A DNA stretch of 64,000 nt from the NCBI GenBank assembly GCA_032718475.1, contig JAUCBJ010005099.1, positions 13,937 to 77,936 on the forward strand, read 5' to 3'. The DNA is from Nemertoderma westbladi. Taxonomy: Eukaryota > Animalia > Xenacoelomorpha. Below the pieces are notes generated by a model. It did no database searches. It saw nothing but the letters and a program-made list of their open reading frames with translations, and had not been told where the DNA came from. Positions 1 to 64,000 of the stretch are shown here, one piece after another; within the stretch, counting starts at the first letter, position 1; the number at the start of each line of letters is the position of its first letter. The position numbers were made by a program, and so were the translations under genes.

Positions 1-694
1 ATCCCCATCTCGGCTCTCCTTGTATCCCTTTCTCCATAATTAGGGGTGTAGTTACATAATCATTACTACTAGAGGGAATACAACAGAGTTTGTAGTTAGT
101 TGTGAGGAGACGTGAGAGTTTCGTCTGCCCTTTGGGCTCGACAACGCTCTAACCTCCTACCCATAGCCTAAGATCTAGGGTTTCTTTAATGACACGTTGC
201 TTCTTATCTAAAATTTTTTGCCGAAATAAAAACGAATTTGGGCTAAACTGGCTGTGAGTCTAAAATACTCACTTTTTGATCCCAAACTATTATCAGAAAA
301 TAAGCAATCAAGAATTAGTAATAAATATAGGGGAGTCTATTTTGACGTAACTTATTGAAACAAGACCGTGTAAAATTTAATTAAAAATTTTAAGAAAGGC
401 TCGCAAGTCTTCCTCTCTTGTTTCTCTAATTTTAAGTTCCACCCGACTGTACCCTGAAATCTATTCACTGGAGAAAATTTTAAAAAATTTTTCAAATCCA
501 AATGGATTGTCTAAAATTTCGAAAATGTCTCAATATTGTGAGTTCCAAGTAGAATTCCATTTCTTATACCTACAAATCCCGCTCCTATGTGACACATAAG
601 GGTACTACCCTCAATGTTCACATATAAAGACAATGGAATTCTACCGCTGTCCTTACTACGGTGTACAGGTACGTGGAAATCTATTTGTAAACTC

Positions 695-3600
695 CTAATT
701 ATTTACTAGTATTAGGTGGAGATTTGTAGTCTCTTCAAGAAGTACGAGACGTTGAGTCGGTCTGTCTACTGTACGACCGTCAATTGTCCGTACCGTCACA
801 GTTCTTGTCACTCCATCCATAGATGGATGTGTGGCTAAAATTACACCTGTTATCCAGAAGCGTCTTTTTAGATTCACTTCCGCTAACAGCACGTGATCTC
901 CCGGCTTTAATGCGCGGGTGTTATTGTACCAAGTTGTTCTGGCAGAAATAGAGGGCAAATAATGGTTTTGCCATATTTCCCAGAATTTGTTAGCTAGTAG
1001 TTGCGTGATTTTCCACGCTTTTCTACCGTAGCTATCGCTTTCTGTTGGAATTGAAATAGGTATTAATGTAGTCGGTGCCTGCATAAGCAGGTGTGCCGGT
1101 GTCAAAGCAAACTGAGATTGTTTGTCATCGGGTACTAATACTATTGGTCTAGTATTTAGTATTGCCTCGATTTCAACAAACAGTGTTGTCAGTTGGTCGT
1201 CTGTCAATATGTGGTTTACTGGAATGACCTTTGCCATGGCTGTCTTTATAGATCTAATCAATCTCTCCCAGACTCCGCCTCTCCAAGGACTATCTGGAGG
1301 ATTAAACTTCCAAACAATCTTGTGAGGTTGTAGTTCGTTCGAGATTTGATCATGATCTAATTTCTTAAAGGCTCTAGCAATCTCATTTCGAGCACCAACA
1401 AAGTTTGTCCCTTGGTCTGAGTACAAGCATTTCACTAGTCCGCGTCTAGCGATAAATCGCCGCAATGCTAGTATAAACGCGTTGGTGGAAAGATCCATCA
1501 CACGTTCAATATGAACTGCCCTACTGGACATACATGTGAAAATCAGTCCCCAGCGTTTTACTAGTATACGTCCACGTTTCGTATGTATGGGACCAAAGCA
1601 ATCAATTCCAGTCTCTGTAAAAGGTGGTCTGAATGCTTGAAGTCGTGCTTGTGGAAGTTCACTCATTTCTTGGGTACCTATTCTAGAATGTACCTTTTTA
1701 CAAATAATACACGTACGTGTCACTGAACTTAACGCTTTACTGGGTCTAATTAATACAAATCTTGTACGTAAGTAGGAAAGACAGTGGTGTCTTCCAGCGT
1801 GTTTCAGATGTAAATGTGCATCCAGTATCATTGCACGTTGTAGTTCGTGATGTTGCGGTATTATTATTGGGTACCTAAAGTTTGTGTTAAAGTCAATGTT
1901 TTGAAGCCGAGATTTATGACAAATTAAGCCATTATAAATAATCGGACTCCAACTCAGTATTGGTGACGACTTGATAGGTTGACCTTGATTTATGGATGTG
2001 AATTCGCGCGCGAAATATCGCAGTTGGTAATGGCGAATTAATTTAATTTCACACCTGTCAATCTCAGCCAATGTAAGTCGACGTGTAAAGTCACGTTTGC
2101 CTTTAACGTATTGTACAAAACGTACAATCCACGCTAATTTTCGGCAAGCGTTTGACCAAGAATCTGTTAGGTTTACAATACGGTCGATGTGAGTATTTGT
2201 GACGTCATCAGGTAAGTCAATGAAGATTTTGGAAGGTTTTGATTTACTAGAAGGGCCCACGGGTCCGCCGGTAGGTATTCCCTTGTTGACTGTTGATCCG
2301 TCCGGGTCTACAAGTAATTTGTCCTTCTTCGTCTTCTTACCTTGATTGTCAGTACTTTGTAAGTCGATCGTTAATGGTGGTTTGAACTCTATGGGGTCAG
2401 TGGGTTTCGGTAAACTTATTTTTCTGCCGACATTAATCCCAGGTCTCACCATAGGTTGCAAGTTCGGTATGTCTCTTGAGCGCAAAGTAACACCTGTATT
2501 TACATTAGCGTAGGTACTACCCACATCTGTAATACATGAGGTTTCACCGTGCTTATGGTTGCTCAAGTGTGTCAAAATTGGTAGTTTGTCAATACAAGGC
2601 CGCTCCAATAGGGAAACTGCGGCTTTACTGTTAGTCAATACATTACTAATGTCCGGTAGAACATTTTGTGACATGTCTGGTAAAATGTTTCGCGGAACAT
2701 CCGGCGAAATATCTAGTGACGTGTCTGGCAAAACGTCTGGTTGACCGTCTAGTAACGTGTCTGTTTGACCGTCTGGCGATATGTCTGGTGTAGAAAGGCT
2801 CGCAAGTCTTCCTCTCTTGACCTTTGAAGTTATATCCTTCCATTTCGCCTTCGGTTTCTTCTTGAGTTTCGCCGCCGTCGTCTTTTTCTTTGCCTTCCCC
2901 TTTTTTGGTTTCTTGATTTCGGCGTCCTTAGGGATAGTGTTAGACTTGTTGTCGTATAACGGAGGCCAATTTAGTGTTGGTCTTTGTAAGAATTGTGGTC
3001 CGTGCTGCCAAAATTCTTTGTTCTCCGGTTTACAGAATTCCTCAGGCATCATTCCTCGCGACGCAATATCAGCTGGGTTTTGTGGTCTGGGACAATGTCG
3101 CCAATCCTCTTTTATTGAACGGTCTAGAATTTCTGCGCGACGGTTAGCTACGAATGTCTTGAATTCAAGTGTGTCGTTGTTTATGTAAAATAAAACCAAC
3201 GTCGCGTCAGTCCAATAAAATATCTGTAAACTTGACTGTAGTTCTGTCTGTATGAGGTTCACGATGGTGGTTGACAGTGTTGCGGCTTGTAGCTCAGCTC
3301 GTGGTGTCGTCATATACTTAGTAGGCATTGTTTTTGCCTTAGAAGTAATGAGCGAAACATCGAATTCTTCTGAGTCTACTTGTCTGCGCAAGTACGCTGC
3401 CACACCAAAGCCGTTGTCACTGGCGTCAGAAAAACAGTGTAATTCCAAGTTGTCAGGAAATGTAGTTTGTAATGGAAAGTAGACTCTGGGTATGGAATAA
3501 TCCTCTAGCGAAGATAATTCCGTCTCCCAGGTCTTCCATAAGTCCACTTGGTCTGATGAGATCGGCTCGTCCCATGTCAGTCCATCCTTCCAAATACTGC

Positions 3601-6600
3601 GCATATAAATGCGGGCTTGCAGTATAATTGGACTGATGAATCCTAATGGATCGAACAATCGGCTCAATTTTGACAAGCATGATCTCTTTGTCAGTGTGTT
3701 TTCTTGACTGTCCAGTCTCACTTTCACTCGAAAGTTGTCCGTGTTTGGGTCCCAAAAGAGCCCCAACACCTTGGTCGTCGGTAGTGGTTCGAACTCTAGG
3801 TCTATGTCACCACCTCCACGCTCAGTCGTTCCGAATGAGTCTACTAATTCGGCACTGTTTGAGGCGAATTTGGTGAGGTTAAAACCTCCGCCCGCTAAGC
3901 AGTCCCGTAATTGATGTGCTACTATTGTAGCACGTTCTACTGTGTCGCAACTCTGTAATCCGTCGTCGACGTAAAAGTCACGTTCCACAATCCTAATTAT
4001 CTCTGGGTCATACAGGTGTTTCTGATCCCTAGCGGCTTGTTTTAGGGCGTACATCGTGCAGTTTGGGCTGTCCCTGGCACCGAAAACGCGAACTTGCATT
4101 TGGTAAGTCGCCGGTGGTAGACTTAAGTCTCCTTCCGGATACCAGAGGAACCTCAAACTGTCTCTGTCTCGCTCTAACGCTCTCACTTGGTGAAACATCG
4201 CTTCAACGTCGCAAGTAAAAGCTACTTGACGCTGACGGAAGCGCATAATCACCCCCATAAGATAATTATTCATGTTTGGTCCATCCATCAACTCGCTATT
4301 GAGGGACATTCCCTCAAACAGAGCCGCACAGTCATTGACTACGCGTACTTTGTCTGGTTTGTCGGGGTGTCTCACGTAGTGATGTGGCAAGTAGTACGTC
4401 TGGTCGGTCACTATCTCTGGGTTAGTCATCCGGATAGCGTATCCCTTGGTCAAATACGTCTCCATCTGAGTGTTGTACTGCAGATGGGCTTTCTCGTCCT
4501 TTAATAAACGTTGCCGTATTGAGTGTAGACGTCTTAGAGCCAGTGGATAGTTATTTATGAGTTTAGGACTTTGGCTACGCCATAACATCCCTACCTCATA
4601 ATGTCCGTCCTCCGTCTGTCGGATAGTATCTTCCATGATCTTCAGAGATTGTTTCTCCTGTTCCGACATACAAGGTTCGTAGCTACCAGGTTCAGCTGTA
4701 TCTTGTTCTAACCACCTGATAGTCTTCACCGTTAATTCTTTGTCCAATACAGCTTGTTCCAATTGATGATTTCTCAACGCGTCATTATCGATCTCGACGG
4801 GTATTGTTGAGGTTATTGGGGTAGGTAGACTCGCAAGCCTTCCAGCGTTATCATCTGTCGTCGATGGAATCTCTAGCTGACTCGTCTTCTCCCCAAGTTC
4901 TAAACTCACCTGGTGGGTTAGCTGCTCCTTGTGACTTATCATACTAGTCACACGTCTGTCATGTTTTGTCGACTGTAGTGTAGTATGGTTCACATCGTGT
5001 GAGAAGGAATGAATTGAATTTGTAGTTAATAAACTACATGTACTTTGTACATCGTCTTCCTCGTCACTTACGTCTAGTGTGCGCACAGGCGCTCGAGTAT
5101 ACCACCCTATCGGCGTTCTGCAGGCGTATGCGTTTCCCGCTACGACTGCCGATGGTCTGGTTTCCCACACTTGGTGTAGGTTGAATTGGTCTGTCCCGAT
5201 CAGCATGGCTACCGATCTATAATTGACAGGACATTCGGGTACACCAAGGTGTCTGAAATACTTACGGTCCTCCAAGGATTGTTCTGGGACCGGACCTAGT
5301 AGGTTACTAAAGTCTTTTGTGGCCGCAAAAGTCAGATCCTTGAAGGGTAACAAAGACCTCTCCCTCTCGCTGTGTTGCGATTTCGGAAGAAGAGAGTCTA
5401 AGTTTAACTTGACTCGTGTCACTGGTATTGCACGCTGTCCGTGCATACTACTTACGGTATAACTGACGCGCTTACCTTGTCTGAGATCCGTCACGACGTC
5501 AGCTATCTTTTCATCCACGTAACTGTGAGATGAGGCTGAATCTAGAATCGCGTAGATTCTCTTACTCCCCTTTGTGCCAGTAATCTTAATCGGAATTACA
5601 CTGAATCCCTTCAGTTGGTCAGTAGTCAGAAGCGCGATCGATGGCTGTTCATCTCCATCCGAATATACGTCGTCGTCTTCTGACTCTTCGTCCGACGATC
5701 CGGATTGTTCTGAGAAGCAATCCTCAATATGGGTCACGAAGGTTGGAGTCGTTTTCGATTCTCGTTTTCTGTAGGCCGCATCACATCTCGCTGCTGCTTC
5801 CGGGTGTTCCCTGGCGAAGCGTTTTGTCGGCGTGTGGCTGTCTGTGTGGAGCAGACCGTCGTGGTTGCGTCCACAGGATGGACAAGTGTCGGTATTTGGG
5901 CAATCTTTACGGATATGTCCGTGTCGCGTACACCGCCAACAAGAGTCCAATGGCCGTATCTGCAGCCGTCTTTCTTCCGAGCTCAACTCGCGAAACTGTC
6001 GACAACCTCGCAACTTGTGACCGATATACCGCTTGCCTAAATGCTCGCAGTATTGGCAGCCGCTGAAGTCGGTACTGAGTTGTTGTCTCGTCTGTTTTGT
6101 CCCAATGGGCGCAGATACCCTACTACCGTCCGAGAATTGTCGGGTTTCCGTCGGTGTGGCGTAAGTGGCCGTCTTAGTGGATGTTGTCTGGGGTTTTTGT
6201 CGGTTGGAGGATGGCAATGTGATTCCTTCTGCCACGATGTGCTGGTCAGTGTAGTTAGATCGAGTTTCTACTACTGCCTCCCTGGATATCAAAAGGTACA
6301 CATCTTCTAATTTTAAGAATCCACCCCGCTCTTCCCGCTGGTATTCGACCTTTCTCCACTCCCGACGAAGTCGATGGTGGAGTCGTCCTATGATCTTTAA
6401 TAGGACTGTAGGGGTATTCCCGTAGTCAAGTTGTCCAATGGATCTTAAAGTAGTGATAGCGTTCTTTATCTCGTCGGCCAGTTTTAATAAGTCGACGGGT
6501 TTAGTGATAGCCCCTCCCTTACAGAGTTCCTCTATTACTGACCTGGCCATACTGACTGTACCTCCATATATCGAAGTTAAACGATCGTACGCTAGTTCGA

Positions 6601-8833
6601 AGGCGTCCGGTACACCAACGAAGGTCTCTGCCAAACGTTTAGGTTCTCCTGACAACGTTTGAAGCAGGTAATTAAACTTCTCCCGTGATGTAAAGGCGCA
6701 CACGGCGATCTGGGATTCGATATAGTCTACGAAAGTATGCCAGTGTTTTGAGCTACCAGAAAATTTCGGTGGTTGTTGTACCGGCAATCCCTGTCTGGCT
6801 GCGAATTTCGCTATCTCCTCGGCAACGTTCAGAGTTTCGCGTCCTTGGTTGGTAATTTGGTTGATATCCCTTCTTGGCGCTTTTCCCTGATACGATGGGT
6901 GTTTTGAAGGTACCGGTCTTTGTGGTTCCTTCGGGTGTCTATTGTGTTCGAATTCAGTGTTCCTCGAACTATCGGTTTGAACTTCCTCCAGACGCTCCTC
7001 GATCTGAGCCAACTTGTTAACAACTGGTCGCATGATGTCGGCGAACTGTTGTGTACTGATTGCGTCCGTTGGTTGTAACGCCTTCTGTGTTGGTGTATTC
7101 TGTGGAGGATTGTCTACAAAGGAGTTGTCTGAACGCTCGCGTTTATATTCATCGGCTAATAAACTACTACGATCCGTAATCGGCGGGTTACTTACCTTGA
7201 CTTTCGGAATAGGCGACGACGTTGCTCTTGGCGGTGTAAACTTGTCCGGAATAACAAACCTGTGTTCCGTCGCACCATGGATAGGAGAAATATTACTACT
7301 ACCAGCAATCGAAACAGGTTCCTTAGTCGTAACCGGTGCAAACATAGGAGTTACCTGGGGGAATCTTTGACATAAGTCTTTAACTAATTGTCTTTCTCGC
7401 CCAGGTGCCCCTACACTTCCTTCCTTCATTCGTTCCTGAATTTGACGGTGCCTTACCTCTAACTGGTCCAAATCATGTCCGTCACGAGATCTCATCGATC
7501 GATCGCGGGCTTGTAGATCCAGATCTTCCTTCGCGTTGGCTAATTCTCTCACCTTCTTCCCGAGTTCGAAATGAAGTTTAACTTCCTTCTCGCGTTGTTC
7601 CGTCTGTTGTTGTTGCGCCTCGAACTCCGCTTGTCGTATAGCTGATTGAGCCTTTATTTGCCGTTTTTTCATCTCGGCTCTCGCTTCTGAAACTAACCTT
7701 TGTCGTTCTAGCTCGGCCGCTGCTGCTGCCGCCGCTGCTTGTCGCTCTGACTCAGCCGCTGCCGCTTGTCGCTCTAACTCAGCCGCTGCCACTTGTCGCT
7801 CTAACTCAGCCGCTGCCGCTGCCGCCATTTGTTGTGCAATGTCCAACTCTAACCTTTCCATCTCGGCTGCTTCCAACTCGGCTTGTTCTTGCAGATGAGA
7901 GATTCTTGCAACATTCACAACCCGTAGTTTCTCTTCTTGTACTGCTGCTTGTGCCATTAGCAGTTGAGTTTGTTCCTCCATCTCCTGTTGTTGTCTGTAG
8001 AGTTGCTGTTGTCGAGCAGTTTCTGACGTAGCCATACTCACCTCGCCAATTTCGCTGCGAATACTCACCAGTGATTGATCTAGTGTCCCCAGTGCCAGTT
8101 CGATTTGTGCGAGTGAAGTTTCCCTCGTAGCCTCCGGCACGGTTTCCCAATCTCCGACGTCCTCACCGCACATGCGTAAGTGATCCGTCAGGTGTTTCAA
8201 TTGTCCATCCAGTCGGTACAGTTCCTGTTCTTCCTCGGGCTGCAATAATTCGTCCGAAACTGACTCACCTAACAACTGGTCCGCTTGTTCCTGTTGTATC
8301 TGCCTAATCGTCGACTTAAACTGAATCAGTTTCTCTCTAGTGATCATTAGTTTCTCGAGGATTCTAAGCTGAGTGTCCATATCCTGTCTCTGTCTAGCTA
8401 GATCTTGTAGACCAATTAGGTTATCTACGGACTTATATACTTTACTCTGTACTCTCACCTGTAGAGTGTAGAACTCAAACCGAGACATCGGAGCGGTCAA
8501 CTCGTCTAATATGCGTTGGCCTTCTCCAATACTCCTGGTAATATGCGCCATGTAACCTCCGACGCTTCTAACCACACTCTCCTGGCTTCCTACTGAACTT
8601 ACCATCTCCGTTTCCCTGTATCTAGGTTGCGGAACAGTTAGAAAGTCCTCGGTCCTGCCGTCGCCTCGTACTACGGCATCCGGTACTCCCGTTGGATGTA
8701 CTGGTGACGCACACGGTGTAGGTTCGGTAGGCTCGCGAGTCTTCCCCTGTTGTCCTTCCGCTGCTGACTTATCCGCGTCACATGAGTCATAGTCGGTAGG
8801 TGTATTCTTTGTATAGTCTTGTTTGTCACTCAT
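695..8833 (-). CDS. BEL/Pao LTR retrotransposon Gag-Pol polyprotein, 2712 aa, apparently intact (element 1)
   Basis: Single ORF. Coiled-coil N-terminus, Gag core (PPKFSGSSKHW...KFNYL), three Cys-His boxes (CQYC...HKLRGC, CWRCTRHGHIRKDC, CPSCGRNHDGLLH), protease AILDSAS, RT (YYLPHH, DVEAMFHQV, FYVDD), Pao-type RNase H (HCFSDAS, WTDA, NPADIASRG), integrase (H-H-CIIC, GIDCFGP, SDQGTNF, GGVWERLIRS). Confidence 0.97.
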   Translation of the reverse strand: MSDKQDYTKNTPTDYDSCDADKSAAEGQQGKTREPTEPTPCASPVHPTGVPDAVVRGDGRTEDFLTVPQPRYRETEMVSSVGSQESVVRSVGGYMAHITRSIGEGQRILDELTAPMSRFEFYTLQVRVQSKVYKSVDNLIGLQDLARQRQDMDTQLRILEKLMITREKLIQFKSTIRQIQQEQADQLLGESVSDELLQPEEEQELYRLDGQLKHLTDHLRMCGEDVGDWETVPEATRETSLAQIELALGTLDQSLVSIRSEIGEVSMATSETARQQQLYRQQQEMEEQTQLLMAQAAVQEEKLRVVNVARISHLQEQAELEAAEMERLELDIAQQMAAAAAAELERQVAAAELERQAAAAESERQAAAAAAAAELERQRLVSEARAEMKKRQIKAQSAIRQAEFEAQQQQTEQREKEVKLHFELGKKVRELANAKEDLDLQARDRSMRSRDGHDLDQLEVRHRQIQERMKEGSVGAPGRERQLVKDLCQRFPQVTPMFAPVTTKEPVSIAGSSNISPIHGATEHRFVIPDKFTPPRATSSPIPKVKVSNPPITDRSSLLADEYKRERSDNSFVDNPPQNTPTQKALQPTDAISTQQFADIMRPVVNKLAQIEERLEEVQTDSSRNTEFEHNRHPKEPQRPVPSKHPSYQGKAPRRDINQITNQGRETLNVAEEIAKFAARQGLPVQQPPKFSGSSKHWHTFVDYIESQIAVCAFTSREKFNYLLQTLSGEPKRLAETFVGVPDAFELAYDRLTSIYGGTVSMARSVIEELCKGGAITKPVDLLKLADEIKNAITTLRSIGQLDYGNTPTVLLKIIGRLHHRLRREWRKVEYQREERGGFLKLEDVYLLISREAVVETRSNYTDQHIVAEGITLPSSNRQKPQTTSTKTATYATPTETRQFSDGSRVSAPIGTKQTRQQLSTDFSGCQYCEHLGKRYIGHKLRGCRQFRELSSEERRLQIRPLDSCWRCTRHGHIRKDCPNTDTCPSCGRNHDGLLHTDSHTPTKRFAREHPEAAARCDAAYRKRESKTTPTFVTHIEDCFSEQSGSSDEESEDDDVYSDGDEQPSIALLTTDQLKGFSVIPIKITGTKGSKRIYAILDSASSHSYVDEKIADVVTDLRQGKRVSYTVSSMHGQRAIPVTRVKLNLDSLLPKSQHSERERSLLPFKDLTFAATKDFSNLLGPVPEQSLEDRKYFRHLGVPECPVNYRSVAMLIGTDQFNLHQVWETRPSAVVAGNAYACRTPIGWYTRAPVRTLDVSDEEDDVQSTCSLLTTNSIHSFSHDVNHTTLQSTKHDRRVTSMISHKEQLTHQVSLELGEKTSQLEIPSTTDDNAGRLASLPTPITSTIPVEIDNDALRNHQLEQAVLDKELTVKTIRWLEQDTAEPGSYEPCMSEQEKQSLKIMEDTIRQTEDGHYEVGMLWRSQSPKLINNYPLALRRLHSIRQRLLKDEKAHLQYNTQMETYLTKGYAIRMTNPEIVTDQTYYLPHHYVRHPDKPDKVRVVNDCAALFEGMSLNSELMDGPNMNNYLMGVIMRFRQRQVAFTCDVEAMFHQVRALERDRDSLRFLWYPEGDLSLPPATYQMQVRVFGARDSPNCTMYALKQAARDQKHLYDPEIIRIVERDFYVDDGLQSCDTVERATIVAHQLRDCLAGGGFNLTKFASNSAELVDSFGTTERGGGDIDLEFEPLPTTKVLGLFWDPNTDNFRVKVRLDSQENTLTKRSCLSKLSRLFDPLGFISPIILQARIYMRSIWKDGLTWDEPISSDQVDLWKTWETELSSLEDYSIPRVYFPLQTTFPDNLELHCFSDASDNGFGVAAYLRRQVDSEEFDVSLITSKAKTMPTKYMTTPRAELQAATLSTTIVNLIQTELQSSLQIFYWTDATLVLFYINNDTLEFKTFVANRRAEILDRSIKEDWRHCPRPQNPADIASRGMMPEEFCKPENKEFWQHGPQFLQRPTLNWPPLYDNKSNTIPKDAEIKKPKKGKAKKKTTAAKLKKKPKAKWKDITSKVKRGRLASLSTPDISPDGQTDTLLDGQPDVLPDTSLDISPDVPRNILPDMSQNVLPDISNVLTNSKAAVSLLERPCIDKLPILTHLSNHKHGETSCITDVGSTYANVNTGVTLRSRDIPNLQPMVRPGINVGRKISLPKPTDPIEFKPPLTIDLQSTDNQGKKTKKDKLLVDPDGSTVNKGIPTGGPVGPSSKSKPSKIFIDLPDDVTNTHIDRIVNLTDSWSNACRKLAWIVRFVQYVKGKRDFTRRLTLAEIDRCEIKLIRHYQLRYFAREFTSINQGQPIKSSPILSWSPIIYNGLICHKSRLQNIDFNTNFRYPIIIPQHHELQRAMILDAHLHLKHAGRHHCLSYLRTRFVLIRPSKALSSVTRTCIICKKVHSRIGTQEMSELPQARLQAFRPPFTETGIDCFGPIHTKRGRILVKRWGLIFTCMSSRAVHIERVMDLSTNAFILALRRFIARRGLVKCLYSDQGTNFVGARNEIARAFKKLDHDQISNELQPHKIVWKFNPPDSPWRGGVWERLIRSIKTAMAKVIPVNHILTDDQLTTLFVEIEAILNTRPIVLVPDDKQSQFALTPAHLLMQAPTTLIPISIPTESDSYGRKAWKITQLLANKFWEIWQNHYLPSISARTTWYNNTRALKPGDHVLLAEVNLKRRFWITGVILATHPSMDGVTRTVTVRTIDGRTVDRPTQRLVLLEETTNLHLILVNN

Positions 8834-10881
8834 TTTGGTAGTTGTAAGTCAAGTAAAGTGAGTGTCAAAGTATCAAACTTACCGTATTTGTATAAAACGG
8901 TACTAATTACAGTCATATAAAATTAGCCTACCGGCCGATTTTATAGCAGATGGATAAAATTAGCCTAAACGGCCAATTTTACAGCAAATAAATGTCACGG
9001 TATAAGTATATAATAAAATTAGCCTAGCGGCCAATTTTATAACAAATAAATCGGATAACGATATGCGTTATCAAAAGGTAAATTAAATACAATAATACGG
9101 ACTAATTCAGCAATAAACAAAGAAATCATACGGAATGCATAAATACTTGAGACAGTGGAACCCACAATAAATTTTAACTAATACGGTAATGCCTAACTTA
9201 TTTATGCAACTTTTCGAACTCACCCACTCCAATAATTCTCCAGAAAAACAGATTCCCAGATACAAACCGGACGTGAACCTTTCCGTTTTCAGCGTTGCGG
9301 ACGAAACGCGATTTTCCCAACCAAAGTTGTTGAGTTATCTATATCCCAAACTTGCTAAACACGGTCTTGCTCCCGTTACAGTCTAGAAATGAGTTCTGAA
9401 TCCTGAAAAACAAAAGAGTTAGGTTTTACTTTACGAAAAATTTTGTACCGGTACAATATGGTATTTAAACCCTTTTAAACACCGGTATTCAATTCCAAAA
9501 ATATTTTACACGCGGTTCAAATCAAATTTTATTTCAAAAATTAGCACTTAGCTAATCAAATACAAATTTTTACCTCAAAATACAAAATTTTCAAATAACT
9601 TTAGTCCTACCGAACCGTAGTTCAGTAAAACACATTCCTACTATTCGAAGAGACAGTAACAATACCTGCAATATCCTACTGTAAAGTTTGTGAATCAAAT
9701 CATAAATCCGACCTTCTCACCAAAACAGTAAACTCTAAGTAAGCGAATATATTGCAGTATCGATCTCTTATAACCGGTGAGGCAGAAAACAGTCTATGAG
9801 CAGACAAACTTCGATAAAACAAAATCCCGCGCAGCGAATCCTAAAATCAGGCTGACTCACTGACGGACTAAGAGGCTGGTATACTTTGCCGCGGTGTGAT
9901 TTATATGGTTGGGCAAAGAGACGCTAGCTAGGTACAGAGGCAGATATTTGGAGATGTCTAACTAGCGGGCAAAACACAGTAAGGACGAAAGTTAATTTTA
10001 TATATTTTGAGGTGTAAATAATTTCTAACGCGCGCGTGTGTTAATTCTGAACAGTCAAAGCAGTTTTGCTCCTTCACATATATAATTACTGGGTACGGTG
10101 TGCATTTTACAAATATTCTAATTTTGTAACTTGTAGGTCCAATACTCACGAATGATAAGGTTCCTTCCCCTCTTGCGTATTTCCAGGACTCAAATTCAGG
10201 CATAAGGTTAATGCTACGCCCAGAATTCGGCAATTTTAATTTACCAGGTCCCTAATACTAAGAAGAAATGTGTTAGTTTACTACTGTAGGCGTACAGTTA
10301 CTAATAGCTATCCTGGCTCTTATCTAGAATTTTAGTCACCCAGGTAGTCCGGGTAACTTCCTATTAGGGCGTTGGCGGGGACACGGTAGATGTTAGTATC
10401 CCTAATAGCCTCAATTTATTTGCGCCTAGTTGTAAACTGCCCTACCGCCTGAACGGTACAATCCCAATTCAGGTGAAACACAGCAACCCTCCTAGCCTAC
10501 AAGTTCTAATGCAATGGACACTTGTACTGCAAATAGTCGCAAACGCACCTGTACTTAGCAAGAGTTAGGCGTACAGTTTGCTGCACCCTACCAATGTGTA
10601 TGCTGCGTACCGGTGTGCCTACGTCCTATCTGCGTACTAGTATCTGCCTGCGCTCTCCCCCCCCCCGTAGGAATGTGAAGGTCTACTGTGGTTTTTTCCT
10701 GAATCAAGACAGTACAGTCCCTAAGATGTAATTTTAGGCTCACAGCGTGTCACTACTTCTACCTTTTGATCTTTGGTCTTACTCTTAAGTAGCGAGGCGT
10801 CGAACGCTGTCTAACCTTTCAGGCGATGGGCGAATAACTCAAGATGGTATTGCGGGTTGTCTCTTATCTACATTCCCGTGA

Positions 10882-11316
10882 TGTTCCCGTTCATTGCTGC
10901 GGCCCGATCTCTAGCTGGCCATCCTGTCCCTTAGTTGGGTTCACCGTGGTGAATCATGGTAAAACAGATAGAAAAGGCAGATTAGCGATAATTCTGACTT
11001 TATTACAGAAGATATAATTATAATACAATGTAATCTGAAATAAACTAAGCACGACAGAATATTGATAAGATAAGATAATCTGAGAAGTATAACTAATGAA
11101 CAAATCGCACCTTTATATAGCAAATTTGTGCTGCAATCAATCGAGAAAATTCTCGATTGTTCTATAGGTTCTAACAGGTTTTTAAAGATAGCTATTGGTC
11201 CAGCTAATATATAACTTGCACGACATTGGTTACAATCAAATAACTACAGTCTCATTGGTACAGACAAATGCAATTAATTTGTAGCGGTCAATTTAAATGA
11301 GTTGAAATTCTGTACA
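10882..11316 (-). repeat. Putative 5' LTR of element 1
   Basis: The minus strand reads TGTACAG...CGGGAACA (elements 2 and 3 read TGTA...CGCGAACA). It contains three CCAAT boxes (about 11195, 11225, 11255), TATATAAA (11112-11119) and AATAAA (about 11000). No second copy is available to confirm the ends. Confidence 0.45.
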
Positions 11317-11643
11317 AAAAATAATTCGCACTTACTAGGATTCGAACTCAATACCTACTACACATATAATTTCCAACGCTCTACCGACTGAGCTACTGAA
11401 CCACTTGACCAATAGGCATACAAATGATAGAACAAACACAAATGAGGACTCAAAGTAATCTTTTACAAAGTTAATTCGAATAAAATAAAATTTTGAAAAT
11501 CCACGGCATTTAGGGAATATAATTCTATAATCGTACTGGCAGAAAGTTAAATATTTGTTCTAGAACAAAAAACCTCACGATAAAAGCCATTTTCATATGA
11601 AAAAATCTGTTTAAAAAGTGGGTACCCATTACATAGTAGTGCC
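11317..11643. mobile_element. Right-hand part of a MULE-like MITE, probably interrupted by element 1
   Basis: Ends in GGGTACCCATTACATAGTAGTGCC and contains TTGTTCTAGAACAA, both shared with the complete MITE at 11794-12539. Confidence 0.5.
11327..11402 (-). other. tRNA-derived (SINE-head-like) sequence with Pol III A and B boxes
   Basis: Minus strand has TAGCTCAGTCGGTAGAGC (A box) and GAGTTCGAATCC (B box). The anticodon arm and acceptor stem do not pair. Confidence 0.6.
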
Positions 11644-11793
11644 TAGATAATGTTCTGAAATTATCAAATATTGTGTTCTAGAACACAATATGTTTTTGAA
11701 AAAGGTTGTGAGAAAGTCAACGATGGTAATTTAGTTCGAAATTTGCTCGAGAATAGTGAAAAAGTTCTACTTTTTTCCCAAGTAAGAAATAAT

Positions 11794-12539
11794 GGCACTA
11801 CTACAGTATGTGTACCCATGACCGGGATATTTTTGTAGTTTGTGGCGGAAGTTTGGCTAAAGTTTGTGGCGCTACTACAGTATGTGTAGGCCTACCCATG
11901 ACCGGGATATTTTTGTAGTAGCTAGTTTTTGCTACTTTATTTTTTTAAATGTTCTATGTCATATTAGAGCTATAGTTTTGCAAAAAAAAAATGTTCTAGA
12001 ACAAATCTTTTTGTTCTAGAACATTTTTTTAAAAATTTATAATTCCTATTAATACACCTTAAAATGTTAATCTGTTGCCTTTAAATACTTTTAATGTTTA
12101 CAGTTGTAGGTTCACTTTAACTGCTTTCATTAAAAAAAATGCCACGTCATGAAAACAAAAAGTGCTCTAAAGATACAAATATTATTGAGATTTCCAAAGA
12201 ATAGTATAAAAGAAAAGTATATAATTTTGAAAAAAAATTTTATTTTAATAATAGCTAACTTGGAAAATCATTAGCTAGCCTGATAATTTGAATTTAAAAA
12301 AAAAATGTTAAATGTTTATAGATAAATAAACTATTTATTAGGCCTACACAGAATTACTAATTTTTAAGACATTTTTTTTTATATAAAAATATTCTAGAAC
12401 AAAAAATATTTGTTCTAGAACAAATTTTTTTTACCTAACAATAGCTAACATGAAATAGAATAGTTCTAAAAAAAAGTTGCAAAAACTAGCTTTAGTAAAA
12501 AAAAAATATGGTCATGGGTACACATACTGTAGTAGTGCC
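11794..12539. mobile_element. Mutator (MULE)-type MITE
   Basis: Long TIRs GGCACTACTACAGTATGTGTACCCATGACC / GGTCATGGGTACACATACTGTAGTAGTGCC, with a perfect 9-bp TSD AGAAATAAT (11785-11793 and 12540-12548). Confidence 0.9.
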
Positions 12540-13136
12540 AGAAATAATTATATTTTAACGAATGTGGTCAAGTAATGACTACTATTGGCCTCTTGCCTTG
12601 ATCCGGAATACCTGCTACCTCCATGAGGCAAAAATGAGGTGCCACTGGTGGGTGCGTAGACATAATACACAGTACCGGTAGTAATATAATTATCATGCTC
12701 TTTAAAGGTACACGTTTTCTGTGCAGCAGTGGAGCCTGTGCTGCTTTATGGCAGCCCATGCTGGGCTCTAACTGCTGACGACACCTGGTCTCTGGACGGC
12801 TCGCTCAGCCACAGGCTGGCAGGAGGAAACCTCCTTTATACTGCATCACAGTATCAGGTTTTTTGGATCAATGACCAGACGTCATGTGTGACCTGATACA
12901 TTCGTTAAACAATATTCCGAATATTGAGACAATCAAATTTAGGCCGACATCAAAAATATGTTGCTACTTCAACAAGGATATGATGAAAAAATATATATTA
13001 TTGCTAACTAATTAAATCTCATTGGAAAAATTACTTAATCGGCTACGACATCTTCTAGTGAAAATTATCAAAATGAACAATAACATAATAAAAGCCAGAA
13101 AAGGATCCCCCATCTTTCGTCAATCAAAGGACATTT

Positions 13137-13772
13137 TCAGACATTCAATGGAGTATTCGGCCAATATTTCGGCTGTTTTTTATCGAATAGCTGGTTGTAT
13201 TTCGACTGCATTCGAGTTTCCCGACAAGAAATATCCTTACAATTGGCCCCGTATAGCAGAGCGAGTTCATTATTGCGAGCGTCCCCGTGGTCAGCGGTGG
13301 GTGGGGATGTGGTCGGCTCGCGACAGTGGATGTACTCCGCGTCTATGTATCCCCGCGATAGACCCTCAGAGTCCACTCGCCTCTGTTTCATTCGCTCCCG
13401 CTCATCGCGGTGGGCTGCCGTTATCGCCAGGAATTCTTTCATCTCAGACGTTACCTCAAATACGAGTTGGTCACTCTCTGAGTCGCTTTGCTCTGAAAAA
13501 TTGAGTTTGGAAAGCCTAACGTTCCCCACACCACCAACACTGGAGTCAGATTCTGAGTCGGAAATATTAGAGACATTAAGACTAATCTGACCTACACTGT
13601 CGTTTGCTCGATATTCTCTACAGGTTCTTTGGAATTCGTTTTCCCGAGTATTGCCGAGTTGTCGCCGGCGGTACTCATACATCCAATGAAGTACTTGGGT
13701 GTAAACGTTCCAATATGCGTGGTATTTCGCATCTAAGTACCACAATTTCGTAGACTTACTAAGGTTACTCAT
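13137..13772 (-). CDS. GEMIN8: Gem-associated protein 8 (SMN complex subunit), 211 aa, uninterrupted CDS
   Basis: N-terminal WYLDAKYHAYWNVYTQVLHWM resembles Gemin8 WYxxxxYARYWQHYxQAMxWM. Central EVTSEMKEFLAITAAHRDER and C-terminal LYG...I...E...Q..Y....DKKQPKYWPNTPL match the Gemin8 C-terminus. Recognised from memory of the family. Confidence 0.9.
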   Translation of the reverse strand: MSNLSKSTKLWYLDAKYHAYWNVYTQVLHWMYEYRRRQLGNTRENEFQRTCREYRANDSVGQISLNVSNISDSESDSSVGGVGNVRLSKLNFSEQSDSESDQLVFEVTSEMKEFLAITAAHRDERERMKQRRVDSEGLSRGYIDAEYIHCREPTTSPPTADHGDARNNELALLYGANCKDISCRETRMQSKYNQLFDKKQPKYWPNTPLNV

Positions 13773-14599
13773 TATTTACCGGTACTGCATTTATGAGTCC
13801 TTCTGCCTTCTCAGCTTTCTATCAGAATTACCGGTACTGTATATCCCAAAAGAAACACAACATGCTGACATATGTGAAATGTAGCCTACTTAAGGTTGAC
13901 TGGTTGAGAGCCACTGTCTTACTGAAGGATTAGCTCGTTTGTTGGATATGTTATAAAATCCCCAATGCAAAATCCTGGCAAAAATTGTGTTTCATTGTTT
14001 CTTTCTGTCTTTATACCGGTAGTGACAAGTGCAAGTGGGAAATTTTTTATGGTTATTACTGTATTAGGCAGTTAGGTGGAGTATTAAGCCTACCAGGACC
14101 AGCTGCTATGCGCCAATCCAAGAGGCTAGGCTATGCCTATTTAAAATTTAAACGCAATGGCAATACATAATAACCGGGTGACCGGTACTCTGGTACTGCG
14201 ATAAAACAGAAACCTAAATAACAGTCAGCCAGTCCCGCACTACATGATACAGTACTGTCGCAGTTTAACTACCAACCAAGCCCCATACAGATGTCATCAT
14301 GATTATACGGTCACCTGCTGAGTGCTGACTACTGAATATCTGAATATAGTGCAGTACAGCAACAGCAGTAGTGCAGGCAGGAGACAGGTAGTGGTAAAGA
14401 CTGAAAGCTGGAAAGGTAGTGTTTCCAACTCAAACTATAATTTTTAAATTTCCCTCCTTTTAAAGCGATGGTTGGAATTGTAGGGCAAACCATGATTTTA
14501 TAATCCGGCAGATATTTCATTATGCCTTTCAAGGAAGTAGTACCGGTAATGTTTTAATTATTAACTGATTCGGGTAGGTAATACTGATGGCATCAGTAA

Positions 14600-15200
14600 T
14601 CCGACTGATGCCCAACTGGCATCACTTAGTTAACTATAAGTTGTGAGCACCAGAAATGACATTATATATATTTAAGCATAATACGATTTTCGATCCACCG
14701 CAGGGGTGTGTTCCAGAACGTTTTTACTCACAATTATTCCAATGGGAACAGCCCCGGTTTCAAGATATAAAGTGTGCTATATCGCAACGATTATGACGTT
14801 TGGAACAGTTCAATTAATTTTACAAATGAATCCAAACCTACCGCATTGCATCAACATCTACTATCTTAAATTCCTGGTTGTATCTTAATATATATAAAAA
14901 AAACATTTCACAATTATTGCAATGGGTGTATTAAATTCAATTTCCAGCCAACCAAGTACATTCATTAACTACAATTTACATAATAGTCTCAAAAGTGCGT
15001 AATAAGATGGGAATTCCGATAAACCTAGTTTAATTGTACTGGAAACATGTTGTACCATTTGTTCATTTTCAACAGTAAATTTATTTTCAAAATATATGGT
15101 GGCAATCGGATGAATTGTCTTAATCTAACCAGGGGACAATTTTTTAAATTGTAAATTACACAAAATACCCCATTATGCTAATTGGGCATCGCATCAGGGG
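14600..15200. mobile_element. Probable MITE
   Basis: Inverted terminal motifs GATGCCCAACTGGCAT (about 14608) and ATGCTAATTGGGCATC (about 15175). TSD not resolved. Confidence 0.35.
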
Positions 15201-15272
15201 CATTGATCATATTATCATTTTATATATTTTATATTTAATATTTTCATATTATCATAACAATAACAATAACAA

Positions 15273-17028
15273 CCCTATAAGCATCAACACGTCAAAAACA
15301 CGTGGATACGACGTAATTATTCGACGTCAACGTGTTGAAAATGACGTCTTGGCCACGTGTATTTTGGAAGTGTCAAACACGTGTTTGAGCACCTCAAACT
15401 ATGACGTGCTACAGTTTACGTCAAATGACTTGTTAGACACGTGTCAATTACGTCATCAGACGTCAAATACTACACTGGAACACCACACAAGCACGTCAAA
15501 TGACGTGCTATACACGTACTGTAACAATAACAGACGCCAAATTCACATAACTACACCACACAAGCACTTACGCGTCGCTTTTTACATCGCTTAGATCCAT
15601 GACATTAAGATTGAAATTGATTTTACTTTCTTGACGGTGTTTGTTGATACTATAATAAAGAAAAAACATTATTATATAATGTAACCAACGGACGATAAAT
15701 TTAATATCCGAATAAATTGTTAATTAACAACTAATAAACACAAATGAAAATAGTACTGATATTATATTTAGCACAAGTTTGATTTGGAAATGAATATTAA
15801 AATTACAAGATGGAGGGGAAAAAATTATTGGCAAAGATAATAGGGGCGTCTTACTATTTTAAACTATTTAATCTGAAAGTGGTTTCCGACTATTTTATAC
15901 GCTAGAAATCGATTCCGCCGATTCATGTTGTCCAAAAATTTATTCTAATGGGTCAATTTAGCCATTTTCTTGTCATTGGTGGTACTCAGAGTGCGCAATA
16001 GCACCACTCACACCCACCATAAGCATATTACCTTCCTACCCAGTCACACCCACCTCATTACCTTCCTACCCACTCAAACCGACTTCATCACCTTCCTACC
16101 CACTCACACCCACCTCATTACCTTCCTACCCACTCAAACCCACTTCATTACCTTCCTACCCACTCACACCCACTCCATTACCTTCCTACCCACTCACACC
16201 CACTTCATTACCTTCCTACCCACTCAAACCCACCTCATTACCTTCCTACCCACTCAAACCGACTTCATCACCTTCCTACCCACTCACACCCACCTCATTA
16301 CCTTCCTACCCACTCAAACCCACTTCATTACCTTCCTACCCACTCACACCCACTCCATTACCTTCCTACCCACTCACACCCACCTCATTACCTTCCTACC
16401 CACTCACACCCACCATATTAGCTTCCTATCCACTCACACCCACCATATCACCTTCATACCCACTCACACCCACCTCATTACCTTCCTACCCACAACACCC
16501 ACCACATTACCTTCCTATCCTACCCACACGCACCCACCTCATTACTTTCCTACCCACTCACACCCACCACCTATATAAATAACTAACTAAAATATACCCA
16601 CCACTAATATAAATATACTATACTCATACTGTAGTCAGTGAGTAGGTATAAGTGGTAAGTAGATGTGTCATTAAGACGTGCTCAAGACGTAATTTTAGAT
16701 AATTATTTCCAACATGAAAAGTATCACACAGATACGTGCCGTCTAGACGTGTTCATGACGTCATTTTAGGTAATTATATCCACCATGAAAAGTATCACAC
16801 AGATACGTGCCGTCTAGACGTGTTCATGACGTCATTTTAGGTAATTATATCCACCATATACAGTATAAGTCTCATACAGGAACGTGTCAACAAGACGTGT
16901 TCAAGACGTAATTTTACGTAATTACGTCAACCATCAAAACTTTGAGTTCTTGCAACAAACATAATTGACGTAAAATGACGTCCACATACCTGTTGAGGTG
17001 TAAAAATAGACGTCAAATGCTTATAGGG
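15273..17028. mobile_element. CACTA/EnSpm-like non-autonomous DNA transposon with CCC termini
   Basis: TIR CCCTATAAGCAT...ATGCTTATAGGG, AA on both flanks (2-bp TSD), and dense subterminal GACGT/ACGTC repeats in opposite orientation at the two ends. Confidence 0.75.
16000..16570. repeat. 30-bp minisatellite (CACCCACCTCATTACCTTCCTACCCACTCA)n inside the CACTA-like element
   Basis: About 18 directly visible tandem copies. Confidence 0.95.
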
Positions 17029-17479
17029 AATACAATTTCCTGCCAAATAATTTACTGTATATACTACTATATATACACGTATATACATATATATATATAC
17101 ATATATATACGTATATATATATATACATATATACGGATACATATATACAGATATACATATATATGTACTTCCATAAGGTTCAGTGAAAAAACAACATATA
17201 TGCTGGACTTTACAAACGTATATGGGCTACTATACAGTATAATACGTTATACCATTAAACTACAGGTAACCGTTATTACATCCTAGTGTTCTGAATTATT
17301 ATTTCCGCTACTCAAGTTCTTCAAAAGATCGTATTGATTATAGTAAAGATCTTGTCCAAACTAGTAGCATCTTTTATTACGGTTATAAAGATAAGATATT
17401 TGTAGAATTTGTGACCTGATGTGACCTGATCATCTGACCAGATGTGTTATTATTATTGATCTTTGCAAATATTGGAGGC

Positions 17480-18030
17480 ATGGTAGATCTTAGATAAAAC
17501 AAAACTTCGGTTATTTGAATACAAATTGTGAAAAGCATGTTCAATCATAAAGCGAGTTGGAAAACAGGATACTGGGATAGTGCTAAACAGACCATTATTG
17601 GATATTGTAACGGATTGAACCGGATGCTGAAAGGGGAAAAGCCACCACCAATTTGGACTAAAGGTCAACTAAAGCCTCTCCCTAAGAAAGGATACCTCGG
17701 TGTTCCAACAAACTATCGTGGGATCTGTCTGCTTGTGGTAGCTGCCAAAATATACAACAAAATGATTCTATATAGGATTAGGCCTCACATAGAGAAACTA
17801 CTACGTAAGAGCCAAAAAGGATTTCGACCAAATAGATCAACAATATATACTAGCTCTAAGGATATTGGTTGAAGGATTTAATCAAAGAGTGTTCCTGTAA
17901 TGACATTTGTGGACTTCAAGAAAGTATTCGACCCCATCCATAAAGGAAAATTGCTTGAAATCCTAAGAGCTTATGGAATACCAGAATGATCGTTGTTGGC
18001 ATTGCATTGTTACATTGTGGAACAGCGTGC
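17480..18030 (+). pseudogene. Non-LTR retrotransposon (RTE-like) reverse transcriptase fragment
   Basis: PLPKKG...NYRGICLL...KIYNKMIL.RI...Q.GFRPNRST, then after frameshifts FVDFKKVFDPIHKGKLLEILRAYGIP. Confidence 0.9.
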
Positions 18031-18357
18031 TGAAGCCCATTGAATTAGATTATAACACAATTACCTCGAATGATAATAATATAGATAGGTCATGGTTGAG
18101 GTGTGATAAGGCAATGTTAATAATTGTAACTATTTAGTGTTTGTGAGATTTCCCAGATAATAGGGGAATGTGAACTTTGAACTTTAAAAATAAAAAACTA
18201 TCTTCACGTATCGGCATCAGATTACCCACTAATTGACTTATCAATTAACTAAGGCACCCCATGCCGGCCATGCGAATGCGTCATATTTAGTCATTCAGGT
18301 GTATGAAGCCACGCAAGTGCATATTATGTATTCTGTGTGGGGCGGAACAAAAAAAAA

Positions 18358-19412
18358 TAAACGAGCTTAGCATACGAGTGGTACCACTAACTTAATCGGA
18401 ATATCTGTCGTTCTGTCGTATCCAATTTTAAACGTCAACCCTCGACGAAATCTAACCAAACTTGGTACACACGTTGTTTGGCAAAAGATTATAAATTTTC
18501 CAAGTAAGATAAAAGCAGTTAATTAGTTAATTAAGTTGATTACTGTAAAAAGCAGCATTTCTCTGCTTGCCCTTTAATTGAAATTAATTATTTTCTAGTA
18601 TTGATTTAAATAATTACTGTATACTTCATTCCAAACCCCATTCCATTATAGTTTTCAAATAGTTCAAATGATTAACTTTAAGAAATGTTTTTTAATTAAT
18701 CTTTACGTAATTAACTTATTAAAATTATCGTCTCTCCACACCCTATACTTCCACTCCACCAAATATTAAAATTGACATCGGAAATAAAATCAGCGACCTC
18801 GAAAACCCCCATAAATATAATTTTAGATCGGTGATGTGTTTCCTTCATGTCAGACACTATTAAACCAACCAGACCCTATACAGGTAGTTTTGCGCGGGAA
18901 GGTTTGAACTTTGAAGGCGATTACCTCAGAATGACATTTTTTGTTTTGCACGAAAAATAGTACTCCTCCGCCATTTCTTGACGTTTTTTTGCAATTTTTG
19001 CTTTATATGAAAGGTATTCTACAAGCTTCAATAAATTTAACGCAGTTTTCATAATTTATTAATATTTCCCCATTTTTTGAATGAAAACTTACAAAAAAAA
19101 CATTTAAAAATCGGAAAATAAAATTGGCAAATAACGGAGGAGTAGACTTTTTAGTTAAAATTATAAAAGCTCAAGCAGGCCGCTAGGGGGCGTCAAAATA
19201 CTTTTTTCAAATTTGTATGTACTTGTAATGACTATCTTTTCGATGGTATATCGTTTTCTATGCATCTTTCAACCACATTGGAGACATAATAAAATTAAAA
19301 ATAAAAAAAACCGTAGGGGGGTGCCCCCCACCCCCCCCCCCCCCCACCCCCTTAAATTTCTTAAAAAGCCTCGTGCTGCGCGAAGGCCCCACGAACGTGT
19401 ATGCACCAAGTT
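18358..19412 (+). mobile_element. Helentron-associated/DINE-1-like non-autonomous element
   Basis: 5' CTGTCGTT microsatellite seed and AAACTTGG core. The 3' GTGCTGCGCGAAGGCCCCAC motif is shared with about 35990. Short subterminal inverted repeat (GCATAC/GTATGC). Confidence 0.5.
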
Positions 19413-19849
19413 TATGGTTATAAATTCCTGTAAAGTATATGGTATCCCCAGCCAACGGCAATACTATTCAAATTACTGTAAGAAAAGTAAGAGGTCAATA
19501 AGGATAATAATTAGAAAACAGGTTGGAGCATGACAAAGCAAGTGTGGCTACATCGAAGTAGGAAATGTGAGGCAAATAATTTCCGATTCACGCCCTTTCC
19601 AGTAAGTGGAGCAATGCATCGTCGACAGTCAGAGGCAAGTAAGAGTCATCATCATCCGACAGCTTGGGTCCGACGATATTGGCTTCTTTTAGCTTATTTT
19701 AATTTTATCTAAACTTATGTTTTTTCGTAATTAATGAGTACTGTAGGCCTACTTTTAAATGGGAAAACTAAAAACCTTACAATTAGTACTGTAGTGTCGG
19801 AAAATACGGTACTGATTTAGGCCACATTTAATTTATTTTTTGAAAGGAT

Positions 19850-21200
19850 TGAGAAAAAAGTCAACTAAATTACGGATAGTTATAAAACCCGAAAATAACG
19901 GAATAACGGAATTACGAAATTATTAATGAAAATATTTTAGTTTTATTTTTGTTGTCGGAACACTTACGCCTTCAATACGACATCAATGTCTCCGACTTTG
20001 AACAGCTGATCAATAAAAACCCAGATTGGCCGAAGACATGCCGTTTTCTGTTTGAAATACTAAAAGTGTTTTAACTGTGTTAAAGCGAACCACTACTTTA
20101 TGTATAATAATATGACCCTTTAATAATGTGATTTATTTTGCTTTTTTTTTGGTAAAATTATTGTTGGTGATTGGTTGTTTTAAGTTTAAATTAGTTAAAT
20201 GAAATATTTGTGCTATTAATTTTGCTCGCGGCTTAACCGAGAGCATCTTACATAAATACTTAAATGGAGTATTTAATTGGCCTTTAATTTGGATTAAGTT
20301 AGTCTATTGACCCCCCTACCCCTACTATTTGGGTATTTTGAGTGAAAACGTGCTAAAATTACTAATTTTGTGACATAATACCTTAATCAATAAACATCTA
20401 TCTATCTATTGATCTGATAAAACTTTAAATAAAATCTCGCTTTCCAGTGATATCGGTATTATTAGAAGGCACACTTTTTTATAGAGTAAAATTCGATAAT
20501 TTCGCCCCATTTTCCACCCTAAAGGTAATTTAATACCAAATACTGTCTCTGCTGATTGTTTGTTAGGGGAAATCCAATGATGGAAAAACATCACAAGATG
20601 GCGCTTATATTAAGACAGTACAGTCAGTAAGTGTAGCGCAGTGTAGGCCTACTGCATTGCGACTGCTGGACTGTAGTCACGTTCACCTCTGTTCACACAC
20701 CCTCAGCGCCGCGCCACTTGCCTGACAGTCCCTTGCAGCACACCTATAGCGCTAAGGTAACGTACGCCGTAATACAAACTACATTATTTATATGGGACAT
20801 ACATTATTGTAGTGTTGTGTTGGTTAGGGTACCGGTGCCGGACTTCTTTCAACTTTGCCCCTTCAGGCTGTACCAGGCTTCAGGCTTATGATTACAAAGA
20901 TCTGCTGATGCTGAGTTGATTCATCCTAGCCGCCACTGGTACATAACACTTATAACAAACAACAAACCAGCAGGCAGTATTTGGTATTAAGTTACTTTTA
21001 AGGTCGAAAATGGGGCGAAATTATCGGATTTTATAAATTAAAAAATGTAAAGTCTTCTACTAATCTATCTTACTGGAAAGAGAGAATTTCTAGATTGTTT
21101 GAAAATTTCGATATTTTCGTTCGATAATATCGTACTTTTCGTTATTTTCGGGTTTATAACTATCCTTAAATTACGTTCTTTAGGAAATTAAGAAACAAAA
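19850..21200. mobile_element. Foldback/MITE-like element with long inverted arms
   Basis: 20425-20547 is the reverse complement of about 20975-21095. 19872-19900 (GGATAGTTATAAAACCCGAAAATAACG) pairs with 21140-21165. Confidence 0.7.
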
Positions 21201-21616
21201 TAAATTATTTATAAATTATTTGCTTTACATCGCTTTTGAACCCTTAACATATAAATTAGTTCCGCTCATCCGTAAAGTTTGCATCACTGGGTCAGCGGCA
21301 TATAAAGCATTATTTTATTTCCATTTAATAATCCAATCAGGTGTTTGAGTACCGATACGCTGTTTGGAATTGGAATATATACCATCAGTGCCACGCCTAG
21401 TTCATTGTCTGCTGGATCGACTACGGAGTTGCAACATTTATTTAATGGTAGCTAATAATTAATTACTTGATTGTATCACTTGTATCAGTCTCTCATTGAA
21501 CTGTTAACTGACAGTGAAACTAAATGTTCTATAAGAACCGGTAGATGGGCGATGGAATTATCAGATGATCGGTCTGTACTACGGTACAAACAATGGCGGC
21601 CCACGCGCCACCTTAT

Positions 21617-24600
21617 TCACGGACGAAAGTGACTCACGGACGAAAGTGACTCACGGACGAAGGTGACTCACGGTCGAAAGTGACTCACGGACGAAGGTGA
21701 CTCACGGTCGAAAGTGACTCACGGACGAAAGTGACTCACGGACGAAGGTGACTCACGGACGAAGGTGACTCACGGACGATGGTGACTCACGGACGAAGGT
21801 GACTCACAGTCGAAGGTGACTCACGGACGAAGGTGACTCACGGACGAAGGTGACTCACAGTCGAAGGTGACTCACGGACGAAGGTGACTCACAGTCGAAG
21901 GTGGCTCACGGACGAAGGTGGCTCACGGACGAAAGTGACTCACGGGCGATGGTGACTCACGGACGAAAGTGACTCACGGACGAAGGTGGCTCACGGACGA
22001 AGGTGACTCACGGGCGAAGGTGACTCACGGACGAAGGTGACTTACGGACGAAGGTGACTCACAGTCGAAGGTGACTCACGGACGAAGGTGACTCACAGTC
22101 GAAGGTGACTCACGGACGAAGGTGACTCACAGTCGAAGGTGGCTCACGGACGAAGGTGGCTCACGGACGAAAGTGACTCACGGGCGATGGTGACTCACGG
22201 ACGAAAGTGACTCACGGACGGAGGTGACTCACGGACGAAGGTGACTCACAGTCGAAGGTGACTCACGGACGAAGGTGACTCACAGTCGAAAGTGACTCAC
22301 GGACGGAGGTGACTCACGGACGAAGGTGACTCACAGTCGAAGGTGGCTCAGGTACGAAAGTGCCTCACAGTCGTAGGTGGCTCACGGACGAAGGTGGCTC
22401 ACGGACGAAAGTGACTCACGGGCGATGGTGACTCACGGACGAAAGTGACTCACGGACGAAGGTGACTCACGGGCGATGCTGAATCACGGACGAAGGTGAC
22501 TCACGGACGAAGGTGACTTACGGACAAAGGTGACTCACAGTCGAAGGTGACTTACGGACGAAGGTGACTCACAGTCGAAGGTGACTCACGGTCGAAGGGG
22601 ACTCACGGTCGAAGGTGACTCACGGACGAAAGCCACTCACTGACGAAGGTGACTCACGACGAAGGTGACTCACAGTCGAAGGTGACTCACGGACGAAGGT
22701 GACTCACGGGCGAAGTTGACTCACGGACGAAGGTGATTCACGGACGAAGGTGACTCACAGTCGAAGGTGACTCACGGACGAAGGTGACTCACAGTCGAAG
22801 GTGACTCACGGACGAAGGTGACTCACGGGCGAAGGTGACTCACGGACGAAGGTGGCTCACGGACGAAAGTGACTCACGGACGAAGGTGACTCACGGTCGA
22901 AGGTGGCTCACGGACGAAGGTGGCTCACGGAAGTGACTCACGGGCGATGGTGGCTCACGGACGAAAGTGACTCACGGGCGATGGTGACTCACGGACGAAA
23001 GTGACTCACGGACGAAGAAGGTGACTCACGGGCGATGGTGAATCACGGACGAAGGTGACTCACGGACGAAGGTGACTTACGGACAAAGGTGACTCACAGT
23101 TGAAGGTGACTCACGGACGAAAGCCACTCACTGACGAAGGTGACTCACGACGAAGGTGACTCACAGTCGAAGGTGACTCACGGACGAAGGTGACTCACGG
23201 GCGAAGGTGACTCACGGACGAAGGTGATTCACGGACGAAGGTGACTCACAGTCGAAGGTGACTCACGGACGAAGGTGACTCACAGTCGAAGGTGACTCAC
23301 GGACGAAGGTGACTCACGGGCGAAGGTGACTCACGGACGAAGGTGGCTCACGGACGAAAGCGACTCACGGACGAAGGTGACTCACGGACGAAGGTGGCTC
23401 ACGGACGAAGGTGACTCACGGACGAAAGTGACTCACGGACGAAGGTGACTCACGGTCGAAGGTGGCTCACGGACGAAGGTGGCTCACGGACGAAAGTGAC
23501 TCACGGGCGATGGTGACTCACGGACGAAAGTGACTCACGGACGGAGGTGACTCACGGACGAAGGTGACTCACAGTCGAAGGTGACTCACGGACGAAGGTG
23601 ACTCACAGTCGAAGGTGACTCACGGACGAAGGTGACTCACAGTCGAAGGTGGCTCACGGACGAAGGTGGCTCACGGACGAGAGTTACTCACGGGCCATGG
23701 TGACTCACGGACGAAAGTGACTCACGGACGAAGGTGGCTCACGGACGAAGGTGACTCACGGGCGAAGGTGACTCACGGGCGAAAGTGACTCACGGGCGAA
23801 AGTGACTCACGGGCGAAAGTGACTCACGGGCGAAGGTGACTCACGGACGAAGGTGACTTACGGACGAAGGTGACTCACGGGCGAAAGTGACTCACGAACG
23901 AAGGTGGCTCACGAACGAGGGTGACTCACGGACGAGGGTGGCTCACGGACGAGGGTGACTCACGGACGAGGGTGGCTCACGAACGAGGGTGACTCACGGA
24001 CGAAGGTGACTCACGGGCGAAGGTGGCTCACGGACGAAGGTGACTCACGGGCGATGGTGACTCACGGACGACGTTGACGCACGGACGAAGGTGACTTACG
24101 GACGAAGGTGACTCACGGGCGAAGGTGACTCACGGACGACGATGACTCACGGACGAAGGTGACTTACGGACGAAGGTGACTCACGGGCGAAAGTGACTCA
24201 CGGACGAAGGTGACTCACGGGCGAAGGTGGCTCACGGACGAAGGTGACTCACAGTCGAAGGTGGCTCACGGACGAAAGTGACTCACGGACGAAGGGGACT
24301 CACGGACGAAGGGGACTCACGGACGAAGGTGACTCACGGGCGAAGGTGACTCACGGACGAAGGTGACTCACGGACGAAGGTGACTCACGGACGAAGGTGA
24401 ATCACGGACGATGGTGACTCACGGACGGAGGTGACTCACGGTCGAAAGTGACTCACGGACGGAGGTGACTCACGGACGAAGATGACTCACGGACGAAGGT
24501 GACTCACTGTCGAAGGTGACTCACGGACGAAGGTGGCTCACGGACGAAAGTGACTCACAGTCGAAGGTGGCTCACGGACGAGGGTGACTCTCGGACGAAG

Positions 24601-27600
24601 GGGACTCACGGGCGATGGTGACTCACGGACGAAAGTGACTCACGGACGAAGGTGGCTCACGGACGAAGGTGACTCACGGGCGAAGGTGACTCACGGACGA
24701 AGGTGACTTACGGACGAAGGTGACTCACAGTCGAAGGTGACTCACGGACGAAGGTGACTCACAGTCGAAGGTGACTCACGGACGAAGGTGACTCACAGTC
24801 GAAGGTGGCTCACGGATGAAGGTGGCTCACGGACGAAAGTGACTCACGGGCGATGGTGACTCACGGACGAAAGTGACTCACGGACGGAGGTGACTCACGG
24901 ACGAAGGTGACTCACAGTCGAAGGTGACTCACGGACGAAGGTGACTCACAGTCGAAAGTGACTCACGGACGGAGGTGACTCACGGACGAAGGTGACTCAC
25001 AGTCGAAGGTGGCTCAGGCACGAAAGTGCCTCACAGTCGTAGGTGGCTCACGGACGAAGGTGGCTCACGGACGAAAGTGACTCACGGGCGATGGTGACTC
25101 ACGGACGAAAGTGACTCACGGACGAAGGTGACTCACGGACGAAGGTGACTCACGGACGAAGGTGACTTACGGACAAAGGTGACTCACAGTCGAAGGTGAC
25201 TTACGGACGAAGGTGACTCACAGTCGAAGGTGACTCACGGTCGAAGGGGACTCACGGTCGAAGGTGACTCACGGACGAAAGCCACTCACTGACGAAGGTG
25301 ACTCACGACGAAGGTGACTCACAGTCGAAGGTGACTCACGGACGAAGGTGACTCACTGGCGAAGGTGACTCACGGACGAAGGTGACTCACGGACGAAGGT
25401 GACTCACAGTCGAAGGTGACTCACGGACGAAGTGACTCACAGTCGAAGGCGACTCACGGACGAAGGTGACTCACGGGCGAAGGTGACTCACGGACGAAGG
25501 TGGCTCACGGACGAAAGTGACTCACGGACGAAGGTGACTCACGGACGAAGGTGACTCACGGACGAAGGTGACTCACGGACGAAAGTGACTCACGGACGAA
25601 GGTGACTCACGGTCGAAGGTGGCTCACGGACGAAGGTGGCTCACGGACGAAAGTGACTCACGGGCGATGGTGACTCACGGACGAAAGTGACTCACGGACG
25701 GAGGTGACTCACGGACGAAGGTGACTCACAGTCGAAGGTGACTCACGGACGAAGGTGACTCACAGTCGAAGGTGACTCACGGACGAAGGTGACTCACAGT
25801 CGAAGGTGGCTCACGGACGAAGGTGGCTCACGGACGAGAGTTACTCACGGGCCATGGTGACTCACGGACGAAAGTGACTCACGGACGAAGGTGGCTCACG
25901 GACGAAGGTGATTCACGGGCGAAGGTGACTCACGGGCGAAAGTGACTCACGGGCGAAAGTGACTCACGGGCGAAAGTGACTCACGGGCGAAGGTGACTCA
26001 CGGACGAAGGTGACTTACGGACGAAGGTGACTCACGGGCGAAAGTGACTCACGAACGAAGGTGGCTCACGAACGATGGTGACTCACGGACGAAGGTGACT
26101 CACGGACGAGGGTTACTCACGGACGAGGGTGGCTCACGAACGAGGGTGACTCACGGACGAAGGGGACTCACGGGCGAAGGTGGCTCACGGACGAAGGTGA
26201 CTCACGGGCGATGGTGACTCACGGACGACGATGACTCACGGACGAAGGTGACTTACGGACGAAGGTGACTCACGGGCGAAGGTGACTCACGGACGACGAT
26301 GACTCACGGACGAAGGTGACTTACGGACGAAGGTGACTCACGGGCGAAAGTGACTCACGGACGAAGGTGACTCACGGGCGAAGGTGGCTCACGGACGAAG
26401 GTGACTCACAGTCGAAGGTGGCTCACGGACGAAAGTGACTCACGGACGAAGGGGACTCACGGACGAAGGGGACTCACGGACGAAGGTGACTCACGGGCGA
26501 AGGTGACTCACGGACGAAGGTGACTCACGGACGAAGGTGACTAACGGACGAAGGTGACTCACGGACGAAGGTGAATCACGGGCGATGGTGACTCACGGAC
26601 GGAGGTGACTCACGGTCGAAAGTGACTCACGGACGGAGGTGACTCACGGACGAAGGTGACTCACGGACGAAGGTGACTCACTGTCGAAGGTGACTCACGG
26701 ACGAAGGTGGCTCACGGACGAAAGTGACTCACAGTCGAAGGTGGCTCACGGACGAAAGTGACTCACGGACGAAGGGGACTCACGGACGAAGGTGACTCAC
26801 GGACGAAGATGACTCACGGACGGAGGTGACTCACGGACGAAGGTGACTCACGGACGAAGGTGACTCACAGTCGAAGGTGACTCACGGACGAAGGTGGCTC
26901 ACGGACGAAAGTGACTCACAGTCGAAGGTGGCTCACGGACGAAAGTGACTCACGGACGAAGGGGACTCACGGGCGAAGCTGACTCACGGACGATGGTGAC
27001 TCACGGACGAAGGGGAATCACGGACGAAGGTGACTCACGGGCGAAGGTGACTTACGGACGAAGGTGACTCACAGTCGGAGCTGACTCACGGACGAAGGTG
27101 ACTCACAGTCGAAGGTGACTCACGGACGAAGGTGGCACACGGACGAAAGTGACTCACAGTCGAAGGTGGCTCACGGACGAAAGTGACTCACGGACGAAGG
27201 GGACTCACGGACGAAGCTGACTCACGGACGAAGGTGACTCACGGACGAAGGTGACTCACAGTCGAAGGTGACTCACGGACGAAGGTGACTCACTGTCGAA
27301 GGTGGCTCACGGACGAAGGTGGCTCACGGACGAAAGTGACTCACGGGCGATGGTGACTCACGGACGAAAGTGACTCACGGGCGAAGGTGACTCACGGACG
27401 AAGGGGACTGACGGACGAAGCTGACTCACGGACGATGGTGACTCACGGACGAAGGTGACTCACGGACGAAGGGGACTCACGGACGAAGGTGAATCACGGG
27501 CGAAGGTGACTCACGGACGAAGGTGACTCACGGACGAAGGTGACTCACAGTCGAAGGTGACTCACGGACGAAGGTGACTCACAGTCGAAGGTGACTCACG

Positions 27601-28108
27601 GACGAAGGTGACTCACGGGCGAAGGTGACTCACGGACGAAGGTGGCTCACGGACGAAAGTGACTCACGGACGAAGGTGACTCACGGACGAAGGTGGCTCA
27701 CGGACGAAGGTGACTCACGGACGAAGGTGACTCACGGGCGAAGGTGACACACGGACGAAGGTGGCTCACGGACGAAAGTGACTCACGGACGAAGGTGACT
27801 CACGTACGAAGGTGGCTCACGGACGAAGGTGACTCACAGTCGAAGGTGGCTCACGGACGAAAGTGACTCACGGACGAAGGGGACTCACGGACGAAGCTGA
27901 CTCACGGACGATGGTGACTCACGGACGAAGGTGACTCACGGACGAAGGTGACTCACGGACGAAGGGGACTCACGGACGAAGGTGGCTCACGGACGAAGTT
28001 GACTCACGGACGAAGGTGGCTCACGGACGAAGGTGGCTCACGGACGAAGGTGGCTCACGGAGATGGTGTCTCACGGGCGAAGGTGGCTCACGGTCGGAGG
28101 TGACTCAT
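21617..28108. repeat. 17-bp satellite (GGTGACTCACGGACGAA)n, about 6.5 kb and about 380 copies, with higher-order duplications
   Basis: Direct tandem periodicity. Rare variant units recur (GTGCCTCACAGTCGTAGG at about 22360 and 25026; GAGTTACTCACGGGCCATGG at about 23681 and 25838). Confidence 0.98.
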
Positions 28109-29699
28109 AGGCAAAGATGATAGATACCGAGGTGTTACTCAGGTGACCTAATTTATTGCAAGAAAACGAGATGTTATCTGCCCTTTTTTATGAGAGATAC
28201 TGTTAGCGATAGGGGAGCATGAAGACCAAACCAGTTTGTGTTTTTGATATCATGTTTTCAGGTAATATTTTTAGTGTGACTGATTTTACAGCAATTGAGC
28301 CTACCGTGTGTACTCGGCCGCAATTTACTACAATATACGTTGGCAATCATTATGTATGTTACCCACCCTCTACCCATGTCTCATATATTATTGATTTTTT
28401 TTTCACATTATTTAACGTTACGATTCTTTCAGATATGGGGGGAACTGGACGCAATAAAAATTAATCCCTCTCCAGGGGAAATTGGACGCAAATGTAACCT
28501 GTTCTATTGTGTTTAGTTTTTTGTTTTGGTGGAACTCACACACTCGACCTGAGAATGAACAATAAAACAAAACTGTTCTAATTGAATTGAGCAAGTAGTA
28601 GATTTGACACGCGGATCTGTGTTTATCGACAGAACCACCTGTTTTAGTAACAACCCACCAAGTTAGCGTGTACAAATACTCCATACTCCCATCAACTCTC
28701 AAGCCAAGCCAGCCTCCCCTTTCAATTAAATCATACCCCCTCTCATTGAACTCCGCTCGGCCATGTTGTTGCTAGGGGTAACAGTGAACTATGAACCAGC
28801 CAGTGAGCATGAGTGGCTTCCAGGGTGTATCGTACCTGGGCCCGTGCACAACGGCAACCCCAAGAAAATCTCACCAACTAGCTTTCCTGCACTGCAACAA
28901 CTCCACTGCATTCAATTGCCAGGAGCTTCCCAACCTGGCCAGGCAACTATCCTGATAATTTACTTGTACCGAGGGAAGTAAAGCCATGCCTGTGCACCGA
29001 TCTATTGCCTGTCGTTCTTAATATAAGCTACAGTATACAGGAAATAGGTTTTATACTTCTTGAGACGACTATTGGCTGTTTATTTTGTATGTTTGTTTGT
29101 CTCACCACCTCTGAACTCAGGGGTTACTACAGTAGGGCGTCTTGGGGATTCCGTGCATTGAAGACAGTACAGAACGCCCGAAATATATACACAAATTTTT
29201 TACAGCACGTTTTCATTCTCACTCTTATATTGTTACTTTAAACAACAGGAACTGGTATTGTAATTCTAATGTCATTGACTTAGTAGATATACATTGATCT
29301 CCATTATACATATTAAAATATTGTCTGCACGGCTACCGATAGCGAGTTTATTTATTTCTTGTACAGTAGTAGGCCTATTGTTGGTATATGAAGCTGGTAT
29401 ATTTGAATCTATATTAGGGAGATAAGTAACTATCACCAAGTACACGACGTGTTATAAACTATATTGGGCTCATATATTCGTAGTCCTACTGTGTTGTTTA
29501 CGAAATAATAATAATAATATTAGTTGGATTTATTCTCGCGTGGATATTATTAAACAGAGCCAACCAGGTTAGCGTTATACATACTGTAGGTTTATTCTAT
29601 TTTTAGTGTCTTACGTTTTGATTTTAATATAAGTTTGTAGAGACTCCACGCCCGTTTGGAGCACCAATGATTTCTTAGGGGGCTTTTTTCGACAGTTTT

Positions 29700-30770
29700 T
29701 TTATTGTATTTTTCGATGTAAAATTGTATGGTGATTCCGAATCTGAAATCAGTTTTCGATAAGTCTTTCGTCCTCGTGTTAGGGCAACATTTGTAATTTG
29801 CACCCAAAATTTATTTTAAAATTTATACATAATTTTGGAGCAGCCAACCCACTTTTGACACCAAAAAACACCATCAAATATCCAAAAAATTTCAAATATT
29901 GTGCTATTTTTAATCATCGCCGAAAATCGCCCTTATAGATATCAAAACCAATAAAGAAAGATCATTTTATTAAAAATTTGAAAAGTATTCACTTTTGGTG
30001 CATGTTTGGTCGGTTGTAATAAGGAGGAAATTTTAATATGATTTTTCATGCGTTGGCTTTTTTTGGGACACTTTATCTATCTACTTTTAAACTACTCAAC
30101 CGATTTTCCTTCTGCTTGCATAACTATGTAGAGGAATAGTCTGCGCAAAAATAATTGAGAAATAATGTTTTTAAAAAAATATGACATTTTTCTATAAGAA
30201 ATCGCCAAATTTTAGATTTTTTTTTACATTACATTACATTACAGATTTTTTTTTTTTTTTTTTACATTTTGGGGAAATTTTGAAACGAAAAATTTTTTTG
30301 CATTATTATTTCAAAATTCGATCAAATCAATTTTTGCGTGGAATATTCCTCCCATAATTCTGCAAACAGAACGAAAATCGATTGAGTATTTAAAAAGTAG
30401 ATTGAGAGAGTGTCCCAAAAAAAGCAACTTTAAATAAATAAATTACATTAAAACTTTATCCTGATTAGGCCTACAACAAACCAAACATTCACCAAAAGTG
30501 GACAATTTTCAAATTCAAAAAAAATTATCTTCTTTTATGGTTTTTATACCTGTAGGGTAATTTTCGGCGCTGATTCTGAAAATATCGCTATATTTCGTAA
30601 TTTTTGGTTGGTTGATTGTCTTTTCGGTGTCCAAAGTGGTGCTGCACCTAAATTATAAATTTTCAAATTTGGGTGAAAATTATAAAAGTTGCCATAACTC
30701 TAGAACGAACCTACTTATCGAAAAACTGATTCCAGATTTGGAATCACCATAAAATTTTAACTCTCCCACC
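29700..30770. mobile_element. Foldback-type MITE with about 500-bp imperfect inverted arms
   Basis: ATGGTGATTCCGAATCTGAAATCAGTTTTCGATAAG (about 29728) versus CTTATCGAAAAACTGATTCCAGATTTGGAATCACCAT (about 30714); TTTTTTTGGGACACT versus AGTGTCCCAAAAAAA. Confidence 0.8.
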
Positions 30771-30784
30771 CCCACTCCCATTAA

Positions 30785-32326
30785 CCCCTTCCGTACGGTG
30801 ACATACCTGGTATGTCACCATGAAGTGTACTGTGACATACCTGGTATGTCATGGTTTGTTTACAGTTCTATGCTCAGTGAAAAGATGCAGTAGCATGAAT
30901 GGTACATTTTAAATTACTCTCAGGGCTCTCCATGGTACTATGCTTTAGTAGTTTGAGTTCTGGTAGTCTGACAGTGCAGCAGTGTGTGGTTTACTGCTGT
31001 ACTTACCGGTAGTACTACCATGAAGGGTACTGTGACATACCTGGTATGTCATGGTTTGTTTACAGTTCTATGCTCAGTGAAAAGATGCAGTAGCATGAAT
31101 GGTACATTTTAAATTACTCTCAGGGCTCTCCATGGTACTATGCTTTAGTAGTTTGAGAGCTGGCAGTCTGACAGTGTGTGGTTTACTGCTGTACTTACCG
31201 CACCCTACCTGCCTACCGGTAGTACTACATAGCTATTGGCTATAGCTCTGGTACAGTGGTAGACTGGTAGTGTGTGTCGTTATGTAGTACCAGTAGGCCT
31301 AGTTATCTGTTTATGGCGGGTGTATACCCAGTACGTCAACGGAATCGGTTGCTACGATTTGGTTATGATGACGGTCACACGAATTCCGATTCCGAATCCT
31401 CGAATTCCAGGGATGATGATACCGATACCGATACCTACTACTAAAAAAATCGTATTCACGGATTTTGTGTATCACTCTGTGGCCTTTCGTACTGGAGTTC
31501 CTGATGAGAACAAACGAGTTACAACAAAGAGGAAGTCGACTCCTGCTACTTCATCCCAGCCACAAACGATATCTCGACCACATATCTGCATATATTAGAA
31601 AAGATAATATCGGCCGAATCCAGCAAACCACAGAAACGCTGCCGTGTGTGTTACAAAGCTGGAATCCGAAAAGCGGTTAGATACGAACGAGTGCACTTCG
31701 TGTTTAGATAAGCCTGGACTATGCCATGGTACTTGTTTCGTAACCTATCATGCGAGTTTGGCCTGAAACTATTAACTATGTACCAGACTATATTTCCGTA
31801 TATAGGCCTATCTTTTTATATATATATGTACATGTATAGGCCTATATAATATATTTACATGATATAAATAATGACATACGACAATGATAATGACAATGTT
31901 ATCAAACATCGTATAAATTTAAAAAAAAAATTTTAAAAATTAAAAAAAATTTTTTATATACAGTACTATTATATACAATTTAAAATAAATATATATACAC
32001 ATATATATATATATTATATATTTATTTATATATATATTTAAAAATATATATTTTATATATTATTATAATATATATATATATACAGTATATAAATATAATG
32101 AAATATGTACCGGTACTAAATATATAATATATATAATAAATATATATATATATCAATATATATATACAAATATATATTATATTCACTATATGTGGCATAT
32201 ATATGCATAAAATAAGTTTGGGTACCCTTTTGTTAGAAAAATATCACCATAAGGATCTCATATAAAAAAATGTTTTTTTCAGTGCCCTAGATGTATGCTT
32301 TTTTTTTATCTTCAGTATGGAAGGGG
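30785..32326 (+). mobile_element. Internally deleted piggyBac transposon
   Basis: TTAA TSD on both sides (30781-30784, 32327-32330), TIR CCCCTTCCGTAC / GTATGGAAGGGG, and subterminal palindrome TGACATACCTGGTATGTCA in three copies. Confidence 0.92.
31313..31766 (+). pseudogene. piggyBac transposase remnant: acidic N-terminus joined to the C-terminal cysteine-rich domain
   Basis: KPQKRCRVCYKAGIRKAVRYE-CTSCLDKPGLCHGTCFVTYH, frameshifted by an ACGA duplication at 31683-31690. The DDD catalytic core is absent. Confidence 0.85.
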
Positions 32327-32514
32327 TTAAGCTACTTTTAATTGAAGAACAGAAAAGAAGAGGATCGGAAATCACAACACGAAATTAGTGAAATTTTATC
32401 ATAAGAGGGTTAATTGTATTTTCTTGGACACCAAATAGTACGGAAGTACTTTGAAAACGTAAAACTTGAAGGTTCACGTTTTTTGCTCCAAAATGTGAAA
32501 TTTATTTCTTGCTG

Positions 32515-33887
32515 TAATAACTATTTACATACTTGTGTGTAAAGTAGCACTTTACAGTGTGATGATCTGAGTGGCTTTGTTACACGAACGAACGTTAGTG
32601 AGTGAGTGAAAATAAAGCCACGAGGATCAGGACACTATAAAGTACTTTGCAACAAGTATGTAGTAGTAGCAAGTAGTTTTATTCCAAAATTTAAACATTA
32701 CGAAATGATTGTACATATACATTATAAGTGATAGAAACTGCACAAATTATATTAGTTGCTGTATAAATAAATGTAAAATGACATAAATTATGTTATAAAT
32801 AAGTTAGCTTATATTTATGGTGGCGTTTGGAGCCATGTTATAATAATATAGCTAGTCCCCACTGGTTATTAATAGCTATCCCCCGCTTACCGGTAGGTAA
32901 TGCAGTAGGCCTATCTGGCTGTCAGGCAAATTTCCACCTATTGTTTAAGTGGTATCCAATGACGGCGTTAAAGTAATGTCCACTAGGGGGACATTACTTA
33001 ACGCCGTCATGGGTTACCACGTAAACAATAACACCAAATGCAATAATAAATGTACAGGCCAATACAATGCTGTAATGTCCTCTAAAGTTGTAAAGTGCTA
33101 AATAACAACTCGCTGTTAATACTAACGACGTTGAGTAATGTTACAATTTTGGAATAAAATTTTGTTAGATTATGTCAACTTAACAGCGTCCTGGTGAATT
33201 ACTCGTAACGCTGCAAAGTACTACTTTGCAGCGTTGCGGCCTATATGACGGAACGCTGCAAAGTAATCAATGACATGGAAACAACTTCAATTACCGTATT
33301 CCAGAATGTATTATTTCCATTTATGTTAATGAGTGCTGCGTTATTATCCAGTTTGCAGTGACGGGACTAGCTACTGTATGTAAATAATTGTTTAACGTGT
33401 ACTGTAATCCATTATGGCGAAACGTCCAATAGAAGACACTAAAATAACCAAAGAAAGTGACGACAGTGTTCAGTAAAACTGAACGGACACAGACGGTGAC
33501 TAAGTTTGCTTCAGTCGACTATAGTCAAGATGTATTAATGATTTATCACATCCAAGCAGGAGATAACTTCCAATAAACATTAATTAGATTTAAACGTTTA
33601 ATTAATACTGCGTACCTGTTAATAAATTTCACTTATATTCGATATAGTACATGATTAAAATGTATAAATCCATAAAATCCTTTCTTCACATACCGAACGC
33701 TGATAAGTTGACATAATGTAACAAAATTACATACATCATTGCTTGCAAAGCTCACGTTTCAGCGTTCATTAAAGACCCTTGTTTATTTATGTAAACCTCC
33801 CTCGCTGCGCTCGCTCGGTACATAAATAAACTCGGGTCATAACGCTGCAAAGTGCTACTTTGCACACAATGATGTAAATCGTTATTA
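32515..33887. mobile_element. Non-autonomous inverted-repeat element, possibly Crypton-associated
   Basis: Ends TAATAACTATTTACATACTTGTGTGTAAAGTAGCACTTTACAG / CTGCAAAGTGCTACTTTGCACACAATGATGTAAATCGTTATTA, with internal palindromes. The superfamily assignment is a guess. Confidence 0.65.
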
Positions 33888-34699
33888 TTGTATTGATTTT
33901 TTGCTGTTGTTTTTAGCAATAATCGGAGGTTTTGTGGGATGATCAATGGAATGATATTAAGTGAAACTATATGAAATTTTCTGGTTCAATAATAATTATG
34001 GGCGACTCTGTTTAAACATTTAGAATTTTCAAAGTTTATTTAATTAAAATTGTTGGTTGTGTTAGTTAACTAAAACAATTAATTAATAAATAATCCCACT
34101 TAATACTTAATTTGAATTTCCCTCCCGGATATATAATCCTCGGACCGGACTACAGTTATGGCGTCTCTTTAGGCTCAAAACACTCCGGGCCGGACTTAGA
34201 AAAAAAAAGGACAACTTTGCCTTGGCGTTATGGTATGGTTTAATAGAAGACTATCGTTAAACAAAATATGAATTTCAGAAATTTAAATCATCTTTTTTTT
34301 ATGGTATATGGGCCCTATGGGGTGCAGGACAAGATGGGACACAAGGTAGATTTGCCATTATGTGATCTGATTATCTACCAAGGATGAATCCATATTCTAC
34401 AAATTGGATCTGCATTCGGATGTGCCGGGAAACACGTTAAGAAAGTTAATTAGAGCGAAAAGTTAATTATTTTAATAATACGCAGAGGAGTCGCTTCAGG
34501 CAAGTCCGTTTCTACTAGTCGTCGTTGTTGGATAGAACAAGTTCGGTTTATATTTTTTTCGATGATTCCAAAAGGTTTCATTGGCAATTGGTTCCAGATC
34601 CAGCTGCCTTCGTGCTTTCTAATTCTTTCCATGGCATTGCACAAACACACCAGTAGAAACCCAAATGATTGTTAATTTGTGTTTCCTTAGAATTATACT

Positions 34700-36030
34700 A
34701 AGATTTGCATGTGGGGCGAGCCACGAAGTTGGCGGAGCCTTAGCGAATTGACACTGTTAGGGGGTGGGTCAATTTATGCAAATAGTCTCGTCGTCGTCGT
34801 CGTTGTCGTCGTCGTCGTTGTCGTCGTCGTCGTCGTCGTCGTCGTTACGATTTTGACATGCTAATAACTTTGTCGGATTTAAAGCTGCCAAGTTGAAAAT
34901 TTGTAGGTATCAATATGAGCAAAAGTTGAGATTTTTGAGAGACTTTCAGACACCATCAGTGCAATGGTCTCCCGCTAGAGGGCCACATGTCTAAACATTA
35001 AATGCCCTCCCATTTCTTTGCTTTTAATCCGTTTAAGCTGAAACTTGGCAGATATGTATTAGACCATTAGCTGTGACTTTCAAAGGAGGCGAATCCATCT
35101 GCAGTTCTCCAGTCTGCCGCTAGAGGGCCAAAGGTCTGAAAGTGAAATCGTTGTCGTCGTTACGATTTTGACATGCTAATAACTTTGTCGGATTTAAAGC
35201 TGCCAAGTTGAAAATTTGTAGGTATCAATATGAGCTAAAGTTGAGATTTTTGAGAGACTTTCAGACACCATCAGTGCAATGGTCTCCCGCTAGAGGGCCA
35301 CATGTCTAAACATTAAATGCCCTCCCATTTCTTTGCTTTTAATCCGTTTAAGCTGAAACTTGGCAGATATGTATTAGACCATTAGCTGTGACTTTCAAAG
35401 GAGGCGAATCCATCTGCAGTTCTCCAGTCTGCCGCTAGAGGGCCAAATGTCTGAAAGTGAAATCGTTGTCGTCGTTATGATATTGACATGCTTATAACTT
35501 TGTCGAATTTAAAGCTGCCAAGTTGAAAATTTGTTTTGTTGAAAATCAGTTCAACAGTCACCCGCTATAGGACTACTTTATGCCTGAAAGTGAATAGATT
35601 CTCCCGTCTCATTGATTTTAATCAGTTTAAGCTGAATCTTGCCATATATTCTGGACCACATGCTGCGTCTTTGTGGGGGGGGGGGGGGGGGGGGGAGATT
35701 TAATCAGTCTGCCGCTATACGACGAAATTTCTGAAAGTGAGATCCGTCTCTCATTTCGTTATCCGTTATTCAAGATGAAACTTGGCCGATGTACGTATGT
35801 ACTATTCATCCATAGGCTGTGTCTTTGTGGGGCTGGAGACCCTAATCCATCTTCAGTTCTCACTATACCGCTAGAGTCAGAAATGTCTGAATAGAAATGA
35901 AAGAGGTAAAAAGTGATTAGGCGAAATCTGCTTAAAATTTGCTAATACAGTAATACTTTCGAATTAGTACTTAAATTAAATTTAAGTCACGTGCTGCGCG
36001 AAGGCCCCACTTCGTGTCGGTTCTATTCCC
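34700..36030 (+). mobile_element. Helentron-associated/DINE-1-like element with (GTC)n microsatellite and about 311-bp internal tandem repeats
   Basis: Subterminal inverted repeat CACGAAGT(T/G)GG / CCACTTCGTG, (GTC)n at about 34790-34845, and near-identical units at about 34840-35155 and 35155-35470 plus a decayed third. Confidence 0.7.
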
Positions 36031-37699
36031 TCTCCTAACTGTTAGGCATACCTCGTAATCAAAATATTTATATCCGTAATGTATATTTGCGTTGTTTTTG
36101 TTATATAGAAACGCCTATGCAACCTGTTTCTTTCCCATGCCGATTATAGAGATCTGTATTTCACTTTTTTTCGTTGTTAGATAATGTAACGATTGTTTTT
36201 ATAACCGTCGCGGCAATGAAAGATAATAATTAATTCATTCACGCATCTACCAGCAGTTAAACTATCAATCCTTTACAATAGTGTTGTGAGACAGACACAA
36301 TCAGTTTTGATTTGATTACAATAAGCCTGGCCTTAGGTATCCGCTAATGGTTTGATATCTTGTTACCACTAAATTAGCATTCCACCACTGCGCCATCCTC
36401 TGGGGGCATTGATTGATTGTAGTACTTGCTGGTGAGGCAAATGGGTAGTCGTTTCTAGTTAGTTTATGTTATTAAAGGGGATTTCTCTCGGAGTTTGCAT
36501 ATCGCTGCAATAATTTACGAGGCATTGTAAACATTTTAAGTTCTCCAGCACAATGCTGAAGTTTCCTTTTTGGAGTTACTGGTTGCGGTGTTAGTACAGT
36601 AGGTCCCATACGTGCTGTACACTAGGAGGGGAGGTTCATAATGTGTGAACCATAACGATGTCACACGTGTCTTGACCAGTAACGTGGTCGATGATATATA
36701 GTGTGTGGCAATGTGGGTGGAACTGGTACAACCTACTCAAATTTATTTTTTTGCAAAGTAAGGATATCATCGACGTTTTATTAGGCATCAGCAAAGCAAG
36801 TTGCTCGCAAGTACATGGTGATTCGTGTTGGTGCCAGGCTCCTGGAAGCTGGAAATATTTAGTTTCAATTTTCAAAACTCACCTACAACCGCGCAATAGA
36901 AATAGATCGTAATAAATCGTTGAGTGCCATATAGTCGTTTCTCAGCCTACCAACTCACTGACCTGATAGTTAAGTAAAATTTTCTGCTTGTTTTTCAAAT
37001 CAAATGAATGTTTTTCCTGCTTATGAATGTTTATTTTCGCGGATGCACACTGAACTGTTCCTAAAATTGGCTGGAAAAATTTTCTGTCTTCGCTGGAGTG
37101 CCAGCTGTTCGTTCTGCTTTCCGTTTGCCTCAGGCGCAACATTCATCCGCGGCTAATTAAGATAATGCATTCATATTGTTATTGAAATAGGAATAGGTTC
37201 TTGTCAAACGGTTTCAATGGAAATGGTTGGACGAATTCGGTTTCCTAAACAACAACTGTACTCCCTTTCACCACACCTTCATTGAGCCCCTTGGGGTACC
37301 ACAGGCCAAGGCTATGCGCTTATCAATATCATTTAAGCACCGCATATAATTTAACAAACATAGTTTTACATTTATTTATTTAACATTATATTAACGTTTA
37401 TACATTTATTAAAAAGTTATTTATTTTATATCTCAAACTATTATTCCTCCTTTGTAGTGACATGTGTATTGGTAATGATGGATGTAGGCTACTTTTGTAA
37501 ACGCTTTGTAGCGATAGGTTGACAAAGAAAATAGAAACTCTGATTCATCCACAACTAGTCGGGAGCTGTTTAAATCATATCTGTTTAAAATTTAATGCGA
37601 CCTCATTAAGATTTCTTGACAAATTGGGTGTCACAAGTGCCGGTGTATCTCACCGATTTAATCTTATAAAACCCAAAGACTACACGCAGTCAATATGTA

Positions 37700-37925
37700 A
37701 AACATTTACCATCAACATGCTACAAGTCGTTTGGTGTCGTGCATTTTCTTATGCTGCACCCACAGTTTTTAATAGTTTACCACGCAATCTTCGCATCCAG
37801 AACTCTCTTGCAGCACAAACAAAGAGGCATTGCCCTGAATCCCAATCCAGAGACAGCGCATTTGAATTATTATAACTTTAGGTTACTTTAGAAAGTGCGC
37901 TCTATAAATTTTATATTATTATTAT
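37700..37925 (+). mobile_element. L2/CR1-type LINE 3' end fragment
   Basis: CRAFSYAAPTVFNSLPRNLR followed by a GCGCTCTATAAA...(TTA)n tail. Confidence 0.75.
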
Positions 37926-39405
37926 TTCCGTTCTCCCATAAATTTACATAAGGAACCCAAAGAACCAAAAAGAGGCTAAGGCGCGGGAAGGCAGGGTCTC
38001 GACACAGACGTTAGGCATGCCAGGTACCCCATCGCAGGGTATAGACTCCCACAATTACGACTTCTGCACATACAGTTCTGTTGATGGGCAATCCGTGAAA
38101 GCTGTAACATTGTATATGTACTAGACCTTTGGCTGTGTCTTTCTTTGTAGGATAGGGATTGTGTGTGGAGAAGTTTTCCACCCTCCGATATTTCACCCTT
38201 TAGCGTAAAGCCTTAAGAATTTCACATTTTTCCCGGGTCCCGACAATAATGACGCAACGTGAAGTCTACAGCTTTCGAATAGATTATTGGAACAGAAAGA
38301 TGATCAGTTAATCCCGTTTTAATTTGTACAAAGTCGGATTTAGCGTCCAAGAGGGATCGAAGTGGTTATAGCGAGAGAGCCCTCGGGACCCATGTTGTAC
38401 CTGGAGGCACCTAAATAATACACTAGCACAGGTGCTCATGCCCATGACGTGGAGTGTTAGTGCTATAGGGTACATGTTATGAAAGGGATCGATATCTTGT
38501 CACGACTTCATGTAAACCCTATACCTATATTATATTTAAATACCGGATAGTCAGGCATAAAACACAGTTTGTGAACAATACTTTGGAACAACCAAAAGAG
38601 CAGGTCACAGAGACGGATTTTTTTTTTGCTAAACAGAGACAGTGGGGGGGGGGGGGGGGGGGGGGGGGGAACTGGACGCAAATCCCATCTTGGCGAATTA
38701 ATGTCCCCCTCAATGTTAAATTCTCAAGTTAGGGAAAGGAGCAGGTTACAGTGGCACGTTATTTTAACCAAAACAATAAACTACAGTTTTATTTTTGAGA
38801 GTAATCAGCTGTTATTTGCGTCGAATATCCCCTGGAGAGGGATGAATTTTTATTGCGTCGAAGCCTCCCCCCCCCCCCCCCCCCCCCCTCTATCTGCCTA
38901 AACAATAAGCGCGGTATCATTAGATATCAAAGGAGAAGGCAATATTATAGAAACTAGCTTTAATTTTACAGTATTATGTACACTGGCGGGGGTGTAAAGG
39001 GAAAAAGACAGTGTTTAATTCATTAACATTAAAAAGCGGTTTACGATGGAGCTAGAGAATGCGTTCTGCAATGAAATTGATATCGCGCTCTCACAACAAG
39101 CGCTATCACGTAAGGCTAGCTTTAGTAATCAAAACAATAAACGCTGATGGGCTGATATCCCTACATATTAAGGGAAAAAAGCAGATTACTGAGGCGCGAT
39201 ATGAGCACAGAGATTGCAGTTACGTTTTTGGGCGTAAAACCTATGAGAATACTGAACATTCTCTATACCATAATTTTTTAACTACCGATCTTAATTAGAA
39301 CTAAATTCAGATTACCGGTCACGGTGGTTAGTTAAGGCTTTAGGTTTCGACGTAAGACGTTAACTAAGAAATCATTATCTAATATTTTCTCGTTATTTCA
39401 GCAAG

Positions 39406-39535
39406 ATGATGACCTATCTGAAACGGCGTTTTTCTGAGAGTTCTATGCTGATGACAGAGGATGCGTCAACGGACGGCGATTTGAGAAAGCAACACAACGA
39501 ATTGTCCGCTGGAATTCCTTCTTTTCCGAAAGCAG
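39406..39535 (+). CDS. Candidate first coding exon of a host gene, synapsin domain-A-like
   Basis: Acceptor TTTTCTCGTTATTTCAG ends at 39401 and donor CAG|GTAAA starts at 39536. The peptide MMTYLKRRFSESS resembles synapsin domain A (NYLRRRLSDS / NFLKRRFSSGDL). Short motif only; no further exons identified. Confidence 0.45.
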
Positions 39536-40075
39536 GTAAAATATATTTATACACAATAAATATGGAAAAAAATAACTTATTCATTGTATTATTTAATCGG
39601 TCAATTAATAGTTATCGGACAGCTGGGCGAGTAATAGTTCACGCTTCATAAATAACACGTTGTAGGGTCCATTAGAACCCTACAGGAAACTGACATCCAT
39701 TTTATATTCCTTATCCTTCGCCCGCGCTTTCATCTCGCCCCGTAAAACATTACGGTTCAGTAATATGAGATTACCGCGCGGTACTCAGCCAGACAACCCG
39801 TCCCTGAGCACCCAGGTGCTGTGAGGACTTTAATATACGCAGAAACTTCCTATGAATAATCAATGAGATTGCCCGGTGAAGGATAAACCTCATGTGATTT
39901 CATATTTTAATTAGGAGGCACTTAAGACTCTATTGTTAGTTTGCAAGCGATATTGATATGTTTTCATAGGAATTTATTGCTGATTATCATTATTTTCAGA
40001 AGTGATGTAGCAGGTTGATCGTGATCATGATCGAATGAGCGGCATATCATTGCTTATTATTTACACAATTTACAC

Positions 40076-41470
40076 GAGCAGCTTGGTCTAGTGGTGATAT
40101 TCCTAGTCTTTAAATCAGGAAGCCCTGGTTCGATCCCTAGATGGGGCAACACTGTTTGGGCACAGTGCGTTAATAGCTGCAGCCTAGCCCAACCCTGGCT
40201 ATTATCTTTAACTGCTCGATAAAAATGGGAACAAAGGCAACTTGGGAAACAGATTGTAAGGGTTTACTGTAGAAGATCACCCATGCTGGTGAACAGGCAT
40301 TCCTTTAGGAACCAGATTTGAAGGGTTTACTGTGGAAGGTCACCCATGGTGGTGAACAGTCATTCCTCTAGGAACCAGATTTGAAGGGTTTACTGTCGAA
40401 GATCACCCATGGTGATGAACAGTTATTCCTTTTTAGGAAGCAGAATTGAAGGGTTTACTGTGGAAGATCACCCATGGTGGTGAACATGTATATATTCCTT
40501 TAGGAAGCAGAGTTGAAGGGTTTACTGTAGAAGATCACCCATGGTGGTGAACAGGCATTCCTTTAGGGAACAGATTGGAACGGTTTACTGTGGAAGATCA
40601 CCCATGGTGGCGAACAGGTATTCCTTTAGAAAGCAGAGTGGAAGAGTTTACTGTGGAAAATCACTCATGGTGGTGAACATGAATTCCTTTAGGGAACAGA
40701 GTGGAAGGGTTTACTGTGGAAGATCATCCATGGTGGTGAACAGGCATTCCTTTAGGAAACAGTGGAAGGGTTTACTGTGGAAGATCACCCATGGTGGTGA
40801 ACGGGCATTCCTTTAGGGAACAGAGTGGAAAGGTTTACTGTGGAAGATCACCCATGGTGGTGAACGGGCATTCCTTTAGGGAACAGAGTGGAAGGGTTTA
40901 CTGTGGAAGATTACCCATGGTGGTGAACGGGCATTCGTTTAGGGAACAGAGTGGACGGATTTACTGTGGAAGATCACCCATGGTGGTGAACAGGCATTCC
41001 TTTAGGGAACAGAGTGGAAGGGTTTACTGTGGTAGATCACTCATGGTGGTGAACAGGCATTCCTTTAGGAAACAGATTGGAAGGATTTACTGTGGAAGAT
41101 CACCCATGGTGGTGAACAGGCATTCCTTTAGGAAACAGAGTGGAAGGGTTTACTGTGGAAGATCACCCATGGTGGTGAACAGGTATTCCTTTAGAAAACA
41201 GAGTGGAAGGGTTTACTGTGGAAGATCACTCATAGTGGTGAACAGGCATTCCTTTAGGAAGGGTTTACTGTGGAAGATCACTCATGGTGGTGAACATGAA
41301 TTCCTTTAGGGAACAGAACGGAAGGGTTTACTGTGGAAGATCACTCATGGTGGTGAACAGGCATTCCTTTAGGAAACAGATTGGAAGGGTTTACTGTGGA
41401 AGATCATGCATGCTGGTGTTGGTGAACAGGAATTCCTAGGCTTAACCAGCCTAAAATATTCTCCCATTCA
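40076..41470 (+). mobile_element. tRNA-derived SINE with an internally amplified body
   Basis: A box TGGTCTAGTGG (about 40085), B box GGTTCGATCCC (about 40127), a body running into a tandem array, and a short CATTCATT tail. Confidence 0.7.
40245..41430. repeat. 63-bp minisatellite, about 18-19 copies
   Basis: Unit GGAAGGGTTTACTGTGGAAGATCACCCATGGTGGTGAACAGGCATTCCTTTAGGGAACAGAGT. Confidence 0.95.
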
Positions 41471-41944
41471 TTTGGTGCAACTAATTTTGGGTGCTTGCTT
41501 AGGCTGCTCACGAATATCATTGTTTTTCGTTTTTCGAAACAAAAGTAAATTGTTTTTTGTTTACCCTCTTTTATCCTAATAATTAACACTTGTATAATAG
41601 GGGTCCTACAGTAGTTAGATACTCGTTATTGTTTTAGTTTATTGTGGTATTAACGCCCCTTAGTAAACTCGTTACCATTTATAGGAACAGTCGACTCGAT
41701 TTCGGCTTAGAGTTTGGTTTGGAGTTAATATTACAGTAATAATTGAGAGAGATTTTACTTCTAAAATTTAGCCCATCTAAATAACTATTTTTCTTCACTT
41801 TATAATATAACTACTACCTACTGCAATTTTAAACTTATTTGAAGAAGTTTTTTTTAGTAATATAAAACTTAGAAAAATGTTTTTAGTGGGTTGAAAAATT
41901 AATTTACTACTACTACTACGATCGGCATGCTGCATTGCAGCTGC

Positions 41945-42439
41945 ATTATATATATATTACATATATATAAAGAATGCTGTGCCGGGGCCAGCTTGTCGAC
42001 AAAATTTCTCCGACACAACTCCCTATCACCCATGACATTTGCTAGATCATCCGCATCTTCAAGGCCAGTGTCCTTTAAGACGCGTCTCAAGAAAGTCATG
42101 GACTGTCCACCATGCATATTCACTCCATGAGGCTGCCAAAGTACAAGATTATGCACTGGCTGGTCCTCACGGCGAAAGCAATGTCCTGCAAAGCGGAGTC
42201 GTCTTTGTTCAAGTGTCAAGGTTGGGGGAACCAATGAGACACCTCCAATGTTATATAGTGTCTTGTTGGAGATGTGTGCATTGTACTTGACACAATGAAC
42301 TCGGCGTAGCATTCTTGTGAATGTGCCATCCAGAGATTTGGTGTCCTCAGCAGTTAGAACCCAGCATGGACTCCCAGAGGAGTACTGGAACTACTGCTGC
42401 TCTAAATAATCGGACCTTAAGTTTCCGATTAATTCTCGG
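41945..42439 (-). pseudogene. RTE-like LINE C-terminal fragment, cut by the 3' LTR of element 2
   Basis: KLKVRLFRAAVVPVLL...LDGTFTRMLRRV...RRLRFAGHCFR...LVLWQP. Confidence 0.85.
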
Positions 42440-43694
42440 TGTTCGCGCTTTTGAAGACCTTTAGCAGTTTAACCTGCCAAATTGATATGTCTTTTAGTTA
42501 ATTAAAACCACTTTAGCATACGACAATAATTTATGCTAATACGCAAAACATTAGCCGAAGTCAGCCCATGCGCGATCATTCACCCGATGGATCTACACCC
42601 GGGAGACTGAATTCGGATGCTTGAATTGTATTATTACAGTGTAAGGTTGCAGTGTATACCTAATGTATTATTCGATAGATCGTTAATAATTAATCTCTGA
42701 CAGATATTATTGGCTTTCGGGAAATATTAACAGTTCCTTTAGGACGTGGCGCTTTATCTATTTAAACAGAACTAAGACTTATACTAAACGCAACGATACT
42801 GCTTATGATTAAAGTATAAAACGTATTCTTTAGGAAATACTTTGTTACCAATCACAATCATACACACTATTCTGCCGACAGTCAGTACATTTGATCACAC
42901 ATAAAGAGAGCAGTAATTGACTCACGTAGGGTCTGCTAAATAACATTGGATTCAATACACACCACATTAATATAAATCGCAATTGTTATGTATAACCGGT
43001 CTCTCTAACCTGTAGTGTTATCAAGAAAATTGGGAATTGGGTGATTTATCCGTATTATCCAAATAGCAATATTTCCATCAACAAATATTTACAATTAATA
43101 ACTGACGGTAAAATAACAGTACAAACAATATGATTAATGAGTTAGTTAAGTAAGGTGAGATGAGTGATTTAAGTCAGTGAGTTCGTTTCGTTAGGTAACA
43201 GTTTATACTTTCGATAATTCAAGCAGTTTACGGTACAGCAGTATCTATCCAAAAATGCCGGTGTTTCTGGCTTAGACAGCAATAACAACAAAGTATCAAC
43301 AAAAAAACAGTAAGACTGAACACTCTCCTTATGATCGGCAGAAAAGCTACACGTCGACAGGAAAAACCGCCCTGATTGGCCCAAGCCAAACAAAGAACCA
43401 CGCGGCCAATGGCTGTTTCCATGTCAGCAACCAGCTGCTAGATGTCGTAATATGAATCATCACGGCTAAGCTGTGAAAGGTGGTTGGTGCATTACAAGTT
43501 TTTGTCTTACCATGTCCGCTAAAACACGTATATAGCAGAATGATTTTTATGTCCGTTAAAACACCTGTAAAGGTACCTTGCGGGCGAGGGGAATATATAT
43601 ACAGTTAGAAAACCTTTTTTAGAGTATTCCAGCGCCTGGGGGGGAACTGGCCAGCAAAGGCAAACGTATCAGTTATCCCACAAAAGCTTTTACA
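42440..43694 (-). repeat. 3' LTR of element 2
   Basis: Direct repeat of 53319-54590. Minus strand reads TGTAAAAGC...GCGCGAACA. Confidence 0.95.
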
Positions 43695-43703
43695 CCGCTC
43701 CCA
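43695..43703 (-). other. Polypurine tract of element 2
   Basis: Minus strand TGGGAGCGG directly abuts the TG of the 3' LTR. Confidence 0.7.
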
Positions 43704-43797
43704 GAAAATGGGATTTAGGTCTATAAAATATACAAAATCACAGTTTCTAAAATACAAAAATACTCTAAACAGTTAGTCTTTCTTGCGCGGACGGCGT

Positions 43798-45223
43798 TTA
43801 CGCAGTTTTTTTTGAAGCTAGTAAGAGTCCTTTTCTCTTTGGGGCGAGCCACTTTACTAGGAGGGCTATAACTCCTGGGTGAAGGGTGCAATATGATTGC
43901 ATCAGAAGGTATGGGATTGCGATCGGTATATCCGCCGGTCGAAGTACCGGGTTGATTGACCTCAACGTCCGGGGAGAGGGTCTAACGGCTTTGAGAGCTC
44001 GTTTCAAGACAGCCGCTCTTACGGGTCCTGTACGAGTGGTCTGCACGAGGGCCGTGGGTGGACCATAGGTAGTTAGAAACTTCCTTGGTTTAATGGTTCT
44101 TTCCAACTCGCGTTCGCGGGCTCGGTACTCGTAAGGCCGTCGATATACTTCCTGTAACTCAGGGTGTGAGTTAACAAACAATTATCCATAGTCCGGATCC
44201 TGACGGATATGATTGATTAAGTTATAGGAATGAAGGTCGCTAGGATTAACACTCTTGAGAAATTTGCGTACGAATTTGGTTGAAATACATTCTCCGACGC
44301 GCTTCAGTAGCTCGTAACTTGATATGCGTGATTTCTGTTCAACCGAAGCGAATAGATAAGGATGTAACGCATAAACTCCTTCGTAAGCGCGTCCGGGATA
44401 ATAGCGATGGCGCGAATCACAATATAAATCAGCGTTCGCTTCCCAAGCTCTGATATAACGTAGTACAATCATTTCATCTACGCTCTCTAAATCATGGTTA
44501 AAGGGACAATCAAAGCTGGCATGTCCTTTTAATTGACAATGATGGCATTGAGTCATAAATTGGGGGCAGACAGCAAAAATGTGCAAATTATTAAGCCGAC
44601 AATATGCACAATAGATTTCCATCGACGGTTGTTCGTGGAAATAGGAACAGAGATCGTTGGTATCCATAGACGTAATATGGTCTCTCGATGCGCACAGCCG
44701 ACAACGTCGTCTAGAAACATAATTAGCATGGCGATAATCATACGCAGTAAGACACTGAGGACCTTGATACCATTCCAATATGTAGTCGCTATCGCTACTC
44801 CGAGACGTGGGAGGCTGAATCTCCTCAGATTCTAGACATATTGGTTCGTCTTCCCAGTCTGTTACGAATAGAATTTTCGTGATCTATTCTCGTTTTATCG
44901 TTACGACGCCGCTGGGTATGATATTTAAATAGAACCATTTCCCTTTCGGTGTCTACATCGTCCGTATCATGTAAATCGATAGGATGGCCGGTAGTTAAGA
45001 AGTCCATATACGTACCATTACGATGCGTATAGCGAGCGGTTAATTTTCGATAGTCCAATTCACGCGTAAGTTGCTCTTGGGACATCGGCGGTTCGATATA
45101 ATGACCATCATCCTCCGTAATAGTCGGATCGGCTTCACCGCGTATCAAGCTATCCACAAACGCTTGTAAAGGTAGAGTATATCGCTCCCTGATACCAAGG
45201 TCATCTTCTATCAATTCCGTCAT
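43798..45223 (-). pseudogene. Accessory ORF of element 2 (about 475 aa reconstructed), Cys/His zinc-knuckle-like protein broken by one frameshift and one stop
   Basis: 44182-44778 and 43798-44181 are in the same frame, separated by a single TAA. That frame is open upstream to 44883 and overlaps 44825-45223. Motifs: CRLCASRDH...C, CAYCRLNNLHIFAVCP, CHHCQLKGHASFDCP. Confidence 0.7.
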
Positions 45224-46841
45224 ATTTGCTATCTGAGTTTGTTAATATCAATATAAGTTAATATTTTAGGTAAGCGGGCGTCGCTTCCTACTCGGCCTTT
45301 TGCCCCCGGACAGTGGGTTTCTCAGCGCCGATGTACCGCTGTCGCAGTGTTTACGCCAACATGTAGCACAGCACGACAACGATAACCGGCACAAGTCCCA
45401 CCACTGTCCGTCCCAAAGGCTTGAATCCACTTGAGGTTATCTCGGTAGAGTTAGGGCTATTTTACAATTGCGATTAGCTACTGTAAACACACTTTAGTAG
45501 TAACATTCACCTATAAACGCACAAATTCCATACAATCATTACTTACTGCACACATGCATGCCATTTGTCCGTTAGTCAGTGTCTTCCAGAATGTCACGTA
45601 TTTACTATGTATCCTTGGATACTAATAGTGCGCTATGTATACTCTTATGCTACGCAATGGGGCAAGCCTTTTATTGTTCCCTTAACTTGCTTCTAATTCT
45701 AGCGTGGGTGTTGCCATGGTGACATTATGGAAAACTAGCGGTAGAATTAGGGCAATCCTCATGCATACAGATCTGGGATGTTATTTAATAGTAATTCTTT
45801 AATTGTCAATATCCTCTTTATGCATGATTTTATAAATTTTATCGGCTATTGACTATATGCTGGAGATTCTCACACTCTAATACACTCAATATGAATCTCC
45901 GCTCCCATGATCTATTAATTACTGGAATTTTGGGAATGTTATAAATTGCACAAAATGACAATTTATGAAATTCATTTAAATATGAATTTAATTTATTCCC
46001 GTGAATTTTATTATTTGATGTTAAATTGACATAAATTTTATTCCAGAGCAAGTCTGGGGACATAAGATCCTTAATTCTATGAAATTTGTCTTTTAAGAGT
46101 ATCGGTAAGTGCTACGATATCTTAATCGACTAGAATTGTTAACGGATCTGAATTTTAAAGATTTTAATAAATATTAAATTAATATTTAGGATGGGCACCG
46201 ATTTATTCCAGAACTTGTCTGGGGACGTTAACCACTGATTCTAGAATTTGTCTTTCAAGTATATCGGTGGGTGCCACGATATCTTAATCGACTAGAATTA
46301 CAGATGGTCAAAAGTTTAACAGATTTATTTGCGATTGACGCTACTGTTAGAGGGACATCACGCTACTATATGTATTATTTGTTATAAGGTAGAAGAGCAA
46401 TATCGCACGAAGCAATGTCAGTGTGAAGAGGCAAGTCGTTTCCAAGGTCTACCCAGAGCTTGGTTTAGCCGAGACACGAGGATCTGAACTTTGCATTCCT
46501 AATACTCTGCCTACCAATAATACTTAAATATAGTAGTGGCTTTACCGTACTTTAAGAAGTACTGACATGTCATCTTACTATAGTCTCGCATTTATAATAT
46601 AATACGGACAGTAAGGAAAGAGAAAATAATTACTTCTTGCCGTCGCACTAAATATATATTATAAGTAATTATGTACGTAATAAACACTAATATATTGCAC
46701 TAATCTACTAACATTCTAAAATAACATTTTACTAAATAGAATTAAATAAAAACGATTATAATAAAGTACATAATAAAGTTCGCATATAAAATGTAATAAA
46801 ATAGATAAAATAATATAGTCATACACCCACTCCATATATAA

Positions 46842-49800
46842 TTACGTTATGGAGTCCCTAGATCTTTGTCGAATTAGGGAAGTGGTCGTAGGAAGAGTAT
46901 CCTGCCTTCCATGGTTTCCGGACAGTTTTCGGTCTCTTTCCAGTAAACCTAAGCGACCAGCTGGGCGATTAGGCTGTCGTGTTACTTCCGCCGCTCCCTT
47001 GGCCTGTCTAATCTCCTCAGTGGTAAGATGAGGAGGCCATTCATCTTCTTCTTTACTTAGGGAGTCGGGTCCACCTAACCAGCCGGGAGTATCTATCCGT
47101 TCTTGAGGAGTTGCTCTTCTGGAATCGATGTCGGCTGGATTAATCGTCCCAAGGCAATGTCTCCATTGATCTACATTGGAGTTAATATCGTCATTATCTG
47201 AGGAGTATGGTGTTCCCTCAGTTGGATCGTCCACATCACTGCTCTCCACTTCCCCCTTTACTTGGTATACCTGTGGTTGAGGTAATCTCTCTTTGAGAGT
47301 TCTACGGGAAGGGCCAGTGAAGTACCAACCTACTCTAGTTCTTACCGCATAGGTTTGCAGTGGCTGCGGTTGAGCAGGCCGTTTCTCCAATGGCTCGAGC
47401 GCCTCATGCGCGTTTTGGCCGATGATTATTTGCACTCCAGGATAATCTGTCTGGAATCGAGGTATCTTAAGATGTTGGATGCTCTCATCCTCGTCCCAAC
47501 TATAAAGGTCTGCTTGGTTAGTAGCGAAGTTCTTTATAGCCACCATTTTTACTGACCTTATACTTTGTGCTCCTAATTTATCCTGGGGGGTGGACAACGC
47601 ACCTACATAGTAATCTGCCGTTATGGTAGATTTCCAAACCTGCATAATTCCTGACATATTCAATTTAGTCCGGAACTTGGGTTGTCCAGCAAAGATATCT
47701 TCGGCTAGTTCTTGATCGATGAATGTTCCTGTGCTGCCGGAGTCAAGTAGGGCGTTCACTATGTAACTCTTGTTGGGACCATGAACTCGAACTTGCACTA
47801 CAGGAAATTCTCTTATTCCTATGTTGGAAGTTGGAACTTTCCAAGATGGTTGTTTGTCAAAAGGAGTTGGAGTAAACTCGTCAGTGTCCTTTTCATCCGT
47901 AAGTGCTCGATACACTGTGGTATTTATTAGATAACAGGATTCGTTGGCATCGGAGAATTCGTCTGTATAGAATCCTTCCCACTCAGAACCTTGGTCAGTG
48001 TCGTTCACATCACTGAATTGGACATGTAGTTCGGGCTCACTTACCTGACTCGGGTTGTCTCGTTCGAACTCACTGTGTAACAAGATGTGATGTTTCGCGC
48101 CACACTTTGCACACTTTGCGTCGGAGTAACAGGTTCGCCGTTGGTGTCCTGATCTGAGGCAATTATAGCATAACCGCTTATTCCACAGGACTGTACGTCT
48201 GTCTACAGGGGATTTCTTTAGAAATTCAGCACACGCACTCAAACGGTGAGGCCCGTCGCACAGCGCACATTTTGGTTTGATGTTACTCACCTTAACTTGG
48301 TTAACGTTCTGCACTCTCGTTCTTTCTTCGGGCTTTCTTCCGTGAATTCTCTTAGGAGACGTAGGAGGAGTTGTTGTTACCTGTTCTCTCCTGTCACTGG
48401 TTCGAGACTTGTATTTACTTACGTCTTTATAGGTCTTGTTGTCATAGTAAGATTTTGCTGTGTCTTTCCCGCTGTCCTCTTCTTGAGAAGCTTGGCTTTC
48501 GCCGTCGTCAGTATAACACACTGGTATTATCCTTCTCCTAGAATCGGGTTTCTCACTTACCTTATTTTCCGATGTTTTCTCTCTGGCCTGCCTTATGAGT
48601 TGTAATTTTACTTCACTATCTAAGAAAGACATGAGATCAGCCATGGTAGGACTTCGTCGTTGTTGTTCATTCATGTACAACACTTTCTTGTCCCAGCGTG
48701 TACATACTCCACCCTTTGGTAAAGTAGAGACTACGGCTCCAATAACCATGGAACTCTGGTATTCGTGCGACTTACCTAACCAGTCCAGTTGTCTACAGAT
48801 CTCTTGTATTTCATCGGAAAATTCTATAATCCCACTACTAAGGAAGTGTCGGGGGGCTACCAATTTTGTATACAAATACTTAGCTATGTTATCTTTGTTA
48901 CCATACCTGATGTTTAATGTATCCCAAACTTGTCTTAATCCATCTGGATGTCCAATAAACTTTAACGCCATTAACTTGGGAGGTCCTTCCAAACACTTGA
49001 TGAGGAATCTAAGTTTCTCTCCGTTAGATAGTACAGAGTTCTGTATGCTATCTTTGTAATATTCGTTGAAAGGTAACCATTTCATCTCATCCCCATTGAA
49101 TTTGACGATCTCTCCCACTTTGACCGCTTGGCGGGCTTCTGTTCTAGCCATCTGACGCGTAAAGCTTTCTTGGGCCATCGTGTTATTTAATATCGAATTA
49201 TCGGTATACAAATTTCTCGGATCATTATCAGGTCTATAGGGAATATCATTAATAACAGGTCTATAATCACCCTTAATAGGGTTTGCTATAGGAGTTTCAA
49301 CTTCACTAGCAGTATAGATGCGTGTAGGCTCCACACCTTGCGCATGTGATACTTCAGACCTAACGGGTTGACACAATGTTACAGGGGGCATTGGTATGCC
49401 TTTTTGTATATTGACTAATTTGTCGCGTTCTAGCGCGATACTTTGCTGCACTTCTTGCAACTCTGCTCTACTTTCCCTCACTGTTCCCTTAAGTTGGTGG
49501 ACAGTCTCCTGCATCTGTCCTAGCAGGAGATTCATCCCCCGCCGTCCCTCTTCCACCCACTCAACCGCCGAAGCGGGAGTCGCCAACATAGTAGCGGGCT
49601 GACGCGGGACGACGGGAGACAAATTATTGATTTCTCTCTCTGCTATCTGGACAGGGGTGTTTGCATGGGCTGTTCCACCGGGTACAGGCAGTGTAGTGCT
49701 ATGTAAAGGGAATTTAGAGTTAAGCTCTGGAAGTGTAGGGGTCTCTAGCACAGAAGTGACTTTGGGAATTACAGGCCTAATTATTTCAGGTTCATCGACT

Positions 49801-51059
49801 ATAGTAGGGACTTCTGCTTCTGCCGCCGCTGCCTTTCTTTCTGCTTCTGCTTCTGCCGTAGCAGCCGCCTTTTGTTCCTCTATCCTTCTTTTCTTTATTT
49901 GTTCTTCTCGAACTCTAGTGAGACGGAGTTTTTCATCACATTCAGCTTGGTTTGCAGCTAACATTTCGGTATCGATCGCGTCCAATATAAGCTTGGTTCC
50001 TTCACTATTAGGGGAAAGTCCATGTAGCCGTCTCCTCAACTCTTCGTCTCCTAGGAATCGCTGATAGTCGGACAAATAAATGTCGATAGCGTCTCTAGTT
50101 CGCGGTTTCTCGGCGGCCTCTTCGCTTTCCTCTTGAGCAAGGGTGACATCAGTTTGTTCGGAGACATCAGTCGGTTCCTCATAGATTGATCTCTCAGCCA
50201 GCTGGGATTTCCACGGGGCTGTTTCCTGTACTTTGAGATCTACTCGATGTAGCCAAGTTTTGACAGCAACCTGCAGCGACGTGTCCTGTCTTCTTTTGGA
50301 AGTTTCCTCAAAGGCTGAGAGGATTAGTCGAATGCGTAGGGTTCTTTCGCGTATTTGATATAGCAGTTCTTCCTGCTCTTGAGGTCCGTGAGGTTGTCGA
50401 AACAGTTGTTCCTCCAATCGCTCCAAGGATCCGAAGAATCCCTGCACATATCCTGCTGCCGACCTCTTCCAAACAGCTGGATCCATTGTATCTTTTGCCA
50501 CTCCCATCCTGTGTATATCTTCCCAAGTAGCCTCGGACATATCAAACGGAAGTCCGAGTCCGGGAAAGTTCCATTGTGATTCAACAATAGATCTCAATTC
50601 TTCCCTGGCGTATCCCGCGTAATTATCTTGGGTCGCTTGCTTATTCTTCGCCCAGTCGGTTTGATGTTCTTCCACCGCAATGAGTATAGTAGTCAGCACT
50701 GCAGCAGGAAGAGTAAGAAGGGGGTCCGAGTAGACTGTATCAGCCATCTGCACTCCATGTTCGGGAGTCAACTCTACAGTATCCGAACTGCTGGAGCTAT
50801 CCGGTCTCTGGGAAGTAGGTTCTTGACCAAGATGTTGCTGCGATAGGACAGCTGCCTCTTGGTCCCGTTTTACCTGTGCCCGAGTGCCTATGATGGACCT
50901 ATGGTGGACTAGCCTAGGGTCTGATACTACTGGAGGGATGACCTTTTTTACAGTAGGAGGTGAGCCGAACTTCTCTTTTATTCGCTCCACACTCCTATCT
51001 GAATCACAGATAGTGGTCTCGATCAGACTGTCCGACAGGTTTTGCTGAGTGTCAGACAT
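46842..51059 (-). CDS. BEL/Pao Gag-protease polyprotein, 1405 aa, with short fused RNase H and integrase C-terminal remnants
   Basis: Gag core KFNGDEMKW...KLRFL, triple Cys-His (CALCDGPHRLSAC, CYNCLRSGHQRRTC, CAKCGAKHHILLH), protease ALLDSGS...TRVGW, then QWRHCLGTINPADIDSR...WLGGP...WP and RPAGRLGLLE. No YVDD and no integrase DDE. Confidence 0.95.
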   Translation of the reverse strand: MSDTQQNLSDSLIETTICDSDRSVERIKEKFGSPPTVKKVIPPVVSDPRLVHHRSIIGTRAQVKRDQEAAVLSQQHLGQEPTSQRPDSSSSSDTVELTPEHGVQMADTVYSDPLLTLPAAVLTTILIAVEEHQTDWAKNKQATQDNYAGYAREELRSIVESQWNFPGLGLPFDMSEATWEDIHRMGVAKDTMDPAVWKRSAAGYVQGFFGSLERLEEQLFRQPHGPQEQEELLYQIRERTLRIRLILSAFEETSKRRQDTSLQVAVKTWLHRVDLKVQETAPWKSQLAERSIYEEPTDVSEQTDVTLAQEESEEAAEKPRTRDAIDIYLSDYQRFLGDEELRRRLHGLSPNSEGTKLILDAIDTEMLAANQAECDEKLRLTRVREEQIKKRRIEEQKAAATAEAEAERKAAAAEAEVPTIVDEPEIIRPVIPKVTSVLETPTLPELNSKFPLHSTTLPVPGGTAHANTPVQIAEREINNLSPVVPRQPATMLATPASAVEWVEEGRRGMNLLLGQMQETVHQLKGTVRESRAELQEVQQSIALERDKLVNIQKGIPMPPVTLCQPVRSEVSHAQGVEPTRIYTASEVETPIANPIKGDYRPVINDIPYRPDNDPRNLYTDNSILNNTMAQESFTRQMARTEARQAVKVGEIVKFNGDEMKWLPFNEYYKDSIQNSVLSNGEKLRFLIKCLEGPPKLMALKFIGHPDGLRQVWDTLNIRYGNKDNIAKYLYTKLVAPRHFLSSGIIEFSDEIQEICRQLDWLGKSHEYQSSMVIGAVVSTLPKGGVCTRWDKKVLYMNEQQRRSPTMADLMSFLDSEVKLQLIRQAREKTSENKVSEKPDSRRRIIPVCYTDDGESQASQEEDSGKDTAKSYYDNKTYKDVSKYKSRTSDRREQVTTTPPTSPKRIHGRKPEERTRVQNVNQVKVSNIKPKCALCDGPHRLSACAEFLKKSPVDRRTVLWNKRLCYNCLRSGHQRRTCYSDAKCAKCGAKHHILLHSEFERDNPSQVSEPELHVQFSDVNDTDQGSEWEGFYTDEFSDANESCYLINTTVYRALTDEKDTDEFTPTPFDKQPSWKVPTSNIGIREFPVVQVRVHGPNKSYIVNALLDSGSTGTFIDQELAEDIFAGQPKFRTKLNMSGIMQVWKSTITADYYVGALSTPQDKLGAQSIRSVKMVAIKNFATNQADLYSWDEDESIQHLKIPRFQTDYPGVQIIIGQNAHEALEPLEKRPAQPQPLQTYAVRTRVGWYFTGPSRRTLKERLPQPQVYQVKGEVESSDVDDPTEGTPYSSDNDDINSNVDQWRHCLGTINPADIDSRRATPQERIDTPGWLGGPDSLSKEEDEWPPHLTTEEIRQAKGAAEVTRQPNRPAGRLGLLERDRKLSGNHGRQDTLPTTTSLIRQRSRDSIT

Positions 51060-52384
51060 GTTTAGTTATACAGTTGAATGTCTACTACTATAGTTTCAGT
51101 TAAAGCAAGTCTAGTAATTCAGTATGACCGCAAGCCTAGCGATTTATTACCGGTACCGTTACTCAGTGGAACGTGATATATATACAATATATTAGAGTAC
51201 CGGTATGCTTATAATATATAAGTGTTATTACAGACTCGATTTGTCACAGATTACCGGTATAATTTTAGCACAAATATATATATATATAGTAGGCCTATAA
51301 TGAATACCGGTATACAGCTTACACTTATAGTATATAAGTATAATTCTGAACTAGAATTAATTACAGAGTACCGGTATGATTTCAGCTCAAATTTATAGAA
51401 ATAAATATAATAAGCCTATGGTAAGTACCGGTATGTCAATTATTTTTAGAATAATTGAATTCCTGAATATTTTAGGGTTACTTAGTTACTTTAACTTACT
51501 TTGTTACCGTTATTTAAGCAGTAGTCCAACTGATAGTGAGACCTAGTTGTCGTATGGCAGGCCTACTATTTATAAATCGTTTGAGTTGATTTATAATATT
51601 TATATACCCGTTTAAAATGGGTTTTTGTCAATATTTGAAATAAATGTTATTATTTCTGGGGGTCACTACACGGAAGCTGAACGCCTCTCAGTGAAGTGCT
51701 ATTTATTTGACACTAAAACTGATAATTCTAATTTACCTAAGTTACTTAATACTACAAATTACTTACGATACGGGTGAGATTAATTCTCTAATTAAACACA
51801 ACAAAATATTACGGACGAAATTTTTAGGGTAATTTTACAGGGAGTCTACAAACCAGTCCAACAAAGGGTTAGATTTCTGGCTATTACAAAAGACAGGGTA
51901 CTACGGTATTTAAATAATAAGTAGTAGTAAATATATTGTACTGTCCAGATAGGAAAATACCACCGCCTGACGACCTATAACCGTATCGCTATAGGTACTA
52001 CGTTATGTATCACGGATTGTTCCTACCCAGAAGCTAATAGAGCTAACGAATGTGCCTATCAACCACTTTACAACACAAATATACTGCCTACACTAATTAC
52101 TTCGGAAGGCACTGTACTCTAAACCCTAAATTAGGTACAAGTACCGGTATAACAAATAATCAGTAGTTAAATATACTTGAACAGTTAAAAGAACCACGGC
52201 ATCTGCTGGAGTGACCGAAGCACAAAGTCGTCAGTCTTTACCTACGCCAAGCAGCCCTGATGTAGTACCGGGGTTAGTTTAACTATAACGGTATGTATAA
52301 CAAGCACAATTACTGTAGGAATAAACTTGGGGACATGAATGTTGCGAATAATCGCATAAACTCTGAATAATAAATATTACGCTA

Positions 52385-52950
52385 CCCGTACAGAATACTC
52401 AAACAAATACAAACCAAACGCTGGCCGACTACTATCAAGCCTAAACAAACTACTGTATGTGCAGATTCTGAAACTGTTAGTTAGTATGCGTGCTAACACG
52501 GTAGTACGACTTACTCTTTAAGAGGGGATTGACCTTACAGTTATGACTGCCCCAACTTACTAACGGCACTTGATCAGACCAACTCTACACGCGCAGCAAT
52601 CCCTTCAGACCCAAAAATAGCTAGACAACAATTCAGCCTACAAATATTTGAGTAATAACTATTACGGTACCTGAACAGACCACACAAACAAACACAGGCT
52701 AAAACACTGGCAGACTACGATCAAGCCTAGATAAACTACAGTATATGCAGACTCTGAAACTGTTAGTTAGTATGCGTGCTAACACGGTAGTACGACTTAC
52801 TCTTTAAGAGGGGATTGACCTTACAGTTATGACTGCCCCAACTTACTAACGGCACTTTATCAGACAAACTCTACACACGCCGTAATCTCTCCAAACCCAA
52901 CAACAGTCAGACAGCAGCTCAGCCTACAATTATCTGAACAATCTGAGCAG
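52385..52950. repeat. About 290-bp tandem duplication in the 5' leader of element 2
   Basis: CTGAAACTGTTAGTTAGTATGCGTGCTAACACGG... occurs at about 52468 and 52754. A homologous duplication is present in element 3 (about 59920-60480). Confidence 0.85.
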
Positions 52951-53305
52951 GGTCACACGCCTTCTGCTCAATATTAGCCTACTAGTAAATAAAACCGACA
53001 GAAATAAGTAGAATCTCAAATAAAAAATCAGGGCGGCCGTTCCCTGATTAAGTACCAAGACCTACCGGTATACAACAATCAGATTCGAATAATACTAAAT
53101 GTACTTGTACAGCAGTACCGGTACCGGTGATGACAGTTAGGCCTACTGACCTACAAAGTACCGGTTCAGTTTTACCAGTCACTACGGTAGTTTGCAACCT
53201 TATTGCCTACTGCAATAAGATTATAAACTGTTACTGTTCGTCAGAACAGTATTAAACTGTATTTAATGCCTACACTTGCAACCTTATTGCCTCCTGCAAT
53301 AAGAT

Positions 53306-53318
53306 TATAAACTGTTAC
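53306..53318 (-). promoter_or_regulatory. Non-tRNA primer-binding site of element 2 (GTAACAGTTTATA), complementary to its own LTR
   Basis: Directly follows the 5' LTR and is the perfect complement of LTR positions 54097-54109 and 43195-43207. A second copy lies at 53222-53234. Confidence 0.75.
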
Positions 53319-54590
53319 TGTTCGCGCTTTTGAAGACCTTTAGCAGTTTAACCTGCCAAAATTTATATGTCTTTTAGTTAATTAAAACCACTTTAGCATA
53401 CGACAATAATTTATGCTAATACGCAAAACACTAGCCGAAGTCAGCCCATGCGCGATCATTCACCCGATGGATCTACACCCGGGAGACTGAATTCGGATGC
53501 TTGAATTGTATTATTACAGTGTAAGGTTGCAGTGTATACCTAATGTATTATTCGATAGATCGTTAATAATTAATCTCTGACAGATATTATTGGCTTTCGG
53601 GAAATATTAACAGTTCCTTTAGGACGTGGTGCTTTATCTATTTAAACAGAACTAAGACTTATACTAAACGCAACGATACTGCTTATGATTAAAGTATAAA
53701 ACGTATTCTTTAGGAAATACTTTGTTACCAATCACAATCATACACACTATTCTGCCGCCAGTCAGTACATTTGATCACACATAAAGAGAGCAGTAATTGA
53801 CTCACGTAGGGTCTGCTAAATAACATTGGATTCAATACACACCACATTAATATAAATCGCAATTGTTATATATAGCCGGTCTCTCTAACCTGTAGTGTTA
53901 TCAAGAAAATTGGGAATTGGGTGATTTATCCGTATTATCCAAATAGCAATATTTCCATCAACAAATATTTACAATTAATAACTGACGGTAAAATAACAGT
54001 ACAAACAATATGATCAATGCAATTAAATTAAGTGAGTATGTTAATTAAGATTGATCAATTAGTTAAGATTCGTTAGTTAGTTAGTGATTTATTGAGGTAA
54101 CAGTTTATACTTTCGATAATTCAAGCAGTTTACTAGAGTTCTTCCCAAAAGGCCGGTGTTTCTGGCTTAGACAGCAATAACAACAAAGTAACAAGAAAAA
54201 ACAGTAAGACTGAACACTCTCCTTATGATCGACTAAAAAGCTACACGTCGACAGGAAAAACCGCCCTGATTGGCCCAAGCCAAACAAAGAACCACGCGTC
54301 CAATGGCTGTTTCCATGTCAGCAACCAGCTGCTAGATGTCGTAATATGAATCATCACGGCTAAGCTGTGAAAGGTAGTTGGTGCATTACAGGTTTTTTGC
54401 CTTACCATGTCCGCCAAAACACGTATATAGCAGAATGATTTTTATGTCCGTTAAAACACCTGTAAAGGTACCTTGCGGGCGAGGGGAATATATATACAGT
54501 TAGAGAACCTTTTTAGAGTATTCCAGCGCCTGTGGGGAAACTGGATTGCGAAGCAAAAGGGGCCAGTTATATCCCACAGAAGCTTTTACA
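53319..54590 (-). repeat. 5' LTR of element 2
   Basis: Direct repeat of 42440-43694. Confidence 0.95.
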
Positions 54591-56154
54591 GCCATTTTAG
54601 AGTAAAAGAGCCCCAAAACCCCGCTTTTTGAGGATTCTTGTGTATAAAATGGCCGAAGCTCAATTTCAATCAACATTGCTTGATGGCACTGGATGTAACA
54701 ATGATTTGAACCGATTCATCAAAAAATTTAACACTGAATAAAACATAGATTGAAAAATTGTTAAAGGTACAGTATATTGAATAGCCTTTGTTTGGGACAA
54801 AAATAGGCCTAATAACAAACATTTGGTGTGACTAAATTAAATTTTAGTTACTCCTCTTCACTTAAGCACCGATAAAATCTAAATATTACATTATTCAGCA
54901 AATGATTGGTATAGGTGGAGGTGAGGGGGGTAGTGAGTAGTGGATATTGTGCACTCGACACATGTAGGGCCTAGTCTATTGAAATTTTAATGTTTTTAAA
55001 TATACAACTAAATCAATCCTGGTTTTCTAATTAGGGGTGGGGGAGGTGGGGTGGGGGTGTACAAATCCAAGGTCGCTTCTCAAAGTAAATTCTCAAACTG
55101 AATGTTCCCTTCATAATGAACAGATGCATGCAAATTATACAATAATTTATTATACCGCCACAGCTATAAGTTCAGTTACAACTTACAAGGTTTATAGATT
55201 TCATGTTTATTAAATGGAAAATCTTAAAATAACGCAATTTTCATGGTATTTGCTCAATAATAGCCGAATAACGCAAAATTTTGGAAATAGCGCAAGGAGG
55301 GAGCCCTGGTCGGTCATGGATCCACGTGATCATATTTATCGATTAATAATACTTTTATTTTCATTCATATTTAACTCTTTTTAATGACGAATTTTTGAAG
55401 GAATAAGGATGTGGGCATGGCATCAACCTAAAAATGGTTTAATAGGAAGGAAGAGTAAAAATTCGCTTAATTCGATATACCGGTAGTTAAACGGAATAGT
55501 CAGGCAGGTTTATATTAAATTTAATCTTGTTTGATGTTCCTACCGTATATTATTCAGTTTTTAATATTCAAATATATTTATTTGATATTTATTATATCAA
55601 TAATTTTTGAAATGGTACTTTTACTTGTGGGTATAATATTAGGTACTTTTACTTGTGGGTATAATATTAGTTTTGTATATTTACATTTACTATTTCTCGG
55701 GTTATTGTTGATTTCTAGTGTGGCATTCAATGTATTGTGCTCAATCGCTAATTATTGTAGAATATTGTGCTCATTCGCAAATTATTGTAGAATATTGTGC
55801 TCATCATTCGCTTATTATGTTATTGTTACTGACTGACTGTGTATAATGGGTAGTGGATAATGAACTGAAAGTAATTAGTTTCAATTAATTCATATTTGTA
55901 TTTTCTAATTTTCTTTCTTTGCTAATATTTACGTGGATCTATGAAATTACAAAAAAAGTCACAAGATGTTCCTCGGGAGAATTTAAATTTTATTGGAATT
56001 GTCATTTTTGCATCTGCGCTTAATCTATAGGTTAGGCTTTCTCAGAAGGATCGCGATAAGTTCCAACGCGACGGAAAATGTACCTGAAGGAGTCATAATA
56101 TCGCAGTTAATCTTTAATTTTGATCAGATGATGTCGATTAATGTGTGAAAATAG

Positions 56155-58550
56155 CATTGAACATCTACCGCTCCCCATTGAACATCTACCGCTCCCCATT
56201 GAACATCTACCGCTGCCCCATTGAACATCTACCGCTCCCCCATTGAACATCTACCGCTCCCCCATTGAACATCTACCGCCCCCCCCCCATTGAACATCTA
56301 CCGCTCCCCCATTGAACATCTACCGCTCCCCCATTGAACATCTACCGCTCCCCCATTGAACATCTACCGCTCCCCATTGAACATCTACCGCTCCCCATTG
56401 AACATCTACCGCTGCCCCATTGAACATCTACCGCTCCCCCATTGAACATCTACCGCTCCCCCATTGAACATCTACCGCTCCCCCATTGAACATCTACCGC
56501 TCCCCCATTGAACATCTACCGCTCCCCATTGAACATCTACCGCTCCCCATTGAACATCTACCGCCCCCCCATTGAACATCTACCGCTCCCCATTGAACAT
56601 CTACCGCTCCCCCATTGAACATCTACCGCTCCCCCATTGAACATCTACCGCGCCCCCATTGAACATCTACCGCTCCCCATTGAACATCTACCGCTCCCCA
56701 TTGAACATCTACCGCTCCCCCATTGAACATCTACCGCTCCCCATTGAACATCTACCGCTCCCCATTGAACATCTACCGCTCCCCCATTGAACATCTACCG
56801 CTCCCCATTGAACATCTACCGCTCCCCATTGAACATCTACCGCTCCCCCATTGAACATCTACCGCTCCCCATTGAACATCTACCGCTCCCCATTGAACAT
56901 CTACCGCGCCCCCATTGAACATCTACCGCTCCCCATTGAACATCTACCGCTCCCCATTGAACATCTACCGCTCCCCATTGAACATCTACCGCTCCCCCAT
57001 TGAACATCTACCGCGCCCCCATTGAACATCTACCGCTCCCCATTGAACATCTACCGCTCCCCATTGAACATCTACCGCTCCCCCATTGAACATCTACCGC
57101 TCCCCATTGAACATCTACCGCTCCCCATTGAACATCTACCGCTCCCCATTGAACATCTACCGCTCCCCCATTGAACATCTACCGCTCCCCATTGAACATC
57201 TACCGCTCCCCATTGAACATCTGCCGCTCCCCATTGAACATCTACCGCTCTCCCATTGAACATCTACCGCTCCCCCATTGAACATTTACCGCTCCCCCAT
57301 TGAACATCTACCGCTCCCCATTGAACATCTACCGCTCCCCATTGAACATCTACCGCTCCCCATTGAACATCTACCACTCCCCATTGAACATCTACCGCTC
57401 CCCATTGAACATCTACCGCTCCCCATTGAACATCTACCGCTCCCCCATTGAACATCTACCGCTCCCCCATTGAACATTTACCGCTCCCCCATTGAACATC
57501 TACCGCTCCCCCATTGAACATCTACCGCTCCCCCATTGAACATCTACCGCTCCCCATTGAACATCTACCGCTCCCCATTGAACATCTACCACTCCCCATT
57601 GAACATCTACCGCTCCCCATTGAACATCTACCGCTCCCCATTGAACATCTACCGCTCCCCCATTGAACATCTACCGCTCCCCATTGAACATCTACCGCTC
57701 CCCCATTGAACATCTACCGCTCCCCATTGAACATCTACCGCTCCCCCATTGAACATCTACCGCTCCCCCATTGAACATCTACCGCGCCCCCATTGAACAT
57801 CTACCGCTCCCCATTGAACATCTACCGCTCCCCCATTGAACATCTACCGCTCCCCATTGAACATCTACCGCTCCCCATTGAACATCTACCGCTCCCCCAT
57901 TGAACATATACCGCTCCCCCATTGAACATCTACCGCTCCCCATTGAACATCTACCGCTCCCCATTGAACATCTACCGCTCCCCATTGAACATCTACCGCT
58001 CCCCATTGAACATCTACCACTCCCCATTGAACATCTACCGCTCCCCCATTGAACATCTACCGCTCCCCCATTGAACATCTACCGCTCCCCATTGAACATC
58101 TACCGCTCCCCCAATGAACATCTACCGCTCCCCCATTGAACATCTACCGCTCCCCCATTGAACATCTACCGCTCCCCATTGAACATCTACCGCTCCCCAT
58201 TGAACATCTACCGCTCCCCATTGAACATCTACCGCTCCCCCATTGAACATCTACCGCTCCCCCATTGAACATCTACCGCGCCCCCATTGAACATCTACCG
58301 CTCCCCATTGAACATCTACCGCTCCCCCATTGAACATCTACCGCTCCCCATTGAACATCTACCGCTCCCCATTGAACATCTACCGCTCCCCCATTGAACA
58401 TATACCGCTCCCCCATTGAACATCTACCGCTCCCCATTGAACATCTACCGCTCCCCATTGAACATCTACCGCTCCCCATTGAACATCTACCGCTCCCCAT
58501 TGAACATCTACCGCTCCCCATTGAACATCTACCGCTCCCCCATTGAACAT
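56155..58550. repeat. 22/23-bp satellite (CATTGAACATCTACCGCTCCCC[C])n, about 105 copies, ending at the insertion point of element 3
   Basis: Direct tandem periodicity. The array stops mid-unit (CATTGAACAT|TGTACG). Confidence 0.98.
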
Positions 58551-59625
58551 TGTACGCAGGCATCTGGGCTCTGTTTAATCGGCCAACAAGCCTAGGGAGG
58601 TTGCGTCATAGCCTTGTTTTGTATCTCCCAATAGAATTTGAGTTAGCCTTGATTTGACCTATCACAGAGTACTGAACTGAAAATTTCCTATCTCACTGCT
58701 CTTTCTCTGTGTTGAACGGGAGCTTCGTGGAATAAGGGAGTTGGTATCCTCGTATAGAGCAGTAGTCACGAGTTTTTCAAAGCCACGAAAGAACGGCTTT
58801 GTAGTGTTTTATGCTTTCTGCTTTTTAGCTCAACACTAGGAGGTTTAATTATAAGGACATATATCCTTTAACTGACCTGGCGGCTGACCAAACGCACCTG
58901 ATGACTGACTGATTGTCTTAACTCAAAACAAACTGGCACGATTGATCTGTCAATACTGTGTACTGCTATTTGTTGTCGGTTATTCATTATATTTGTTGAT
59001 GAATTATTATATTGGAATAACGAGAAATAACCCCGACACCCAATATTCTTGATATACCGAAGGTAAGAGAGAAAGGTTACCAATAACGATTGTGACTTAT
59101 GTTAAAGTGGTTTGAAGTGAATCTAATGTTATTTGATAGACCCTACATGAGTCAGCCTGTGTTCCTTTTATATGTGACTAAAATCAGTAAAGATTGGCAG
59201 ATTAGTGTGCAGTATTGTGCAGCATTGTGTGCGAGTGAGTCTGTTAAAGAAGCATTTCCTAAAGAATGTGCCATATATGTGAAATATAATTAAACCATAT
59301 CGTTGTGAGTAGTTTAAGTCATAACTCTGTTTATATAGATAAAGCGCCACGTCCTAAAGGAACTGTTAATATTCCCGAAGGTGAATAATATTGTCAGAGA
59401 TTATATAATACTGTCAGTCGAATAATACATTAGGCTTACATAGCAACAAAATTAAACCGTCGAACCCAATCTCCCGGGAATATCCAGCGGGTGAATGGTC
59501 GCGCACGGATTGGTTTCGACTAGTGTAGTGAATCAAATACTTGTCATAGGCTAAAAAGCGATTTAATATCTAGAAGACATCTTAATTTGGCGGGTTAAAC
59601 TGCCAAAGGTCTGAAAGCGCGAACA
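58551..59625 (+). repeat. 5' LTR of element 3
   Basis: TGTACGC...AAAGCGCGAACA. About 58950-59625 is homologous to the element 2 LTR; the first 300-400 bp are unrelated. Confidence 0.85.
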
Positions 59626-59637
59626 TTAAAGGATATA
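59626..59637 (+). promoter_or_regulatory. Non-tRNA primer-binding site of element 3 (TTAAAGGATATA), complementary to its own LTR
   Basis: Perfect reverse complement of TATATCCTTTAA at 58860-58871. Confidence 0.75.
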
Positions 59638-61808
59638 GCTTCTTTGTTGCAGTAAGCAATAAAGTTGAAAGTACCGGTCAACCGGTAAACCTGAACCGGT
59701 ACATTCTGTAGGTCAGTAGGCCTAGCTGTCCTAACCGGTACTTCCGTATAAGTACACTAGTATTATTCGATTTGATTGTTGCATACCGGTAGGCTGTTTA
59801 GGGGATTAGGGATTGATCACCCCTTATACCTTTATATGGTTTACTTATTTCTGTCAAGTTTTATTTATTTGTAGGACAGTATTGAACAGAAGGCGTGTAA
59901 GCCTGATCAGATTGTACAGACGATTTGTAGGCTGAGCTGTTGTCTGATTGCTGTTAAGTCCGAACGAATTGCAGTGTGTGTAGATCACCTGTCCGATTAA
60001 GTACGGTTAGGAAGTAGGGGCAGCGAACGCTGTAAGGTAAACCCCCAACTAAAGAATAAGTCGCACTACTGGGTTAGAGCGCATACTCCCTAATCATTTC
60101 GGAGTCTGCATGTCCTGTAGTTTATTTAGGCTTGAGAGTAGTCTGCCATCGTTTGGTCTGTACTTTGTTTGTGTAAGTCTGTACGGGTAGCGTATAATTT
60201 TATTTAGATAATTTGTAGGCTGGATAGTTGTCTGGCTGTTATTAGGTCTGAACGGATTGCCGCGTGTGTAGATCATCTGTCCGATTAAGTACGGTTAGGC
60301 AGTAGGGGCAGCGAACGCTGTAAGGTAAACCCCCAACTAAAGAATAAGTCGCACTACTGGGTTAGAGCGCATACTCCCTAATCATTTCGGAGTCTGCATA
60401 TACCGTAGTTTGTTTAGGCTTGATAGTAGTCTGTCGGTGTTCGGTCTGTATTTTGTTTGAGTAGTTTGTACGCGTAGCGTAATATTTATTATTCAGAGTT
60501 TATGCGATTATCCGCAACATTCATTCCCCAAGTTTGTTCCTACAGTAATTGTGTTTGTTATACATACCGCTATAGTTAAATTAACCCCGGTACTACACGG
60601 GCTGCTCGGCGTAGGTAAAGACTGGTGATTTTGTGCATCGGTCACTCCAGCAGATGCCGTGGTTCTTTTAGCTGTTCAAGTATATTTAACTACTGATTAT
60701 CTGTTGTACAAGTACTCGTACCTAATTTAGGGTTTAGTGTACAGTACTTTCCGAAGTAATTAGTGTAGGCATTATATTTGTGTTGTAAAGTGGTTGATAG
60801 GCACATTCGATTAGCTCTATTAACTTCTAGGTAGGAACACTCCGTGATACATAACGTAGAACCTATAGCGATACGGCTATAGGTCGTCAGGCGGTGGTAT
60901 TTTCCTATCTAGACAACGCAGTGTATTTACTACTACTTATTATTTCAAATACTGTAGTACCCTGTCCGTTGTAATAACCAGTTTTCTAACCCTTTGTTAG
61001 GCTGGTTTGTAGACTTCTTGTAAAATTACCCTAAAAATTCGTATTTTGTGTTTTTTGTAAATTTTTGTGTTTATTTAGAGATTGTAATCTCACCCGAATT
61101 GTACGTAATTTGTAGTATTAAGTAACTTAGGTAAATTAGTATTATTTGTTTTAGTGTCCTATACGTAACACTTCACTAAAAGCGCACTGCTTTGTGTAGT
61201 GATTACCCCGGAAATAATAACATTTATTTCAAACATTGACTAAACCCATTAAAACGGGTATATATATATTATAAATCAAATCTAACGATTTATAAATAGT
61301 AGGCCTACCATATAACAACTAGGTCTCCATATCAGTTGGACTACTGCTCAAATAACGGTAATAAAGTAAGTAAAGTAACAAAGTAACCCTAAAGTAACAG
61401 AAATTCAATTATTTGAAATAATTGATATACCGGTATTTACGATAGGCCTATTATCTTTATTTCTATAAATCTAGGCTGAAATTATACCGGTACTTGTAAT
61501 TAATTCTATTTCAGAATTATATATCCTACAAACTGTAAGCTGTATACCGGTATTCCAGATAAGCCTATTATATATTATATATATTTGTGCTAAATTTATA
61601 CCGGTATTCTGTGATAAACCTAGTCTGTGATAATACTTATATAGTTATATATACTATAAGTATACCGGTATTCTAATATATTATATATATATCACGCTAC
61701 ACTGAGTAGCCGTACCGGTAATTAATTATTAGGCTAACAGTTAATACTGAGTTACTAGACTTGCTCAAACTGTAATACAGCAGTAGACATTCAACGGTAT
61801 ACATAGTC

Positions 61809-64000
61809 ATGTCTGATACTAAGCAGAACCTGTCAGACAGTATATTAGATGTAACTATCTGCGACTCAGATAGAGACGTACAACCGTCTGGTCGTAAATT
61901 CAGTTCACCTCCCACTGTGAGGAAGGTCATCCCTCCAGTAGTAATAACAGAACCTAGGCTAGTCCAACATCGTAGGTCTATCATAGGCACTCGAGCTCAG
62001 GTCAAGCGGGACCAAGAAGCGGCGGAACAGCAACAACCCGCGAGTCAAGAACTTATTCCTCAGCGGCCCAGCAGCTCCAGTGGTGAGGATACTGTAGAGC
62101 TGACACCCGAGAGCGGAGCAGAGAGGACGGATGCGGTTTATACGAATCCCCTCCTCATCCTTCCTGCAGCCGTACTCAGCGGGTTATTGATCGCGGTGGA
62201 AGAACACCAGATCGATTGGGCGAGGAGTCAACGATCCACTAGAGATCGTTATGCGGGGTACACGAGGGAAGAATTGAAGTCTATTGTCGAGTCGCAATGG
62301 AACTTCCCCGGACCCGGACTCCCGTTTGATTTATCAGAAGCTGTCTGGGAAGACATACACCGGATGGGAGTAGCCAAGGAAACCATCGATCCAGCTGTAT
62401 GGAAGAGGTCCGCAGCCGGATACGTACAGGGATTCTTCAGCTCTATGGAGCGAGTAGAAAGACAACTATTTAAACAACCTCAAGGACCTCAAGAGCAGGA
62501 ACAGCTGCTTTATCAAGTTAGAGAAAGAGTTCTGCGAATTAGGCTAATCTTATCCGCCTTTGAGGAGGCTTCTAAAAGAAGACAAGACACGTCGTTGCAA
62601 GTTGCCGTAAAGACTTGGCTTCAAAGGGTGAGACGCCAGGTTCAAGGAGCAGCTCAGTGGAAAGTTCAGTTGGAGGAGCGCTCAACACAAGGAGAATCGA
62701 CAGACGCTACTTTCTCCCAAGTGGAAAGTGAAGCGACGGCAGAGAAACCGCATAAGAAGGATGCCATTGATATCTATCTGTCAGACTATCAGCGTTTTGT
62801 GGGAGATGAAGAGTTGAGGAGAAGGCTAGAGGGACTTAGCCCTAATAGCGAAGGAGCCAAACTTGTGTTAGATGCGATTGATGTGGATAGGTTAGCGGCG
62901 AACCAAGCTAAATTCGAGGAACAACTCCGCATCGCTAGAGAAAAGGAAGAGCAAGTAAGGAAAAAACGTATAGAAGATAGAAAGACAGCAGCAGCAGCAG
63001 TGGCAGCGGCAGAAGCGGAAGGAAAAGCGGCAGCGGCAGAAGCAGAAGGAAAAGCGGCAGCGGCAGAAGCGGAAAGAAAGGCAGCAGAGGCAGCGGCAGA
63101 AAAGAAAGCGGCAGCGGCAGAAGCACAAAGGAAAGCGGCAGCGGCAGAAGCGGAAAGAAAGATAGCAGTGGCAGAAGCAGAACGGAGGGCATCTGAAGAG
63201 ACAACCCAACTAGAGCTGGAAAATCTTCAAGAGAGGCAAGATAACTTTAATAAACAGTTAACAGCTAGTAATATGCAGATGATGAATCGATCTACTCCCA
63301 AACGACAAGGTTATACATCATCTGAGGAAGGCGATACCACCGACGCTGAAGGCGGAGGAAATCGATCCCGCCTAAGCAGACGTAAAAGAACATTCCACCG
63401 TCAGAAATTGCCTGATTTGCCTCCAGCTGTTAGAAGGCAACTAAATAACACCAACTTAGAGAGTACAGAACCCACAGACCAAATAATTACAATAGAAAGA
63501 CTCCCTACTATAGTAGATGAGCCTGAAATAAGTAGGCCTGTTCTTGAAATCACCCCTTCGGTAATAGACACACCTGGGCTCCCTGAAGCTACCTATAAAT
63601 TCCCTCTGCATAGCACTAAGCTACCTGTGCCCCGTAGAACTGCCCAGGAGACAGTTCAGGTCCTGGACCCCGAGCGAAATATTCCAAATTTGTCGCCCGT
63701 TGTCCCTCGTCTGCCCGCTACGACGTTGGCGGATCCCGTTTTGGCGGTTGATTGGGTAGACGAGAGACGGCGGGGGATGGATATTCTCCTAGGAGAGATG
63801 AGGGAGAATCGGAAACGCTCTTCCCAACAGGTCCGAGAGTTGGAAGGGACTGTCCAACATTTAAAAGGAACGGTGAGGGAAAGTAGGTTAGAGTTGCAAG
63901 AAGTGCAGCAAAGTATCGCGTTAGAACGCGATAGATTAGTAAATTTACAAAAGGGTATACCACCACCCCCTGTAACAATGTGTCAACCCGTTAGGTCTGA
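61809..64000 (+). CDS. Gag N-terminal region of element 3 (about 730 codons, open to the window end, not in the ORF track)
   Basis: ATG at 61809 gives MSDTKQNLSDSILDVTICDSD... Spot checks stay in frame through HRMGVAKETIDPAVWKRSAAGYVQGFF and ...PPVTMCQPVRS, homologous to 46842-51059. Confidence 0.9.
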   Translation, partial: MSDTKQNLSDSILDVTICDSDRDVQPSGRKFSSPPTVRKVIPPVVITEPRLVQHRRSIIGTRAQVKRDQEAAEQQQPASQELIPQRPSSSSGEDTVELTPESGAERTDAVYTNPLLILPAAVLSGLLIAVEEHQIDWARSQRSTRDRYAGYTREELKSIVESQWNFPGPGLPFDLSEAVWEDIHRMGVAKETIDPAVWKRSAAGYVQGFFSSMERVERQLFKQPQGPQEQEQLLYQVRERVLRIRLILSAFEEASKRRQDTSLQVAVKTWLQRVRRQVQGAAQWKVQLEERSTQGESTDATFSQVESEATAEKPHKKDAIDIYLSDYQRFVGDEELRRRLEGLSPNSEGAKLVLDAIDVDRLAANQAKFEEQLRIAREKEEQVRKKRIEDRKTAAAAVAAAEAEGKAAAAEAEGKAAAAEAERKAAEAAAEKKAAAAEAQRKAAAAEAERKIAVAEAERRASEETTQLELENLQERQDNFNKQLTASNMQMMNRSTPKRQGYTSSEEGDTTDAEGGGNRSRLSRRKRTFHRQKLPDLPPAVRRQLNNTNLESTEPTDQIITIERLPTIVDEPEISRPVLEITPSVIDTPGLPEATYKFPLHSTKLPVPRRTAQETVQVLDPERNIPNLSPVVPRLPATTLADPVLAVDWVDERRRGMDILLGEMRENRKRSSQQVRELEGTVQHLKGTVRESRLELQEVQQSIALERDRLVNLQKGIPPPPVTMCQPVRS

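Follow-up and report, generated by a model that had tools for sequence, protein, structure and literature searches.

Some Cer elements of Caenorhabditis elegans carry an extra open reading frame (ORF). The CERV protein of Cer1, a Ty3/gypsy element, is required for export of Cer1 genomic RNA and is encoded by a spliced, Cys-rich frame in the envelope position, according to the accessible part of PMC10309623, which also describes the third ORFs of LTR elements as common and mostly of unrecognised function. Non-envelope third ORFs are reported for the bdelloid elements Juno and Vesta (accessible part of PMC5408684) and for plant LTR elements (accessible part of PMC6317226). For BEL/Pao elements, the third genes described in the ICTV profile of the Belpaoviridae (PMC8742986) are envelope-like only, as are those in the accessible parts of PMC3118150 and PMC13524379, and priming in this family is by tRNA (PMC8742986). 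Self-priming is described for Tf1-like elements and for Ty3/gypsy and copia lineages in the accessible parts of PMC4600332 and PMC6317226. Our literature search, with Repbase, subscription papers and supplements outside its scope, returned neither a zinc-knuckle third ORF nor self-priming in BEL/Pao, and the accessible parts of PMC2774666, PMC3601003, PMC8220671, PMC12440569 and PMC11952523 held nothing specific to such a BEL/Pao gene. A non-envelope third ORF is a known kind of gene; a zinc-knuckle example in BEL/Pao appears to be new.

The window analysed here is a stretch of 64,000 nucleotides from Nemertoderma westbladi (contig JAUCBJ010005099.1), and the gene of interest lies in its element 2, all features of which are on the minus strand. 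The 5' LTR (53319-54590, 1272 bp, TG...CA) shares 96.1% ungapped identity with the 3' LTR (42440-43694, 1255 bp), which is adjoined by a polypurine tract (GGGAGCGG, 43695-43704). Behind the 5' LTR and the primer-binding position comes a non-coding leader of 2.2 kb (51060-53305), in which the longest ORF is 54 aa and which contains a tandem duplication of about 287 bp (52364-52937), found also in element 3 (59923-60497). A single 1405-aa Gag-protease ORF (46842-51059) encodes DUF1759 (profile match, E 3.8e-12), three Cys/His boxes, a protease and a post-RNase H linker; its Gag has six database matches at 20-32% identity, with DUF1759 or Peptidase_A17 in 6/6. An AT-rich, non-coding spacer of 1.6 kb (45242-46841) separates this ORF from the accessory ORF.

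A profile search and comparison with the element 1 ORF showed that element 2 lacks reverse transcriptase (RT), RNase H and integrase. Aligned with the intact ORF of element 1, the 1405-aa ORF runs in frame from the protease into the post-RNase H linker and then stops; residues 1909-1958 of element 1 match window positions 47171-47031, within this linker, at E 2e-5. Element 2 is therefore non-autonomous, a derivative of BEL/Pao (Belpaoviridae). It resembles the family as profiled in PMC8742986 in its Gag with DUF1759 and an array of three Cys/His boxes, its protease, its TG...CA LTRs and its short polypurine tract. It differs in that the family has gag, pol, an env-like gene and a tRNA site, whereas element 2 has lost pol, carries a third gene unlike env, and shows neither a tRNA primer-binding site nor a target-site duplication. 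The flanks at 42440 and 54590 differ, with no target-site duplication around element 2; two copies may have recombined to form it.

Element 1 (695-8848, minus strand) contains an uninterrupted BEL/Pao Gag-Pol of 2717 codons, about 22% identical to the Gag of element 2, and is a possible helper type. Element 3 (about 58550-64000, plus strand) is a sister of element 2, 79% identical, with a broken gag frame; it adjoins a tandem array (56155-58550) and is cut by the window end before any accessory gene position. A 17-bp satellite of about 350 units occupies roughly 21500-28000, and a tandem array of about 63-bp units (40242-41437) has a frame that scores as zf-nanos, probably an artefact, as it translates into a repeat of 21 residues containing one Cys. 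Adjoining the 3' LTR of element 2 is a 163-codon frame (41899-42390, minus strand) without a Pfam match, which we take to resemble the C-terminus of a LINE ORF2. An uninterrupted GEMIN8-like ORF (13137-13775, minus strand; Pfam E 9.5e-21) lies among the repeats and is either a host gene without introns or a retrocopy. A tRNA-like stretch at about 11330-11410 (minus strand) was noticed by eye and is perhaps a SINE head; ARAGORN found no tRNA, this stretch included, and Rfam gave no match.

The accessory ORF consists of three frames on the sense strand of element 2. The first (44825-45241, 138 aa) contains piece A from its ATG at 45223 (44825-45223), the second is piece B (44182-44883, 233 aa), and the third is piece C (43798-44181, 127 aa). 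The frame changes from A to B within their overlap, and a stop lies at 44182-44184. An open stretch of 233 codons occurred in 0/2000 shuffles, and the ORF is real. The original prediction, made from the letters of this DNA, had joined these three pieces and recognised both the stop and the frame change; all of them were found at the positions it gave. Its estimate that the frame ends about 100 bp before the polypurine tract agrees with the 104 nt measured to the 3' LTR, which the purine tract adjoins. Its assignment to the env position is right as to the place before the 3' LTR and needs amendment as to what lies ahead, which is only a pol remnant and no pol gene.

Piece A begins with a charge of -8 over its first 40 aa, and piece C is basic (+17), so that the acidic N-terminus and basic C-terminus foreseen from the sequence are borne out. 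By hydropathy scan only, the start is not signal-peptide-like and there is no transmembrane anchor, the highest 19-residue value being 1.33, near the C-terminus; this too had been anticipated. No similarity to a viral fusogen was found in the Pfam-type profile, PDB and viral-contig searches or among 1.84 billion protein representatives. The accessory ORF is like the ORF3s of Juno and Vesta in being a family-specific third ORF of an invertebrate element that is not an envelope gene, but none of the types given in the accessible part of PMC5408684 (DEDDy exonucleases, GDSL esterases and transmembrane/coiled-coil proteins) fits it.

Piece B carries a variable acidic linker, three Cys/His units (44506-44703) and a conserved core. 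Unit 1 reads C-x2-C-x4-H-x9-C (44703-44647), unit 2 C-x2-C-x5-H-x4-C (44610-44566) and unit 3 C-x2-C-x4-H-x4-C (44547-44506), the last with the canonical CCHC spacing that the original prediction had picked out. Shuffles gave three such units in 0/20000 cases and two in 8/20000. Units 2 and 3, joined by a 6-residue linker, constitute a knuckle pair that zf-CCHC_3 of Pfam matches at E 0.0012 and 19.2 bits, below the curated cut-off of 27. A HMMER search of piece B against the 1.84 billion representatives gave two matches, the first being a cellular-type multi-knuckle protein (P0009, E 3.8e-5) with the same 6-residue linker; the second, a 5471-aa repeat protein, matches the linker and was dismissed as chance. 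Atlas leads for piece B were zf-CCHC and AIR2-like clusters, all below 0.9, and those for piece A were unnamed clusters only, with low recognition. The last two units thus resemble the tandem knuckle pairs of cellular CCHC proteins (zf-CCHC, zf-CCHC_3, AIR2-like), although the match covers about 40 residues, scores below the Pfam cut-offs and leaves the remainder of the accessory protein unrecognised. Cellular proteins of this multi-knuckle type include CNBP. From the knuckle pattern, the accessory protein is predicted to bind zinc and single-stranded nucleic acid.

Among sets of 1222 and 80 candidates, from which longer proteins were left out, there was no homologue of the accessory ORF at E <= 0.01. 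The PDB search gave one match (E 0.15), NCBIfam and the viral contigs gave none, CERV was not among the matches of the homologue searches, and no full-length homologue was found in any of these databases. These missing homologues are weak evidence of novelty, because the Gag of element 2 also has no close relative there. An AlphaFold model from the single sequence, without an alignment, reached pLDDT 35. Arginine-rich and export-signal-like motifs are present in the protein at the frequency seen in shuffles. A Nanos-type finger was rejected by comparison of the spacing.

To look at other copies of the element, contigs from four public runs (X1, X3, X4 and X5, from four studies under two species labels) were aligned to the window; one of these runs may be the window's own source. 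They cover 30/30 bins of 43500-47200. A non-stop letter is present at 44182-44184 in 19 X1 contigs (65863/65888 of the depth), 11 X3 contigs and one X5 contig, and the internal stop is private to the window's copy. Among the best-supported variants segregating between copies, a subset that is not random, 10/12 are synonymous where about 0.29 is expected (p 2e-4 at 0.30), while 5/12 of the differences nearly fixed against the window are synonymous; the latter are probably the window copy's own mutations. The 24 classified differences come from the best 40 of 683 rows, with 17 of these 40 inside the ORF, and from 27 rows of a second listing, which lacks three rows of the first. The stop row, a 12-row cluster at 44776-44824 (mainly one X5 contig) and three rows below 43977 were left out of the test; row 44782 lies within the range of the cluster but was retained, being variable in both X1 and X3.

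Diverged contigs align almost without gaps over the accessory ORF (354 nt with 55 differences and 0 gaps; 535 nt with 89 differences and one gap), whereas some spacer contigs have more than 20 gap letters. The most conserved part of the ORF is a core outside the knuckles (YPGRAYEGVYAL, 44366-44400), which has a match in a distant relative, where EAxADL again precedes it and HPxLF follows. Two alignments were seen for an X5 contig of 1896 nt, one from the LTR boundary (43688-43959) and one at 44366. Read in frame, loose ends at 44366 give EASADL and HPNLF, against EANADL and HPYLF in the window; these loose ends and the 1896-nt contig are probably one contig. A distant family thus keeps this non-knuckle core beside its LTR. 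These comparisons support the view that the accessory ORF is an element-borne gene under purifying selection in related copies and damaged in the window's copy, and the gene product is probably a selected, element-encoded nucleic-acid-binding accessory protein.

The stop and the frameshift had both been marked for checking in raw reads. The stop is settled as above; for the frameshift, no length difference at 50% or more of the depth was found across 44825-44883 in X1 or X3, so that the A/B split may extend to the closest subfamily. In the sole listed contig spanning this region (X5, 256 nt), A and B fall into one frame through a single length difference near 44800. Several contigs end their alignment at 44849-44856, which indicates a variable linker there, and a 30-nt loose end at 44855 has no match elsewhere in the window, hence no fusion to gag was seen. 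The frame past 43977 also varies among copies, which the original prediction had missed: a one-base length difference at that position accounts for 41% of the depth in X1, 62% in X3, 43% in X5 and all of it in X4. The last 60 or so codons, with the stop at 43798 and the sole mildly hydrophobic stretch, are therefore probably not the C-terminus of the family. Of the earlier figure of about 475 aa, the three pieces stand and the total is uncertain, because the C-terminal frame differs among copies.

The sequence contains candidate signals for a spliced message. Six GTAAGT donor-like sites, recognised by pattern, lie in the leader, and the spacer has acceptor-like sites before 45480 and 45232. 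The second of these, with AG at 45234-45233 and TTAAC upstream, is the acceptor that had been predicted 9 nt before the ATG. One X5 contig (depth 558) skips the 140 nt from 45372 to 45233 and resumes exactly at 45232, at the predicted acceptor, and the skip takes out a three-codon upstream ORF at 45362. The joint has 95 letters on its short side and is absent from X1, X3 and X4; on the donor side it has GC and a poor consensus, and it starts from 45373 and not from the leader, where the original prediction had placed the donor. Run X5 is guessed to be DNA and is not on record as RNA. The joint is a hint of splicing, not proof; a deletion in the DNA of one subfamily could also explain it. The ratio of ORF to spacer depth is about 13-fold higher in X5 than in X3, the comparison of X1 with X3 being flat, and was set aside, as regions cannot be ranked by contig depth and spacers that have diverged may escape alignment. 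On our preferred reading the accessory protein would likely be expressed from a spliced or other subgenomic RNA, as the one contig joint hints.

A CERV- or Rev-like role, in which the accessory protein would export the element's own unspliced RNA, is our tentative first choice among the possible functions, ahead of the silencing suppressor and the packaging or priming cofactor that the original prediction had suggested; we hold it by analogy and would not put it at even chances. Full-length RNA of element 2 would retain both the long leader with its donor-like sites and the spacer with its acceptor-like sites, and would in that case be intron-retaining, the difficulty that CERV overcomes for Cer1 RNA (accessible part of PMC10309623). 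A spliced or subgenomic RNA would give the zinc-knuckle protein, which would bind the full-length genomic RNA and bring about its nuclear export and hence translation of Gag, with RT and integrase presumably supplied by a helper element. The accessory ORF is like CERV in its envelope position, here behind a pol remnant, and in being Cys-rich, and CERV is spliced (accessible part of PMC10309623). Cer1, however, is an autonomous Ty3/gypsy element and element 2 an RT-less BEL/Pao element; CERV shares exons 1-3 with gag whereas the accessory ORF has its own ATG; and the Cys loop proposed for CERV is of C4 type, as opposed to three CCHC-like units here (all for CERV from the same part of PMC10309623).

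The next role to be considered concerns priming. There is no tRNA-type primer site, or its TGG, after the 5' LTR of element 2. Instead, the first 13 nt after the LTR (53306-53318) are complementary, 13/13, to a candidate self-primer site within that LTR (54097-54109), 791 nt upstream and contiguous in the DNA. Element 3 has a 12-nt pair made of other letters, 59626-59637 with 58860-58871, 766 nt apart. Both pairs are at offset 0, and cross-tests between the two elements gave 8 and 6 nt. Equal complementarity was reached by 1/5000 shuffled LTRs for element 2 and 2/5000 for element 3, and by 0/428 and 0/419 leader controls. Both elements keep a hairpin before the LTR end (z about -2) and a second one just past the primer position. 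Element 1 has no self-complementary primer position of at least 11 nt upstream, and its 3' end falls outside the window. The complementarity with covariation reads as a self-priming signature of the kind known from Tf1/sushi-type elements, in which the primer position is complementary to the element's own LTR; those elements are Ty3/gypsy and copia in the accessible parts of PMC4600332 and PMC6317226, whereas this is BEL/Pao.

The accessory protein might accordingly act as an RNA chaperone in particle assembly or priming, pairing the primer position with the LTR site about 790 nt upstream or recruiting a helper Pol. A priming cofactor gains some context from the self-priming signature, which takes the place of a tRNA site, the complementary pairs and the hairpin before the LTR end being kept in both elements while the letters differ. 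The knuckles are also like those of nucleocapsid-type CCHC proteins, and this gene survived the loss of RT, RNase H and integrase. Against this, Gag already brings three Cys/His boxes, which would make a second packaging chaperone partly redundant, and the accounts of self-priming elements in the accessible parts of PMC4600332 and PMC6317226 include no gene of this kind. We regard the chaperone role, including the variant with primer pairing or Pol recruitment, as unlikely, and the export role stays ahead of it.

Small viral regulators typically have an acidic-zinc-basic layout, and some other third ORFs of LTR elements have been suggested to act against silencing. The accessory protein has this layout, and its family is at high copy number with many subfamilies, as would be expected if it suppressed host silencing by binding small RNAs, element RNA or DNA. 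Profile, PDB, NCBIfam and HMMER searches, on the other hand, gave no similarity to a known suppressor or nuclease, and we give silencing suppression the same low standing as the chaperone.

Capture of a host multi-knuckle gene, CNBP- or Air2-like and of little function for the element, would explain why the search of 1.84 billion proteins gave a single meaningful match, to a multi-knuckle protein of cellular type, and why the Atlas leads are of a similar kind. The likeness is limited to about 40 residues, however, and the synonymous bias among copies, together with the non-knuckle core kept in a distant relative that reaches the LTR boundary, points to selection within elements. A hitch-hiking host gene of this sort is improbable; an old capture may be how the gene arose. 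Equally improbable are descent from a decayed duplicate of the Gag nucleocapsid or from integrase, a cryptic fusogen or envelope, and an independent insertion nested in the element: three Cys/His units as in BEL/Pao Gag, the position after the pol remnant and the stretch of hydropathy 1.33 would speak for one or another of these, but the spacing is unlike both Gag arrays with negative phmmer scores, the best match to the element 1 integrase is at E 3.3, there is no signal peptide and the hydrophobic stretch falls within the uncertain frame, and, on the question of nesting raised by the original prediction, no insertion borders surround the accessory ORF region and the spacer (45242-46841) is free of ORFs, terminal inverted repeats and the flanking duplication of a nested insertion.

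The broadest reading takes element 2 as a complex, retrovirus-like satellite of autonomous BEL/Pao elements that lacks copying enzymes, primes itself without tRNA and has, besides Gag-protease, only a gene of a new zinc-knuckle regulator family, expressed from spliced RNA and acting either as an independently arisen counterpart of Rev and CERV or as a dedicated cofactor of self-priming; as a whole it is rather doubtful. A selected, non-envelope zinc-knuckle third gene would extend regulation in the style of complex retroviruses to BEL/Pao. Retention of this gene despite the loss of RT, RNase H and integrase suggests that it has a job that helper elements cannot do. Together with the predicted self-priming, the accessory gene would offer a testable system for RNA export, priming and protection.

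What the first reader, a model, noticed from the sequence alone, without database searches (positions are those of the whole stretch)
46842..51059. Gag-protease-only retroelement that deleted RT, RNase H core and integrase in frame and kept a 1405-aa ORF
Seen: after the protease the ORF jumps to the last 50 or so residues of the Pao RNase H region (QWRHCLGTINPADIDSR...WLGGP...WPP, compare element 1 DWRHCPRPQNPADIASR...WQHGP...WPP). It then jumps to the extreme integrase C-terminus (RPAGRLGLLE, compare RPTQRLVLLEE). Two deletions removed the catalytic domains without breaking the frame. The sister copy at 61809 is clearly diverged in DNA but keeps an open frame with conservative changes. Inference: a non-autonomous lineage that builds and matures its own capsid but borrows Pol, similar to plant TR-GAG elements but with a protease and in an animal BEL/Pao.
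Basis: partly seen in the sequence, partly recalled or inferred. Interest (0 to 1): 0.75.

Follow-up and report, generated by a model that had tools for sequence, protein, structure and literature searches.

The report
Pol-less self-priming BEL/Pao retrotransposon family
A jumping gene in an animal genome keeps its capsid and protease gene but has lost its copying and integrating enzymes, and the same shortened form occurs in several diverged variants, so it likely spreads by borrowing those enzymes from a rarer complete relative and likely primes its copying with its own RNA.

Summary
Confirmed. The 1405-aa ORF lies in a 12.15-kb BEL/Pao LTR element (54590-42440, minus). Gag core, triple Cys-His box and DSG protease are intact. 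Two in-frame gaps of about 500 aa each leave only a 67-aa post-RNase-H piece (E 3e-13) and a 10-aa integrase-tail motif (p 5e-4). It is not a one-off: in runs of three studies, deep and diverged contigs cross the junctions, while a few shallow contigs leave at them (candidate complete partner, unidentified). Segregating Gag-protease sites fall 7 of 7 on third codon positions. Gag-protease-only elements are known in wheat (RLG_Sabrina_SA); I found none in print for BEL/Pao. This scan noted self-priming BEL/Pao on two other genomes and Gag-protease-only elements on others. Partner, expression and particles are not shown. New variant of a known kind; interest 0.5.

The parts
53319..54590 (-). 5' LTR, 1272 nt, TG...CA ends
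   Evidence: pairs with 42440-43694, 1203 of 1245 aligned positions identical
54097..54109 (-). 13-nt stretch inside the 5' LTR, exact complement of the post-LTR site (predicted self-primer; predicted transcript 5' end)
   Evidence: same stretch in the 3' LTR at 43207-43195
53306..53318 (-). primer-binding position, no TGG start; complementary to own LTR
   Evidence: 1 of 5000 shuffled LTRs match; 2 of 2234 leader positions reach 13 nt (this site and its duplicate)
53192..53324 (-). tandem duplication of LTR end + primer site + hairpin (49 nt, 98% alike; second primer site 53234-53222)
51060..53318 (-). 2.26-kb 5' leader with a 288-nt direct repeat (52364-52937) and a hairpin behind the primer site, both also in element 3
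   Evidence: leader 87% identical to element 3
46842..51059 (-). ORF1, 1405 aa: long unassigned N-terminus, Gag, protease, Pol remnants
48714..49100 (-). Gag core, DUF1759 (aa 654-782)
   Evidence: E 3.8e-12
48075..48269 (-). triple Cys-His box (aa 931-995)
   Evidence: pattern as in PMC554778
47304..47810 (-). aspartic protease, LLDSG ... IIG (aa about 1084-1252)
47173..47185 (-). junction 1 (RT and RNase H core missing), aa 1292-1296
   Evidence: profile jump; shallow contigs leave at 47185/47187 and arrive at 47173
46980..47180 (-). retained post-RNase-H (tether) piece, aa 1294-1360
   Evidence: E 3.2e-13
46938..46994 (-). junction 2 (integrase missing) and integrase-tail motif aa 1365-1374
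43798..45223 (-). ORF2 region, about 470 codons, broken in this copy (frame change between 44883 and 44825, stop at 44184-44182); Cys/His zinc-knuckle-like motifs
   Evidence: (zf-CCHC_3 E 0.0099, under cut-off)
43695..43702 (-). short purine-rich tract before the 3' LTR (weak PPT candidate)
   Evidence: read from sequence
42440..43694 (-). 3' LTR, 1255 nt; no target-site duplication with the 5' flank
58551..64000 (+). element 3, sister subfamily: LTR about 58551-59625 (start inferred), own 12-nt primer site 59626-59637 complementary to 58860-58871, ORF from 61809 running off the window

Best explanation
This is one copy of a multi-variant BEL/Pao LTR retrotransposon family that keeps Gag and protease but has lost reverse transcriptase, RNase H and integrase in frame; it likely packages its own RNA in self-made, self-processed particles, likely primes reverse transcription with the 5' end of its own transcript, and would borrow RT, RNase H and integrase from a rarer complete relative. 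Shown: domain content, both gaps, their presence in diverged contigs of several runs, third-position bias of Gag-protease polymorphism, LTR/primer-site complementarity with different letters in two subfamilies. Inferred: transcription start at the complementary stretch, particle formation, protease activity, co-assembly with a partner's Pol, RNase H cleavage of the primer in trans (by analogy to Tf1; mechanism recalled, criterion read in PMC6317226). The 67-aa and 10-aa Pol remnants are probably passengers at protein level or kept as RNA signals. This particular copy is probably ageing (broken ORF2, private changes, no target-site duplication).
For: Contigs crossing junction 1: X4 record 12 (47154-47383, 25 other letters, spans protease end to WRHC, 29 letters beyond the linker), X4 record 14 (47195-47334, depth 550), X3 record 5 (47157-47254, depth 4629), X5 records 23-24. 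Crossing junction 2: X4 record 10 (46903-47059, 13 other letters, depth 960), X3 record 2 (46909-47014, depth 4671). Shallowest contigs of the same runs have depth 18-53 (27 records shown, 1633 not shown). All 30 bins covered in 3 of 4 runs and over the whole element in 4 of 4 runs. Shallow contigs at 82-87% identity leave or arrive at 47185, 47187, 47173, 46994 and 46926 with 53-386 unaligned letters, the pattern expected of an undeleted relative. Segregating sites in Gag-protease: 7 of 7 on third positions (p 4.6e-4); near-private ones 1 of 4 (sites are the listed best-supported rows). 0 of 11 listed indel places fall in ORF1 or ORF2, which are 43% of the stretch (p 0.002; 258 more rows not shown). 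dN/dS 0.20 to element 3. Self-priming criterion of PMC6317226 (10 bp or more, starting 0-5 bp after the 5' LTR) met in both elements, and each site fails on the other's LTR (6 nt or less).
Against: No autonomous partner identified: element 1 is only 22% identical in Gag-protease with no LTR likeness; no protein of 2460-5000 aa scored among 2928 candidates (weak); identity of the 150 listed library hits 25-43%. The letters of the departing contigs were not identified and could be diverged short variants or broken copies. Contig depth is not a copy number (tool caveat). X7 covers only the protease side (8 of 30 bins, depth under 15). The tail after the protease shows no clear constraint (10 of 21 third positions, p 0.12). 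This copy lacks a target-site duplication and its LTR mismatches cluster in the first 576 nt (36 of 42), so it may be a recombinant and gives no proof of its own transposition. No expression data. Variant counts are small and come from truncated tables.
Confidence: 0.75

Rival explanations
1. Same family, different origin: the short form is a retro-copy of a spliced subgenomic Gag-protease RNA of the complete element (two introns, the tether piece an internal exon), as with the spliced gag-protease RNA of Drosophila copia (recalled, not checked). Compatible with the life cycle above.
For: Two clean in-frame gaps (1 in 9 by chance) leaving a 200-nt island; departures of shallow contigs cluster within about 15 codons of both junctions.
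Against: No splice-like exon ends are evident in the window sequence; the skipped DNA is not in hand; one search gave no joint that shows it.
Confidence: 0.15
2. A dead internally deleted copy, amplified passively (segmental or tandem duplication) in a repeat-rich region; purifying selection acted only in the autonomous ancestor.
For: No target-site duplication, mosaic LTRs, broken ORF2, neighbouring satellites; dN/dS to element 3 can stem from an autonomous phase.
Against: Junction-crossing contigs differ by up to 8-11% while ORF1 stays open (chance of no stop about 0.001 at 4% neutral change, 0.06 at 1.6%); third-position bias among deep segregating sites; 5' flank has far lower depth than the element.
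Confidence: 0.07
3. A host-domesticated Gag-protease gene.
For: Long open frame, low dN/dS, loss of mobility enzymes.
Against: Both LTRs, primer site and leader are kept; many deep variants; this copy shows private decay.
Confidence: 0.03

Closest known systems
RLG_Sabrina_SA and RLG_WHAM of wheat and barley, 'semi-autonomous' gypsy elements (PMC9744471, passages read)
   Same: High-copy LTR element with an intact GAG-Pro ORF and no other Pol, paired with an autonomous partner (RLG_Wilma).
   Different: Gypsy in grasses; here BEL/Pao in an animal, with in-frame tether and integrase-tail remnants, a 3' ORF2 and a self-priming signature; partner not identified here.
TR-GAG of plants (PMC4350172; PMC6022998; passages read)
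   Same: Non-autonomous LTR element keeping Gag; Inpactor's working class also takes GAG+AP.
   Different: Original definition: under 4 kb, one ORF, no aspartic protease, Copia/Gypsy-like Gag. This element is 12.15 kb, has a protease and a second ORF, and a BEL/Pao Gag.
BEL/Pao superfamily (Sinbad, Roo, MAX; PMC554778, passages read)
   Same: Triple Cys-His box, LLDSG + hydrophobic-IG protease, Pao-type tether and integrase tail, TG...CA LTRs.
   Different: No RT, RNase H core or integrase; lineage within BEL/Pao not assigned (no RT, no named references).
Tf1/Sushi, Tcn1 (gypsy) and TAR/Houba/Osr-1 (copia) self-priming elements (PMC6317226, passages read)
   Same: Sequence right after the 5' LTR complementary to a stretch of the own LTR instead of a tRNA.
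   Different: Other superfamily; here the element lacks the RT/RNase H that would cut and extend the primer. Transcript start untested.
Predicted proteins P0023 (Aedes albopictus gene model, Gag-protease-DUF5641) and P0066 (Gag-protease-tether-partial integrase)
   Same: BEL/Pao polyproteins with RT missing in frame.
   Different: One gap only, about 30% identity or less, single database sequences that may be gene-model artefacts; none of 174 non-window proteins examined shows both gaps.

Membership tests
BEL/Pao LTR retrotransposons | triple Cys-His box in Gag | tested here: met
   aa 931, 964, 983 against the pattern in PMC554778
BEL/Pao LTR retrotransposons | protease LLDXG + LIG motifs | tested here: met
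   LLDSG at 1104-1108, IIG at 1212
BEL/Pao LTR retrotransposons | Gag DUF1759 and Pao-type Pol homology | tested here: met
BEL/Pao LTR retrotransposons | RT (YV/MDD), RNase H (DAS), integrase DDE in that order | tested here: not met
   absent; remnants keep the order PR, tether, IN tail; so a derivative, not an autonomous member
BEL/Pao LTR retrotransposons | paired LTRs with TG...CA | tested here: met
BEL/Pao LTR retrotransposons | target-site duplication | tested here: not met
   flanks differ in this copy; other copies not available
TR-GAG (strict, PMC4350172) | under 4 kb | tested here: not met
   12.15 kb
TR-GAG (strict, PMC4350172) | one ORF, Gag only, no aspartic protease | tested here: not met
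   protease and a second ORF present
semi-autonomous Gag-Pro elements (Sabrina_SA type, functional class) | intact Gag-protease ORF, no RT or integrase | tested here: met
semi-autonomous Gag-Pro elements (Sabrina_SA type, functional class) | many copies share the structure | tested here: met
   deep, diverged contigs cross the junctions; whole copies not seen, depth is not a copy number
semi-autonomous Gag-Pro elements (Sabrina_SA type, functional class) | autonomous partner sharing LTR ends and primer site | tested here: inconclusive
   shallow contigs leave at the junctions; not identified; element 1 excluded
self-priming LTR elements (Tf1-type mechanism) | 10 bp or more directly after the 5' LTR complementary to own LTR | tested here: met
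   13 nt and 12 nt, different letters
self-priming LTR elements (Tf1-type mechanism) | complementary stretch is the transcript's 5' end and is released as primer | not testable with these tools
   only contigs available

The most novel reading that the evidence does not exclude
An animal two-component BEL/Pao system: an abundant, self-priming, Pol-less element that supplies capsid, protease and a new zinc-binding ORF2 protein, and a rare complete partner that supplies Pol and itself depends on the short form for surplus Gag, because single-ORF BEL/Pao elements (like element 1, one 2717-aa frame) make Gag and Pol one to one.
Probability: 0.15. Interest if true: 0.75.

Novelty: new variant of a known kind. 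Interest (0 to 1): 0.5.

Why it matters
Gag-keeping non-autonomous LTR families are documented in plants; a selected, abundant Gag-protease lineage in BEL/Pao would extend this to the least studied animal LTR superfamily. Annotation that anchors on RT would miss such a family entirely. The primer-site pairing, with changed letters on both sides between sister subfamilies, points to tRNA-independent priming in BEL/Pao, which my searches did not find in print, and here it would have to be processed in trans. The system makes two questions testable: how single-ORF LTR elements get surplus Gag, and whether self-priming RNA can be handled by a partner's RNase H.

Tried and rejected
No whole genome is held, so copies and partner could not be listed. 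No RNA holder listed; X5 is RNA only by guess, so nothing on expression. X7 (another organism label) covers only the protease side at low depth: uninformative. Element 1 as partner: rejected (22% identity, no LTR or leader likeness); no 11-nt-or-longer complement at its apparent LTR end, its LTR could not be delimited. Pol remnants elsewhere in the element: none. Longer relatives of ORF1: 0 of 2928 candidates; longer relatives of ORF2's middle piece: 0 of 194; near-length relatives of ORF2 not searched. ESM Atlas: ORF2 piece best 0.86 (zinc-knuckle proteins, lead only); ORF1 aa 105-400 best 0.80, no family. Single-sequence fold of protease plus tether: pLDDT 36, unusable. LTR divergence as an age: rejected, mismatches are clustered. 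dN/dS to element 3 as proof of selection after the deletions: rejected. tRNA genes in the window: none; no tRNA set was on hand to test the primer site directly. Paper searches for a Gag-protease-only or self-priming BEL/Pao: (listings read; passages of 10 papers read, no supplements); none reported one. Most subscription journals and Repbase are not covered, and the slash spelling of the family name could not be searched as one term.
Full report
Observation. The ORF at 46842-51059 (minus) is open for 1405 codons. Pfam finds the Pao Gag core DUF1759 at aa 654-782 (E 3.8e-12) and a weak aspartyl protease hit, but none of Peptidase_A17, Integrase_H2C2 or DUF5641, all of which the complete element 1 (695-8848, 2717 aa) has. 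The triple Cys-His box, LLDSG and IIG motifs that PMC554778 gives as BEL/Pao hallmarks (passages) are present; RT and RNase H active-site motifs are not. A profile from 19 full-length Pao polyproteins matches aa 364-1267 to profile 71-677 and aa 1294-1360 to profile 1221-1286 (E 3.2e-13). The integrase-tail motif at aa 1365-1374 is the best-scoring window of the protein; 10 of 20000 shuffled tails reach it (17 rows used, element 1 and the truncated P0026 left out). Each gap removes about 500 aa. No Pol remnant lies elsewhere in the element.

Anatomy. The ORF belongs to a 12.15-kb element between LTRs 54590-53319 and 43694-42440. Between 5' LTR and ORF1 lies a 2.26-kb leader; behind ORF1 an AT-rich spacer and a second ORF region (45223-43798) that is broken here by a frame change and a stop and carries Cys/His motifs. 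It has no significant family or homolog, but deep contigs 84% identical align over 354 and 526 nt with 0 and 1 gap (X3 record 14, X4 record 18), as coding DNA would. The copy has no target-site duplication and 36 of its 42 LTR mismatches lie in the first 576 nt, so it is probably a recombinant and its LTRs do not date it.

Is the short form a lineage? No genome was held. Seven of 12 listed runs hold the stretch, 4 with half of its words or more. In 4 of 4 runs laid, all 30 bins of 42000-55000 are covered, with far less depth in the 5' flank. On 46780-47480 (27 records shown, 1633 not), X4 record 12 joins the protease end to WRHC with 25 other letters in 233; X4 record 14 (depth 550), X3 record 5 (4629) and X5 records 23-24 tile junction 1; X4 record 10 (depth 960, 13 other letters in 157) and X3 record 2 (4671) cross junction 2. 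The shallowest contigs of those runs have depth 18-53. Depth is no copy number, but the short form is clearly the common one and has diverged by up to 8-11%. One of these runs may be the window's source; X3, X4 and X5 belong to three studies. Five shallow, diverged contigs or loose ends leave or arrive at 47185, 47187, 47173, 46994 and 46926 (aa 1292, 1291, 1296, 1356, 1378) with 53-386 unaligned letters. That is what an undeleted relative would give, but their further letters were not identified, two more loose ends start inside the tether (47053), and diverged short variants or broken copies could do the same. X7 does not reach the junctions.

Selection. Against element 3, dN/dS is 0.20 (CI 0.15-0.25; 0.15 for aa 1-397, 0.41 for aa 417-568). 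This does not test the short lineage, since element 3 runs off the window inside Gag. Better: of the listed variant places, those segregating in the family within Gag-protease are 7 of 7 third positions (p 4.6e-4), those nearly private to this copy 1 of 4; in the tail 10 of 21 (p 0.12) and 2 of 9. None of 11 listed indel places lies in ORF1 or ORF2 (p 0.002); the indels listed inside the ORF are of net length three. These tables are cut to the best-supported rows, so the counts are small and selected. Reading: Gag-protease is under constraint in the abundant form, the Pol remnants hardly, and this copy has some private decay.

Priming. There is no TGG-type site after the 5' LTR. The 13 nt directly after it are the exact complement of 54109-54097 within the LTR; in element 3 a different 12 nt match 58860-58871 of its own LTR; neither matches the other's LTR beyond 6 nt. 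Chance: 1 and 0 of 5000 shuffles; 2 of 2234 and 1 of 2158 leader positions reach these lengths, namely the primer sites and a duplicate. This meets the criterion used for self-priming in PMC6317226, which names Tf1/Sushi, Tcn1 and TAR/Houba/Osr-1 (passages). A hairpin follows the site in both elements. That the stretch is the transcript's 5' end is predicted, not shown. I noted this before looking up the scan's notes, which report the same for BEL/Pao on two other genomes (AI notes, not support).

Mechanism. Most likely (0.75): the element is transcribed from its LTR, makes Gag-protease, packages its own RNA, and co-assembles with Pol from a rarer complete relative, whose RNase H and RT would free and extend the self-primer and whose integrase would use the shared LTR ends. 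Domain loss, spread of the short form, constraint and complementarity are shown; expression, particles, partner and priming are inferred. Rivals: origin as a retro-copied spliced RNA (0.15, compatible with the same life cycle), passive amplification of a dead copy (0.07), domestication (0.03). Element 1 is not the partner (22% identity).

Comparison. Closest by design is wheat RLG_Sabrina_SA, with an intact GAG-Pro ORF and an autonomous partner (PMC9744471, passages; the lead came from a scan note). Strict TR-GAG (under 4 kb, no protease; PMC4350172, passages) is not met, though Inpactor files GAG+AP there (PMC6022998, passages). Non-autonomous elements lacking RT and integrase also occur among grass centromeric elements (PMC4079200, passages); Culex non-autonomous elements have no coding capacity (PMC3286476, passages). 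PMC3118150, PMC8220671 and PMC3601003 (passages) gave nothing on such BEL/Pao forms. Among 174 non-window proteins, five lack RT while keeping a downstream part in the printed rows (P0010, P0022, P0023, P0051, P0066), none with both gaps, and 46 of the 150 end after the protease, probably as truncated predictions. No close protein relative was found. Ten paper searches found no Gag-protease-only or self-priming BEL/Pao; the library lacks most subscription journals and Repbase, and no supplements were read.

Verdict. Real, and a family trait rather than an accident. The design is known from plants; its occurrence in BEL/Pao, together with a self-priming signature and an unassigned second ORF, makes it a new variant of a known kind. 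Interest 0.5.

Noticed in passing
window 695-8848 (minus), 5' region to about 11300: Element 1: complete single-ORF BEL/Pao polyprotein of 2717 aa with a long insert between tether and integrase (tether-to-end 802 aa against 559-598 in the other full-length relatives); its LTR could not be delimited and no self-priming match was found.
   Followed up: partly
window 59626-61808 against 53218-51060: The 2.1-kb non-coding leader is 87% identical between elements 2 and 3 while synonymous sites differ at 54%: strong RNA-level constraint or recent exchange of the leader. The first parts of the two LTRs are unrelated, the last 680 nt about 71% alike.
   Followed up: no
window 13137-13775 (minus): Host gene piece matching GEMIN8 (PF15348, E 9.5e-21).
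   Followed up: no
window 21617-28107, 56155-58550, 40245-41418, 16027-16568: Tandem arrays of 17, 21, 63 and 30 nt; the 21-nt array abuts element 3's LTR. The 63-nt array scores as zf-nanos, which is likely an artefact of repeated Cys/His.
   Followed up: partly
window 42000-42440: A very deep repeat flanks the 3' LTR and is cut at 42441 (loose ends in X1, X3, X5); the 5' flank is different, low-depth DNA.
   Followed up: no
window 47224-47294: The linker between protease and junction 1 varies in sequence and length among variants (joints and loose ends).
   Followed up: no
window 62985-63500: Element 3 carries an in-frame Ala/Glu/Lys 27-nt repeat and about 115 further codons absent from element 2; element 1 has a similar 27-nt repeat at 7728-7820.
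   Followed up: no
window 11330-11400 (minus): tRNA-like sequence upstream of element 1 by eye (possible SINE); ARAGORN calls no tRNA.
   Followed up: no

Follow-up and report, generated by a model that had tools for sequence, protein, structure and literature searches.

Own-LTR complementarity at the primer-binding site of BEL/Pao retrotransposons suggests tRNA-independent priming

The 64,000-nucleotide stretch of Nemertoderma westbladi DNA that was analysed (the window) holds three BEL/Pao elements, and two of these, elements 2 and 3, are on sequence grounds sister LTR retrotransposons. It is moderately likely that both prime minus-strand DNA not with a tRNA but with an internal segment of their own LTR, which would be freed by a 3′ cut, probably made by reverse transcriptase (RT)/RNase H, and borrowed from a helper in the case of element 2. 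That priming would be element-encoded and tRNA-independent is well supported by covariation between elements 2 and 3, by a candidate in element 1 and by seven of eight relatives in other animals.

Elements 2 and 3 and their LTR complementarity

There is a BEL/Pao LTR pair with TG...CA ends around gag in element 2, and only the 5′ LTR of element 3 is in the window. The main parts of the two elements are as follows.

53319..54590, reverse strand: element 2 5′ LTR, 1272 bp, TG...CA ends, 93.5% identical to 42440-43694
42440..43694, reverse strand: element 2 3′ LTR, 1255 bp, with a purine-rich tract just before it (about 43695-43703)
46842..51059, reverse strand: element 2 ORF, 1405 aa, with Gag (DUF1759, CCHC fingers), protease and a short RNase H C-terminal relic, and with no RT or integrase
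53192..53240, reverse strand: duplicate of the element 2 LTR end, primer-binding site (PBS) and hairpin, 84 nt downstream, with a second PBS at 53234-53222
58551..59625, forward strand: element 3 5′ LTR, alignable to element 2 over its final 670 nt or so (71% identity) and unalignable upstream of that
61809..63998, forward strand: element 3 Gag ORF, 730 aa, still open where the window stops, with 73% identity to element 2 across 393 aa

The proteins are of BEL/Pao type and not of the Ty3/gypsy chromovirus type, which places them outside the Tf1/sushi clade. A match to PF03564 (DUF1759; E 3.8e-12) indicates a BEL/Pao-type Gag, and Peptidase_A17 is present in all 30 homologues among the matches listed. 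RT, RNase H and integrase in BEL/Pao order are missing from element 2. The original prediction that this element lacks RT and RNase H is right as to RT and a catalytic RNase H, but a relic of 47 residues from the C-terminal part of RNase H remains, fused behind the protease. Element 2 is evidently a non-autonomous derivative and, because it has neither RT nor a catalytic RNase H, would take both from a helper in trans. There is no target-site duplication around element 2, whose flanks differ, and the element may be a recombinant; BEL/Pao duplications are 5 bp long, and one of this length is observed at the relative L027. Between the gag regions of elements 3 and 2, third-position changes number 176 versus 80 and 58. 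The 3′ half of element 3 lies beyond the window, so its pol is out of view and its LTR start is provisional.

The complementary segments, together with a block shared by element-2-type copies, are found at the following positions.

53306..53318, reverse strand: element 2 non-tRNA PBS, adjoining the LTR and complementary to the element's own LTR
54097..54109, reverse strand: element 2 predicted self-primer segment in the 5′ LTR, 13 nt, identical in both LTRs
43195..43207, reverse strand: element 2 predicted self-primer segment in the 3′ LTR, an exact complement of the PBS
59626..59637, forward strand: element 3 non-tRNA PBS, complementary to the element's own LTR
58860..58871, forward strand: element 3 predicted self-primer segment, 12 nt, an exact complement of the PBS
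54095..54133, reverse strand: block common to element-2-type copies, made up of the site and 24 nt upstream; contig depth collapses just 3′ of the site and joints end at 54095/54096

When reversed and complemented, the 13 nt after the LTR of element 2 (53318-53306) match 54109-54097 and 43207-43195 exactly, and the 12 nt directly after the LTR of element 3 pair just as exactly with their LTR segment. All five coordinates first given for these segments proved exact on re-reading, and the distances of the LTR sites came out the same when re-measured (778 nt for the element 2 5′ LTR, 755 nt for its 3′ LTR and 754 nt for element 3). It was also correctly observed that neither element has a TGG PBS, with no TGG within 19 nt after either LTR, and that the 3′ end of the would-be primer falls at the LTR edge, since pairing starts at the first post-LTR base in both. 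The claim of covariation likewise stands: an ungapped comparison of the sites shows 7 mismatches in 12 positions, a gapped one at least four substitutions plus one indel, and pairing is exact in both elements. A priming RNA must pair at the LTR edge in any retroelement, because that point defines the LTR end. On this comparison, the sequence at the edge in elements 2 and 3 tracks the element's own LTR rather than a fixed host RNA.

Measured against 20,000 dinucleotide shuffles per LTR, the match anchored at the first post-LTR base has a P value of 5e-5 in element 2 and 3e-4 in element 3, and with offsets of 0-5 permitted these become 5.5e-4 and 4.5e-4. When the LTR of one element is set against the post-LTR sequence of the other, the match is 5-6 nt long at offset 0 and never exceeds 8 nt at other offsets. 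Neither duplex gets longer when G-U pairs are permitted.

The element 2 site is unchanged between its two LTRs, and 34 of 101 columns differ over the 100 nt below (site counted in). Nowhere does the LTR vary more than in the flanks of the site. The two LTRs diverge just upstream of the block shared by element-2-type copies, and this block ends 2 nt after the site in contigs of three DNA-type runs from three studies. Among the contig variants listed, which make up at least 1% of depth, lie inside contigs and share the upstream LTR, none is a matching site variant of the kind predicted from PBS variants. One shorter site variant is present in contigs of run X6, possibly an RNA run; it is unphased and one letter off the PBS variant of the same run. 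The family copies read in phase number two.

Local structure is predicted on either side of the LTR edge.

53281..53305, reverse strand: element 2 predicted post-PBS hairpin, 10 bp, in the top 3% of leader windows, with a counterpart in element 3
59642..59664, forward strand: element 3 post-PBS hairpin from fold prediction, 9 bp with G-U
53338..53361, reverse strand: element 2 predicted hairpin close to the end of U5, which element 3 retains in a different sequence
59586..59607, forward strand: element 3 U5-end hairpin from fold prediction
53545..53555, reverse strand: element 2 11-nt U5 segment complementary to leader 53095-53085, with an identical pair in element 3 (59418-59428 with 59760-59770)

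In both elements the predicted U5 hairpin, of 8-9 bp, falls between 20 and 43 nt ahead of the LTR end, a comparison of two sequences only. The 11-nt pair between U5 and leader gives no covariation support because it is invariant between the two elements.

Relatives and element 1

The original prediction proposed looking for an own-LTR complement in other BEL/Pao families without a tRNA PBS, and in the contigs of other animals this search returned one of 11-15 nt at seven of eight loci with a repeat-defined LTR end. Cross controls for the eight relatives reach at most 9 nt, TGG is present in none of them, and all duplexes begin 0-4 nt from the LTR edge. Five of the seven positive relatives have their site divided by an intron in the LTR. 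In a blind scan that took in 69 of 78 loci, complements of 11 nt or more that span an intron were found in 17 loci versus 0 and 2 in two controls; unanchored 11-nt matches are frequent in controls (14 and 21 of 69 loci). The sister loci L004 and L077 start their PBS alike, and the intron is precisely missing from L077. At the three loci with a visible TATA box, the primer end lies 148 nt (L016), 135 nt (L048) and 147 nt (L072) below it. A tree of RT-RNase H built with FastTree from 95 sequences (midpoint root, no reference sequences of named clades, element 2 absent as it has no RT) spreads the signature across a marine-invertebrate clade, and element 1 falls outside on weak grounds.

Element 1 belongs to a different family and is represented by three features.

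695..8833, reverse strand: element 1 full BEL/Pao gag-pol ORF, its Gag-protease 22% identical to element 2
9631..9641, reverse strand: element 1 candidate non-tRNA PBS, 11 nt, then a hairpin; it follows the only CGAAYA in 8850-11800, and the LTR end lacks independent definition
10667..10677, reverse strand: element 1 candidate self-primer segment, complementary to 9631-9641

The single ORF of element 1 carries Peptidase_A17, integrase zinc-binding and DUF5641 domains and a full set of RT, RNase H and integrase. This element probably shares the layout with a complement in its own LTR, here of 11 nt. A match of this length is reached at 5 of 1711 positions, among them the position after CGAAYA, a motif that was picked after the match was known. 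The upstream LTR part of element 1 was sought and not found.

Scans for copies of the elements found none by DNA motif in viral or metagenome contigs and none by protein in viral contigs. ARAGORN finds no tRNA in the window, and Rfam finds no relevant family there, only seven weak matches on AT-rich or simple repeats; therefore, the window has no known ribozyme or tRNA-like primer gene. The 750-nt loop between primer segment and PBS does contain candidate splice sites. A primer built or extended by splicing in elements 2 and 3 was rejected, as splicing could add no more than 2 nt, in element 2 and through a poor GC donor. A primer borne on an intron was also rejected: the site is followed by repeats that resemble branch points, but element 3 has GG in place of the downstream AG found in element 2.

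Proposed priming mechanism and alternatives

One candidate promoter bears on where the RNA might begin.

54209..54273, reverse strand: element 2 candidate promoter, CCAAT at 54273-54269 and initiator-like TCAGT at 54213-54209, by motif match only

These motifs lie at -164 and -104 from the site, with no TATA at -30, and the initiator-like motif is at a distance that matches the TATA spacing of the relatives. Transcription of element 2 would thus start about 102 nt upstream of the site. For element 3, there is no clear promoter motif at the expected place.

Transcription probably starts upstream of the site in both elements, which would put the segment about 90-120 nt inside the transcript. The segment would pair with the PBS across about 750 nt, probably aided by the Gag nucleocapsid or a second RNA copy. 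In full-length folds the primer:PBS helix has a pairing probability of 0.0 in elements 2 and 3, and forcing it costs 4.6-17.4 kcal/mol; it is part of the best fold in four of seven relatives, with short loops. A cut just 3′ of the segment, probably by RT/RNase H, would leave a primer with a 3′-OH, and DNA synthesis would copy the LTR back to the cut. The primer would itself be copied in plus-strand synthesis, so that PBS and site would stay in step. The segment is in one piece in elements 2 and 3, and many relatives would build theirs by splicing out the LTR intron.

The original prediction had the primer as the first nucleotides of the RNA, with start sites at 54109 and 58860. Its inference of self-priming survives in so far as element-encoded priming fits the covariation and the seven of eight relatives, but both the RNA-end primer and these start sites are probably wrong. 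An arrangement exactly like that of Tf1, wherein RNA synthesis begins at the site itself and the leading 11-13 nt pair back to the PBS before a single RNase H cut releases them as primer, seems unlikely, even though a 12-13 nt primer is near the 11 nt of Tf1 and an RNA 5′ end would account for where pairing stops. Both sites begin with TATA, which could be a pyrimidine-A start, and lie near the border between unalignable upstream and conserved downstream LTR. However, the site spans an intron in five of the seven positive relatives, and at three loci a TATA box lies 135-148 nt above its end. Neither site has a TATA at -30, and the CCAAT and initiator-like motifs of element 2 are 100-165 nt upstream.

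It is quite improbable that the site is upstream of the start (for example, as a TATA box), or that the 5′ LTR yields a short transcript, with the primer supplied by the 3′ LTR copy or, in trans, by a separate RNA. The element 2 site does start with TATAAA and is followed about 30 nt on by an initiator-like TCACT in the 3′ LTR, but the element 3 site is poor as a TATA box and the sites in element 1 and in the relatives do not look like TATA boxes. Similarly, an AATAAA is located 16 nt from the site start in the element 2 5′ LTR, but is missing from the 3′ LTR and from element 3. The unfavourable fold in cis over 750 nt would also suit a primer from elsewhere.

Priming by a host RNA, either a tRNA fragment or another, with the LTR match being a structural contact or a trace of template switching that plays no part in priming, is very improbable. 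The absence of the primer:PBS helix from the predicted fold would agree with it, as would the ICTV account of BEL/Pao replication primed by host tRNA and the half-tRNA primers known in some Copia lineages. However, there is no TGG in either of the two window elements or any of the eight relatives. The PBS differs in each family and tracks its own LTR, often only across the exon joint, and therefore one host RNA cannot match them all. The duplexes, too, all start 0-4 nt from the LTR edge. Chance in AT-rich sequence is effectively excluded, since despite the AT-richness of both 12-13-mers and the common unanchored 11-nt matches in controls, the anchored P values are 5e-5 and 3e-4, the LTR position is the same in both elements, and the match recurs in unrelated families.

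Returning to a primer cut from inside the element's own RNA, we lean modestly towards a wider scenario. A large animal BEL/Pao branch would have dropped tRNA priming for such an internal segment, made by splicing in many families; elements 1-3 would be intron-less forms with a long loop, and element 2 would indicate that the cis signal is enough with borrowed enzymes. If true, BEL/Pao would be a third superfamily with tRNA-independent priming, which would have arisen repeatedly or be ancient. An internal primer would require another way to be made and limited than the capped 11-mer of Tf1. A primer split by an intron would couple reverse transcription to splicing, and the 5′ LTR could then differ from the 3′ LTR. 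Annotation tools that seek a tRNA PBS will miss or mis-trim such elements.

Comparison with known systems

Tf1 has no tRNA PBS; it forms a duplex of about 11 nt with LTR-derived RNA, and RNase H cleavage frees the primer, according to PMC7175516 and PMC4600332. Self-priming has been demonstrated in Tf1, whereas for its Gypsy relatives and for one lineage of plant Copia elements it is a prediction. From complementarity alone, it is predicted for the TAR lineage of plant Ty1/copia (Houba, Osr-1) and for Tcn1 chromoviruses in the available text of PMC6317226. These belong to other superfamilies than elements 2 and 3, and that text mentions no internal or intron-split primer.

As in Tf1/Tf2/Tj1 and Tf1/sushi, the PBS of elements 2 and 3 complements the element's own LTR-derived RNA, and the predicted primer 3′ end is at the LTR edge. 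In Tf1, a U5 stem-loop is reportedly needed (Lin and Levin 1998); in elements 2 and 3, a U5-end hairpin is predicted. In contrast to Tf1/sushi, which are Ty3/gypsy chromoviruses, elements 2 and 3 are members of another superfamily, their primer is predicted to be internal, and the loop is about 750 nt. Unlike in Tf1, the primer of the relatives spans an LTR intron, element 2 would need enzymes in trans, and elements 2 and 3 are known from sequence alone.

No published description of self-priming in BEL/Pao was found; nematode Cer elements reportedly have an element-encoded tRNA-like primer. ICTV describes Belpaoviridae with a PBS of 18 nt that pairs with the 3′ end of host tRNA-Arg or tRNA-Gly, with LTRs of 0.2-1.2 kb and with a poorly understood replication. 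The elements described here share the Gag with DUF1759, the CCHC fingers and the protease, and element 1 also has Peptidase_A17, integrase zinc-binding and DUF5641. However, elements 2 and 3 are without a tRNA PBS, and the LTR of element 2 is 1.27 kb. Half-tRNA Copia elements and fungal GalEa, as far as the available text describes them, likewise have a non-TGG post-LTR sequence and, early in the internal region, a hairpin. Their sites are fixed by a host RNA or come without a described LTR complement in that text, whereas the site found here varies by family and tracks the LTR.

Complementarity between the LTR and the PBS

Elements 2 and 3 are sister BEL/Pao LTR retrotransposons, and the nucleotides located right after the 5' LTR of each (the PBS) are matched by a complementary site within the element's own LTR. 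All five stretches named in the original prediction were found where it placed them. The 13 nucleotides (element 2, 53306-53318) or 12 nucleotides (element 3, 59626-59637) that follow the terminal CA are the exact reverse complement of sites at 54097-54109 and 43195-43207 in the two LTRs of element 2 and at 58860-58871 in element 3. These sites lie 778, 755 and 754 nucleotides, respectively, from the LTR end, and neither element carries a tRNA-type TGG after its LTR.

Features located in the window
53319-54590 and 42440-43694, minus strand: LTRs of element 2, 93.5% identical
58551-59625, plus strand: 5' LTR of element 3, whose 3' half lies beyond the window
9631-9641 and 10667-10677, minus strand: candidate PBS and site of element 1, self-complementary, with a 1025-nt loop
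13137-13775, minus strand: host Gemin8 exon (Pfam PF15348, E 9.5e-21)

The two PBS sequences are unlike at 7 of 12 positions, or at 4 plus an indel, and pairing is nevertheless exact in each. Swapped partners pair over only 5-6 nucleotides, and neither duplex grows longer when G-U pairs are allowed. Among 20,000 dinucleotide shuffles of each LTR, an anchored match as long was reached at frequencies of 5e-5 (element 2) and 3e-4 (element 3). The complementarity is a real feature.

The site is identical between the two LTRs of element 2 despite variable surroundings: the 50-nt bins around it have differences in 10 of 57, 15 of 50 and 19 of 51 columns, and each bin of the next 690 nucleotides further down has only 0-2. 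The family is present in many variants in the contigs of four public runs, each from a different study; depth in these contigs does not equal copy number. In runs X1, X3 and X5, contig depth stays level across 54096-54133 and drops sharply once the site has been passed in the 3' direction; no substitution of at least 1% appears over this interval in a table that can miss variants at contig ends. Other post-LTR versions are visible as joints and loose ends near 53276-53315 in these unphased contigs. The site variants predicted from them are absent from the depth and variant tables, which can miss contig-end variants. Only run X6 has a different site, one base shorter and one letter off that run's PBS variant.

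A hypervariable tract of CTAAC/CTGAC/CTCAC-like repeats directly follows each primer site (54020-54095, 43120-43194 and 58872-58950), and short repeats occupy the same position in the BEL/Pao loci L027 and L048 from other animals. An LTR stretch of about 35 nucleotides (53590-53640 and 59330-59380) is near-identical in elements 2 and 3, and contig depth peaks there. Tandem arrays with units of 17, 21 and 63 nucleotides are present at 21617-28107, 56155-58550 and 40245-41418, and the 21-mer array adjoins the start of element 3's LTR.

Coding content

There is a single ORF of 1405 amino acids in element 2, encoding a DUF1759 Gag, CCHC fingers and a protease, followed by a short remnant corresponding to the terminal part of element 1's RNase H region. 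The proposed lack of RT stands, and most of RNase H is gone as well; the reading frame is preserved across this loss. Integrase is also absent. Element 2 may be a recombinant, because no target-site duplication was found at its flanks, and its 5' LTR, site and PBS form one contiguous unit in either case. The Gag of element 3 is 73% identical to that of element 2 over 393 amino acids, and the changes fall at third codon positions 176 times versus 80 and 58 at the others, so selection has maintained the gene.

Two additional sense frames (138 and 233 amino acids, stop to stop) are located ahead of the 3' LTR of element 2 (44182-45241, minus strand). The second is rich in CxxC/CCHC motifs, and neither has a Pfam match at 1e-3. 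At 53192-53240 (minus strand) there is a tandem duplicate of the LTR end, PBS and hairpin, 84 nucleotides apart, which possibly arose from slipped plus-strand transfer; depth in the public-run contigs is lower over this stretch.

BEL/Pao relatives and element 1

Element 1, a BEL/Pao element of another family, was aligned with 28 homologues to gather 78 BEL/Pao loci from metagenome contigs, and in 8 of these a repeat defines the 5' LTR end. The original prediction proposed examining other PBS-less BEL/Pao families, and 7 of the 8 indeed carry an own-LTR complement of 11-15 nucleotides beginning 0-4 nucleotides past the LTR; cross controls give at most 9, and none of the 8 loci has TGG after the LTR. 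The complement is contiguous in L048 and L065, whereas in L016, L027, L030, L041 and L072 it is divided in two by a GT-AG intron 76-186 nucleotides long. The remaining locus, L044, has 6 nucleotides at its repeat-defined end and 11 if that end is moved 10 nucleotides earlier. A 5-bp target-site duplication confirms the ends of L027. The LTRs of L027, L065 and L044 end in TA rather than CA.

A blind scan covered 69 of the 78 loci, 9 having been dropped for less than 400 nucleotides upstream. Intron-spanning complements of at least 11 nucleotides occur in 17 loci, versus 0 in the reversed control and 2 in the complemented one, although these 17 contain near-duplicates (L063/L072 and L044/L046) and probably some chance matches. 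Matches of any kind of at least 12 nucleotides occur in 16 loci, versus 2 and 4 in the same two controls. In the sister loci L004 and L077, the intron that splits the primer segment of L004 is precisely missing from L077.

Element 1 is a full gag-pol element whose Gag-PR is 22% identical to that of element 2. The 2.95 kb upstream of it contain CGAAYA once, a motif resembling the CGAACA with which the LTRs of both elements 2 and 3 terminate. The 11 nucleotides after CGAAYA exactly complement 10677-10667 and are followed by a hairpin; 5 of 1711 positions attain this length. The shared layout is suggestive only, because the motif was picked after the match had been seen and the LTR end has no independent definition. 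The 3' LTR of element 1 starts at 574; a counterpart to it in the upstream LTR was sought and not found. The 3' LTR shares a 28-nt exact identity (393-420 and 2792-2819) with a low-complexity pol insert between RNase H and integrase. Upstream of the promoter-like region, at about 11310-11400 (minus strand), a segment resembling a tRNA or a SINE carries motifs similar to the A and B boxes as well as a run of T; ARAGORN calls no tRNA in it.

A proposed model for self-priming

Element-encoded priming in some form is very probable. We infer that the own-LTR segment primes minus-strand synthesis, because the primer end sets the LTR edge and the sequence there tracks the own LTR in every family. The more specific proposal, that an internal own-LTR segment serves as primer after a cut at the duplex edge, with helper enzymes for element 2, is somewhat more likely than not. 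RT/RNase H would probably make this cut and free the primer, as in Tf1, and element 2 would borrow such enzymes. Plus-strand synthesis could then keep the match free of wobble pairs by copying the primer into the PBS.

The transcript may well begin upstream of the primer. A TATA box precedes the primer 3' end by 148 (L016), 135 (L048) and 147 (L072) nucleotides, which would place the primer about 105-118 nucleotides inside the RNA if transcription starts 30 nucleotides below the box. In element 2, counted from the start of the site, CCAAT is located at -164 and TCAGT at -104, and there is no TATA at -30; this spacing suggests a primer about 115 nucleotides inside the RNA. Element 3 has no clear counterpart of these motifs. 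Because of these spacings, starts at 54109 and 58860, expected if the primer were the first 11 nucleotides of the RNA as in Tf1, are the less likely reading.

Two hairpins are predicted in each of elements 2 and 3, one 20-43 nucleotides ahead of the LTR end and the other immediately 3' of the PBS; the latter ranks in the top 2-3% of leader windows. U5 and leader also share an 11-bp match that is invariant between the two elements. The primer:PBS helix is not predicted (probability 0.0 from four start points per element), and forcing it costs 4.6-17.4 kcal/mol. This counts against spontaneous pairing in cis across 750 nucleotides, as modelled by a program that cannot represent the crossing of this helix by the U5:leader helix. 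Among the relatives the loop is 87-216 nucleotides, and for 4 of 7 the best fold contains the helix.

BEL/Pao elements are described as tRNA-primed (ICTV profile, PMC8742986), and self-priming of this kind in the superfamily is probably new. The whole text of that profile does not mention it, nor do passages of PMC6317226, PMC7175516, PMC4600332, PMC6934838, PMC3601003, PMC5443660, PMC11042837 and PMC8220671. PBS and tRNA have zero occurrences in the main text of PMC3118150, PMC554778 and PMC6238403. There is likewise no report in the titles, abstract openings and passages searched, a scope that excludes subscription papers, Repbase reports and GyDB. The window contributes an intron-less, long-loop, non-autonomous case of probable self-priming in BEL/Pao. 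Passages of PMC7175516 describe release of the Tf1 primer by an RNase H cut; elements 2 and 3 would work alike, although they are not members of the Tf1 clade.
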